The notes beneath the pieces were generated by a model, which had not been told where the DNA came from, did no database searches, and saw only the letters and a program-made list of their open reading frames with translations. A DNA stretch of 36,422 nucleotides from positions 1-36,422 of the forward strand of contig UYFQ01000499.1 of NCBI GenBank assembly GCA_900617105.1, read 5' to 3'. This DNA comes from Hydrurus foetidus. Lineage: Eukaryota. A program made the translations under genes and the position numbers. Positions 1 to 36,422 of the stretch are shown here, piece after piece (positions within the stretch are counted from its first letter, which is position 1; every line of letters starts with the position of its first letter).

Positions 1-36
1 GATGAGTATCATTCGAGTGCGTACAACATAGCACTG

Positions 37-600
37 ATGGGTGTGTCTGTCTGCGCATGTGTGATAAGCGGCGTCTGGTGTATACCGTCTGTGGTAGACT
101 GGTATACACCGTCTGAGGCCAGTGAGCCGAAGATAGCGGACTGTCCTGGTTGGGCAATCTTCACATGCGCAAGAAACAGCCCCGTAGTGTTGATTGGTGT
201 GTTATTTATGGGTGTGACTGTCTGTGCATGTGTGATAATGAGTCGAGTGTGTACTGTCGTGGTCGTGTGGCCCAGTACACGCTGTGACGGCTGATTTCAC
301 ATGCACAAGAAACAGCCCTGTAATGTATGAATGCAGTCTATGCACTTGTGACAAGCTTGATATGACAAGCCTCTGATTGTACTTGTGTTGTAGCACCTTG
401 CACTGTCTACGGCACTTGTGTGTAGCCGTAGAAAAGGCCCGACTGCTACAGTGAGTTGCAGTCCTGCCGTCATGTGGACGGTAGAAAGCTCAGTGCATTG
501 TATATGTGTGGGCTATATCCGCGTGGTATACTGTATCTGTCAGGATACCACGCGACTATAGCCCTCGTAAGGGCACACGCACACGAGTGCAAGCCCTTAC
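37..600 (+). other. Hairpin-dense segment, candidate structured RNA of unknown class
   Basis: About 10 stems read directly, e.g. 52-61/162-171, 77-86/101-110, 223-232/298-307, 247-256/273-282, 399-405/491-497 enclosing three hairpins, 510-529/545-564, 567-574/593-600. G-U wobbles favour the + strand. Confidence 0.45.
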
Positions 601-1357
601 CATAATCATATAAGAGAGCGGAGACGACTCTACCTTTCTAAAGCGCGATGGCTGGCCATCCCGGCGGAAGGGTCACACAGAAACGTTGGGTTAGTGCGAG
701 GACAATATCAGCGCCAGCCGTGTCAGCGCCAGCCGTCTGCAGAGGCATTTACCGTGCAAGATGGTTAAGAGCCATCTGTGCTCGTACGTACGACTGGATC
801 TATTGTGCTATCCGGATATTTCCACTTGACCCTGGAGGGACATAGCACTCCTCCTACAGCGTTTGACGCATTCGAGAGAGACATGGCAATTGCTCTGCAA
901 TATCTGCGTGGTGTGGGGCACGTACTCACGACCCGTACGTACACAAACACTTGGGGATACGAGACATTCGGAACCCCTCCACTGGAAGACTTTCTTTTCG
1001 TACACAACGCGACAACGTACGACTGGAAGATCACCTTTTCTGTCAAGGTCTGGTCCTTATCCGGTGCTGACTGCGTGCTGCGATAAAATCAATGCGGAGG
1101 CATGTTCAGCCGGAACCCTACGGTCTGCCCTGTCTAGCGACCCCCTTATTACGGTGCCGCTTATAAGTTACAAGCAGCAGCACAACATAGAGGATAAACT
1201 GCAATATCTTTCTCGTTATCAACGGTGTAAGCGTATTTTAAAAACGAAACGAATAAGCTAGGGAAGTAGAGTGACCCGATGTGTCTATGGGGGGCGTACT
1301 GGACCGGGAAGGGGACGAGCATTTTGGCTGATTGGAGAAGGTGGGGCAGGGGATGCT

Positions 1358-1505
1358 GTACAGTGCAGTACAGTGCGGCACAGTATAGTGTAGTGTAGTA
1401 CAGTGTAGTGGAGTGCAGCACAGTACGGTAGAGTGTAGTGCACCACAGTGTAGTGCACTACAGTACAGTGCGGCACAGTGAAGCGCAGCATAGCGTGGTG
1501 CAGTG
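1358..1505. repeat. Degenerate pentamer microsatellite (AGTGY/AGTAC-like)
   Basis: 5-bp periodicity: tacagtgcagtacagtgcggcacagtatagtgtagtgtagtac... Confidence 0.85.
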
Positions 1506-2285
1506 GCTGCCCAGCGCAAGCCTTCAACAAGTGCTAGTGCGTGACATACGTTGGAGTAGCCGCTTGGGTTCGAGCTAGCCGCTTGAATCGGACAGAGCGC
1601 GACCTCAGGATAGAAGATTTGACTTCCGCACAGAGTGGGCGCCACCGAGGACAACTGCAGGGCAGAGGGTGTTTCGCGGCGGGGTATCATGACTTAATGA
1701 CCTGAGCATGATAGCGAGAAGTCACATGTGCAGCGGAGACCACTGTACAAGACAACCAGCAGCGCCCTAGGTTGTGGTGGGTGAAGGGCTTATCTGGGTC
1801 CACGGTCCATCCTATTCCAGCGCAGCCGACTGAGTCAGCGGCTACGCGGATAGGGTGGGTGGACAATAGTAGGCGCGCGAGTGACGCCACCTGTAGGGCA
1901 ATTCACAAGAATTAATTAGTAGCCCATTATCACGAGTACCTATCCGGTTTAAGGGTTCTTTAAAGGCTAACCCCTTAACCGGGAGGTACGGTATCTTATG
2001 GCCGGATAGCGGCGAGAATACGGAGGAATAGAATCTTTTACTTCAGTCTCATCATCGATCTTATCGGGCGTGACACACGGTGGCATAATTTTGCCTTTAG
2101 AAATATGTACGTTGATGCCATTCTGCAGACTCTTCGCTACAACAACCGAGTTCTTCAAATCCAGCAGTTTTCGTCCTCTTTGTCTGAGGATTACTAATGG
2201 GATAAGTCTTCTTCTCCTCCTCACGACCGAACTTGGTGACTCGAGGCATGATATGCAATACTTTCGGTACCGATTGCGCGACAAC

Positions 2286-2503
2286 TGTAGCCATATGCCA
2301 TTTAGTATGGCATTATGAGCTTCTAGGACTATCGGTCTACAGATCGGTCTACAGGGTCGTAGGCTTCCAGCCTCACCCTTACAACGTGTACTCTGCTATC
2401 ATCTAGCTAGTCCACGTAGAAGTTACCCTAGCTACGGCTTTCCCCTGTAACTAAGACTTCAGCTCCTCTCCTTTCCTTTCTCTCTTTTGCCATTCGGACT
2501 ACA
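2286..2503 (+). repeat. 5' LTR of element A
   Basis: Direct repeat of 10637-10854; TG...CA ends. Confidence 0.97.
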
Positions 2504-2514
2504 ATAGATCTATT
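2503..2514 (+). promoter_or_regulatory. Palindromic site at the PBS position of element A (AATAGATCTATT)
   Basis: Perfect 12-bp palindrome starting at the last LTR base; no TGG-type tRNA complement; same geometry in element C. Confidence 0.7.
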
Positions 2515-3074
2515 CCGTCCACTCTTCTTTAGCTAATACCTCCGACTTCTACCTCTCCTTCCCGATACGCCACCTCCAGATCCCAGCCTCTGTCAACAGA
2601 GACGCGGACTCGAGTGAGCCTTCGTGGATTAGTCTTATTGTTACTTTAAATCCATCTCAGCGATTAAGTTCGTCTGCAGACGATTTCTTCGGGGATTTTC
2701 ATCGAGACCAGTTTCGTCGGTTTAACTACCACGACTTGGAGCCTCGAAGCTTTCGAGCTTGTGCACTTTCTAGGTAATTCTAGATCGTTTTGCACGATTA
2801 CCAAGGGTTAGTGAGCAACGTTAAATCGTTTTCTCGCCTCAACTGTGCTTGGTTGGCTTTAAATAGCTGTTCTCACCGAGATTTTCGACGCGTCGAAAAT
2901 CTCGACTTCACACCATCTAACTACTTCGTTTCTGACTGCCTGCTGTTGTTTTCAAGGTTTTCTACCTTACAACACAGGGGGGAAACTCTGGCAAAAATTT
3001 TTCCAGAGTTAACTCTCTTCAGAAAAGTTTTGACAGTAATATCTCTTACACTATATCAAGCTTAATTGCTTGAT

Positions 3075-3930
3075 ATGTCGAGCGGCTCTTCTAACACTGA
3101 TCCCACCTCGGGAATATTGCGAACTCCTGATGGCTTTCAAACAGCATCGGGTAGATTGCGTCAACAGCAATCACAGTCGAGTAATTCTTCGACAAATCAA
3201 CGCTCAGGTTCATCACCGATAGCAATTGATAATCGTCGTTCGCAGGGTTCATTACCTGACAATGTACGTCGCCCTCAGTCTTCGACTGTTCAATTACAAC
3301 AACCTTTGTTCGTATTGAAAGGGCCGCACATCTCTCCTGAAGAGGCTGTTCTGTTTAAGACACAGGCGATACGTGTCCCTGACATCGGATCGTTTACGCC
3401 AAGAACAAACGCGGGTCAGTTGCGTCAACAACGATCGTAGTCCAGAGTTATTTCTCTTCTATCGCATAACGCGCTTAATTGCTACTTATCGGGGATGTTT
3501 CCCAAGGGATATACTCCACCAAAGCTCTTCTTCATGAAGAATTCATCGTCGACATGCGCCTTCGCATTGAGCGCCATGCTTTCGACAAGAGCAATCGTCA
3601 AACCTTCTATTGCATTGCAAAAGGGTTTGTTCGAAGGTGTGATGTCACTCCGTACAGCTCTCAGCTGGAAGCTTTGAAGGCAGAACCCTTCTTACTAGAC
3701 CAGACTGTATGACTCCGTACCACGCGTGTTATCAGACCTTCCTGGCTTTATCCCATAACTCGAATCGGGGACTTTTTATTAAACTGTGTAGTCCACTTTT
3801 AATCCCCTAACGCACAAGGTGAAGGGGCGATTCGAACCAACGATCTGTTCGTTGCGGGTTGATCCCAGGCAGCTAACCACTTAAGCGATAGCTGGTTCGT
3901 GCTTTTCATGAAAATTGTAAGCCTTTCAAT
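3075..3930 (+). pseudogene. gag: gag remnant of element A (stops/frameshifts, cut by the Harbinger-group insertion)
   Basis: First ORF after the 5' UTR; LFVLKGPHISPEEAVLFKTQAIRVP aligns by eye with IFILRGDYITRQDAEEFYEQAQRLP in the equivalent ORF of element C. Confidence 0.7.
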
Positions 3931-4129
3931 AGAGTGTTTCCGCAAAAACGTTTTGGGCACTGGACACCACCGAAAAAAAAAGTTAGCCCAAAACTTTTCA
4001 AAAAAGCACTCTGAGAAATCGGCCACCGTCACTGAAGCCTCAGAGATTTTGAAATTTATTTTTGTCGAACGTGCACCTGCGCAACGAGGCTCATAGAGAG
4101 TCAGAAATCCAATCTTTTCGAGTCGGAAA

Positions 4130-4903
4130 ATGGACAGCAGCTCAAGCGAGGATGTGCCGAAGGCCAAGAAGGTCAGGGCCACGATAAATTGGACTGACAC
4201 AAAACTCGAGGCTTGCCTACAGCAGGTCAAGGTCAGCAAATGCCATACAGGCAAGGGGCTCACTGCAAAGTACGAGCTTGTGGCATCGATTTTAAATGCC
4301 AAAAATGAACACTTCAAGGATAGCGTCTTAACTGGGCCTAATCTCAAAGCAAAGGTTGATAAAGCAGTCATCAACTATGAGGGAAAGTTTCTATCCATGG
4401 AGGCAAACAAATCCGGATTTGAGGGTGACCGCGACGATGAGAAGAACTACACATCGATAGAGCTCCTCGCAAAATCTCTATATCAGGACATCAAGAAAGA
4501 CGAGGAATCGAAAGTAGCCGCGAAATCAGGCTTGGATGACCTCAGCAAACAGAAGGCAGGATTGGAGGCTTCTGCGTTGGGGCTTTCAAATCGGCCCATG
4601 AAAGCCGCAATCAGTCGGACATCACCCTCTGACAGATCCTCTCGAGAACAGGAGAGCAGAGCCTCCACGATTAACACACCTGTTCCAGCCGAAGATCCTA
4701 TGGGCTTATTCCTCGAAAGCTTCGCGAAATCAAAGACCCAGGAGGCAACAATCAGTATGCAGCGTTGGGAAGAGGAAAAAAGGGTGGCAAATATTCGTGA
4801 GGCGATGGCAGAGAGAAACATGCTTTTGGAAGAAAGGAAGTTAAAGCTCGCTGAGGATAAGCTACAGTATGATTTATTACTACTGAAATCTCAAAACCGG
4901 TGA
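4130..4903 (+). CDS. Myb/SANT-like DNA-binding accessory protein of the Harbinger-group element (257 aa)
   Basis: Intact ORF inside the TIRs; INWTDTKLEACL...KYELVASILN...LTGPNLKAKV trihelix-like pattern and C-terminal coiled coil. Confidence 0.75.
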   Translation: MDSSSSEDVPKAKKVRATINWTDTKLEACLQQVKVSKCHTGKGLTAKYELVASILNAKNEHFKDSVLTGPNLKAKVDKAVINYEGKFLSMEANKSGFEGDRDDEKNYTSIELLAKSLYQDIKKDEESKVAAKSGLDDLSKQKAGLEASALGLSNRPMKAAISRTSPSDRSSREQESRASTINTPVPAEDPMGLFLESFAKSKTQEATISMQRWEEEKRVANIREAMAERNMLLEERKLKLAEDKLQYDLLLLKSQNR

Positions 4904-4948
4904 ATGATCGACTTAAATTTTGAAGTATACTTATACGATATTAAATGA

Positions 4949-6227
4949 TTAATGAAGCCACTCCTCAATACTTGGCGGAGTGCAACTAAAAAAATTTGAT
5001 GTTTTATTTTCATTCAAGCACACATAACAATTACGTAGTATCATCGCTGTAACAAAAGTTTCTCTAACTGGAGTTTTTAAAAGTTGTTGTTTATTGGAGT
5101 AATCAACGAAAGGGAACAGTGTTTTAATTTCACCATAATGCCACTCAACATGCTCCCTACAACTGCTCATTACTCTGTTCTCTAATCGCTCAATTTCAGT
5201 GATATCATCACCTTTGTATCTAGAAAGTAAACACGATATCCATGGGAAAATTGAGTCACCGTACATTTTGAACAAATCATCAGGATTAATACCATAGTCT
5301 GTCTGAACTCTCTCCAGCTTTGAATTAATATCACTATTTGCCAACCAAGTGAGGTCACTGTGTCTAGAAGATTCGCCACTTGAAGCAAAATAAAGTCATG
5401 CCGCAAGGAGATTCTACAGTACCATACTTCATCCCACAGTCAGCGAGCCACCCGTTGTAGAAGACCCTTTGCAACCACCCTGCTGGGTCTCTTCTCGCTG
5501 CATCAGGACCGTCCATCGCCGGTCCAGAACCAGGACGAGAGATAATCTGATTGCAGCAATCTGTTACCATCGCGATACGAAATTGATCTGGCACGAAATT
5601 AAGCTGACCGCCTGAAAGTGCTACAGCTTTTGATCGAATGGCCTCCGCGAACCTCCCAAAATGCGGCACCCAGAAATTCAAGTTGTCGTACAGTCGCCAT
5701 CCGTGCTTGCGTTCCATCCATGTTACGAAGTATGAAAAGACTTGAGATAGCCACGTGTGACCACGATGGAATATTCTCTCGAAATCTTGCAAGCGCGCGA
5801 CTGAGGTAATTCTGGTTAAGCCGACTAAAAAGAGCTCCTCTCCACTGCACGTACGCCTCGAAGGCATCACTATCTTTGCTGGAATATTCAGGGAATTATA
5901 TAATCTCACCAACTGCTCTGTGCTCCGAAATCGAAATGTGCTAGGTATCTCGATTGAAGAAAAGGACAAAATTGTGACTCGAGGGTGGATAACTCTATCA
6001 GGCTGCATCACCGCAACTTCCTCGGTTAGTCTGCTGTAAAATATCATCGATATGACGATCAACTCTTCCATTTCTGCTTTGGTGGGGTTGTCATCAACAG
6101 CAGCAAGAATAAGTATCAGCTGCTTGATTCGCTTCAAGTCCCTATTAGCAATCCGTTTCTCTTTGCATGTCATCCCGAGATATCTCCTGTGCAAAGAATA
6201 GGCTTTGATGGACTTTCTCTTCACCAT
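4949..6227 (-). pseudogene. Harbinger-type DDE transposase with one +1 frameshift
   Basis: Motifs VTDCC, FYNGW, RHSD, YGDSIF, REHVEWHYG; removing one base from the A run at 5387-5390 joins ORFs 5364-6227 and 4949-5344 (MTLF-ASSGESSRHSDLTWLANSDIN). Confidence 0.88.
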
Positions 6228-6639
6228 CGCTTTGACATTTGATTATCAGTGTCGTCAGCCGATAGTGGAAGATACTGACGTTCTAAGCTTGACAAATACT
6301 TCTTTGCCAACGAAAATTCGATTTCTCTCCGCGGAAACACAGATTCTCAAAAGTTTTGTGTAGAGGGGCGCGGTGCACAAAATTTTCTTGCGGAAACACT
6401 CTAATACCGTTATTGGGCATTGTAACATACTCTGCGTACATAATCGTACGGGAGTCAATTTTCGTGTCGGTGTACATATATCTCGAAAATGCACACCGGA
6501 TTATAAATATATATATTTATTTATTTTTTTTTCAAAAAAAATTAATTTTTTTTTTTTTCGAAGTGATATGCAAAATTAAAGTAATTGCATCACAATTGAA
6601 TCCAATGCTTTACATCTTTGCTATACTTCACTTATACCT

Positions 6640-9600
6640 TTGGTTGTGTGTAGTGGCTTAGATCGTACTGGCTATAGTAATAATACTGTAATCGATATAG
6701 GTATTAATTTCAAATCGATAAATAACGTATGCCATACCATATATTTGACTGTAAGGGTCAAACAATCGTCGCTCATAGACTTAATTATTGGCAGAGTCTC
6801 TTTAAATAAATACTCGTTTTTTAAATTAACTCCTTTCGCTCTTGGGATAAGTGAGGAACACGAACCGATTTCCTCGGCAAGTTCCGATTGCACAGCGTGC
6901 GACGAACTACCTGATGTCGAACCATTACTTTCGCAACGGTTCACAAAAATATTATCCAGTGATAAGATTAATAAAAATTTGATAAAAAATTCAAATATCT
7001 TACCTATTGAAGAACAGTCAGTTGTAACTCAACTTTTTTTCTACTTCTAATATCCTAAGGGACTTCGGACAACCTACAACCGAAGGGGAAAGACTGACTA
7101 TCTGTGGTCACTCATGTTGTTCGTCCGGGACAGGGTCCTGTCCGGCATTATTGGAATTAGCTACTCCAGAGGCCGGCTGTGAGAGGGGTCGGGCAGTTCA
7201 TGGGAGTATCGTTCACCCTGAACTGACTCGTGACGGTGATACACCTCCCGAAGATGGATTAGATTACATCCCTCCGACACCAGGGTTTCTTAACGACGAA
7301 ACGCATGACACTTTAGGCCACTCGCCAAGTGTTGTCATTATCAGTAACGATGAGATTGACAGTGAGAAAACCGATACTTTCGGACCTTTCCTCCAAGGGA
7401 CTAGCCCTGATTTACCGCCCGACAGTAACGGGTCAGACAAGTTTCTTGACGAAATAACTTTCGTTGGTATGGAAGACCAAATAATTGCAATGAAACTTCT
7501 CTGCTTAGAGTTTCGCGACTTGTTCAGCAATAAAATTGCAACTCTACCAGCTAAACTAGATCCGTTTAGACTGGATGTGAGGGAACAAGAATGGGAAATA
7601 TCCGCAAACCGGACCCCGGTCCGACCCCAATCATCTCGTAAAGAGATTGAAATAAAAAGCCTTAGACGAGATGCTTTCATTAGGTATCATCGAATCTTCG
7701 AGTGCAGTCTATTACAGTCACCCTGTAGTAGTACAAAAGACAGCTGATACGTATCGATTCTGCATCGATTACAGACTCTTAAATGCGTGCATGCAACCAG
7801 CTAGTTTTCCGCTACCGAATATTCGGGGTCTTTTTGAACGCATTGGCCGTCACCAAGCCGATATTTTCGGTGTAATGGACTTAACTGCCGGTTACCATCA
7901 AGCTCCGCTTTATGAACCACATCGCCATTTTACGGCATTCATATGCTATGCAGGCATATTCCATTTTACTAGACTCCCCTTTGGACCTAGGTGTGCTCCC
8001 TCTTACTTCCAAGAGCAGATGGCCACCAAAGTCCTTCGCGGTCTCATATATATGATATGCGAAATATATCTTGACGATATAATTATATATGGCCGGGGAT
8101 TTGCAGAGTTTCTTAGTAGACTGAGAGAGATATTTTTACGTTTACGTGAATTTCGCATTTTGCTTAAAGCAAAGAAATGCAAATATGGTTGTAAAAGCCT
8201 AGAGTATGTTGGTCGTACAATCTCAAAAGACGGATTATCCATGTCTGAGACAAAAATTGAGTCTATACTCAACTTTCCAAGACCACAGACTTTAACAGCA
8301 CTTCGCTCGTTACTGGGTCTTGCGAACTATTTTAGAGGATTTGTACCAAATCACTCTACTATAGTCGCACCTTTACAGAGATTAGTTGATTCTAAAGCTC
8401 ACAAAAAATCACCAATTATTTGGACACCTAGTGCTATACTAGCATTCCAACACGTAAGAGTGGCTATATCAAGATGCCCTCTAATGTATTTTCTTGATGA
8501 AAAGTCAACTATTAAGTTATACACTGACGCATCAGATTATGGAATCGGTGGTGTGTTAATTCAAGTTGTTAACAATGGAGACCTATCGCTTTCATTAGCA
8601 AGTCACTTTCTGCAACACAATTAAAATGGTCCACGATACAAAAAGAAGCTTATGCTATCTATTACTCGTGTCAACAACTTGATTCTTTAATTAGAGATCG
8701 AGAGTTTGAAATACATACCGATCACAAAAACATTACATATATGAAACAAACACCAACGTCAATGGTGTCACGGTGGTTTATAGCTTTACAAGAATTAAAT
8801 TTCAAAGTTATATTTGTGAAGGGCACACAAAATCAGCTAGCAGACGGTCTATCAAGACTTTGTCCCAACATAGCTAAGTTAGCTTTACCGTTCACACCGG
8901 TAGCTACTAGCAATAATGAAATAGTATTATCTGCACTGACAGTTATACCTGAACCTAATCCAGAACAACTTGAATGGATGGAACAATGTCACAACGCAAT
9001 AGTGGGACATGGTGGTTCTTCTAGAACTCTTACCAAACTTTTCAGTTTAGGTCATGCATGGAAGTATATGCGACAGCACGTACGTATGTTCATTGCATCT
9101 TGCCCATGCTGTCAAAAGATGAGCATGATAAAGGTACCGGTTGAAGTTCAACATTATGTGACTTCTTCTAACCGACCTTTTGACGTCGTGAATATCGATT
9201 TTATCGGGCCATACCCAGACGATTCATACGTTCTTGTTATTATTGACACATTTTCTAAATGGATTGAACTTTTCCATTGCAAAGATGCCACTGCTAAATC
9301 AGCATGTGAGGCACTCTTGCAACATTTTGGTCGCTACGGCGCTCCCAATATGATTAGATCTGACAAAGGTTCTCATTTCGCAAACGATTTGATAAAAGAG
9401 TTTCTTGTTTTAACAGGTACTCCACACAACCTTACATTATCTTATTCTAAACAAGAAAATGGGGTAGTTGAACGTGCTAACAGAGAAGTCAACAGACATC
9501 TTCGCGCATTAACTTTCGAAACTAATGATGTAAATAACTACAGATTAAGTCTTCCATTTGTACAAAGAATTATAAATAGTTCTATACACGAAACTACAGG

Positions 9601-10239
9601 CGTAGCACCTGCTAGTATGTTGTTCGGGAATCAAGTAAATCTTGATAGAGGTATTCTTATACCCAATCCGGTAATTCGAAACACTGAAAAGAGCTCAGCT
9701 CTTATATCTAATATGTTATACATACAAGATCAAGTAATGCTAAATGCAATTGCAAAAGTAACACTAGCAAAAGCAAGACATTTAGTGAAAAATGCCAAAC
9801 CATTGACTGTATTTCCAGTTGGTTCATATGTTTTAGCAAAGTATGCTGTGGGGCCACCCACTCGTTTACACACTAAATGGCAGGGACCATTTCAGGTCAT
9901 TTCGTATATCGATTCAGAATACACATTACTTAATTTAGTGAATAAATCTGAACGAATTACCCATGCAAGTAATCTGAAGCAGTTTATTTTTGATCCTTCA
10001 AGAACATCTGCTCCAGATATTGCTAGACGGGATTATATGGAATTCTTTGTTGAATCCATTGTAGAACATCGTGGAGACACAAAACGATTAAATTCGCTGT
10101 TTTTAAAGTAAAATGGCTCAATTACGATGATTCACATAATTCATGGGAACCATGGAATGCATTAAGAACATGCGACAAACTACACGATTATCTTCGTTCA
10201 AATCAAAAGCTCAAGAAATTGATGCCTAAAAACTTCTAA
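6640..10239 (+). pseudogene. pol: pol of element A: partial protease, RT, RNase H, integrase, chromodomain; frameshifted
   Basis: IDLIIGR (protease C-term), RFCIDYR, DLTAGYHQ, LPFG, YLDD, TDASDYGIG, H-X4-H...CPCC, DFIG/SDKG/ERAN, KWQGPF, then FFVESIVEHRG...KVKWLNYDDSHNSWEP; frame breaks near 7655, 8575 and 10100; stop at 10237-10239. Confidence 0.95.
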
Positions 10240-10251
10240 ACATTAATTTGT

Positions 10252-10356
10252 TATTATGATGTGGTATCTTTTGAAGATTTTTTAGCCTAATTTTTTGCCC
10301 TCTGGGTTTTTATGGTTTTTTAGTCAGTAAGAATCTGACATACCCACATCATAATA
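10252..10356 (+). promoter_or_regulatory. Conserved structured 3' UTR element (ENE-like multi-way junction) of element A
   Basis: 13-bp closing stem 10252-10264/10344-10356; internal motifs shared with element D at 36317-36413 on the minus strand. Confidence 0.65.
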
Positions 10357-10619
10357 TATGTTATTTTGTACATACATTAATTTGTATTGATTTACAAAAT
10401 AAACTTATTTCCACGACCACTCCCGACTCTCTTTAAATTTTGTTATTTTGTTAAATTTCGTTTTACTATTTTATATTGAAATCTTTTCTTTTTCTTGTAT
10501 ATTTCTGTAATCGAATTACTTTTCATGTAAATATGTTAGTATCATTTTTAAATTTTATCTTATTTTTAAAAAAAATATAGCTTAATTAGAGATAAGTGGG
10601 AGTAGGGTCATTCTCTGTG

Positions 10620-10636
10620 GAGATAAGTAGGAGTAG
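10620..10636 (+). promoter_or_regulatory. Polypurine tract of element A (GAGATAAGTAGGAGTAG)
   Basis: Abuts the 3' LTR; near-copy at 10589-10605; 16/17 identical to the PPT of element D. Confidence 0.9.
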
Positions 10637-10854
10637 TGTAGCCATATGCCATTTAGTATGGCATTATGAGCTTCTAGGACTATCGGTCTACAGATCGGTC
10701 TACAGGGTCGTAGGCTTCCAGCCTCACCCTTACAACGTGTACTCTGCTATCATCTAGCTAGTCCACGTAGAAGTTACCCTAGCTACGGCTTTCCCCTGTA
10801 ACTAAGACTTCAGCTCCTCTCCTTTCCTTTCTCTCTTTTGCCATTCGGACTACA
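10637..10854 (+). repeat. 3' LTR of element A
   Basis: Direct repeat of 2286-2503, followed by TSD CAAC. Confidence 0.97.
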
Positions 10855-11389
10855 CAACCATGATGATTCATGCAAGTCGCAGGTTATCAAACTTGTTCAA
10901 TTCGATCAGATGATGACAACCAGCTACTTTGCTGATAGTATGCAATCGTTCCAAGCATGAAATATGGTGGAGATTCCCAAAAAAAATCGAAAAACTGATG
11001 CTGGCTCGATGCTTCAATGGGTTCCACAGCTGCTCCTGAAATTTTTAGGGGTGGTGGCCAGGCCAGTTTTTTAGCCAGCCACTGGCCATTGGCTAGGGCA
11101 GTCATCTAGCTAGGACTTACCGGGTAAGGCTGGCCATCCTAGCCTGGCTGGCTAACTTTTTATTTTCGTTGGCTGGCTAACTTTTTTTCTGACTGGCTAA
11201 AAAAAATTCTATGAGACCCCGATTTGAATCCAGTGGTATGCCTACAGCCTATTGTTAGGTGGGCGTGAGGTTATTTCTGAGCATAATTAATTAGTTACAG
11301 TGTCCTGTGTCAATCTCTTCAATGAGTCTGCTATAAATCTATGTAATCTAATTGAGTCTGATATACTACCAACATAACTACAGAAAGTT

Positions 11390-12740
11390 ATCAATATTGA
11401 AAGAATGCTTCATTTAAAACCGTATATCATGGTTGGGGAAAGTTTGTTATTACCCACTGTGATAGTACCGGGCCCAAGGTCCCGATCCTACCGGGTACCG
11501 ACTATACCGGATCCTACTGGGTATCGACCTACCGGGTACTACTGCTGTCACTGCAGACTGTTGTCTCGTCGTAGCCATTTACAGCCACCACGTAGAAGTT
11601 AGCCTCCCTAGCTTCTAGCATAGCCGCCTGTAAACTAACCAAAGCCTACACTCTATTTCCTACCCTTCCTCGGATCACACTACTATCAATCTGACGAATG
11701 AGCAATGGGTGATTGTAGAAGGTGTTTGTGCTATTCTAGCATTGTTCAAGTTTGTCCAGAAGATAATGGAAGGAGAAAAGCATGTGACTGTCAGCCTAAT
11801 ACCAGGTAAAATACGTACTAAAATGCTTTACTGAAATTGTCACACGCTTGTTCCTAGGAACATTCTACTCCTCTTTATAACATTTTGCACTCTTCAGGCA
11901 TGATCAACCAAATCCGATTAGGCCTTGGAAGGGCGGACTCTGATGCCAATACAAGCGCTGCTGCAAGATTGGTTCTTAATAAGATTACCGAGAAATTTAA
12001 TGAGGAGTTTGGCACAGGTTGTGCTGGTACAGTTTTTTCGGACCATGAAAAAGGAGGATCATTTCGTAGGTTTAAAGGTTTTCAACTGAAGACAATGATC
12101 GCCACTGCATTGGACCCGAGGACAAAGATGCTTGTTGGTAACACACAAGAATGCAATATAAATTTATGTCAAAACATTATTTAAGATTAAATACATTTTT
12201 ATCACAGGCATACCATCAACGTCAATTAACCGTGAGCAAGTGTGGACGGCAATGAAGGATCTCATGATTGAGCTGTGGGTAATGAGACATAACGCCGGGG
12301 TCTGGAGTCCCGAAATTGCAAGAGCAAGAGCTTTACCAAGTGATGAGGACCCATAGGGAGAAGAAGAAGAAGAAGAAGAAGAGGAGGTTCCTGAACCTGG
12401 TCCTCCTCCATTGAATATGCATGAAGTTCAACGAGCAGTTACTGCAGAACTTAATGCGTAAAAATCTATACTGAGAATAGATATGAGAGAGACATTAGAA
12501 AATGGTGACAAAGGTAAATACATTGACCGATTAACCTGGAGGAAGGATCGCATGGAAAGCTCTCCAACGCTTTGCCAGATAGCAAGGAAAGTACTTCGCA
12601 TTCCTGCGACTTCTGCCCCATCTGAGAGAGTTTTTCTGTAGCAGGACTCACCATTTCGCAAATGTGTTCTAGACTAGACAGCGATAATGCTTCGTGTCTT
12701 ATATTTCTCAGAGACAACTGGGACCTTAGTTATCAAATGA
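11390..12740 (+). pseudogene. hAT transposase C-terminal remnant with introns
   Basis: IERMLHLK...LTNEQWVIV...MEGEKHVTVSLIP, ATALDPR, and dimerization motif LCQIARKVLRIPATSAPSERVFSVAG; GT-AG introns near 11806-11898 and 12139-12208; N-terminus missing. Confidence 0.9.
11458..11679 (+). mobile_element. Solo LTR B (chromovirus lineage related to A and C) inside the hAT transposase
   Basis: TGTGA...TCACA ends; shares CCAAGGTCCCGATCCTACCGG with LTR C and CCACGTAGAAGTT with LTRs A and C; flanks CCAC/CTAC; removing the LTR plus 4 bp restores the hAT frame LLPTINLTNEQW. Confidence 0.9.
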
Positions 12741-13484
12741 ATTCTCCGCAAGTGGAAATATTGAATTAATCGTATAATGTTTAAGTTAATTAGTGAGTCG
12801 CATTTCCATATGATGTCGCACTAAGTGGATCATTTTTGATATAGTTTTAAGAATAAGATAGTGAATAGCAGATGAAATGACGTCACGCAATAAGTTAACG
12901 TGTTTTCGTAACATGCGAAGATTGTATACCAATTTTAATGACCAAATTGATATTCTAAATCAAAAATACACGAATTTGGCCCGGTTTCTGTATTTTGGCC
13001 GAGAATTTGGCTAGTTTGTTCAGTCATTCATGTGGCCAGTGGCTAGGCTAACAATCAGGCCTTCTTGGCTAGCGGTTTTGGCTAAGATCCGATAAATGAT
13101 GCTAGCCACCACCTCTAGAAATTTTAGGCAGAAGTACGTGAAATCGGTCGAAATAATGGTACCGAAAAGTTCATACGAATCTGGGAAAGGTTTGGGTGAC
13201 CGGTGAGGAGGCTGACCGGACCTTGCAAACGGTCCTCGACATAAAAATTAAAAATGTCTTGCCATAGTATTTACTATTTACTATTTACAGTACAAATAAC
13301 AAAGAAGTATACTAGATGAGAAGGGTGACAACATGCCGAAAAGGAGATTATTTGTATTGGAAGTGCACATGCTAGCGAATTCGAGCTTTAGATAGATGTA
13401 TGTGATCCCCCTCTCCTAACTTGAGTTGAAATCGACTTCAAAATTTATCGATATTCCATCAGTAGTCACTACCAACGGATACAA

Positions 13485-16400
13485 ATGGAAGACCTCAACA
13501 GCACTCTCGCGTCTCTTCAATTAGAGGATTTCGCCTCCGCAAAAATAAAAATTGATCAACTCTTTGTCGAATGGTTGTCAACAGAAGGTTTACAATTCAT
13601 CGACGCCATTTTATGCTCTGACGACTTACTCAGCAGCGACGATGAGGGAGGATTAAGCTGCCGGAATGGGGACTCTTTCAGCGGACTATCTTATGGCTTA
13701 GGACCCATTCCACCAAGATCTCCAACCAACACAAAAAAGTCACCAAAGAAGCGAACGCAATCCGAGATGCAGAACAATACCAATTCAAATATCAGCAATA
13801 ACACTTCACTATCACTGGCAGCGGAGAATTCAAAATCCACAGAGGGTTTGGGTTTAGCTGGAGTAGATCAGGCTCAAGGCAGCTCGTCGGCTTCAAAAGA
13901 CGAAGCTGATGGGGATTCTGAAAACGAAGCTCAAATATCTGCACGACGGCGATCTAACTTTGACAGCATACCACTTTTCTACGTACCTGGTGGCTCTAGA
14001 CAGAAAGATCAGAAATCTCGGATACGGCAAGGTAACGAGTGGCTGATAATGTCGCAAGAATATCCTGCTGTCCCTCGTTTCGTACTGCTTCCAATGCACT
14101 CATCGACTTTCACACATCATTTGCGAAGGAAATCGCATTGAAGAGGATCAATTATCGCGTAGACTGCCTGAAATTGAATCCCACTTCGCTGGATTCGCTG
14201 AAGGGATCCCTGTAGGCAGCTTTGTGCACATGACAAAGAGGATGTGTGGTATACCTTCCTTTTTCAACTTGCCCCTATGCAAAAGAATCAATGAGAGATT
14301 TGGCGATAAAACAGAAAAAGATAAGGCAGATTCATCCACCAGCAACTCTTCAGACTCCAGGCAGGCACACAGTATTCATGTGAAGCTAAACACTTTCTTG
14401 AAATTTTGGGAAGCCGAAATAGAACCCTATGACCGACTAGAGCGATTTTTCAGAGCCATCAAGCAGCCTGACGCAGAATGCATATACAAAGACGACTTCG
14501 TGCCGTTCATCCAAGAGCTGCTGCACTTTCACCCTGGCTTAGACTTCCTAGACAATCACGAGGAGTTCCAGCGTAAATACGCTCTTACCGTGATAACGCG
14601 CATCTTCTACAAAGTGAACGTGTCCCGCACCGGTAAGCTGTCTCTGAAGGAGGTGCGGAACAGCACTCTCATGAACGCCTTCATGCACGTTGATGAAGAG
14701 ACAGACATCAACAGAGTGATGGACTTCTTCAGCTACGAGCACTTCTACGTCCTCTACTGCCGCTTCTTCGAGCTCGATGCCGACAAGGACTCCAAGATTG
14801 GCAGAGAGGACCTGCTGAGGTATGGGGAGCACTCCCTCTCAGAAGCCATCGTTGACAGGTAACTACTGAGGGGCCATGAGTTGTGTCATATTCGTACATG
14901 TTGCGTTCTCATATACTTGAAGCTCTCGAGGACTCCGCGGTAGGGAGTGTCTTCATGTCTGACACCCGCATGAAGGAGTGGCACTGCACTGCACTTCTCA
15001 CTCAGCAACATTATGCCGCGCAGAATATTCCAAGTGGGTCTGAGGCCGTTCTCAGACGGGCGTGAGGGTGGTTTCGGCCAAACAGGGATGTCTTTCCCTG
15101 ACTTCATATTCTTCATGCTGGCCGAGGAAGACAAATCTTCAGAAGCAGCTCTGCGATACTGGTGAGTCTCTCTCTCTCATTATCTTTATTTTACTTTATC
15201 TGCCTATCTATCTCCAACTACCTTTCTATTTTTCTTCATCCACCACTTTATTTCTCTATCTATCTCTTTATTTCTATCTTTCTCTTCTTCTTGACACTGT
15301 TTCCATCGGAAGACATCCATCCATATCTCCACACGTTGTTATGACTCTCTGTGACCCGACTTTGCTGAAGATTTCATCACGTGACAGCACACTACACCAC
15401 ACTGCTTTACAGGTTCGTGTGCTGCGACTTGGACGGAGACAGCAGACTGGCACCTCAAGAAATGAGACACTTCTACAAAGTGCAGCTGCACAGAGTAACC
15501 AGTCTGGTGAGTCTGTCAACTCCACCGCTATCCTACTCCATGGCGTGACATTCATCCGCCCTGTTCCTCCATCATGCGGTGCAGCGATTGAGTTGCATTC
15601 ATTTGAATTGAGTTGATTGCATGATGCGTGAGATCATCAGTGTGAAAAGCGCTTGAAGAGTTAGTGCAAGACGATGTTGGTTTGGTTTGTACGACTTGCA
15701 GTGAGTCTGTCCCGCACACCTTGCTACTGCGTGACGTGATGAGATGAGATGTGATATGATGACATGTGATTTGCTGCACTGAGTCTCGCCACCTCTAGTA
15801 TTTAAGACACCGTGTAATGCACACTCGTTCCGTGTGGTGTGCGAGGGCGCATGTGTGTATGTGCAGTGACGCATCGCAATCTGCGCGTCCGTCTAGCAGG
15901 GCGCACTGCACTATCCAATCTGTGCTATCTCTGGGGTTTCAACACATATGGGGTTCACGCACTTAATTGAATGGCTATCACAGGGTCAGGAGGGCATCGA
16001 GTTCCAGGATGTGCTGTGCCAGATGGTGGACATGATCTGCCCTCTCGACAGCCAGTCCATCACGCTCAGCGACCTCACGAAACCGAACAAGAGGCACATC
16101 AGCGGTGAGTCTTCCTTTGGCACTGTCATTGATCACATAATATCTCGGAATAGCGCAGAGTCTCACCTGTAGAGGATAGAAAGATGTAGATGATAGAAAG
16201 ATGTAGAGGATAGAAAGATGGCTGTCGGTGGCTCCTCGTTGCAGAGATGTGTATATTTATTCCTGTGCTTGATTTATTTATGTCCCTCTCATCGGTCGTA
16301 CTTACTAACTACCCCTCAGGCGTTCTTTTCGATGTTCTTTTCAACTTGCACAAATTCCTCCGATTCGAGACGCGAGACCCCTTCCAGGAGAAGCAGAAGA

Positions 16401-16954
16401 GGGACGACGTGTTCGCCACCGACTGGGACAGATACGCCTACATGGAGTACCACAGGCTCGCATCAGAGGAGGAAAACTTTGCTTCGAATTCCAACGACCA
16501 GTTGAACAACATGGACATCGACAGAGGGGATCAGAACATCAACGCTAGTGTGGGAAGTCTGTCAGACAGTGACAGCGACAATGACGGCGACAGCTTAGAG
16601 TGGGGCTCGGACTCCAACGAGGACGACCTTGACGATGCTAACTCGAAGTACCAAGACGGTCGGGACGGCAGAGGGTCCAAGGGGGGGGATGGAGGGCTGG
16701 GAGCCCACATCTCAGATTGGTCCTTGAACAGTGCCAATAGCAGTAGCAGCACGAATAGCAGGAACCAGTCCAATGGAGGGGGAGGGGTGCAGAGGGCGAA
16801 GGGGGGGTCCTCGCAGGCACAGCAGTCCCAGTCCCAGTCCATCCAAGGGGGGTCGAGGGGTTCGCAGGCATCTGTCGGTGGAACTAACCAAGCCAGCAAC
16901 GCTTCTGTAGGGGCGAAGGGTGGTGGCAATGCAGGTGGCAGACGGAGGGCGTAG
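13485..16954 (+). CDS. PPP2R3: Protein phosphatase 2A regulatory subunit B'' (PR72/PR130 family, EF-hand), 6 exons
   Basis: Motifs KIDQLFVEWLS, HPGLDFL, FFSYEHFYVLYCRFFELDADKD, FMLAEEDK, CDLDGD, LFNLHKFLRFETRDPF, TDWDRYA. Exons 13485-14031, 14129 or 14144-14858, 15024-15161, 15413-15506, 15984-16104, 16320-16954; GT-AG introns with consistent phase; TACTAAC branch point near 16303. Confidence 0.95.
16168..16220. repeat. Three copies of a 17-bp intronic tandem repeat (TGTAGAGGATAGAAAGA)
   Basis: Read directly; one mismatch in the middle copy. Confidence 0.85.
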
Positions 16955-17818
16955 CATAGCGGCTGTCCCGCTCTATCAGCTCCGTTACTCAATGCGTCAT
17001 GATGTCCTCTTCCTCTATACCGCGCAGCACGTCTACAGTAAGGTAGGACTCACTGGCCACCCAGCAACTGCCCCGTGCAGTATGACGTGGAATCGGGCGA
17101 ACGCACATCGAACTCTTGGTGCGCCAGTGTGCCCACTAACGGTTTCGTTGAGTTGCTGTAGCGGTTCGGGATATAGAATTTAGCAGAAATTGTCTCTTCG
17201 CTCCCATTGAATTTCCTCCCTCCCCCGACCACCACTCACCCACCTCACTCCTCATTAGTACTTGGTATTATTTGGTAGAAATAATTGCTTTCTGTGTGCT
17301 TTGGGGACGCCCAAAATGCCGGTACATGGTATGACATAACTAATCGTAAGACGATCAATTAAACGAAGTTTTTGCGCGGAGAAGGACATGGAGTGTCCAG
17401 TGTAGCGCATTGCCACCGGATAGGACCGGAAATTTGCTTCCGTCCCTTCATTGACAGAATTCAAACCACGACGCCTTTGTCGACACAATCTTCAGTGGAG
17501 AGGCAAATGCCTCAGCATTACTCCAGACGAAACACTAGTTCACAGGAATTAAATCTCCAAGGCTGAAATTATGATGAGCTCGGGAATCGTACTCTATTTT
17601 TAATAGGAGGTGAAGCATATGATAGCGGTCCCTTATTCAACTGAGTCAGCATCCACGAGAATTACGCTGGAGCTTCTCTCTCAAATTCAATTACAAGAAG
17701 TAATTTGGTGCAGTCAACTACCCTCTCATTGTTATTCAATGGTTTTCAAAAAAAAATTTCATCAATACGCAGCAGTGTGTTGTATTTTTTTGGACGTTTA
17801 TTTTATTTTTATTTTTAA

Positions 17819-18182
17819 GAGTCACCGTCCCTATCCGTGCTCCTCCCCCCACTTAAAAACGTGTCACAAGAAAAAAGTCAAACCGTTTTACATTTTATTT
17901 TAAGATCTTTTAAAAACAAATTTAAGATCTTTTCTGCCCGAACTTTAATCTTATATAACCTGTACCCTTTCAAGATGTAGCTCCAAATCTACTGATGTCA
18001 ACAGGCAACATCGCGCACTTCGTGCTAAACTGCGCTCGAGCGTTAAACGCAAGCATTCAAGTCAACTCAACGTACTCGAAAATATCACTTCGTTGAAGGC
18101 CACTCGATATTTGAGGTAGACACGAAAGATTTTGTAGGCGTTCTCTTCGCGAACTCAAATCGATCGATAGGGACGGTGACTC
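17819..18182. mobile_element. Non-autonomous TIR element (MITE), possibly Sola3-like
   Basis: Perfect inverted repeat AAGAGTCACCGTCCCTATC (17817-17835) / GATAGGGACGGTGACTCTT (18166-18184); left junction TTAA|GAG, right CTC|TTTTAA; no internal ORF. Confidence 0.75.
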
Positions 18183-18424
18183 TTTTAAAAAATAAAATAA
18201 AATAAAATAAATAAATAAATAAAATAATAAACTAGAAATAAAACTGTTGTCAAGACATTTCGTATTCTGTGTTCGATTTCACGGCATACAAATAAGAATC
18301 GACTTCAGTTTCGCTGCGCGCCGTCTGCGAGTCGTGCATCGTGTGCACAGCGGAGACAAATAGGAGATAAGAATGCACGCATCTAACCTGCAACCTCTGA
18401 TAGTGAGATCAAATCTACGTCACC

Positions 18425-19548
18425 ATGCCATCTATCAAAAGCGGGGACACCTTCAACGGCACTGGTGAGCTATCATTTGATGATGATGTGAACAAGACGA
18501 CCGGTTCAAGAGCTTACCCAAGCATAAAAGACTACTACTATGCCAGTAGCACTTCACCAAGCAAACCAATCCAACTTCAGTCGGGGCTTTCGAACTACTC
18601 GAGTCTGATTCTTGGGGATGATCGGATCTCAGTCTCTGAATCAATTATGAATGCCACCTACAGATCAGCAGTGGAAGCTAAGATGATGATTGAATCTCCC
18701 AGTCGAGCGAAGTCACTACACACTCGCAGACGCGAATATCAGGAGGCATCAGAGAGAGTTGGGCCCATCGAAGTTGATCGACTAGAGAGAGTCATGAAGA
18801 ATAAGTTGGTGCAACGTTCTCTAAAAACATCAAGTGCGTTTCAAGTGAACAAAGCTTTCAAGTTCTTCGATCGTGAGCAGTGCCTGCGTATTCCCATAGA
18901 AGGATTTACACGTGCGCTAGAGTTTTTGGGGTTTCAATTTACTGAAATTCAAAACTTAGCCTTATTCGCGCGCTACGACACAGAATTTGAAGGAGAAATC
19001 ATCTACATGCATTTCATCGCAAAAGCAATGTTCTTCCGCGCCAGCGATGACATGATGGCTCCTCGTCCTGACTTACGTGCTGCTTCTATACTTACACTAT
19101 CAGCGCAGGATGATAGCGTTGATCTTGATTTGAATCAGGTATAATTCTGCGCTAAACTCACATAACGGGTACAGCTATACTGACACTACCTTAACTGCAA
19201 CGAAGTTAAAATCTCTCCAAGAGGCAGAGATACGAACGATATTTAACAAAGTCGACAGGAATAATAGGTTCGAAGTCAATGATTTATTCTGTTGTGGTCT
19301 GAATTAGATGACTAGGTTGATCATCTGAAGGTATTTCTTCAATATTCATGTACCACTCCATGATATCTGTCATTAGCGGTCGCATAGACAGGGCAGGGAT
19401 GGATCTTCTACTCATGGCGATCGGACACAAAGCAGAACCATTCGATTTACAGTCGAAGACTCTGGAGATGGAAATGGACAATAAGGAGTCCATGACGTTC
19501 GAAGAATTTTATTTTTGGTGGAGTGCCTCAGGATCGTCGGACGCGTAG
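18425..19548 (+). CDS. EF-hand calcium-binding domain protein, 3 exons
   Basis: Exons 18425-19138, 19206-19267, 19377-19548 in phase; EF-like segments AFKFFDREQCLRI, ARYDTEFEGEI, spliced DRNNSGRID, MTFEEFYFWW. Confidence 0.85.
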
Positions 19549-21051
19549 GCTCGAGGAACCAAAACTGACACCCCCGTGATTTCACAGATTTCACAACCCC
19601 ACAACCACCTCTCTCTGTCCATCTCTCTGTGCATTGCCATATGCGTTTCTTGCGTGACTCCCTCCTCTTAGACCACTGATGCTTATCATTCGTGTTGGTG
19701 AAGGGAGTGTTTCACGATCATCAGTCTCTGCCCCCAACATTGTGCAGTACTTTATGATCAGCATAGCACGATTAAGGCAACTTAGCACAACTAAGTCGAT
19801 CATAATTAAAAGCTTCCAAATCTGCATCTCATGTATGATCGTGGACAAAGAACCTTATTCTGTACAACAACTTGTAATTTATTCTCTCTCTCCCTTGAAA
19901 CGTTATCGGCTCGACAGAGGTCTCTTTTCGAGGTCTCTTAGACGTGTGCGCTTTGGACTCTGACATCGAGTACGACTGCAATGACTCGTGTGGATACGTT
20001 AAAAGACATCTGAAATTATTCTATCGGATGAATTTCTTAATCAATTTTTATCCGTGAAGTTCCAACAGTTAGAAAACACCAATTCGAATTGTGTTCATAC
20101 GTCAGTCACACCTTCGGGCTTTCGGTAACATTTTCTCTTAAATCAAGATATCAACTTGCATCAAGTGCGTAAGATTTACACACTGAAAGACACTCATTTT
20201 GAAATTTTGTGAAAATAATTAGTGATCCGTTTCTGAGAGGGAACATCGAATATCACTGCCATGCGAAGTAACCGCGATAATGTACCCGAATGAGAATCAC
20301 CGTTTTTCTTGCTTCCTCCGGAATGTAAACCTGTTCGAGAATAAGTGGCCTCTCTGGGGTGTAACCCCAAAGAAATTTTGGAATGGAGCTCACATTAAAA
20401 TATAAATGCCGCTGAAATAAATAAATTTTGCAAATTGTCGCGCTTCTAACGTGTACTTACGACAACATAGTCCAGCCTGTCGGGCACTTTCAATTGACAT
20501 TGAAAGGTTATGGCGCATGATAGCGGAATGTGTTTTTTGAACTCATCTTCATGGATCTAATTCTGGCTGATTGATTGGAAAGAGCTTTCGTTCTGGATTG
20601 TCCCAAAATCTCTGTGCAAGGTGCTATTGCGAGGGAAGGGAAACTAGATTGCATACGTACACGCAAAATTTTACACGTTTACAGAAGATTTCAAAGTTCT
20701 CATCGACCTAGGTGTCCCCATCGATTCTACTATAAGAAAATATTCTCATTTTGAGGACACTGGAAGTATGCAACTATATACTCTGTGCGTCCTACACTGC
20801 ACTGTACAGCGTACGAGCATCGGATGTAACCTGAAGCTTGTAGAAATACTGCAGTAATTCATGATAAACATACCCTATGATGGTTTGACACGATGGACAA
20901 CTGATATGAGACCCAAAAGATAACTTGGGCGGCGTGTTAACACGATCTAGCGAGAATATGAAGTATCGCATCAGTGGGTGTACTGACGATCCTTACTGTC
21001 GAGAAATCTGAATCGCAGCTCATCAAAACCTTACAGACATCTACTTCAGGA

Positions 21052-22611
21052 ATGGCGAGTAACTTGACCACAAGACTAGTGGTGGTTTTTATTGTGGCTC
21101 TCTTATTATCTACGTGGATTTTCAATCCCATAGAGGTTAGTCCCAACCATAGTGCATCACTGACTCTTGATCAGTACGGACTGCCTCGCATGTTATGACT
21201 CAAATCATGCATTGTCAGGTGTTCCCCACAAATAGAGAGATTAAATCTTCAGCAGTCTTCACGTCCGAAATAGAGGCTGCAGCAACTCCGAATATCACAA
21301 ATGTCAGACGGGCCGCCCATTTTCCTCTCATCATTCACACTATGTGGAAAAATCCGAACTCACCACCACCTGCTGAGACCTTGCGGTGGAAGAAGGTTAT
21401 GAAAGTAAATATTAAATTCCATCAAGCCTGATTTCCCCTGACAAAAGCGTTGAATAATTCTCAACAGGGATGTCGAGCTGTCAACCCTTCCCATGACTTC
21501 AGGTTGTACTATGACGCTGAACTGCTCGATTTCGTCCAAAGGAGCTATCCAGAGTATTTAGCCTTGTTCTTGTCCCTGAAAGGTGTCTACATGGCGGATA
21601 TGGCAAGGGTACTTATGATATATCATTACGGGGGAATTTACATGGACTTAGACTTCTACTGTCACAGGTTTCTCAAGTCTGCCATTTATTGTTTTACAAG
21701 TTCCCGTCATCGTATGTGGTTACCCCACTGACATAATGGATCAACATTTACTATATTAGGCCATTTTCATGCATCGTTGACCGACTTCTTCCTCAGACGA
21801 ATGCTTTGATGGACGAGAAAGATGTTTTAATTGTCTCCTTGGAGCCAACTATTCACGCAAACATATTTCGCAACAAAGATCGGGTAGTAATACAGGATTT
21901 CTACATGTCGACAGCTCGCCACCCTTTCTTTAAATGGTTCCTCGACGATAGGTGCCAACGATTTGATCTGCAATTTGATTATTTCCTCGTAGCATGGACT
22001 TCCCGCCACTTTTCTGTTCTCACTGTTGGTTGCACATCATTCGATGAATTCTTATTTCCACTTCGTTTAGGCTGATGAAGTTCGATCAGGATCCCAGCCA
22101 CCCAGCCAAAGGGCCATTCAGCTATTCTATCGAGGTGGACATAGATGCATACAGAAAGAGCATGGCTGCAAAGGCGACATCCGAGAGGCGGCATCTGCTT
22201 CACACGAATGAGTCCATGTCAACTTCAACGCTTCCATCCCATCCCAGAAGACGCGCCGACGCTGACCCTGCAATTGGAATGCCTGGAGGCTACATCCATG
22301 AGCTGCCCGAAGACGTACTGCATCCTTTGGTAGATTCAACGAACCCTCGCTTGAACTCGGTTTGCATCACACGCAAGTATCTAAAGGATGCTGTGCCAGG
22401 GACAATCCCACCATGGGCGGTGCGTTCTTGCGAGAAAGTCCGGGCCAAAAAGTATTTCAGTCCCTCGAAGTTCACTATTGCAGTGCACATGTGGACGCAC
22501 ACCTTTCTCGGCTGGTCTTTCTTTAGAGGTCTTTACAACTCTGGAGTCTACGCGCAGGTTGAAAGGGAGCTGCTTCCCACTATGCGCTGTCCAGTGCAAT
22601 TGCATGGGTGA
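21052..22611 (+). CDS. Glycosyltransferase family 32 (DXD; OCH1/SUR1-like) type II membrane protein, 5 exons
   Basis: N-terminal TM anchor; FPLIIHTMWK, ADMARVLMIYHYGGIYMDLD, ARHPFF, HMWTHTF. Exons 21052-21135, 21219-21395, 21468-21667, 21760-21951, 22071-22611; GT-AG, in phase. Confidence 0.92.
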
Positions 22612-22987
22612 GAGGCGGTTCAATTCAGTGAATCCCTCCACATGCCCAGATAATCCCATTTCAAAGGCTTAGACTTAGCCGCACAGAGAGACTTGCCTCA
22701 CTCAGAAATGCTTATTCTTCTCATTTGGTACCTAATTAAAATCATACGAGTAGCAGTCCTTCCTACATGATAGCTGGTGTGAGAATGCGTCGATATATAA
22801 GGGCAATTACTGGAATGATGCCGGAGGTTGGATAGACGGAGTAACTATCACGGATTGAACTGTCTTTCAGATTTTGTGATGGCAATTTTAATGCACCATT
22901 GATGTACCAACCAGCAAAAAATAAGAATAGTCATGTGGAGTATTTCCTTCAAGTTGTTGTTTTCCCTTATCAGAGCGGAATGTTGCA

Positions 22988-23350
22988 TTAAGTCTTCCAG
23001 CCTTTATCGCGCTGGTTATCCATGTACTCTATATAGCCACTGTCGAGCCACGCTTGCTCAGCAACGCTAACTTCACTTTCCTCAGTGCTCTTCTCAAGTG
23101 TGTCAGCGACGGCCACAATATCATCCTGTTCTCCGGAGTTCTGAGGCAGCATTTGTATCGGTTTACCCGTCGGTTTACCCTTCATCATGTCCGTAGATAC
23201 TCCGAATGAAGCTAGCAGTTTTCTTTTTTTCTCATCAATTATTTCAGCTCCCGCCGAAGTGCGAGATGTGGACGTAAGGAGGCGGCGAAGTGCCAAAATA
23301 TTTCGTCCGCCATGTACAACTCTCACAATAGTCTGCATTAGTTTTGGCAT
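22988..23350 (-). CDS. Hypothetical 120-aa protein with mitochondrial presequence-like N-terminus
   Basis: ATG-initiated ORF; Arg/Leu/Ser-rich N-terminus lacking acidic residues (ALRRLLTSTSR); no recognised domain. Confidence 0.5.
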   Translation of the reverse strand: MPKLMQTIVRVVHGGRNILALRRLLTSTSRTSAGAEIIDEKKRKLLASFGVSTDMMKGKPTGKPIQMLPQNSGEQDDIVAVADTLEKSTEESEVSVAEQAWLDSGYIEYMDNQRDKGWKT

Positions 23351-24211
23351 GCATTCAGATATCTTATGTCCATCATTTGATAGCCATCAGACGCGTCTTC
23401 TTTCACAGATGAAGTGGTTTTTCTCCAGTCACATTCGAAGTAAGTTTTCTCCGGTGCAGTGTACGTTCATCACTACAATATGTTCATGAAACCACCCTTG
23501 GAGAGGACATTTTATTCGGCACCCATTTACGGACATACTAAATCAATTGAAGATATACTTTAAAACTGAAAAAAACACTTAAAGGTGTGTAAAAATACTA
23601 AAACATGTAATGTTCTACTACAAGATTTGTATAGTCAAATGTGTGTAACTTCTACTATTTCAATAAAAGCTGTACTAAAAACAACGAAATGATACTATTT
23701 AGATAGACCATTGTACTAATACCTGTGAGTCCGTTGTTGGTCTACCAAACGATAGATATCATCCGAGTTTATTTCGTGTGCAGCCAATCAAGGCTACGTC
23801 AACAAATCAAGGCTTTTCTAACCCTATATCTACTGATAGCTGTAGCCATCTACTCATTTATTAACCCTAACCCTGACCGCCCCCGAGCCATTCTAATCCT
23901 AACTGAAACCAGAAGAAAAACGACATGACTTCTACGTGATAGCCCGAAGTTACTATTATGAAATTCCAAAAAAAAAGTAGAAATAAAAGTGCAGCATCAT
24001 GAATTCAGTATTGCGCACCAATTAAAGTACGACTTCCATGAAATAGTAGGTCGATCTTTACTTTAGGGTATAAAATCCATATTTTAGTACAGCTGTGTTT
24101 TGGTAAATTTTTCAAGATTTTGGTACAGAATCTATGTTATAGTATTTATTACCAGATTTTAGTATGCCCATATATTTGCCCGATTTTATTCTGCTGTCGT
24201 ACGGCTGGTTC

Positions 24212-24473
24212 TGTTGATAGCGCACGTACAACATAGTTAACACGCACCGTACGCAGCGTACACACCAGGGCGCACGTACAACACATGTAACACACATTGT
24301 ACGTAGCGTACATACACTACACATCGTACGCAACTATCATTTTCAAACACTGTCAATTGCAGCAACAGTTAGCCATGCGTATTGACTTCCATCCCGCATA
24401 ATTTAATTCCAACACCTGTGAAACACGTACATTCGTTTCACCTTTGGTGCGCAATTTAATCTGCGGATCAACA
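24212..24473 (+). repeat. 5' LTR of the young Copia
   Basis: Direct repeat of 29578-29839. Confidence 0.97.
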
Positions 24474-24484
24474 GTTGGAATTAA
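24474..24484 (+). promoter_or_regulatory. PBS-position 11-mer GTTGGAATTAA complementary to LTR 24403-24413
   Basis: Exact reverse complement of TTAATTCCAAC inside the LTR; abuts the LTR end. Confidence 0.75.
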
Positions 24485-24491
24485 CCTCATC

Positions 24492-25586
24492 ATGGCCACT
24501 TTTCCGGTGACTTTAATGGATCAACCTCGACAAAATTTTCGGTCATTTTATCGGGCAGCAGTCGCCTCCTATGGTGCTGCGTGCACCACAGTCCACCAGC
24601 ACGGCCTGCTTGGATTTATCTTAAATGATGCACAATGGGAACAACTTCCCGGAAATCTCGTTCCCAACGCCGATCCTGAACTACCAAACGAAGTCGTGCC
24701 TCGCCCTACCATCATTCTTCCCGTCACGCCGGCTGCCAACGCCACTGCCCTCACCATCAAAGTCTGGGAGAAGCGCCTCGCAGAAAATGTTCTAGTGACC
24801 GATAGCCTAAGATCTCTCAAAGCACAACTTATCGCCAGCGTCCAACCAGCTGATATCGTCATTCTACACGACCCATTTTTTGGTCTCCTCAATGTGCCGG
24901 CATTGACAATAATGATACACCTTACAGAACTCCACGGCACGTTGAACAGCACCGACTTCGCCCACCTTCGCTCTCAACTGTCACTCCCGATGACACCCCA
25001 CGCATCTCTCCAGGATTTTATCGGGACACACCAGTTACTTCACGATCAATTCTCAGAAGCTCAGCAACCCCTGTCCGAACTTGACAAGTGTCATCACTTT
25101 CGCGAAGCAGTTAAAACGCTTGCACACATCAATCATGCAATCGACTCCTACTTAGTCGCTCATCCCCTAGTGGGGGGACAAAACTTCAGAGCGCTCACCG
25201 CACACACGCTCCAATAAGCACCCAACTTCACTCCAACAGCTGCAGCGATGGGTTACGCAGCGACCATCACCCAAAATCACAGCACAATTCTCGACGTTGA
25301 CAACGTGTCCGCACTACTGCACACACCAGCATTCGCCGCTCTCATCACAGCCGCCGTAAAGGCGGCCACTCCGGTTAATCCTCGCGGCCAACGCACCCGC
25401 ACCCCGGCTGCGAAACGTCCCCCGGCTGCTGCCCCCCAAAAAGACAGACTGTATTGTTTCCACCACGGGTATGACAGTCATCGCGGTTCCGACTGTAGAC
25501 ACATGTTCACGAATGACTTCGCCGCTGATCAACGCGCCACTACAAATCACAATACTATATCCGGTGCGTCCACCGCTCGATTCTGA
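24492..25586 (+). CDS. gag: Copia gag with one internal in-frame TAA (25215-25217)
   Basis: ORFs 24492-25217 and 25218-25586 share a frame; C-terminal knuckle YCFHHGYDSHRGSDC (CHHC type). Confidence 0.85.
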
Positions 25587-28500
25587 CGGTTAGGGGCGGC
25601 GCAAGAGCTTTTCTGTTATCTTCCTGCACGGTGTAACTTAACTCAAACAACCTCTTCAGTCGTCCCCCCTTCCCTTTGTGCCGACACTGGATCCACGCAC
25701 ACGTTGCTCCGTGCATCAGATGCCCCATATATCAATAGCATCGAAACAAGTCTTCATGTGCTCCTCCCCAACGGCGCTACTATCTCATCTATCGGTGCTT
25801 GCAACCTCGATTTTCCAAACCTCCCGCACACTGTGCCGTGTCACATCTTTCCAAATGACGTTCTCAATACTTCCCTATTATCCATATCGCAACTTTGTAA
25901 AATGGGATGTGTCGCTACTTTCTCGGCCTCCGATGCCTCAATCACATTCAGCAACCGCCCCGTACTACGTGGCCTCAAATCGCCCGACGACAACCTATGG
26001 ACTCTACCTTTTCTAGCCTTCAACACTGCACTCCTTCCCACAGTACGTGCTGCGTACGCACTGTCATCAGATGCCTCGTTTGTAAAATTCACGCACGCTT
26101 CACTTGGTAGCCCCTCACTCACTACCTTGACGAAAGCTGTTCGTCGTGGCTATCTTCACTCGTACCCGCGACTCACATCACTCATGTTAAATGCTCATCC
26201 GCCAATTAGCATCGCCACAGCTCAGGGACATTTGGATCAACATCGCCAAGGTCAAAATTCAACTCAGATTCCTGTCACCATCTTTGACACAAACGACACC
26301 GATGAGGATCTCGTGCCAGCTGACGCTCCCACACAGCTCACCGCTTACACACGAGTTGTCCTTCTGTCCGATACTTTACATTCCGACCTCACCGGTCGGT
26401 TTCCGGTAACATCACACAATGGTGCTCAATACATATTTGTGTCAGTCTTAGACGGTTACATCCATGTTGAAACAATGAGAACAAGGCATCATACAGAGTA
26501 CGTTACAGCCTACAAAAAGACGCTAAACTTTTTCGCTCAGCGTGGCCGCCGGCCCGCCTTTCAACGCTTGGACAACGAGACATCCGGTCCTTTAGAAGCA
26601 TTCGCAACTGCCAACAACATCAGCATACAGTATTGCCCGCCGCACACACACCGCTCACTCAAAGCCGAACGAGCAATTCGCACTTTCAAAAACCACTTCA
26701 TAGCCACTCTGGGCACAGTAGCTTCAGAGTTCCCCATGACGCTTTGGGATGAACTGCTGCCGCAGGCCGAGCTTTGCCTGAATCATCTGCTGCCCTACAG
26801 TCCCAACCCCGCTGTATCAGCGTATGCTGGAATCCACGGCGGTGCGCTAGACTTCACTCGACATCCCATCGCTCCAGCCGGAACTCGTATCCTTATCCAC
26901 GACAAACCCACTGTTCGATCCTCCTGGGCACCGCATGGAGTCCCAGGATACTACCTCGGCCCCGCGCTGCAGCACTATCGGTCCTACCGGGTTTGGTCAT
27001 CCACTTCCAAAGCAACCCGCATCTCCGATACTTTAGCGTGGTTTCCTAGCGGGTTTACAGTCCCCGGACCAAGCCCACACGATAACCTTCTCGCCGCAGC
27101 TATAACGCTGAAGAAAACACTCACAGAATTTAATTCATTGCCTACACAATTTCGTACCAATTCGCAACCCGGAGTTTCCGTCATAGCATCCGTCATTACC
27201 GATTTGGCCGGGATCTTGGGTACAGACCCGGCCGGAACTGTGGGTACCGATCCGGATACCGTAAGTACACCCGCACCAACGCTAGCTCTCCCTGCGCCAA
27301 CGTATTACATCACACTCATAGCACCTTCAGTCGCTGCTATCCCTCTTCCTTTGCCGGACTCTCGCCAAGAACAGAGGGTGGTCCCCAATATAAGCACTAC
27401 CGATCTACCTCCTTTATCCCCTCCGTTTGCAGAACACGAAGTGCCTCAACCTCTTGTGTCCCCATCAGTCCAGATACCAGCCGGTCCACACCAACATCTG
27501 AACACTTCCACCCAATATGACTCTCCCAACATTCGCATCACAAGCCATCATCCACGACGACCATCGGTACCGCTCCCACCTCAGATCTACAGAAATGCTA
27601 CCCACCCACCTCAGTTCGCAGCTGCCCTTACCACGCTTAATCTTGACGACCACGGCCAACCGTTACGTTACTCAACCGCCAAAGCAGGGTCCAATGCACT
27701 ACTGTGGCAACAAGCCGAATCCGAAGAGCTCGACAGACTTCTTGCAACTGAAACGATTCGGCCCATTTTCCTGGCTCAGCAACCTATTGATCGCAGACGG
27801 GATACAACTTATTACAACCCTCAGACAAAAGAAAAGCAAAATGCTTCAGGTGAAAGAACATACCGCATCCGTGGCACCATCGGTGGCGATCGTATCCATT
27901 ATCCCGGCCCGACAACTGCTCGAACCGCTGCAATGCCCCTGGTAAAAATCCTTCTTCAATCAGTCATATCCGACGGAAGCAAATGGCTCACCATTGATAT
28001 CAAAGATTATTACCTAAACACGCCACTTCCTCGCCCTGAGTACCTGCGCATCGCGTCAAAATTTCTCCCGTCTACAGTAATTCATCAACACGACCTTCAG
28101 CAATTTTTTCATAATAATGCTATCCTCTTCCAAGTCAACAAAGGTATGTATGGGCTCCCCCAGGCAGGACTCCTCGCACAACAAAGACTCATCACTCACC
28201 TGGCATCCGAAGGCTATCATCAAACCGATACTATTTGTCTCTTTCGCCATGTGACTAATGGAACGGTGTTTTCGCTTGTCGTCGATGACTTTGGAGTCAA
28301 ATACACAAATATGGACGGCGTCAACCACTTAATTCAAACGCTCCAAGCCTTATACACCATCACCGTTGACTGGACAGGTTCCAAGTATCTCGGTTTCTCG
28401 ATTGACTTTGATCAACGTCATCGTACTGTTACGCTCAGCATGCCAGGTTATATTGCTAAAGTGCTTCAGCGCTTCGCGCCATTACTCAAAATTGGAGCCA

Positions 28501-29414
28501 ATTCTCCAGCTGTATACATCCCACCCAAGTATGGCGTCGGACAACAGACACCACACATCGACACCAGTACACGTCTATCACCCGCAGAAACTACTACATT
28601 ACAAGAGATTGTTGGCTCCCTTCTCTATTACGCCAGAGGTGTAGATGTAATCATATTGCCGGCGGTAACACACCTGTCGTCCCTACAAGCGCAACCTACA
28701 CAAGACGTTCTCCAGGCCGCGCAACGCCTCTTAGCTTACTGCTCACGCTATCCCAACAATGGTCTCCGATACTATGCATGCGATATGATCTTACATATTC
28801 AGTCGGACGCTTCCTATCTCTCTCGTCCCGGAGCTCGTTCTGTAGCTGGAGCTCTCTTTTACCTGGGAAATATTGGTCAACCCACACACATCAATGGTTC
28901 TGTACACGCACTCAGTTCTATCATACCTGCTGTCGTGGCCTCTGTCGCTGAAGCTGAATATGCAGCTCTCTTTCACGCTGGCCAAGAGGGAATTTGGCTC
29001 CGGCATATTCTCCAATCGCTCGGATATCCTCAACCGTCAACAACCATTCTGTGCGATAACAAATGCGCTGAGGGAATCGCATTAGACACCATAAAGCCAA
29101 AACGCACCAAAAGCATCGACATGCGTTTCCACTGGATTCGTGATAGAATTCGTCAAGGACAATACACAGTCACATGGCGCAAAGGAGCCGACAATCTTGC
29201 TGATTTTTTCACAAAACCTCTGCCTGTTCACTTACATCAAAAGCTTATGCCGCTGCTCGTTCACATTCCTCCTGCCCAGTACGCCACAAACACCACAAGC
29301 TCAGCATCTCGTGCACTCACTCATCGAAACAAAAAGGCTTCAACCACCGAAACTCCCCCTAATTATACTGATTTGAAGGACGAGTTGGTGGGATTCACCT
29401 ACAGTGCTTCGTAG
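25587..29414 (+). CDS. pol: Copia pol (protease, integrase, RT, RNase H), open and in frame with gag after TGA
   Basis: LCADTGSTHT, HSDLTG, RLDNE, AERAI, RGTIGGDR, IDIKDYYL, KGMYGLPQAG, VVDDFG, QSDASYL, EAEY, CDN, ADFFTK; no stops from 25587 to 29411. Confidence 0.96.
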   Translation, partial: RLGAAQELFCYLPARCNLTQTTSSVVPPSLCADTGSTHTLLRASDAPYINSIETSLHVLLPNGATISSIGACNLDFPNLPHTVPCHIFPNDVLNTSLLSISQLCKMGCVATFSASDASITFSNRPVLRGLKSPDDNLWTLPFLAFNTALLPTVRAAYALSSDASFVKFTHASLGSPSLTTLTKAVRRGYLHSYPRLTSLMLNAHPPISIATAQGHLDQHRQGQNSTQIPVTIFDTNDTDEDLVPADAPTQLTAYTRVVLLSDTLHSDLTGRFPVTSHNGAQYIFVSVLDGYIHVETMRTRHHTEYVTAYKKTLNFFAQRGRRPAFQRLDNETSGPLEAFATANNISIQYCPPHTHRSLKAERAIRTFKNHFIATLGTVASEFPMTLWDELLPQAELCLNHLLPYSPNPAVSAYAGIHGGALDFTRHPIAPAGTRILIHDKPTVRSSWAPHGVPGYYLGPALQHYRSYRVWSSTSKATRISDTLAWFPSGFTVPGPSPHDNLLAAAITLKKTLTEFNSLPTQFRTNSQPGVSVIASVITDLAGILGTDPAGTVGTDPDTVSTPAPTLALPAPTYYITLIAPSVAAIPLPLPDSRQEQRVVPNISTTDLPPLSPPFAEHEVPQPLVSPSVQIPAGPHQHLNTSTQYDSPNIRITSHHPRRPSVPLPPQIYRNATHPPQFAAALTTLNLDDHGQPLRYSTAKAGSNALLWQQAESEELDRLLATETIRPIFLAQQPIDRRRDTTYYNPQTKEKQNASGERTYRIRGTIGGDRIHYPGPTTARTAAMPLVKILLQSVISDGSKWLTIDIKDYYLNTPLPRPEYLRIASKFLPSTVIHQHDLQQFFHNNAILFQVNKGMYGLPQAGLLAQQRLITHLASEGYHQTDTICLFRHVTNGTVFSLVVDDFGVKYTNMDGVNHLIQTLQALYTITVDWTGSKYLGFSIDFDQRHRTVTLSMPGYIAKVLQRFAPLLKIGANSPAVYIPPKYGVGQQTPHIDTSTRLSPAETTTLQEIVGSLLYYARGVDVIILPAVTHLSSLQAQPTQDVLQAAQRLLAYCSRYPNNGLRYYACDMILHIQSDASYLSRPGARSVAGALFYLGNIGQPTHINGSVHALSSIIPAVVASVAEAEYAALFHAGQEGIWLRHILQSLGYPQPSTTILCDNKCAEGIALDTIKPKRTKSIDMRFHWIRDRIRQGQYTVTWRKGADNLADFFTKPLPVHLHQKLMPLLVHIPPAQYATNTTSSASRALTHRNKKASTTETPPNYTDLKDELVGFTYSAS

Positions 29415-29577
29415 ACCGACACCCATACCACCGCCGGCGAGCACCCTTTCGGGGATCGAACCGACGGCCATTCGATTATGATTGATCATCACTGACCTAT
29501 CACGTCACAACTCTGTCTTTTTGTCCTGAAAATACGAATACATATCTGTTCAAGCATGCACCATGTTTGAGAGGGTG

Positions 29578-29839
29578 TGTTGATAGCGCACGTACAACAT
29601 AGTTAACACGCACCGTACGCAGCGTACACACCAGGGCGCACGTACAACACATGTAACACACATTGTACGTAGCGTACATACACTACACATCGTACGCAAC
29701 TATCATTTTCAAACACTGTCAATTGCAGCAACAGTTAGCCATGCGTATTGACTTCCATCCCGCATAATTTAATTCCAACACCTGTGAAACACGTACATTC
29801 GTTTCACCTTTGGTGCGCAATTTAATCTGCGGATCAACA
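29578..29839 (+). repeat. 3' LTR of the young Copia
   Basis: Direct repeat of 24212-24473, followed by TSD GGTTC. Confidence 0.97.
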
Positions 29840-29940
29840 GGTTCTTATGTATGTTGGATATTGCGTGCATAGGGCTGATGTTAGTAGAGAGGTGTACTTA
29901 CGTACGTTACTTTCAGGCCTGAATGTAACGCACTACACTT

Positions 29941-30162
29941 CTGCGTAGGCCAATACGCGCTCCACTGTCTGCATATATAATGTATACACTCATACGCAAT
30001 TTTACAGTTAATTCTGTGTATATACGCAACATACGCAAACACCCTTGGGGGGGGTCCATTTTGGGGGTCTGCGTATTGGGGGGGTCTGCGTATGTACGCA
30101 GCTCAAATACGCACTTTTGGCCGTTGCGTATATATCTGCGTATTGCGTATGGGCCTACGCAG
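29941..30162. mobile_element. 222-bp MITE with 8-bp TSD
   Basis: 18-bp TIRs CTGCGTAGGCCAATACGC / GCGTATGGGCCTACGCAG (1 mismatch); TSD CTACACTT at 29933-29940 and 30163-30170; internal ATACGCA/TGCGTAT repeats. Confidence 0.88.
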
Positions 30163-30214
30163 CTACACTTTGAATGTGTGATTCGATATGCGTATATATA
30201 TACAAGTTAGTTAG

Positions 30215-33200
30215 TGTTGCGAACACTAAGCTTCGTGCACGGTGAACAGGGACGCCGTGCACAAGTTTTAATATCAAGTACTTGACTATCACATAGTTAT
30301 TTTACGAGCCTCAGAACGTTCCCGTAAGCTTCACAGCTACCTGAACCGTGGATTTCTGACATATTAAAACTAGAGGACAGCAAAGTGTTGCCGCCCAAAC
30401 GCGCAGCGGAAGCAAAAGATTCAACACCGGAATGCATGCTCTGCATAGGAAAATTCAACAACATCGTAGCGTGGAATCTCGAAATGAGCACTTCAGTGGG
30501 CGCCGTGTATGGACTCACTGCCAATTTCCTGCTGACGAACATCAGATATGTACCACCACTGCCTCGCAACGAGGATTTCACAGTAGTGTACCCGGTACCT
30601 GCGGAGGGGGAACGAGACGCTGTGGCGATCACCGCAGCACTTACTGCAAAACCCGCATGAAGTCAATCATACAAGCGAGGGAAGACGAGGCCAAAATCTG
30701 GTCTCTAATGTGGCACAAAATGTCACCCGCGTCGCGCTGCAAATTACAGGAACAAGCCGAATATACGGCAGCGCACGTCAGGAAGGACTGCGTCGTCCTG
30801 TGGGATCTCATCAGACGCACTCACCTAACACACATAAACGGCGAAGGAGATCACCTACAACTGCTCAATGTGAAAGAGCAGGAGTGCCGATACGAGGTCC
30901 TCAAGCAAGGTGAAAGAGAACATCTAGCTAACTTCATGACTAGATTTGAAGCGCAGGTCCTGGCTTGCAGAAGTGCCGGGGTACCAGAAAACGCGCGATG
31001 GACTTCGTATACAAGCTGGACAAGGCGAGATACGGCGGCATGGTGGGAGATATGCGCAACGCTGCCAACAGACTGGAACCAAACGCATACCCACCGACGG
31101 TCATCGCCGCTGTCCGAATTGCAACCGGATACGTGACGAATGACCCAGGGTTCTCACGGCCACCCGGTACAGATACCGATACCCACACTGCTCTGGTAAC
31201 AGACACAGACCCAACCGGCAAGGCCGACGACGTTAAACAAGCCAGGAAAGGAAAACCCGGCACGAAGAAGAAAGGCAAGTCCACTGTGGAATGCTTCGTG
31301 TGTGGCAAGATGGGCCACTACGCCAGGGACTCTGACATTTGGGCCGTCCGACAGCGACGATGGGGAAGAGGATCTCGAGGAAGAGGATGTGGCCTACGTT
31401 ACAACCTTAGAGAGGGTGCTGTTCACACGGGACGACGTACTCCTGGACAGTCAGGCGTCGGTGGACGTATTCTGCAACCGAGAATTGCTAAACAACGTGA
31501 GACAGTCAGAGACGAGAGTTGTGCTGAACGGGGTTCAAGCCAAAGCGTCTGGAGTTTCTATAGATCAATAAGGGGATATCCTAGACGTGGGGAAATGCTA
31601 TTTCAGCAAGGAGGCGACAGCGAATATTTTATCATACGCTGTAATGGTAGACGCAGGCAATGACGTGAGTTACGACAAGGTTAACGACCGATTCATACTC
31701 AAGCCGGCTGGGAGCCGGAGAGTGTACTCGTTCTGCAGGAAGAAAGTCAGTGGAAGCGAAGGAAGGTTTTACTGTTGTCATGTGAAGACAATGGTACAGG
31801 AAGAGCCTACGTCGTATCCGGAATCAACAGATCATGCGATGATAGAAATCGTTGAAACAATCTGATGAAATACACCAAGCGTGAGATCGCTGGTGCAGAC
31901 AGGGCGCGGCTGCTGCTGGCGAAGATGGGTTTCCCATCTGTGAGAAACGCGATCGACATTGCAACTTCGACGTGACAGCTAGGGATTTCTCTATAGCTGA
32001 GGATATCTATGGGAAGGATATTGCGACGATGAAGGGTAAAACAAAGAAGCGAGTGTCCATATGTGCAGACATAACTGTGGGTGCCGCTGTGGTGCAAGTG
32101 GAACAAGTTCTGTCAATAGACGTGATGTTTGTGGACGGCGTGCCGTCTCTAATAGGACTGGCAACGCCGCTGGACCTAACCATGGCGGTGACCCTGTCAG
32201 CATTCGACTCTGCTCAGGGCCCGAGGTCAGCGGCCGTCGTTAAGAAGGGAATAGACGGATTCGTTGCAACGCTCGCATCGAGAAACTTCATCACGAGGAT
32301 GATAATGAGTGACGGTGAGGATGCAGTGGGTAAGATCAAGGAGGATCTCAACATGCTGGGTATTGAAGTCGACATCTCTGGGGCAGGAGGTCATGTGGCG
32401 AGAATAGAACGGAAGATACAGACGGTAAAGGAACGGCTGCGAGCGTACATTGCTCACCAACTACCATTCACTCTAACATATCTGGGCGTGGCAATGTTAG
32501 TACTATTTTGCGTTTCTAGGTTGAACTATCAAGTTTCATCGGTCAGCGGGTAATGTTCTCCGGGAGACAGACGGACGGGAAGATGGATTTCAGAGCAGGA
32601 TTCGGGGAATACGCGCAATGCACCGTGCCGAACACCAACAACACCATGGAACCGAGGACTGAAGACTGCATCGTTATGCTGCCGACAGGAAACAGAACAG
32701 GATCGGTCAAGATGATGTCGATCAGTACCGGTAAGTTGATCACAAGAGATCAATTTAAAATACTACCGATGTCGTCTTATGTTATCACAAAGCTGAACGA
32801 GATGGCGATGGCGGAGGGAAAGAAACTACTCCGGAGATCCAAGTTGGTGTACGAAGTCGAAAGAGGGTTGCAAATGACTGAAGAACCCACGTACCTACGG
32901 CCGACCCAAGATCCTGCGGCCAACCTGGACCCTGTAGTCACAGCCAACCCCTACACCCAGCTAGATCTGGATGACGGCGAGAGAGAGGAGTACCAATTCG
33001 ACCCCGCGATGGTGAATGACATCATGGGATACCCTGAAGACTACGATGAGCCGATCGTGCAGGGTGGGGAACTCAATATGGAAGACTTGGATGTTAAGGA
33101 GCTCCAGGAGTTCGGACCGGGTACACCCGGAGTATACCATCATCCCGACGCGGCGGTACCGGTCACTCCACCAGGGAATACACAAACACCTATATACACG

Positions 33201-34737
33201 GCTGTGTCGACGGGATTTGACATGGGAGCGGGAGGAACCCTCGCACAAACATACGGTGACCACGACGTGGCGCTGTACGCTGATCGTACGTACCAGAGTG
33301 GAGGCGTGTCGGAGGAACGTGCGATGAACATCACGGTGAAAGAAGCACTTAAGAGTTGGGGTGACGAAGCTAAGAGGGTGATCAAGAAGGAATTGAAGCA
33401 AATGATCGACAAAAGAGTATGGACTCCGGTGCGCGTGTCGTCGTTGAGTACAGCTGAGAAGAAGAGCATCATCCGATCGCAGATGTTCCTTAAAGAGAAG
33501 TACCTCCCCACGGGGAAGTTCGAGAAGCTCAAAGCTAGACTGGTGGCTGGGGGCAACCAACAGGACAAGGATCTGTATGATGACATTTCCTCGCCTACAG
33601 TGTCGACTAGTGCGGTCATGACAGTAGTCGCAGTAGCGGCGTTTGAGAATTGGAAAGGCAGCGTGATGGACATCGGGGGTGCATTCCTAAATGCAACGAT
33701 GGGAAAGGTAACTGAGCATATGCGACTAGACCCGACAATGTCAGCCATGTTGGTTGAGCTAGACGGAACGTACGGCACGTACACGGACAGCAGAGGATGT
33801 ACGGTGGTACGGCTTGAGAAAGCCCTGTACGGGTGTGTGGAGTCCGCAGCACTGTGGTATAATAATCTATCTGCATCGTTCATGGATGCCGGTTATAAGA
33901 AGAACCAATACGAGATATGTGTATACAATAAGAGGAACGTGAATGGAGTGCAATGTACAGTGGCTGTACACGTTGACGACCTCATCATCACAAGTAAAAG
34001 CGAAGAGATGATCGCGGACCTAAAGGGATTCATAAAGAATAGGTATGGGGAAATAACGTCTGCAGACGGACCCGTGCTGAATTATCTTGGTATGGTATTT
34101 GATCTATCTATTCGAGGCCAAGTTAAAATGACTATGCAGGGATACGTCGAGGACACCGTAGCGTACAGCGGGATCGTTGGCCACTCCAGGAGCCCTGCCA
34201 CCAGTGGACTGTTCGACACCAGAGATGGTGCGGTACTGGCGTCAGAGACGCAGAGATCATGGTTCCATAGTGTGGTGGCCAAACTAGCGTATCTGGCGAA
34301 GCGTGTGAGACCTGAGTGCCTTACCGCTGTGGCGTTCCTTGCGACACGGGTGACGAAATGCACCGTCCACGACGTCGAGAAGCTGAAGTGGGTAGTACAA
34401 TACATCGCGTACACGAGGGAGCGAGGAGTGATCCTGAGACTGGAAAAATTGGGGGTGTGCGTACGGTTGTACGTGGACGCCGCATACGGGGTGCACGGTG
34501 ACGGCAAGTCGCACACAGGGAGCTGTGTCGTGATAGGAGACGTCGGAGCTGTCCACTGCAAATCATGCAAGCAGAGCATTGTGACCAAATCAAGCACAGA
34601 AGCGGACCTGATCGCGCTATCGGACTCGGCGGATCAAGGGCTGTACATCCGGAACTTCCTGCTGGCACAGGGGCACAGGGTACCGCCAGTTACGGTATAC
34701 CAGGATAACACGATGGAGAGAGGGAGATCTGGAGCAG
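30215..34737 (+). mobile_element. Second Copia lineage, decayed, interrupted in RNase H by element C
   Basis: Putative LTR from TGTTG at 30215 (possible end CAACA 30426; no second copy in the window); coding remnants 30385-34737. Confidence 0.9.
30385..34737 (+). pseudogene. gag-pol remnant of the second Copia with several frameshifts and stops
   Basis: CFVCGKMGHYARD knuckle, LLDSQAS protease, IDVMFVDG/SDGE/IERKI integrase, KARLVAGG/DIGGAFL/KALYG/VHVDD RT, YVDAAYG/SSTEAD/YQDN RNase H. Confidence 0.92.
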
Positions 34738-35877
34738 TGTGGTAGTTCCGGGTCCAAGGTCCCGATCCTACCGGATAGTACTACGGTACACTACTCACCG
34801 TACACTACAGTCTGTTGTATCGTCGTAGCCACTTACAGCCTCCACGTAGAAGTTCACCCTAGCTTCTAGCCTTTAGCTGTAACTAACTACCTCTCCCAGT
34901 CTTTCCCCTCTTCTTTGCCCATCCGAGTCATAATAGCGCTATTCCCACTCATCCTTCTTCGCTTCTTTCTCTACCTATCTACTTGTCCCAAACTTTTAGA
35001 TAGATTTCCAACGGAGTAGATTCACTCCACGACTTCCGAGGAGTCGTTTTCTCGTTGAGCCCGAAACTCCGAGAACTTAGTTTAAGTTTACAGGAGTTTG
35101 GCGTAGCCGCTTCCTGCTTGAAACCCTCCGAAAGGTGTCTTCAAAAGTTCGATTTTGGTCGAAGTCGCGAGAGGCTTCCCAACTCGAAATTAAGGAGTTC
35201 TCCACTAGCAATTTGGACACCGGTTCCACTGCTAGCGACATCAGATTAGTCTAAGGACGTCTTTTGGTCAACAGGAGTTTCTTCCTTCATCCTTAACAGG
35301 ACCTAACATTTGCAATCACCCAAAATTCGGCTTTCACGCCATAGAATTTTTCTCGACAAGAGTGGGTTGAAATTCTTTCATTCGCTGTTACTTGCGTAAA
35401 GTACCCGATACGCGAACGAGGCGAAGCTCTCGCAAAAATTTTTTGACGAGGAAAGCTCGTCCGCGCTTCGATACAACTCGATTTATATCGACTGCTCATC
35501 CTACGATAGGAGATGGAAGACGACGGTCTACATCCTGAGCCTGAGCCAAAGGAGCCAGACAACGAGCATGAGATTGATGAGGAAGGAAACATCCTTATCG
35601 TCTCACAAAGCTCACAATCGTCAAGCATGGGGTTTCCCCAGACGCTTCAGACCCAGCGTGAGATATTCATCCTACGGGGAGATTATATTACTCGGCAGGA
35701 TGCTGAAGAATTCTATGAGCAAGCACAACGCTTGCCTCACTTGCATATTAAACAATGCATGCAATGTCAAGCAATCGATTTGCTTCATGTTAAAATCTTA
35801 ACTGATCAGTCGACACTGGCAGTTATTACCAACGAGCAACGCCTTAATTGGCAAAACCTCCTTCCGATAGAGAGTGT
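34738..35877 (+). mobile_element. Chromovirus-lineage element C: 5' LTR (34738-34932), 5' UTR and start of gag
   Basis: LTR starts TGTGG and resembles LTR B; followed by palindrome AATAGCGCTATT (34932-34943); gag similar to that of A; breaks the Copia RNase H after ERGRSGA. Confidence 0.88.
35513..35877 (+). pseudogene. gag: gag N-terminus of element C, interrupted by element D
   Basis: Position after the 5' UTR and similarity to A gag; the ORF runs into the inverted LTR D at 35878. Confidence 0.75.
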
Positions 35878-36422
35878 TGTGACCTTGGAAGGCAAAAGAG
35901 AAGGGAAATCTAAAGGCTAAAAGGAGCTAGTTAGTTAGGGATGAAGGCAGAAGGTACGCTAGTAACTTCTGCAAAGCAGCACAAACTAGCTAGTGACTGA
36001 TAGTCGTGGCTGTGAACACGAAGGTACTAAGGTGGAAACAGCATCTAATCGGCTGAATGGGGTAGCAGACCCTGAGGGAGCCACACTACCCCTACTTATC
36101 TCTCGTTTTCTCATTTCTCTCTCCCTCTCCCTCTCTCTCTCTTGGTGAGTCTCTAGCTACAGTGTGTAACAAAACAAATATGACTCAAGCGTGAGAAAGA
36201 AAAATGCAGAAAAAGATAATAAAAATAAAAATAAAAATAAAATACAGAAATGAATGCGTACGATGTATTTGGTGACGGAGGCGAGGAGTGCCTAGATGTG
36301 TTGTAACAAAGTGTTCACCTACACATTTATGTCAGATTTTTACTGACTAAACCTCCTGAAAAGCAACGTAACGTTGTAAAATGAGGAGGAATCTTCAAAG
36401 ATAATGTGTAGGTCGTTCACAG
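35878..36422 (-). mobile_element. Chromovirus-lineage element D (minus strand): 3' LTR 35878-36085, PPT 36086-36102, 3' UTR to the window end
   Basis: Minus strand reads GAGATAAGTAGGGGTAG|TGTGG...CTTCTCTTTTGCC...TCACA, matching the PPT and U5 pattern of A; shares the 3' UTR motif of A. Confidence 0.88.

What the first reader, a model, noticed from the sequence alone, without database searches (positions are those of the whole stretch)
2503..2514. Covarying 12-bp palindromes replace the PBS in chromoviruses A and C
Seen: A has AATAGATCTATT (2503-2514) and C has AATAGCGCTATT (34932-34943), both starting on the last LTR base. The central AT-to-CG double change keeps the palindrome perfect. Neither starts with TGG or has a complement inside its LTR. 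Inference: tRNA-independent priming or dimerization through intermolecular pairing of two genomic RNAs. From memory, a similar 'dimer-priming' idea was proposed for green-algal chromoviruses, so novelty needs checking.
Basis: partly seen in the sequence, partly recalled or inferred. Interest (0 to 1): 0.78.

Follow-up and report, generated by a model that had tools for sequence, protein, structure and literature searches.

The report
Palindromic primer site in chromovirus retrotransposons
Two related jumping genes carry a 12-letter self-complementary sequence exactly where a borrowed tRNA normally starts their DNA copying; it is predicted to pair two RNA copies of the same element and would likely start copying without a tRNA, an arrangement so far described only in an unrelated group of fungal elements.

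Summary
AATAGATCTATT (2503-2514) and AATAGCGCTATT (34932-34943) are perfect palindromes. Each begins on the last base of a 5' LTR: shown for A by its identical LTR pair, inferred by homology for C. A is a Ty3/gypsy chromovirus. C is related through its LTR, leader and a small leader ORF.

Neither element has a TGG within 120 nt of the LTR end, and neither has a 6-nt or longer complement of the site in its LTR. That argues against a tRNA 3'-end PBS and against Tf1-type self-priming.

New here:
- 4-bp arms flank the palindrome and also pair (A GGAC/GTCC, C GAGT/ACTC). Across 10 pairs, 4 show compensatory changes.
- In four public runs, no variant is listed inside either palindrome. In the C family the outer pair T34928-A34947 is mostly C and G.
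- Predicted homodimers are -24.8 and -25.5 kcal/mol, reached by 0 of 500 shuffles. Monomer hairpins are weak, and no A:C heterodimer forms.

Best reading (about 0.4): family-specific RNA-RNA pairing that replaces the tRNA PBS and supplies the primer in trans. The pairing is computed; the priming is inferred from position only.

The closest precedent is the palindromic site of fungal GalEa copia elements, whose mechanism is unknown. I found no "dimer-priming" paper. This is a new variant of a known kind.

The parts
2286..2503 (+). Element A, 5' LTR (218 nt, TGTAG...CTACA)
   Evidence: 100% identical to 10637-10854. Flanked by the 4-bp duplication CAAC. Contigs of other copies diverge after 2503.
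2503..2514 (+). Palindrome A, AATAGATCTATT, at the primer-binding-site position
   Evidence: No variant is listed at 2442-2543 in 4 runs laid at 80% likeness.
2497..2520 (+). Extended pairing unit of A: arms GGAC (2497-2500) and GTCC (2517-2520) around the palindrome, with 3x2 internal loops
10619..10636 (+). Polypurine tract of A (GGAGATAAGTAGGAGTAG), directly before the 3' LTR
   Evidence: Read from the sequence.
10637..10854 (+). Element A, 3' LTR
7656..10236 (+). A pol: RT, RNase H, integrase and chromodomain. The chromodomain (10054-10236) lies in a shifted frame. This copy has several frame breaks.
   Evidence: Pfam RVT_1, RT_RNaseH, Integrase_H2C2 and rve. Chromo PF00385, E 1.7e-8. Best solved relative is Ty3 Gag-Pol.
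34738..34932 (+). Element C, 5' LTR (195 nt, starts TGTGGTAG), inserted into a copia-like pol. C runs off the window end.
   Evidence: Homology to A and to the solo LTR at 11458-11679. Depth jump and purine-rich loose ends just before 34738.
34932..34943 (+). Palindrome C, AATAGCGCTATT
   Evidence: No variant is listed at 34932-34946 in 4 runs, while the flanks are polymorphic (30 weaker rows were not shown).
34925..34950 (+). Extended pairing unit of C: arms GAGT (34925-34928) and ACTC (34947-34950), with 3x3 internal loops
   Evidence: (I4). The partners 34928 (T>C) and 34947 (A>G) are both majority variants in all 4 runs.
2984..3010 (+). Second conserved palindromic hairpin of the leader in A (AAAAATTTTT core, 8-bp arms), 65 nt before the leader ORF
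   Evidence: I2; z = -4.5.
35429..35450 (+). Counterpart of that hairpin in C (same A/T core, different arms CTCG/CGAG), 63 nt before the leader ORF
11458..11679 (+). Solo LTR 'D' of the same LTR superfamily. It ends GGATCACA with no internal part after it.

Best explanation
The palindrome occupies the minus-strand primer site of two related chromovirus families and is predicted to pair with the same site on a second RNA copy of the same family; this duplex likely replaces the tRNA:PBS duplex, so that a partner RNA cut at the 3' side of the palindrome would prime minus-strand DNA synthesis in trans, while the family-specific centre also acts as a dimer-linkage site.

Shown:
- The position against U5.
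- No TGG-type PBS and no complement of the site in the LTR.
- Perfect self-complementarity, with covarying centre and arms.
- No variant listed inside either palindrome among family copies.
- A strong computed homodimer, a weak monomer hairpin, and no A:C heterodimer.

Inferred:
- That the pairing happens in RNA inside particles.
- That RNase H (as in Tf1) or another nuclease creates the 3' OH.
- That one of two co-packaged genomes is spent as the primer.
For: Position. The palindrome starts on the last LTR base of A. The minus-strand primer must anneal within a few bases of U5 (established retroelement biology).

No conventional alternative.
- The first TGG lies +122 nt (A) and +167 nt (C) after the LTR end. 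The copia-like element B in the same window has TGG at +2.
- There are 0 complementary k-mers of 6 nt or more in the LTRs. A's best LTR:site duplex is -11.0 kcal/mol against a shuffle mean of -10.95.

Pairing is selected.
- Of 10 symmetric pairs, 20 of 20 cells pair. 4 pairs change on both sides between A and C (the centre plus 3 of 4 arm pairs).
- Registers slid by 1-3 columns give 27-42% paired and 0-1 compensatory pairs.
- In the C family, 34928 T>C has shares of 71, 73, 75 and 90%. Its partner 34947 A>G has 60, 63, 61 and 89% in the same four runs.
- No variant is listed inside either palindrome.

Dimer rather than hairpin.
- Homodimers are -24.8 (A) and -25.5 (C) kcal/mol; 0 of 500 shuffles reach either.
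- Monomer hairpins are -4.3 and -3.0 kcal/mol; 29 and 12 of 200 shuffles fold as well.
- The A:C mix folds as two separate monomers.
- The site is the best self-dimer window of 153 in C's LTR plus leader, and the third-best locus in A.

Precedent for the chemistry. Tf1 uses its own RNA as primer (passages). Its trans priming between co-packaged RNAs is known to me only from the title of Haag et al. 2000 and from recall.

Precedent for the anatomy. Fungal GalEa elements have a palindrome that includes the final A of the 5' LTR.
Against: - Only two independent families could be compared. The centre change alone has a 1-in-3 chance of keeping a palindrome.
- With 2 sequences the shuffle control is weak: 33 of 500 shuffles reach the observed covariation.
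- Linkage of the 34928 and 34947 variants on single copies was not shown, and their shares are not equal.
- withheld 30 weaker variant rows.
- No RNA holder was listed and no cDNA data exist, so neither dimerisation nor priming is observed.
- Cutting a genome at its own primer site costs that genome. No palindrome-primed LTR element has been demonstrated experimentally.
- The host's tRNAs and small RNAs could not be screened, because no genome is held.
- A's leader holds other, stronger palindromes (2877-2904, 2670-2683). Palindromes are therefore a general habit of this leader.
- A second conserved hairpin (2984-3010 and 35429-35450) could be the real dimer signal.
- The A copy has frame breaks and C is incomplete in the window.
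Confidence: 0.42

Rival explanations
1. The site is a dimer-linkage or packaging signal only. The palindrome pairs two genomic RNAs, but the minus-strand primer is something else not yet recognised.
For: The same pairing evidence as above. Retroviruses and Ty1 use palindromes for dimerisation (discussion passage of PMC5445492; titles and abstracts listed). Nothing here shows a 3' OH at the site.
Against: A primer site must abut U5, and no other candidate exists within 120 nt. The leader has a separate conserved hairpin with a palindromic A/T core, which looks more like a kissing-loop signal.
Confidence: 0.25
2. The site is a monomeric U5-leader stem-loop. The arms and the outer palindrome bases fold in cis. 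This would either present an unknown primer or, after a cut 3' of the palindrome, give snap-back priming on the same RNA.
For: The minimum-free-energy fold of each 30-32 nt core is this hairpin. The arm covariation fits it equally well.
Against: The hairpins are weak (-4.3 and -3.0 kcal/mol, z = -1.1 and -1.7). The central four bases would be loop, so their kept self-complementarity would be a coincidence. The dimer is 16-19 kcal/mol better than two monomers.
Confidence: 0.1
3. A host RNA, such as an internal tRNA fragment or another small RNA, anneals here as the primer, as half-tRNA primers do in some copia elements.
For: Half-molecule tRNA primers exist (passage of PMC6317226). The host RNA set could not be screened.
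Against: A and C live in the same genome yet differ at the centre, so two different host RNAs would be needed, each itself a perfect palindrome. A contiguous 10-12 nt palindrome does not fit a tRNA cloverleaf arm (inference). No tRNA gene or Rfam family is in the window.
Confidence: 0.08
4. The site is a DNA-level signal: a symmetric binding site for a dimeric protein at the LTR edge, for example in transcription control.
For: Perfect palindromes are typical of dimeric DNA-binding sites.
Against: Protein sites conserve letters, not complementarity. Here the centre and 3 arm pairs change with compensation, and the arm spacing differs (3x2 against 3x3 loops).
Confidence: 0.05

Closest known systems
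'Conserved Hairpin Site' of fungal GalEa (Ty1/copia) retrotransposons (Donnart et al. 2017, PMC5445492; section 10 read whole and discussion passages)
   Same: There is no tRNA-type PBS. A conserved palindrome lies directly after the 5' LTR and is palindromic only when the final A of the LTR is counted. Family variants differ at symmetric inner positions (CTGATCAGT against CTAATTAGT). No complement is found in U5. The authors could fit it to no known priming model.
   Different: Different superfamily: copia against a Ty3/gypsy chromovirus. 10 nt against 12 nt. GalEa has a second inverse-complementary copy 12-41 bp downstream that forms a hairpin. Nothing of that kind lies within about 300 nt here; instead, 4-bp arms flank the palindrome. 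The paper's additional files 4 and 6 were not read.
Tf1/Tf2 and the Tf1/sushi and Tcn1 chromoviruses: self-primed reverse transcription (passages of PMC6317226; primary papers seen only as reference titles, details recalled)
   Same: These are chromoviruses without a tRNA PBS. The primer is the element's own RNA. The primer:PBS duplex is about 11 bp, similar to the 12 bp here. Priming in trans between co-packaged RNAs is reported (title only seen).
   Different: Tf1's PBS pairs with the first bases of its own transcript inside the LTR. That complement was looked for here and is absent. The Tf1 PBS is not palindromic (stated in PMC5445492).
Retroviral dimer initiation sites and Ty1 PAL sequences (mentioned in PMC5445492; Ty1 papers seen only as listing and abstracts)
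   Same: These are short palindromes in the 5' leader that pair two genomes. Subtype-specific centres that stay palindromic are recalled for HIV-1.
   Different: Those palindromes sit in hairpin loops, apart from a normal tRNA PBS. Here the palindrome is at the PBS position itself and no tRNA PBS exists.

Membership tests
Chromovirus (Ty3/gypsy with chromodomain) | pol order RT, RNase H, integrase | tested here: met
   Pfam hits in that order on A. Ty3 Gag-Pol is the best solved relative. Not testable for C, whose pol lies outside the window.
Chromovirus (Ty3/gypsy with chromodomain) | Chromodomain at the integrase C-terminus | tested here: met
   PF00385, E 1.7e-8, 34.7 bits (cut-off 25.1) at 10054-10236, in a frame shifted from the integrase ORF.
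tRNA-primed LTR element | PBS next to U5 that starts with TGG and is complementary to a tRNA 3' end | tested here: not met
   The first TGG is +122 nt (A) and +167 nt (C) from the LTR end.
tRNA-primed LTR element | PBS complementary to an internal tRNA part (half-tRNA type) | not testable with these tools
   No host genome is held and no tRNA is in the window.
Tf1/sushi-type self-priming | PBS complementary to the transcript's first bases inside the LTR | tested here: not met
   0 complementary k-mers of 6 nt or more. A's best duplex equals the shuffle mean. C's best duplex partner (34717-34741) lies mostly outside its LTR. The transcription start is unknown.
GalEa-type Conserved Hairpin Site | Conserved palindrome after the 5' LTR that includes the LTR's final A | tested here: met
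   compared with section 10 of PMC5445492.
GalEa-type Conserved Hairpin Site | Second inverse-complementary copy 12-41 bp downstream | tested here: not met
   No 12-mer with 3 or fewer mismatches, and no 10-mer with 2 or fewer, within about 300 nt. The best downstream duplexes lie 110-150 nt away, and A's partner is polymorphic.
GalEa-type Conserved Hairpin Site | Element belongs to the GalEa clade of Ty1/copia | tested here: not met
   A is Ty3/gypsy.
Retroviral DIS-type kissing loop | Palindrome exposed in a hairpin loop, in addition to a separate PBS | tested here: not met
   The palindrome forms the helix itself and no separate PBS exists.

The most novel reading that the evidence does not exclude
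A third way to start reverse transcription in LTR elements: two co-packaged genomic RNAs pair through a family-specific palindrome that abuts U5, and one is cut and used as the primer for the other. This mode arose independently in Ty3/gypsy chromoviruses (here) and in Ty1/copia GalEa elements. The palindrome's centre acts as a barcode that keeps families from priming or dimerising with each other.
Probability: 0.3. Interest if true: 0.85.

Novelty: new variant of a known kind. Interest (0 to 1): 0.62.

Why it matters
How LTR elements without a tRNA site begin DNA synthesis is settled for only one model, Tf1. The palindromic site of fungal GalEa elements has had no mechanism since 2017.

Finding the same anatomy in a different superfamily suggests a general, convergent solution rather than a curiosity. 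The shared anatomy is a palindrome that starts on the last LTR base, with no tRNA match and no complement in the LTR.

The covarying centre and arms, and the computed failure of A and C to pair with each other, make the trans-pairing idea directly testable. The results also warn annotation pipelines that 'no PBS' elements may be fully functional.

Tried and rejected
- Whole-genome search: no genome is held for this window.
- More family members from public collections:
  - A metagenome scan with an LTR motif that left the palindrome free gave 23 loci, 0 of them related.
  - Two pattern scans and one protein scan of viral contigs gave 0.
  - A genome contigs pattern scan gave 1 locus, an unrelated bacterial match with a non-palindromic centre.
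- Expression: no RNA holder was listed among 20 runs.
- Tf1-type complement in the LTR: none found.
- GalEa-type second copy downstream: none found.
- Rfam: 0 hits at gathering score for the whole window. One chance-level snoRNA hit (E 0.72) in 2286-3200.
- ARAGORN: 0 tRNAs.
- Host taxon: the protein atlas gave only 'Eukaryota', with mixed phyla.
- An 8-nt complement between the conserved LTR motif GTAGAAGT and A's leader (2545-2552) was considered as a primer site. I rejected it because it lies 42 nt beyond the LTR end and is not kept in C.
- One contig in run X3 continues after 2514 with the reverse complement of 2492-2502, a fold-back at the palindrome. It matches the predicted product. However, it is 1 contig with 11 letters at very high depth, and is equally expected as a library artefact, so it carries no weight.
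- Earlier-notes look-ups found nothing for this genome or sequence.

Full report
**What is there**

AATAGATCTATT lies at 2503-2514 and AATAGCGCTATT at 34932-34943. Both are perfect palindromes, and AATAGNNCTATT occurs nowhere else in the window.

Element A is bounded by two 218-nt LTRs, 2286-2503 and 10637-10854, that are 100% identical.
- The LTR ends are TGTAG...CTACA.
- A 4-bp target duplication CAAC flanks the element.
- A polypurine tract lies at 10619-10636.

Contigs of other copies in public runs diverge after 2503. Base 2503 is therefore both the last LTR base and the first base of the palindrome.

A encodes RT, RNase H and integrase in the Ty3/gypsy order. A chromodomain follows in a shifted frame (PF00385, E 1.7e-8). 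Its best solved relative is Ty3 Gag-Pol. A is thus a chromovirus, although this copy has frame breaks.

Element C has only its 5' LTR (34738-34932), its leader and a small ORF inside the window.
- It is inserted in a copia-like pol and runs off the window end.
- Its LTR start is fixed by homology to a solo LTR at 11458-11679 and by the depth jump and purine-rich loose ends in the runs.
- Its LTR end is inferred from alignment to A and to that solo LTR.
- Calling C a chromovirus rests on similarity of LTR, leader and leader ORF to A, not on a pol.

**Is it more than chance?**

A 12-mer at a fixed place is a palindrome once in 4096. The window is, however, palindrome-rich: 24 perfect 12-mers against 8.9 +/- 2.9 in 50 shuffles. 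Seven of the 24 lie in A's leader.

The stronger argument is conservation. A and C are alignable only over about 120 nt around the LTR end, at 71% identity. Within that stretch, the 16 nt centred on the palindrome match at 13 positions. The flanking 28 and 27 nt match at 14 and 13 positions.

**Not a tRNA site, not a Tf1 site**

The first TGG after the LTR is 122 nt away in A and 167 nt away in C. The copia-like element B in the same window has TGG two bases after its LTR.

Neither LTR contains a 6-nt or longer complement of the 27 nt after the LTR. A's best LTR:site duplex (-11.0 kcal/mol) equals the mean of 300 shuffles. C's best duplex in that call used bases 34717-34741, which lie mostly outside its LTR as later defined.

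ARAGORN and Rfam find nothing in the window.

**New structural evidence**

The pairing extends beyond the 12-mer.
- In A, GGAC (2497-2500) faces GTCC (2517-2520).
- In C, GAGT (34925-34928) faces ACTC (34947-34950).
- Small internal loops (3x2 in A, 3x3 in C) separate these arms from the palindrome.

Counted on the A/C alignment, all 20 cells of the 10 symmetric pairs are standard pairs. Four pairs differ on both sides: the centre and three of the four arm pairs. Sliding the partner register by 1-3 columns gives 27-42% pairing and 0-1 compensatory pairs. With two sequences the shuffle control is weak: 33 of 500 shuffles reach the observed score.

**Variation among copies**

I laid contigs of four public runs on both junctions at 80% likeness. 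Two runs were labelled with the coded organism and two were sediment metagenomes.

For A, no differing letter is listed anywhere in 2442-2543.

For the much more polymorphic C family:
- No difference is listed at 34932-34946, while positions on both sides vary strongly.
- 34928 T>C has depth-weighted shares of 71, 73, 75 and 90%.
- Its pairing partner 34947 A>G has 60, 63, 61 and 89% in the same runs.
- This T-A to C-G exchange can pass through a U-G wobble.

Two caveats apply. Linkage on single copies is not shown, and 30 weaker variant rows of that call were not displayed.

**Dimer or hairpin?**

| Measure | A | C |
|---|---|---|
| Monomer hairpin, kcal/mol | -4.3 | -3.0 |
| Shuffles (of 200) folding as well | 29 | 12 |
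| Homodimer of the 30-32 nt core, kcal/mol | -24.8 | -25.5 |
| Shuffles (of 500) reaching the dimer | 0 | 0 |
| 12-mer duplex alone, kcal/mol | -11.6 | -14.9 |

As a monomer, the four central bases would be loop. The A:C 12-mer pair is only -5.2 kcal/mol, and the A+C core mixture folds as two separate monomers.

The site is the best self-dimer window of 153 in C's LTR plus leader. In A it ranks third, behind two A-specific palindromes.

**Mechanism**

The minus-strand primer has to anneal next to U5, and this is the only conserved pairing element there. I therefore read the palindrome as the functional replacement of the tRNA:PBS duplex.
- Two RNAs of the same family pair through it.
- One is cut 3' of the palindrome, and its new 3' end is extended over the partner's U5 and R.
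- A cut between 2511 and 2514 would place the first copied base at or just beyond the terminal CA.

The pairing is computed and supported by covariation. The cut, the enzyme and the sacrifice of one genome are inferred. The family-specific centre would also keep A and C RNAs from pairing with each other.

A pure dimer-linkage role with an unknown primer is the main rival. A cis hairpin, a host small-RNA primer and a DNA-level protein site are less likely, for the reasons given under the rivals.

**Comparison with what is known**

Full-text searches found one true precedent. Fungal GalEa copia elements lack a tRNA PBS. They carry a 9-bp sequence that is palindromic when the final A of the 5' LTR is included. 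It has two main variants that differ at symmetric inner positions, and a second complementary copy lies 12-41 bp downstream. The authors found no U5 complement and could fit no known model (PMC5445492, section 10 read whole and discussion passages).

A bivalve TRIM paper cites that feature (passages). Self-priming is predicted for Tcn1 chromoviruses and TAR elements, and is said not to be used by other plant chromovirus clades (PMC6317226, passages).

The present case shares the GalEa anatomy at the junction. It differs in three ways:
- it lies in the other superfamily;
- it lacks the second copy;
- it has flanking arms instead.

I found no paper proposing dimer priming in green-algal chromoviruses. 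An earlier unchecked note of this scan reports a 12-letter self-complementary primer site in a miniature LTR element of another genome. The paper it named does not mention palindromes in the passages I searched.

**Limits**

- No genome is held for the window.
- Scans of metagenome, viral and prokaryote collections returned nothing related.
- No RNA holder was listed.

**Verdict**

Intermolecular pairing is well supported by computation and covariation. Priming is plausible but unproven.

It is a new variant of a rare, mechanistically unexplained kind of primer site, of moderate to high interest.

Noticed in passing
window 2503-4420: A's 5' leader is unusually rich in perfect palindromes: 7 of the window's 24 perfect 12-mers lie here. 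They include a 28-nt perfect palindrome at 2877-2904 (hairpin z = -4.8) and a 14-mer at 2670-2683. Apart from the primer-site palindrome at 2503 itself, none is kept in C.
   Followed up: partly
window 2984-3010 and 35429-35450: This is a second leader element conserved between A and C. It has an AAAAATTTTT core with different, complementary outer arms (8 bp in A, 4 bp in C). It lies 481 and 497 nt after the LTR end, and 65 and 63 nt before the leader ORF. It is a candidate kissing-loop or dimer signal.
   Followed up: partly
window 3075-3440 and 35513-35920: Both elements have a small ORF (121 and 135 aa) ahead of gag. They share a 34-residue block with 38% identity (pairwise E 3e-6). No family was assigned.
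   Followed up: partly
window 2514 (run X3, table 7): One contig continues after the palindrome with the reverse complement of the preceding 11 LTR bases, a fold-back junction. It may be a library artefact at very high depth, or a trace of palindrome-primed synthesis.
   Followed up: no
window 30274-30285: A 12-nt perfect palindrome TCAAGTACTTGA lies about 90 nt upstream of the gag region of the copia-like element (pol 30360-34745), with no TGG nearby. It could be the same kind of site in a Ty1/copia element. That element's LTR boundary cannot be fixed in the window.
   Followed up: partly
window 24207-29845: Copia-like element B has 99% identical LTRs, ends TGTTGAT...ATCAACA, and an apparent 5-bp duplication GGTTC. 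It has a TGG-type site 2 nt after the LTR, so ordinary PBS-like sites coexist with the palindromic type in this genome.
   Followed up: partly
window 11458-11679: A solo LTR related to C's LTR. It shares the motif CACGTAGAAGTT with A and C and ends ...GGATCACA. The flanks CCAC and CTAC differ at 1 of 4 bases.
   Followed up: partly
window 2286-2800 and 34738-35240 in runs X1, X2, X3, X7: Both families are extremely abundant in the runs labelled organism A, and are present in freshwater and sediment metagenome runs. In the two organism-A runs (X2, X3), LTR depth of A is several-fold that of its internal part. The C family is far more polymorphic than A.
   Followed up: partly
window 1330-1500: A run of degenerate short repeats (variants of CAGTG/TAGTG units) lies upstream of element A.
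   Followed up: no

Follow-up and report, generated by a model that had tools for sequence, protein, structure and literature searches.

Introduction

Tycowski, Shu and Steitz reportedly described ENEs and double ENEs in transposable elements of plants and fungi in 2016. Reviews likewise list single and double ENEs for plant and fungal transposons (PMC13541005). In the copia element Evade (Copia93) the ENE lies between the ORF and the 3′ LTR; it binds A20 in vitro and shields the RNA against CCR4a, the G–C pairs directly beside its U-rich loop being essential (PMC12501189).

The RNA of R2, a non-LTR element residing in 28S rDNA, ends right after its closing stem. To our knowledge, this RNA carries no poly(A) tail. 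Its 3′ UTR is recognised by the R2 protein to start target-primed reverse transcription (TPRT) (PMC12203849). In Bombyx R2, the protein holds two basal stems together with their linkers (PMC10499050), and TPRT in vitro persists when apical parts of the 3′ UTR are deleted; such parts can also be exchanged for tetraloops (PMC11194090; PMC10499050). Reverse transcriptases of LTR elements do not have NTE-1, the helix by which R2 RNA is bound (PMC10499050).

In this study, we analysed a stretch of 36,422 nucleotides from Hydrurus foetidus (contig UYFQ01000499.1), hereafter the window, which holds two copies, A and D, of a structured RNA in the 3′ UTRs of LTR retrotransposons. Our preferred reading, put forward tentatively, is that of an R2-like four-way junction, the core of which would dock a protein, while one arm of copies A and D would clamp poly(A) in the manner of an ENE. 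A full-text literature search returned no earlier account of this kind of junction for LTR elements; this search covered neither the 2016 ENE survey nor the R2 structure papers, so that a prior description is possible.

Results

Host elements of the two copies

Element A is a Ty3/gypsy chromovirus on the plus strand. Its LTRs (2286–2503 and 10637–10854) have TG...CA ends and are identical over 218 nt, with CAAC flanking on both sides. Pol, with reverse transcriptase, RNase H, integrase and chromodomain assigned by Pfam, spans 7671–10239 in at least three frames; the Chromo domain is matched at 10087–10239 (E 1.9e-08) and its frame is terminated by the TAA at 10237–10239. A polypurine tract (10620–10636) lies immediately 5′ of the 3′ LTR. 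This polypurine block is duplicated, with 10589–10607 being similar to 10620–10636, and an A8 run is located close upstream (10568–10575).

Despite the identical LTRs, pol of element A is split over the segments 7671–8624, 8741–10111 and 10087–10239 (region 7151–10239), which could reflect either frameshifts in a young copy or indel errors introduced by assembly. Inside the element, we additionally observed 50-nt inverted repeats (3930–3979 and 6354–6403, 74% complementary, 2.4 kb apart), accompanied by a minus-strand ORF at 5364–6227; a nested insertion may have made element A unusually long, with 8.1 kb between its LTRs. The sequence after the 5′ LTR (2504–2525, ATAGATCTATTCC...) is unlike the complement of a tRNA 3′ end, and the same is seen after the LTRs at two of the loci described below, L058 and L044. 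Tf1-like elements are self-priming, and the three elements may prime in this way. Upstream of element A, an array with a period of 10 nt (1348–1516, 12 overlapping copies, 60–74% alike) lies within a minus-strand ORF.

Element D runs on the minus strand. A polypurine tract (GAGAUAAGUAGGGGUAG, 36086–36102) is followed by an LTR starting at 36085 and running downward. The sequence-only reading had assigned both copies to chromoviruses, which stands for element A by virtue of its chromodomain; element D is a putative chromovirus, by its A-like polypurine tract and LTR start only, because its coding part lies beyond the end of the window.

The copia elements of the window have 3′ ends without the junction. 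One of them is a Ty1/copia element at 24207–29840, with LTRs at 24207–24474 and 29573–29840 that are 99% identical and an open ORF of 1236 aa; the 158 nt between its stop and the LTR contain no junction. A second copia-like ORF (RVT_2) is located at 32553–34854, and the about 120 nt that follow it recur at 11455–11600 with 88–90% identity.

Folding of copies A and D

Copies A (10252–10356, plus strand) and D (36413–36317, minus strand) each fold as a four-way junction, consisting of a closing stem P1, a hairpin Y (AUCU...AGAU), a variable arm M with U-tracts on both strands and a hairpin X (GUCAG-UAARAAU-CUGAC). The letter strings quoted for both copies in the earlier reading were all recovered where it had placed them.

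In copy A, the 5′ strand of P1 (10252–10264) forms 13 bp with the 3′ strand (10344–10356), in agreement with sequence, fold and the covariation of the equivalent stem. Hairpin Y (AUCUUUUGAAGAU, 10266–10278) is assigned from sequence and fold, its AUCU/AGAU stem being kept in relatives. Arm M (10284–10317) reads AGCC / UAAUUUUUU / GCCC-UCU-GGGU / UUUUAU / GGUU, with a lower stem AGCC/GGUU, a U-rich internal loop in which U6 is opposite U5, and an upper stem GCCC/GGGU. It is followed by hairpin X (A-GUCAG-UAAGAAU-CUGAC, 10322–10339), for which sequence, fold and a shuffle control agree, and by the linker AUA (10340–10342).

Copy D, assigned on the minus strand from sequence and fold, has a P1 of 11 bp (36413–36403 with 36327–36317), hairpin Y at 36402–36391, arm M at 36389–36352 (CCUCCU / CAUUUUA / CAACG-UUA-CGUUG / CUUUUC / AGGAGG, U4 opposite U4), hairpin X at 36348–36331 and the linker AUA at 36330–36328. 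Its closing stem is dissimilar in sequence to that of copy A and follows the same plan, and the middle arms of the two copies differ, yet both are helices with facing U-tracts; on both points the sequence-only reading was borne out. Outside Y, X and the polypurine tract, the 3′ UTRs of A and D are dissimilar.

The fold of copy A has an energy of −29.0 kcal/mol (z −3.88) and that of copy D of −34.3 kcal/mol (z −4.57), and for either copy none of 200 shuffles was equally good. The 24-nt X block occurs in the window twice, in A and D only, with 0 occurrences expected from 100 shuffles. An alternative pairing of AGAUU on the 3′ side of Y with AAUCU of X is possible on paper, but was favoured in none of the folds.

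Recurrence in two circular permutations

We searched viral, genome and metagenome contig collections with a pattern for the 20-nt X hairpin in which loop position 4 was left free. The viral contigs gave no X match. Three matches were obtained in genome contigs; one of these, L001, has X, Y and two more stems, and the other two (L002, L003) were discarded as junctions, being unrelated bacterial sites. Metagenome contigs gave 58 matches in 57 loci, with a rightly placed Y hairpin (AUCU-loop-AGAU) in 51 loci, comprising 52 copies. Loci with the X pattern but without Y (L015, L031, L033, L039, L043 and L049) were excluded from all counts. With the exception of L015, these show the 20-nt X hairpin in another conserved setting, which in L043 lies near a gene with a PIR2-like helical domain. 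We thus arrive at 55 copies, namely 52 from metagenomes, L001, A and D, so that 53 are known beyond the two copies of the window.

Sorted by eye, the 55 copies fall into 23 families with unrelated arm sequences and two arrangements of parts. In type 1, found in 8 of the 23 families including those of A and D, the order is P1(5′)–Y–M (capped)–X–P1(3′), and in type 2, found in the other 15, it is M(5′)–X–short capped stem–Y–M(3′). Both types have the same cyclic order of arms and the same linkers, differing only in which arm is open, P1 in type 1 and M in type 2. The linkers of both types measure 0–1 nt between P1 and Y and 1–5 nt, mostly U, between Y and M, and read UUU(U)A between M and X and AUA between X and P1. 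A covariance model, R1, was built on the type-2 form and run over the 196,639 bases of analysed sequence, where it found no copy other than the carriers of the X pattern.

Circular permutation is typical of hammerhead (types I–III) and twister ribozymes. The junction resembles these in architecture only, having a constant core and variable arms of which any may possibly be open; unlike the permuted small ribozymes, it contains no catalytic core strings, and cleavage at this position would harm an LTR element. Rfam searches gave no match to hammerhead, twister, twister-sister, hatchet, pistol or HDV-like ribozymes. There is also a likeness to the tRNA cloverleaf in the succession of closing stem, short arm, long arm, linker of 4–5 nt and 5-bp arm with a G–C-closed 7-nt loop, and to the tRNA T-loop in U at position 1, purine at position 4 and A at position 5 of the X loop. 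Differences from tRNA are the 3-nt AUA linker between X and P1, AA at loop positions 2–3 and a permuted form that has no acceptor ends.

Constant core and covarying stems

In an alignment of 18 type-1 sequences (A1), each of the 13 P1 pairs shows changes in both partners, and pairing is nearly always kept in the inner seven; one inner pair occurs as GC 9, AU 6, UA 2 and GU 1 times with none unpaired, another as GC 10, AU 7 and UA 1 times. The covariation score of 0.398 compares with 0.146 for shuffled alignments, of which 0/500 scored as high, and with at most 0.146 when the partner strand is slid. In the 24 type-2 sequences (A2), the capped stem that takes the place of P1 changes on both sides in 5/5 pairs, with 87.5% of the cells paired and a score of 0.314 versus 0.110 for shuffles (0/500). 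A covarying closing stem, as proposed from copies A and D, is thereby confirmed for P1 and for its capped equivalent, both scoring far above their shuffled controls.

The letters of the Y stem are near-constant, with a compensatory change in L037 (ACCU/AGGU) and G·U pairs in L034 and L052. The inner stem of arm M differs in sequence among families and reaches at least 5 bp in 83% of true partners versus 40% of 506 mismatched pairs, a modest signal only. Mismatched partners perform only moderately worse because this stem is strand-biased, being pyrimidine-rich after Y (CCUCCU, CACCAG, CCGCC...) and purine-rich before X (AGGAGG, CUGGUG, GGCGG...). The purine strand of the stem resembles the G-rich end of polypurine tracts. 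A strand test on G·U versus A·C gave 17 versus 10, which is weak.

The constancy of X is in part due to ascertainment, since X served as the search pattern. At loop position 4, which the pattern left free, G is found in 29 and A in 26 of the 55 copies, and never C or U. When contigs of three public runs were aligned at 80% likeness, no difference above 10% occurred inside X or Y, and differences and indels were confined to 10282–10308. In these contigs, the depth over 10256–10359 amounts to 3–10 times that of the flanks, and similarity between families ends at 10265 and 10341.

Location behind pol in gypsy and copia elements

At gypsy loci, ORFs with Pfam matches to RVT_1, rve or Chromo end 43–147 nt before X. 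The preceding ORF contains RVT_1, RNase H, integrase and often Chromo in L005, L006, L011, L021, L023, L024, L029, L044, L045, L048, L050, L055 and L058. An RVT_2 ORF of Ty1/copia type precedes the junction in L004, L010, L017, L025, L035, L056 and L060, ending 12–25 nt before X where it is intact. By blastx, L028, L053, L030 and L019 could be added to the copia loci and L007, L012, L018 and L051 to the gypsy loci. Type 1 occurs with gypsy only, type 2 with both gypsy and copia. The junction thus extends beyond the chromoviruses named in the earlier reading, being also present in copia elements and in circularly permuted form.

In most families with intact pol, the junction begins 0–15 nt after the pol stop, and P1 of type 1 sometimes overlaps the stop; exceptions are the L011 family at about 70 nt and the L028/L053 group at about 550 nt. 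Where the downstream sequence was read, purine runs followed by TG..., that is a polypurine tract and the start of an LTR, appear within 50–250 nt, and in several type-1 families the tracts begin with an A-run and lie 50–110 nt downstream. A strict regular expression for polypurine tracts proved too narrow to be of use, capturing only 11 of 48. Some contigs pass from pol through a short LTR and on into another long ORF, which is the form that a repeated LTR element takes in the hands of an assembler.

The U-rich arm and its likeness to ENEs

We scored an arm as U-rich if each strand had a run of at least four U in the 12 nt following the inner M stem, which comprises 3–9 bp, mostly 5–6 bp. By script, 9 of the 23 families have such a two-sided loop (A, D, L005, L006/L018, L007, L019, L044, L038/L045, L055); by eye, the L011 family, whose 3′ tract is displaced by an inserted hairpin, and L023, for reasons of register, bring the number to 11. 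In 12-mers drawn at random from these loci, such a run occurs with a frequency of 0.044, corresponding to about 0.002 for both strands per family. The U-rich loop lies 3–8 bp from the junction, and the stems flanking the tracts are unrelated in sequence from family to family, with the design of the arm recurring. In type 2, the U-tracts are about 75 nt apart and joined by an outer stem (L023, L019, L007, L005), and in the copia families L004, L009 and L020 the two U-tracts flank a hairpin immediately 3′ of the junction instead. Under the strict rule, 14 of the 23 families lack a two-sided loop, and their core is unchanged; at least nine families retain the core with no loop of this kind. Since many families keep the core without the loop, the core does not depend on it and constitutes a module of its own.

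This arm resembles the ENEs of transposable elements (Evade/Copia93 and the single and double ENEs of plants and fungi) and of KSHV PAN in its succession of stem, facing U-tracts and stem-loop, in which the stems vary and the U-tracts stay, and as in Evade it is located between the last ORF and the 3′ LTR. Unlike in ENEs, the U-rich loop is one arm of a four-way junction of constant sequence, is absent in many members and, in the permuted form, may be split over two distant strands. Its U-tracts comprise 4–7 nt, and the adjoining pairs are not always G–C: in A they are C–G below and G·U above the loop, in D U–A below and C–G above, and in L038, L045, L055 and L011 both are G–C, as judged by eye. 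Rfam searches with the junction sequences gave no match to an ENE-type model. Of the ENE-like stability element that had been proposed for A and D, the facing U-tracts and the position between pol stop and 3′ LTR remain, and the absence of the loop from 14 of the 23 families speaks against it as a general description. X and Y, which had been considered extra conserved hairpins accessory to an ENE, are the constant core of the junction and present also without the U-rich loop.

Comparison with the R2 RNA element

In Rfam, no family reached threshold in the window, and nothing relevant was returned for copies A and D at E up to 10. The only family matching the junction, in its permuted copies, is the R2 RNA element RF00524, which represents the 3′ UTR of Drosophila-type R2 retrotransposons, with 32.1 bits for L028, 29.9 for L013, 28.8 for L059 and 28.0 for L001. 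These 4 loci of 3 families all score below the gathering score of 38 bits, with E between 0.001 and 0.07 depending on search size. RF00524 was unmatched in 8 of the 12 type-2 loci of one search and in 9 of the 10 of another, and gave no match for the window copies. Type-1 copies cannot be aligned to the model, because they are circularly permuted. The comparison with Rfam suggested at the outset thus left both window copies unassigned, with no ENE-type match, and yielded the sub-threshold R2 matches on permuted copies.

In the RF00524 alignments, UUUUAG, GUA, AAUC, CAU and AUCUUUnGAAGAUUU, with every upper-case core position and all three helices of the 3′ domain of the model, are in register; copies A and D contain the same core parts in permuted order. 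Type 2 thereby agrees with the R2 element in order and letters, proceeding from closing stems to UUUUA, a 5-bp stem with UARG...AAU inside, AU, a hairpin, AUCUUUnGAAGAUUU and the closing stems again, and both reside in the 3′ UTR of a retroelement. In contrast to the junction, the model has an insert of 32 positions in the X loop and leaves Y unpaired. The hosts of the junction are copia and gypsy LTR elements, with polypurine tract and LTR downstream, and the window copies represent the other circular permutation and contain a U-rich loop that is absent from the Rfam R2 consensus. No rRNA match was found at junction loci in the Rfam searches, and the ORFs upstream are gypsy or copia pol. We regard the RF00524 match as a genuine similarity in core and architecture that does not amount to family membership. 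From the layout of the Rfam consensus, the equivalent of the junction would sit in an apical part of the R2 3′-terminal domain.

Discussion

The constancy of X, Y and the linkers as opposed to variable and interchangeable arms suggests either that a partner recognises the core or that the core adopts a specific tertiary fold. The occurrence of the junction in copia and gypsy elements and in R2-like RNA points to a partner common to them or to transfer of the module between them, and the U-rich arm, by analogy with ENEs, speaks for a poly(A) clamp that would have been added in polyadenylated elements. In the mechanism we tentatively prefer, the full-length retrotransposon RNA would fold into the junction in the cell, and after polyadenylation in the 3′ LTR the tail would enter the U-rich loop of arm M and form a U·A–U triple helix, which by analogy with Evade would slow deadenylation. 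The constant core would be recognised by a trans factor, either the reverse transcriptase of the element, as suggested by R2, or a host protein. As the junction lies 0–15 nt from the stop in most families with intact pol, binding of freshly made Pol in cis is conceivable, if speculative. The clamp has to be weighed against the U-tracts of copy D, which are only 4 nt long, and against 3′ UTRs that are U-rich anyway; further points against the preferred reading are that the R2 relative has no U-rich loop in the Rfam consensus and that the RF00524 scores stay below the gathering score.

If the protein partner is taken to be the whole explanation, the core could, in analogy to the R2 3′ UTR, be a docking tag for the reverse transcriptase or Pol of the element itself, serving to assemble the RNP in cis or to support reverse transcription close to the 3′ end, with the U-rich loops being secondary, for instance a U-box-like counterpart to the A-run in the polypurine tract. 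The alignment to RF00524, core for core, is in favour of such a tag, as is the recognition of the R2 3′ UTR by R2 protein (PMC12203849; PMC10499050), and the short distance from the pol stop in most families with intact ORF, the constant core in families without U-rich loop and the A-run-initial polypurine tracts 50–110 nt downstream in several type-1 families are in agreement with it. We nevertheless regard it as rather unlikely, since the polymerases of copia, gypsy and R2 are very different and those of LTR type lack NTE-1, LTR elements prime at the 5′ PBS and not in the 3′ UTR, and R2Bm protein binds two basal stems and their linkers with the apical parts dispensable in vitro; the RF00524 scores, in addition, remain under the Rfam threshold.

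A related account, which we consider unlikely, replaces the polymerase by a conserved host factor that handles unspliced retroelement RNA in export, translation or localisation, by analogy with constitutive transport elements. Those of simple retroviruses are positioned between the last ORF and the 3′ LTR. A module traded between retroelement classes would be understandable here, because the host partner is shared, and the same 20-nt hairpin and Y stem are indeed found in copia and gypsy and in close form in the R2 model. Arms P1 and M, which vary freely and even swap which of them is open, fit recognition of the core alone. Against this account, no known export or translation element was matched in Rfam, and no host transcript with the motif was seen.

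The constancy of the core would also be expected from a self-contained tertiary fold, in which the A-rich, T-loop-compatible X loop (UAARAAU) docks on the U-rich loop or on the G–C-rich inner stem of arm M, so that the U-tracts serve folding and not poly(A) binding. With 5 bp in the X stem and mostly 3–6 bp in the inner M stem, the X loop and the M internal loop can sit side by side; loop position 4 is always a purine, and U1 and A5 fit the closing pair of a T-loop (PMC6158498). In one family, the facing tract reads UUUCA where X is the G variant (L038/L058) and UUUUU where it is the A variant (L045/L047), but this co-change is a single event and is contradicted by L057 of another family, an A variant with UUCUU. 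Five A–U pairs would moreover be weak, and we judge such a fold to be very unlikely. Most improbable of all is a self-cleaving ribozyme or tRNA-like substrate, for which two circular permutations around a constant core, the cloverleaf-like arm order P1–Y–M–X and the T-arm-like X (a 5-bp stem closed by G–C, with a 7-nt loop) could be cited, given that no Rfam ribozyme or tRNA was matched at E up to 10 (up to 1 in one search), ARAGORN found 0 genes in the window and in 14 loci, the hammerhead core strings CUGANGA and GAAA are absent from the junction by reading, a cut at this position would sever the 3′ R region needed by the element, and the permuted form offers no free acceptor-like end.

Returning to the R2-like junction with a protein-docking core and a poly(A)-clamping arm, a wider and more doubtful proposition would be that of a portable, permutable junction which has moved among R2 non-LTR elements, Ty1/copia elements and Ty3/gypsy chromoviruses by docking one conserved partner, be it a surface of the polymerase or a host factor, and which in polyadenylated LTR elements has been fused with a poly(A)-clamping arm.

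Conclusions

LTR and non-LTR retrotransposons are commonly viewed as sharing a polymerase, not RNA signals. If the reading as a portable module is true, the junction would define a class of cis-acting retroelement RNA not described before, and no other function-bearing RNA module common to LTR and non-LTR elements would have been known until now. As a compact RNA of about 75–105 nt, the arms of which can be exchanged or opened, it is well suited to probing, structure work and pull-downs. Docking of the reverse transcriptase by the core, if it takes place, would bear on template choice, which is relevant to R2-based gene insertion. If the U-rich arm clamps poly(A), ENE-type stabilisers would be extended to a new scaffold and to new hosts among freshwater and soil eukaryotes, and a core common to elements of copia, gypsy and R2 type would, if true, amount to a shared handle on retroelement RNA.

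Follow-up and report, generated by a model that had tools for sequence, protein, structure and literature searches.

Introduction

The start of reverse transcription is a defining trait of LTR elements, and the locus described here raises the question of how it is achieved when no tRNA site is apparent. In a window of 36,422 nt from Hydrurus foetidus (contig UYFQ01000499.1; the window is the whole stretch of DNA that was analysed) a copia element carries, directly behind its 5' LTR, a short site that is complementary to a segment within the same LTR. A sequence-only reading of this window had proposed that the element primes itself instead of using a tRNA. We conclude, with a probability of roughly 85%, that the lineage of this element would start minus-strand DNA from the 5' terminus of its own transcript, similar to Tf1; this is a candidate mechanism. 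The pairing on which that proposal was built has gained strong support from covariation across families, while priming itself is what we infer from it.

Results

The copia element spans 24212-29839 on the (+) strand (Table 1), and its two LTRs of 262 nt each show 0 differences. With identical LTRs and a target-site duplication (TSD) it is a recent insertion. Its earlier assignment to copia holds, since pol has an RVT_2 match (Pfam, E 4e-9, aa 781-964) and the domain order is protease, integrase, reverse transcriptase (RT), RNase H; TG...CA LTRs, TSD and polypurine tract (PPT) complete the set of Ty1/copia features. The pol motifs DTGS, HSDLTGRF, VVDDF and ADFFTK follow in copia order; the acidic residues of the putative RNase H motif look intact. 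The gag product matched no Pfam family, and a search of 24200-25700 against Rfam gave 0 matches at E up to 1. Directly before the LTR, [AG]GGGTG is present in 19 of 20 representative relatives. The gag reading frame of this copy is interrupted by TAA at 25215-25217. Because contigs of all four sequencing runs (X1-X4) carry C at position 25215, this stop is peculiar to the present copy, which hence cannot make full Gag. The U3 of the LTR contains an internal tandem duplication (24217-24330, period ~49 nt), and sister variants of it occur in runs X2-X4.

Table 1. Coordinates of the copia element and of its predicted priming signals in the window.
Feature	Positions	Strand	Basis
Left target-site duplication, GGTTC	24207..24211	+	same 5 nt at 29840-29844
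5' LTR, 262 nt, TG...CA, 7-bp terminal inverted repeat	24212..24473	+	equals 3' LTR
Initiator-like CATA; inferred transcription start at 24398 or 24399	24397..24400	+	motif position in relatives, sister contigs
Paired part of predicted self-primer, predicted 3' end C24413	24403..24413	+	exact complement, covariation in relatives
60-nt loop (rest of R and U5), two predicted hairpins	24414..24473	+	folding
Putative primer-binding site (PBS) adjoining LTR	24474..24484	+	complementary to 24403-24413
gag frame, 364 codons, ATG at 24492, then TGA 25584-25586	24492..25586	+	translation
In-frame TGA between gag and pol, CGG next; predicted bypass site	25584..25586	+	stop common to relatives
pol, 1275 aa, protease - integrase - reverse transcriptase - RNase H	25587..29414	+	RVT_2 and motifs
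Polypurine tract GAGAGGG + TG, adjoining 3' LTR	29569..29577	+	sequence inspection
3' LTR, 262 nt	29578..29839	+	identical to 5' LTR
Right target-site duplication, GGTTC	29840..29844	+	pairs with 24207-24211

The segment 24474-24484 indeed matches the reverse complement of 24403-24413 without a mismatch; the complement is limited to 11 bp, no 12-mer being found. The paired site begins on the first base past the LTR and pairing does not run into the LTR, in agreement with the earlier claim that the 3' C of the primer would sit on the base abutting the LTR end. Within the window, the segment 24403-24413 occurs only in the two LTRs (3' LTR copy 29769-29779), and the 3' LTR together with its own flank offers only 3 bp of complement. 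Dinucleotide shuffles of the LTR produced the 11-mer in 2 of 20,000 cases, and the figure is the same (2/20,000) when the site may start 0-5 nt past the LTR. In the predicted fold of the RNA 24403-24520 the stem closes a two-hairpin loop (z = -3.42; 0/200 shuffles as good), the second hairpin of which stops 2 nt short of the LTR end. The fold of the 60-nt loop has z = -3.0 here, and z lies below -1.64 in only 4/21 families.

A metagenome scan for relatives yielded 80 loci, many of them collapsed one-LTR circles; viral contigs gave 60 pattern matches and 0 relatives. In 31 of the 80 loci the whole stretch between the end of pol and gag, LTR included, is readable. Clustering at 80% RT-RNase H identity gives 21 families, with 41-60% identity to this element in that region. 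The first rule used to locate LTR ends required matched termini and recovered a stem of 9 bp or more in no more than 22/30; it missed families because of mixed TG/TA and CA/TA LTR ends and was replaced by an end-free test, in which the longest long-range perfect inverted repeat is sought in the PPT-to-gag region and the LTR end is not used. In this test the longest repeat begins just past an LTR-end-like xA[CT]A in 27/32 regions, namely in 26/31 relatives and in this element (background 0.04-0.15 per position). The five relatives that deviate are L065 and L069, which pair one base deeper into the LTR end, L059 with 8 bp, and L039/L040 (one family), in which pairing is imperfect; for the family counts the LTR end of these five was placed by hand. 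Among the relatives, L002, L003, L006, L011, L053, L069 and L076 have an LTR that begins with TA or ends with TA, and some of these are mixed-ended (TA...CA, TG...TA) instead of TG...CA.

Complementarity between LTR and PBS in related families, on which the sequence-only reading had staked its case, is widely present: the site pairs with the LTR of its own family over at least 9 bp in 19/21 families, and with the LTR of another family in 3/420 cross pairs. At the same time the site is represented by 20 distinct 10-mers in 21 families, and all four pair types are found at stem positions 4, 5, 8 and 9. When the site window is shifted by -12, -8, -4, -2, +12, +15, +20 or +25 nt, pairing occurs in 0/21. 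Stem positions 1-11 hold 220 Watson-Crick pairs, 0 G-U pairs and 11 mismatches (231 cells, 21 families), per-position counts that are biased toward pairing because the register was set to whichever run starting at the LTR end was longest. The compensatory changes that the same reading had singled out as the telling comparison are found as well. Mapped on a phylogeny built from the RT-RNase H of 30 elements, with two duplicates, the outgroup and the Spumella entry kept out of the count, positions 1-9 require a minimum of 62 changes on the binding-site side, 60 on the LTR side and 62 jointly; 60 of the 62 inferred changes are compensated. Such lineage-wide compensatory change is much stronger evidence than a complement alone, and at the level of sequence comparison the relatives settle that the LTR-PBS pairing is not of chance origin.

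Stem length varies from 5 to 15 bp between families and the loop from 36 to 129 nt; 11 bp is therefore not constant, and a rule of exactly 11 bp as in Tf1 is ruled out for the lineage. Pairing is weak in two families, L059 with 8 bp and L039/L040, where an A-C mismatch breaks the stem after 5 bp and further pairs lie beyond. The latter family also has no initiator-like motif at the usual distance and possibly departs from the mechanism. Longer loops (90-129 nt) are seen in L025, L028, L030, L032, L013, L014, L018, L021, L022 and L034, most of which share the site GTTACGAGTA.

A further 26 loci were also scored, and 14 of these pair over 9-15 bp. Among the other 12, three have no usable tail, and the sequence of four more (L031, L052, L056, L058) runs out within the LTR or at its edge. 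L029 represents a 3' LTR, and its match to L032 breaks off precisely at the LTR end that had been inferred (461), which checks the boundary independently. By eye, L016 resembles a 3' LTR with flank, and L064 seems to pair over 9 bp around a loop of 20 nt; L004 and L062 were left out of the pairing verdict. The remaining 23 of the 80 loci stand outside the counts, 22 being shorter than 2,400 nt and one having no RNase H end.

Among named sequences, the RT-RNase H is closest to one from the chrysophyte Spumella vulgaris (55% identity), and the named organisms among 23 RT/pol proteins are Spumella vulgaris and Cordylochernes. An RT-RNase H tree of 23 rows, which includes no TAR or named CoDi sequence, separates the lineage from plant- and animal-type copia proteins with support 0.998; identity to the compared proteins of these types is 22-26%, with 24% for a Centaurea copia protein. 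This low identity and the separate clade speak against a place within plant TAR.

Where would the RNA of such an element begin? In 17/21 families, against a background of 0.19, a CA[CT] motif is placed such that its A is 15-19 nt away from the 3' end of the primer; under the same initiator-like rule the held-out loci give only 8/14. With a looser motif, the stem reaches the A in 0/42 loci. In three families the stem stops one base short of this A, which would fit a start at the next base; they are too few to count. The motif resembles the diatom initiator consensus given as CAY+1A / TCAH+1W (PMC4686930). In runs X2-X4, contigs of sister families (among 25 of 118 pieces) match the element from 24395-24399 to 24484-24485 and differ outside, and among 40 of 68 listed rows no variants lie inside 24397-24416 or 24474-24484. 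These runs may be the source of the window itself and hence are not independent of it. The motif position and the onset of the sister contigs' match together predict an RNA start at 24398-24399, 4-5 nt upstream of the paired part. The start near 24403 and the 11-nt primer that had been suggested for this copy are therefore not borne out; stems in the lineage range from 5 to 15 bp. The sole contig from an RNA library over the site (run X1; 151 nt, depth 2, 5 differences, 24390-24539) reaches 8-9 nt further upstream than the predicted start; a contig does not reveal where transcripts begin, and this one may stem from DNA. Run X1 covers 7/30 bins at depth 2-3, which is insufficient to show a start or transcription.

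Discussion

The following course of events would account for these data. The RNA would start at 24398-24399, and its first 15-16 nt would fold onto 24474-24484, with 4-5 capped bases left unpaired. A cut after C24413, made by the element's own RNase H if the analogy with Tf1 holds, would free a 3'-OH on the base abutting U5. From there, reverse transcriptase would copy 24473 back to 24414, and the resulting 60-nt strong-stop DNA would then jump to the 3' R. During plus-strand synthesis the primer sequence would be restored to the binding site, just as tRNA ends are copied in other LTR elements, and Pol would be made through bypass of the conserved gag stop. Because the primer would be copied into its binding site, LTR and PBS sides would change together and without G-U pairs; the absence of G-U seems to fit such copying better than selection on RNA structure alone. 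Across the lineage the predicted primer is 14-19 nt long with an unpaired 5' tail, and 15-16 nt long in this copy.

Covariation demonstrates pairing, not priming. Hence the stem might be a leader structure involved in packaging, dimerisation or control of gag translation, with the primer coming from elsewhere in a GalEa-like manner. A stem probability of 0.94-1.00 in 29/32 folds would suit this explanation, as would the start of gag translation 7 nt downstream of the stem and the hairpin that fungal GalEa copia elements without a PBS retain at this place (PMC5445492). We nevertheless regard it as unlikely, because the stem always opens at the first post-LTR base, exactly where the 3' end of a primer must sit, and the two positions just inside the LTR are paired in only 2/21 and 1/21 families. 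G-U pairs account for 0/231 cells in the stems versus 10% in the predicted inner hairpins, a comparison in which the stem register was itself picked on Watson-Crick runs. Moreover, no other conserved candidate primer site is seen, and the described GalEa hairpin sits entirely downstream of the LTR.

Self-priming could also proceed from another copy of the segment, be it on a dimer partner RNA or at 29769-29779 if the start lay further downstream. The same 11-mer does occur in the 3' LTR, and the start site is a prediction from which the beginning of the X1 contig differs. Such an arrangement is very unlikely given that 17/21 families have the initiator-like motif at a distance of 15-19 nt from the end of the primer, that the loop is confined to 36-129 nt, and that the intramolecular stem is the predicted minimum-energy fold.

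Least credible of all is priming by the end or a fragment of a host tRNA, with TGG at 24476-24478 as the CCA-pairing start of a short PBS: TGG does lie within 0-5 nt past the LTR in 3/32 regions (this element, L043 and L049, each 2 nt in), yet 0/32 post-LTR sites begin with it, five close kin of L043 (L048, L051, L053, L055, L061) have lost TGG and keep 12-13 bp with the LTR by compensatory changes, no fixed tRNA end can match the 29 distinct 10-mers found in 46 loci, the sister-family contigs cease to match 9-10 nt past the T of TGG, and an 18-nt match would demand a G at position 61 of the tRNA, a position that is almost always C. Neither a TGG start nor a conserved half-tRNA complement, the usual marks of a copia tRNA PBS, is present, and no tRNA genes were found inside the window.

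Self-priming from the element's own RNA 5' end thus invites comparison with known systems. In Tf1 the first 11 bases pair, and cleavage by RNase H falls between bases 11 and 12 (PMC7175516). Tf1 and Tf2 of Schizosaccharomyces pombe likewise have a PBS complementary to their own 5' LTR, and the duplex in this copy is 11 bp; the lineage differs from the 11-base pairing of Tf1 in its 5-15 bp stems and in the longer predicted primer with its unpaired tail. Tf1 requires a pretzel of three duplexes (PMC10085805). A duplex of the U5-IR type beats shuffles (p<0.05) in only 5/21 families, this element included, and a U5-leader duplex in only 1/21; a conserved pretzel of the Tf1 kind is accordingly rejected. 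The Tf1/sushi group consists of Ty3/gypsy chromoviruses, whereas the present element is copia, with integrase before RT and no chromodomain matched in pol (Pfam, E 0.001), and is not a member. Most likely, by analogy, it works like Tf1 without belonging to Tf1/sushi.

Within copia, self-priming has been proposed before, and for Houba and Osr-1 the proposal reportedly goes back to Capy in 2005. An earlier suggestion for these two elements is cited by Neumann et al. (2019, PMC6317226), who predict self-priming for plant Ty1/copia TAR elements (89% of 203), the criterion being a complement of at least 10 bp between the LTR and the region 0-5 nt past it. TAR, with Houba and Osr-1, thus resembles the present lineage as copia with predicted self-priming. 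It differs in having plant hosts, in an argument drawn from the complement by itself, in contrast to the covariation available here, and in that most TAR elements (79%, PMC6317226) have one ORF whereas this lineage has a gag/pol stop. The literature searched, with Repbase and subscription journals outside it, yielded no report of self-priming in a stramenopile copia element and no experimental proof of it for any copia element. In the literature covered, experimental demonstration of self-priming is limited to the gypsy-type Tf1, and for the TAR copia elements of plants there is a prediction. The earlier remark that no demonstrated self-priming copia element came to mind stands as far as experiment is concerned and falls short in that the prediction for TAR was already in print (PMC6317226). 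The element is therefore not the first copia with proposed self-priming; as read from its sequence, it is set apart by a distant lineage, covariation evidence, a longer predicted primer and the lack of a pretzel.

Diatom CoDi elements share with this element the copia order, stramenopile hosts (here probably a chrysophyte) and a weak RVT_2 match, and its RT motifs presumably resemble theirs; the CoDi-like label of the sequence-only reading is a candidate assignment. CoDi forms branch 1 of copia in Llorens 2009 (PMC2774666), and in some CoDi elements gag and pol are separated by a single stop or frameshift (Maumus 2009, PMC2806351). CoDi-A is characterised by a chromodomain at the integrase C-terminus (PMC2774666), a trait for which pol here gave no match. 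The main texts of both papers (PMC2806351, PMC2774666) do not discuss primers. Fungal GalEa copia elements are described as having no PBS but a Conserved Hairpin Site, with no LTR complement found (Donnart et al., 2017, PMC5445492). They are similar in being copia without a tRNA PBS and with conserved pairing at the PBS position. In GalEa the hairpin has both of its arms past the LTR, and its first arm is palindromic, whereas here one arm is inside the LTR, and the GalEa motifs KARLVA/KSRLVI and TRPDI/CQPEA are absent from this element. Hairpin priming has been suggested to be the earlier mode, and whether self-priming preceded tRNA priming is debated (Benachenhou et al., 2013, PMC3601003).

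We lean, without great firmness, towards a wider reading, in which a large stramenopile copia lineage, here in chrysophytes, would have acquired self-priming independently of Tf1/sushi and of TAR, using a capped primer of 14-19 nt with a free 5' tail and no pretzel, its binding site being rewritten in each cycle so that the pair drifts freely. If true, tRNA-free priming would have arisen a third time, and covariation evidence for it would be available in a copia lineage for the first time. A deep copia lineage of this kind makes it possible to ask directly if the RT/RNase H of a copia element can cut its own RNA and use it as primer, for which young high-copy families with identical LTRs supply the material. 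LTR finders that require a tRNA PBS would probably overlook or down-rank such elements.

The gag/pol junction is a second feature common to the lineage. A stop precedes the protease in 35/36 loci scored (30 TGA, 5 TAG), and in 27/35 loci the frame of the stop is open for 340 codons or more ahead of it. C follows directly after 17/30 TGA stops, and the stop context (25584-25598 in the window, compared over 35 related loci) is often CGG or TGG followed by a G-rich run. An in-frame UGA between gag and pol is shared with Tca2, an element that is not known to self-prime. In Tca2 of Candida albicans, where this UGA is described, the junction by itself gave no readthrough in S. cerevisiae (PMC2194720), and bypass in the present lineage is thus a prediction and not a given. 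It is predicted by analogy with Tj1 and Tosmo1-3, which have an in-frame TGA at the same place (PMC10085805) as this element does.

Additional observations on the window

The window holds further mobile sequences. A gypsy element at 2286-10854 has identical 218-nt LTRs, the 4-bp TSD CAAC, and RVT_1, RNase H and integrase domains; no TGG site is found in it, and its LTR complement is 5 bp at most. Its post-LTR site (2503-2514) is a 12-nt palindrome, AATAGATCTATT, that begins at the last A of the LTR. A related LTR at ~34740-34930 is followed by AATAGCGCTATT, in which the centre is altered and the palindrome retained. The palindrome AATAGATCTATT is reminiscent of the palindromic first arm of the GalEa hairpin site and, by analogy, may likewise serve as a signal for priming, without a tRNA or through a dimer. 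A second, decayed copia element (30360-34745) has a zinc knuckle and an RVT_2 match (E 2e-25) and is 20% identical to the element studied here; its LTRs and primer site were not found. An LTR-like stretch at 11460-11680, akin to the LTR at ~34740, is probably a solo LTR. Two inverted-repeat pairs, 3930-6403 (50 nt, 74%), inside the gypsy element, and 17797-18206 (35 nt, 83%), are possibly DNA-transposon or MITE ends. The window also contains a host gene, interrupted by introns, that encodes a regulatory subunit of PP2A, B'' (13425-17049), and it points to a chrysophyte as the likely host. The best named match of its exon at 14050-14862 is from the chrysophyte Paraphysomonas (63%), followed by named diatoms with 49-55% and oomycetes with 46-48%.

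Follow-up and report, generated by a model that had tools for sequence, protein, structure and literature searches.

The window, that is, the whole stretch of 36,422 nucleotides of Hydrurus foetidus DNA analyzed here, carries a Ty1/copia LTR retrotransposon at positions 24212-29839. The features of the element are listed below.

24207..24211, plus strand: target-site duplication GGTTC, left copy (right copy at 29840-29844), read directly from the sequence
24212..24473, plus strand: 5' LTR of 262 nt with TG...CA ends, a direct repeat with 0 mismatches to the 3' LTR over 262 nt
24492..25586, plus strand: gag ORF (capsid and CX2HX4HX4C knuckle), broken by TAA in this copy, from translation and the homology of both pieces
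25215..25217, plus strand: private nonsense codon TAA in gag, CAA in other copies (T>C at 25215 in every run compared)
25455..25496, plus strand: zinc-knuckle variant CFHHGYDSHRGSDC (C-X2-H-X4-H-X4-C), from translation
25584..25586, plus strand: TGA that ends gag, in the pol frame, proposed as the codon read through
25587..25592, plus strand: six-nucleotide spacer CGGTTA, with CGG as the first codon past the stop
25587..29414, plus strand: pol ORF of 1275 codons in the same frame as gag, ending in TAG at 29412-29414, from translation
25593..25607, plus strand: 5' arm of the stem-loop, GGGGCGGC, a 2-nt bulge and AAGAG (minimum-energy and centroid folds)
25652..25666, plus strand: 3' arm of the stem-loop, CTCTT, a 2-nt bulge and GTCGTCCC (minimum-energy and centroid folds)
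25683-25691, plus strand: protease active-site motif D-T-G, 32 codons past the stop
27927..28478, plus strand: reverse transcriptase domain of the Copia type, matched by Pfam RVT_2 (PF07727) at E 4e-9 over pol residues 781-964
29569..29577, plus strand: purine-rich tract adjoining the 3' LTR, a candidate polypurine tract by sequence reading
29578..29839, plus strand: 3' LTR, a direct repeat identical to the 5' LTR

The element displays several traits of Ty1/copia (Pseudoviridae): TG..CA ends of the LTRs, a 5-bp target duplication, a Copia-type reverse transcriptase and, by way of the relative L004, a capsid fold of the copia/Ty1 type. The RVT_2 match scores 36.8 bits against a Pfam cut-off of 31.6. 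Upstream of it, at approximately pol residues 432-480, lies a sub-threshold match to SH3_retrovirus (E 0.016), the only hint in the window of the integrase that the order PR-IN-RT-RH would place between the DTG at pol codon 32 and the reverse transcriptase; both rve and RVT_2 are present in the relative P0102. Most of the 678 Pol homologues found measure 1150-1350 aa, the length of pol without gag; searching PDB with a profile of the Pol alignment A1 returned no match. Besides transposons, one EF-hand gene is all that the window contains.

The two pieces of gag in the window line up, in order, with what is one undivided upstream ORF in relatives, and the knuckle residues C321, H324, H329 and C334 are nearly invariant in the gag alignment (A5). 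A profile built from this alignment matches the Copia VLP protein (E 0.0025). The structure model of the L004 gag (pLDDT 82), which aligns with the window gag, resembles the Copia capsid with Z 12.5 over 182 of 184 residues and the C-terminal domain of the Ty1 capsid with Z 11.1-11.4, compared with Z of at most 5 for unrelated rows. These fold matches came from a second look with VIA-align; Foldseek alone found no match for the gag model at E 0.001 or better. Pfam searches with the window pieces and 37 upstream ORFs of relatives gave nothing above the cut-off, the best match being Retrotran_gag_4 in L079 (E 0.0089). Judged by the profile match and the modelled structure of a relative, the ORF upstream of the stop is Gag.

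The first-pass annotation of this DNA had gag ending at the TGA and pol continuing in the same frame; the layout is right, but the additional in-frame TAA at 25215 was missed. We compared the window with contigs from seven distinct sequencing runs of the same or close organisms (X1, X2, X3, X7, X8, X10 and X13), placed on the window, and all seven carry CAA at this position. The underlying T>C change stands at full depth in X1, X2, X7 and X3 in the first comparison, and in the second it is found in X2 (896/996), X8 (13/18.3) and, again at full depth, X10 and X13. The gag of the window copy is thus broken by a private substitution, and the open frame directly before the TGA is therefore only 122 codons long in this copy. 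Although its LTRs are identical, the window copy would make a truncated Gag and consequently probably lacks autonomy.

At the junction itself, gag ends with TTC TGA CGG (25581-25589) and the same frame then stays open for 1275 codons. The 32 codons from the stop to the DTG motif contain no ATG, and the first methionine of the pol frame is codon 105, which bears out the initial observation that the protease motif precedes any ATG. The two-part stem proposed at the outset also stands, both of its helices being present in the RNAfold minimum-energy and centroid structures: an outer helix pairs GGGGCGGC (25593-25600) with GTCGTCCC (25659-25666) through 8 pairs, 2 of them G-U, and an inner helix pairs AAGAG (25603-25607) with CTCTT (25652-25656) through 5 pairs, leaving a 44-nt loop and a 6-nt spacer after the stop. 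Taken by itself, the window hairpin folds no better than 200 dinucleotide shuffles (z -0.44, with 61 of the 200 folding as well), and the 110 nt past the stop give z -0.23. Five of 52 foreign 3' segments pair with the window 5' arm as well as its own 3' segment does. An Rfam search of 25300-25900 recovered no family, only a chance match to ArcZ (E 1.7). The evidence that the junction feature exceeds chance comes from the comparison with relatives only, and it is at this level that the earlier claim of a stem-loop signal finds support.

The contigs of all seven runs span the stop, and among the differences listed, no change falls within 25572-25600, a sense codon in place of the TGA included. 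The listings of the two comparisons stop short of 178 and 134 further differences, so that a diverged copy may carry a rare change in the stop. Diverged contigs differ, among the same listed differences, at 25565, 25568, 25571, 25601, 25606, 25609 and 25611. Two changes in the arms are listed in other copies, and both preserve pairing: 25663 T>C turns the G25596-U25663 pair into G-C, and 25606 A>G turns A-U into G-U. The presence of the TGA in other copies bears on the alternative that the TGA, as with the TAA at 25215, arose through decay of a dead copy. The window copy does hold one private nonsense mutation, but decay is refuted as the origin of the TGA by its presence in the contigs of other copies and by the conservation of a stop in 54 of 55 informative relatives with 33-57% Pol identity and long intact ORFs on both sides; we give this explanation practically no credence.

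These relatives were drawn from freshwater and marine metagenomic samples: among 563 relatives found, 79 loci with Pol relatives were taken. A protease-profile match is present in 60 sequences (59 loci and the window), of which four run to the contig start and one, L029, is fused. An in-frame stop precedes the protease in the 54 of 55 informative metagenomic relatives already mentioned; in 55 sequences, window included, it lies 19-280 codons before the protease match, and most have a same-frame upstream open frame of 250-506 codons. At eight loci, Pfam found no match in the 130-255 additional residues that separate the stop from the protease. Two further searches yielded pattern matches but no relatives: viral contigs searched with the profile of alignment A1 (60 matches) and genome contigs searched with the window Pol (44 matches).

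For the stop context, we used a non-redundant set of 53 junctions, comprising 52 metagenomic relatives and the window. The stop is TGA in 48, TAG in 5 and TAA in none, whereas TGA accounts for 9 of 28 pol terminators (Fisher 9e-8), and a C directly follows the stop in 31 of 53 junctions against 3 of 28 pol terminators (3.6e-5), these p-values, like the others given here, overstating independence since the loci are mutually related. CGG is the next codon in only 16 junctions, CAG, AGG, TGG and GGG being found elsewhere. Positions 7-10 past the stop are G in 39, 35, 41 and 39 of the 53 junctions, and A precedes the stop in 16, which does not amount to conservation. The stop context is thus unlike that of true terminators: UGA, followed by C (often CGG), with a run of G from 7 nt past the stop. 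The conservation of TGA-C in other copies and families, suggested initially as a check, is borne out to this extent.

Some protists reassign UGA, and UGA might be a sense codon in the nuclear code of the hosts, with gag-pol forming one ORF. This is very improbable: each element holds exactly one in-frame TGA, always in the same place, and TGA ends pol in 14 of 35 complete ends, and in 9 of 28 with pol exceeding 900 codons. Pol ORFs that end in TGA indicate that UGA terminates in these hosts. Separate translation of Pol, from a subgenomic RNA or by internal initiation or re-initiation past the gag stop, with the structured region as an entry or re-initiation element, also has to be weighed. A weak internal promoter is described at the junction of the Candida albicans element Tca2 (PMC2194720), and an internal promoter reportedly misled the earliest assays of that element; in 24 of 53 junctions an ATG does lie between stop and protease motif. 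In the other 29, window included, no ATG precedes the catalytic Asp. Pol always lies in the frame of gag, and in 53 of 55 cases either a long ORF in that frame or the edge of the contig is found upstream; this argues against separate initiation because independent initiation needs no shared frame. Two relatives, L029 and P0046, are fused into a single ORF, and a Trp of P0046 aligns with the stop of L023, which also counts against separately made Pol. We regard separate translation as quite unlikely. The existence of the fused relatives also means that the stop is not indispensable.

The region past the stop is structured across the relatives. The 110 nt following it have a mean z of -1.41, with 23 of 52 below -2, against a mean of -0.08 and 13 of 186 for control coding segments (Mann-Whitney 1.2e-7). 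Of the 53 minimum-energy folds, 48 have an outer stem with 7 or more pairs, and the median span is 93.5 nt. The 5' segment of a locus tends to pair better with the 3' segment of the same locus than with 3' segments taken from the others: the own segment is the best of 53 in 11 cases and its median rank is 4 of 52 (Wilcoxon 6e-7), compared with a median rank of 24.5 and no best case in a control 600 nt downstream. About 10 of the 53 loci lack this advantage, mostly members of a clade with 190-280 codons between stop and protease (L048, L057, L058, L066, L070, L072 and L076). In two subgroups, structure-blind MAFFT alignments place the beginning of the stem at column 10-11; 90.6% and 88.5% of the cells are paired, versus 35-59% with slid partners, and both sides have changed in 4 of 8 and 6 of 13 pairs. 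The covariation scores of the subgroups, 0.406 and 0.487, were reached by none of 500 shuffles. An extended, covarying stem-loop thus starts 6-8 nt past the stop and is closed 60-100 nt beyond that point, inside the stretch between stop and protease, so that the stem covariation named as a check in the first-pass annotation is present at the family level. In the clade of the window itself, MAFFT left the 3' arms unaligned and RNAalifold twice predicted no pairs; for this reason, support for the stem in that clade consists of the own-versus-cross test and the two pair-keeping changes. A covariance model (R1), built from six sequences and too narrow, did not match the window. Beyond its seeds it found L072 (E 0.0098), L068 (0.09), L047 (3.8) and L066 (9.7), each match starting exactly at the junction stop, and gave one stray match in L001.

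Gag-stop-pol readthrough is textbook knowledge for gammaretroviruses. In MuLV, the gag-UAG-pol stop is followed by an 8-nt spacer and a pseudoknot, as outlined by Firth et al. 2011 (PMC3159437). By that outline, the elements studied here resemble MuLV in a Gag to Gag-Pol ratio set, here by prediction, through readthrough of an in-frame stop, in a purine- or G-rich stretch past the stop, and in a structure from 6-8 nt downstream. They differ in the stop, UGA-C in the window rather than UAG-G, with TAG at only 5 of the 53 junctions, and in structure, a hairpin with a long loop standing in place of the compact pseudoknot, with the proviso that the folding tools used here do not predict pseudoknots. 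The MuLV-type (Type III) UAG-G stop was accordingly rejected as a model for the window.

The closer parallel is the Type II signal of RNA viruses, in which a UGA-CGG or UGA-CUA stop is combined with an extended stem-loop on its 3' side, and for which the description in Firth et al. 2011 names alphaviruses, tobra-, peclu-, furo- and pomoviruses, and coltiviruses as carriers and gives a spacer of 7-12 nt and a long loop (PMC3159437). Both a UGA-CGG stop, in the window, and compensatory substitutions, at the family level, are found here. The resemblance to the viral signal as described there extends to a predicted stem of at least about 10 pairs a few nucleotides past the UGA-CGG, spanning about 75-125 nt, a long and poorly conserved loop, compensatory changes between relatives and sense-codon variants in some members. 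The spacer of about 6 nt is slightly short, and the window stem has 8+5 pairs. Unlike the viral cases described, which concern replicase or coat extensions, the proposed signal lies at the gag-pol junction of an LTR retrotransposon; CGG is confined to the 16 junctions counted above, the nucleotide before the stop is not a conserved A, and the 5' arm opens with a conserved G-run.

Among retrotransposons, the nearest comparison is Tca2 (pCal), a Ty1/copia element with gag-UGA-pol and a predicted RNA structure downstream, as described by Forbes et al. 2007 (PMC2194720). It was not mentioned in the first-pass annotation. According to that description, Tca2 shares with the present elements gag and pol in one frame, a single UGA and a predicted downstream structure, but its predicted element is a compact MuLV-like pseudoknot rather than an extended stem-loop covarying across a large family, and it is a single fungal element as opposed to a broad clade sampled from fresh and marine waters. 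In a yeast reporter, 300 nt around the stop of Tca2, the only gag-UGA-pol copia element studied, gave readthrough not above background (PMC2194720), and this null counts against a readthrough reading here. For copia elements, gag-stop-pol readthrough has been suspected for Tca2 alone and is not known to have been demonstrated. The divergent Ty1/copia elements named CoDi in diatoms (Maumus et al. 2009, PMC2806351), compared by description, likewise come from aquatic protists, and no recoding signal is proposed in that paper.

The Tca2 result also lends weight to another way past the stop on the full-length RNA: Pol is reported to be made from gag-pol RNA although the junction drove no readthrough in yeast (PMC2194720). 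The UGA might be removed by low-level splicing or editing, or passed by a non-canonical bypass such as may exist in Tca2, with the stem-loop serving another role, such as packaging or dimerisation. Among the contigs of the seven runs, no joint near the stop has intron-like ends that would remove it. The joints 25516>26106 (CT..TT), 24770>25665 (AA..TC) and 25505>25670 (TT..CC) lack GT..AG ends, and each is seen in one contig of one run. Across the relatives, no feature specific to splicing is conserved, whereas the features that are conserved occupy the positions of a readthrough signal: UGA over other stops, C as the next nucleotide, and the stem 6-8 nt on. Such a bypass appears unlikely.

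The conserved stop, its context, the stem statistics and the compensatory changes argue for the programmed readthrough proposed in the first-pass annotation. Since some fifty distant relatives keep the gag-UGA-hairpin-pol layout, we consider it likely that Pol is synthesized by occasional programmed readthrough of UGA at an alphavirus-like signal, most likely as a Gag-Pol fusion. The C or CGG 3' of the stop would weaken termination at UGA. The stem, standing at the ribosome entry channel while UGA occupies the A site, may increase decoding by near-cognate tRNAs (Trp, Arg or Cys), a role modelled on the proposal for alphaviruses, tobraviruses, furoviruses and coltiviruses. Most ribosomes would stop and release Gag, while a few per cent would continue into Gag-Pol, and the ratio of the two products would thereby be set as needed for particle assembly.

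The wider reading, which we hold with somewhat less assurance, is that a large, old and widespread copia clade, living in protists of fresh and marine waters, relies for Pol expression on an alphavirus-like readthrough signal composed of UGA-C(GG) and an extended stem-loop. Our literature search, which did not extend to the principal survey of how retrotransposons recode gag-pol (Gao et al. 2003, RNA 9:1422), found no paper on such a signal in copia elements besides Tca2. If the reading is true, no earlier lineage of retrotransposons would be known to have a signal of this class, and a recoding device would be in use by the cellular mobile elements of protists. It would account for gene callers splitting these elements into two ORFs. 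The clade would also supply the signal in dozens of natural, covarying versions, along with members in which a sense codon replaces the stop, and so a natural variant series for finding which features of the stem matter.

Positions 24212-29839 of the window hold a complete LTR retrotransposon, in which the protease motif lies downstream of two in-frame stop codons:

Features of the element (forward strand)
Both ends of 24212-29839: LTRs of 262 nt each, with TG...CA ends, identical to each other
Both flanks of the element: target duplication, GGTTC
24492-29414: single reading frame, from ATG (24492) through TAA (25215-25217) and TGA (25584-25586), then 1275 open codons to TAG (29412-29414)
25455-25496: gag zinc knuckle of the unusual form C-X2-H-X4-H-X4-C, which in the window's clade ends about 30 residues ahead of the stop
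25683-25691: protease motif D-T-G, in the long (pol) ORF
Long ORF: copia-type reverse transcriptase (Pfam RVT_2, E 4e-9)

The first-pass annotation had proposed a UGA-CGG readthrough signal with a downstream stem-loop; its coordinates for the stop codon, the following CGG, the two helices and the protease motif match the window sequence exactly, and both helices are present in the minimum-energy and centroid structures given by RNAfold. A gap of 17 nt separates the end of the hairpin from the Asp codon. The window also carries a second LTR element at 2286-10854, with identical 218-nt repeats 8351 nt apart and RVT_1, RNase H, integrase zinc-binding and rve domains in Ty3/gypsy order, and a third retroelement at approximately 30360-34745, with a copia-type reverse transcriptase (RVT_2, E 2e-25) and an upstream ORF bearing a classic CCHC knuckle. 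The third element, whose pieces occupy different frames, is either decayed or of the frameshift type. The only host-like gene seen is an ORF at 14050-14862 with an EF-hand_13 domain (E 1e-30), a domain known from B''-type regulatory subunits of PP2A.

No Pfam family was recognised in the upstream ORF, either in the window's gag pieces or in the upstream ORFs of its relatives. Other evidence nevertheless identifies it as Gag. By phmmer, upstream ORFs at 18 loci are similar to the window's gag, and the top PDB match of a 16-sequence profile is the Drosophila Copia VLP protein (E 0.0025 and 0.0059). The AlphaFold model of the ORF from metagenomic locus L004 (pLDDT 82) aligns with the Copia capsid at Z 12.5 over 182/184 residues; the corresponding scores are Z 11.1-11.4 for the capsid C-terminal domain of Ty1 Gag and Z 10.5 for PEG10, whereas unrelated chains score 5 or less. 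Finally, a zinc knuckle with His at the position of the second Cys in the usual CCHC hardly varies across the gag alignment of the window's clade, and is matched by pattern in 14/53 upstream ORFs. Reverse transcriptase and capsid fold together place the element in Ty1/copia.

The TAA at 25215, a second in-frame stop inside gag, was absent from the first-pass annotation. We compared the window with contigs of seven distinct public runs holding the element: position 25215 is C (CAA, Gln) at full depth in contigs of runs X1, X2, X7 and X3, and in most or all of the depth in contigs of X2, X8, X10 and X13. The window's two gag pieces also line up in succession along single ORFs in relatives. The TAA is therefore private to the window copy, and a truncated Gag would result. 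Identical LTRs mark this copy as a recent insertion, which was either very recent and already defective or mutated soon after insertion.

A protein search with Pol returned 678 homologues; among the 120 matches listed, most are 1150-1350 aa long, corresponding to pol alone, and only two exceed 1600 aa. Using 41 aligned Pol proteins to scan metagenome contigs gave 563 confirmed relatives, 79 loci of which, at 33-57% identity to the window's Pol, were taken further. We located the protease region of each locus by profile HMM and walked its frame upstream, with 60 sequences matched, including the window. The layout is conserved: in 55/60 sequences an in-frame stop precedes the start of the protease match by 19-280 codons, four reach the contig start and are uninformative, and in one (L029) a single ORF of 1604 codons joins the two genes. 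In most of the stop-bearing sequences the same frame is open upstream for 250-506 codons; it is short in L003, L066, L073, the window (due to its TAA), L028 and L058, and in the last two the long upstream ORF sits in another frame. Several contigs of about 5.5 kb (L012, L019, L025, L032, L035, L039 and L041) are circularly permuted, with pol first and gag and protease last, as expected if LTR elements assemble into circles.

Fused forms are few. Relative to its nearest relative L022, L029 has lost the end of gag, knuckle included, together with the stop and the G-rich arm. P0046, a homologous protein of 1649 aa, is a single ORF in which a Trp aligns to the TGA of L023 (one alignment, 31% identity), which would be consistent with mutation of UGA to UGG; Trp is among the amino acids known to be incorporated at UGA. 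P0027, a predicted protein of 1671 aa, comes from a eukaryotic gene model.

The context of the junction stop is unlike that of a terminator. In the 53 non-redundant junctions (52 metagenomic relatives and the window) the stop is TGA in 48, TAG in 5 and TAA in none, against 9, 11 and 8 of 28 pol terminators (Fisher p 9e-8; the loci are mutually related and not independent draws, which bears on this and all other p-values). C follows the stop in 31/53 junctions but in only 3/28 pol terminators (Fisher p 3.6e-5), so the TGA-C of the first-pass annotation recurs in relatives. The next codon is most often CGG (16 junctions), followed by AGG (5), CAG (5) and TGG (4), and G occupies nucleotides 7, 8, 9 and 10 past the stop in 39, 35, 41 and 39 junctions. 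That the TGA is simply decay is scarcely credible. Reassignment of UGA in the host is very improbable as well: TGA ends 14/35 complete pol ORFs and is therefore a real terminator in these hosts, and a reassigned code fails to explain the layout.

Separate initiation of Pol is quite unlikely. Between the stop and the catalytic Asp the window has no ATG, the first Met of the pol frame being codon 105, and in 29/53 junctions the protease motif is not preceded by an ATG. As the motif has no ATG ahead of it, many predicted proteins begin downstream of it. The median distance from stop to motif is 52 codons (interquartile range 40-77), and the poorly conserved peptide between them is largely the coding shadow of the RNA structure.

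Folding 110 nt from the stop with RNAfold gives a long hairpin in locus after locus, its G-rich 5' arm beginning a few nucleotides past the stop and its C-rich 3' arm lying 60-100 nt further on; distal portions of the arms vary between loci yet remain complementary. By itself the window's hairpin is no better than chance (z -0.44 against 200 shuffles; -0.23 for its 110 nt past the stop). We applied three tests of structure, none reliant on fitting an alignment to structure. Folding energies average z -1.41, with 23/52 below -2, against -0.08 and 13 of 186 in same-locus control segments (Mann-Whitney 1.2e-7). Skipping the first three bases after the stop, we then paired the following 29 nt with their own 95 nt downstream and with the equivalent stretch of each of the other 52 junctions. 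The own partner ranks first in 11 cases and among the top three in 20 (median rank 4 of 52; Wilcoxon 6e-7), whereas in a control 600 nt downstream the median rank is 24.5 and the own partner never comes first. For the window, the own duplex has an energy of -20.6 kcal/mol, compared with a mean of -16.7 for cross duplexes; 5/52 foreign partners are equally good. In structure-blind MAFFT alignments of two subgroups, RNAalifold places a stem from column 10-11, with 90.6% and 88.5% of cells paired, compared with 35-59% after shifting partners by 1-3 columns. Both sides change in 4/8 and 6/13 pairs, and the covariation scores (0.406 and 0.487) are matched by 0/500 shuffles. The stem thus covaries in relatives, as the first-pass annotation had suggested checking.

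The signal is not uniform. In the window's own clade the 3' arms failed to align in MAFFT, and a six-sequence covariance model was too restrictive to detect the window; the four further matches that it made all start exactly at the junction stop. The junction region matched no Rfam family. Own-versus-cross signal is absent in about 10 loci, mostly from one clade.

Close copies offer a suggestive parallel. The run contigs that read C at 25215 also span the TGA. Among the differences listed for the run contigs none falls in 25572-25600 (gag end, TGA, CGGTTA and G-rich arm), with 178 and 134 less-supported differences beyond those listed. Diverged contigs (80-96% alike) vary upstream at 25565, 25568 and 25571, and downstream at 25601, 25606, 25609, 25611, 25613, 25620, 25625 and 25631. 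Two listed changes fall within the hairpin arms and both keep pairing: 25663 T>C turns G25596-U25663 into a G-C pair in all runs, and 25606 A>G turns A-U into G-U.

The sequences themselves show the layout, its conservation, a stop context unlike a terminator's and a covarying stem; programmed readthrough at the gag-pol stop is the probable reading. By analogy with the RNA-virus literature (PMC3159437), the UGA-C context would weaken termination, and a stem at the ribosome's entry channel would favour a near-cognate tRNA. The junction would work like Type II viral signals (UGA-CGG/CUA with an extended 3' stem-loop) and gammaretroviral gag-pol readthrough. Bypass of the stop on the same RNA by another route is unlikely; the contig joints around the stop are each confined to a single contig from a single run, lack GT..AG ends, and come from runs none of which is on record as RNA. 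The Candida albicans element Tca2 is a warning for the readthrough reading. The junction of this sole studied copia element with the same layout gave only background readthrough in yeast, apparent activity being traced to a weak internal promoter, and the authors nonetheless conclude that the gag-pol RNA is the template for Pol and that some means of bypassing the stop must exist (PMC2194720).

Our literature search found no UGA-CGG and extended stem-loop signal described in copia elements, most of which reportedly have single ORFs (Gao et al. 2003). Nine loci (L048, L057, L058, L060, L066, L068, L070, L072 and L076) form a clade in which 190-280 additional codons separate the gag stop from the protease motif; these codons have no Pfam match, and most of the clade lacks the own-versus-cross stem signal. 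The extra domain would occur only in the readthrough product. The present comparison gives family-wide support for a hairpin at the copia gag-UGA-pol junction.
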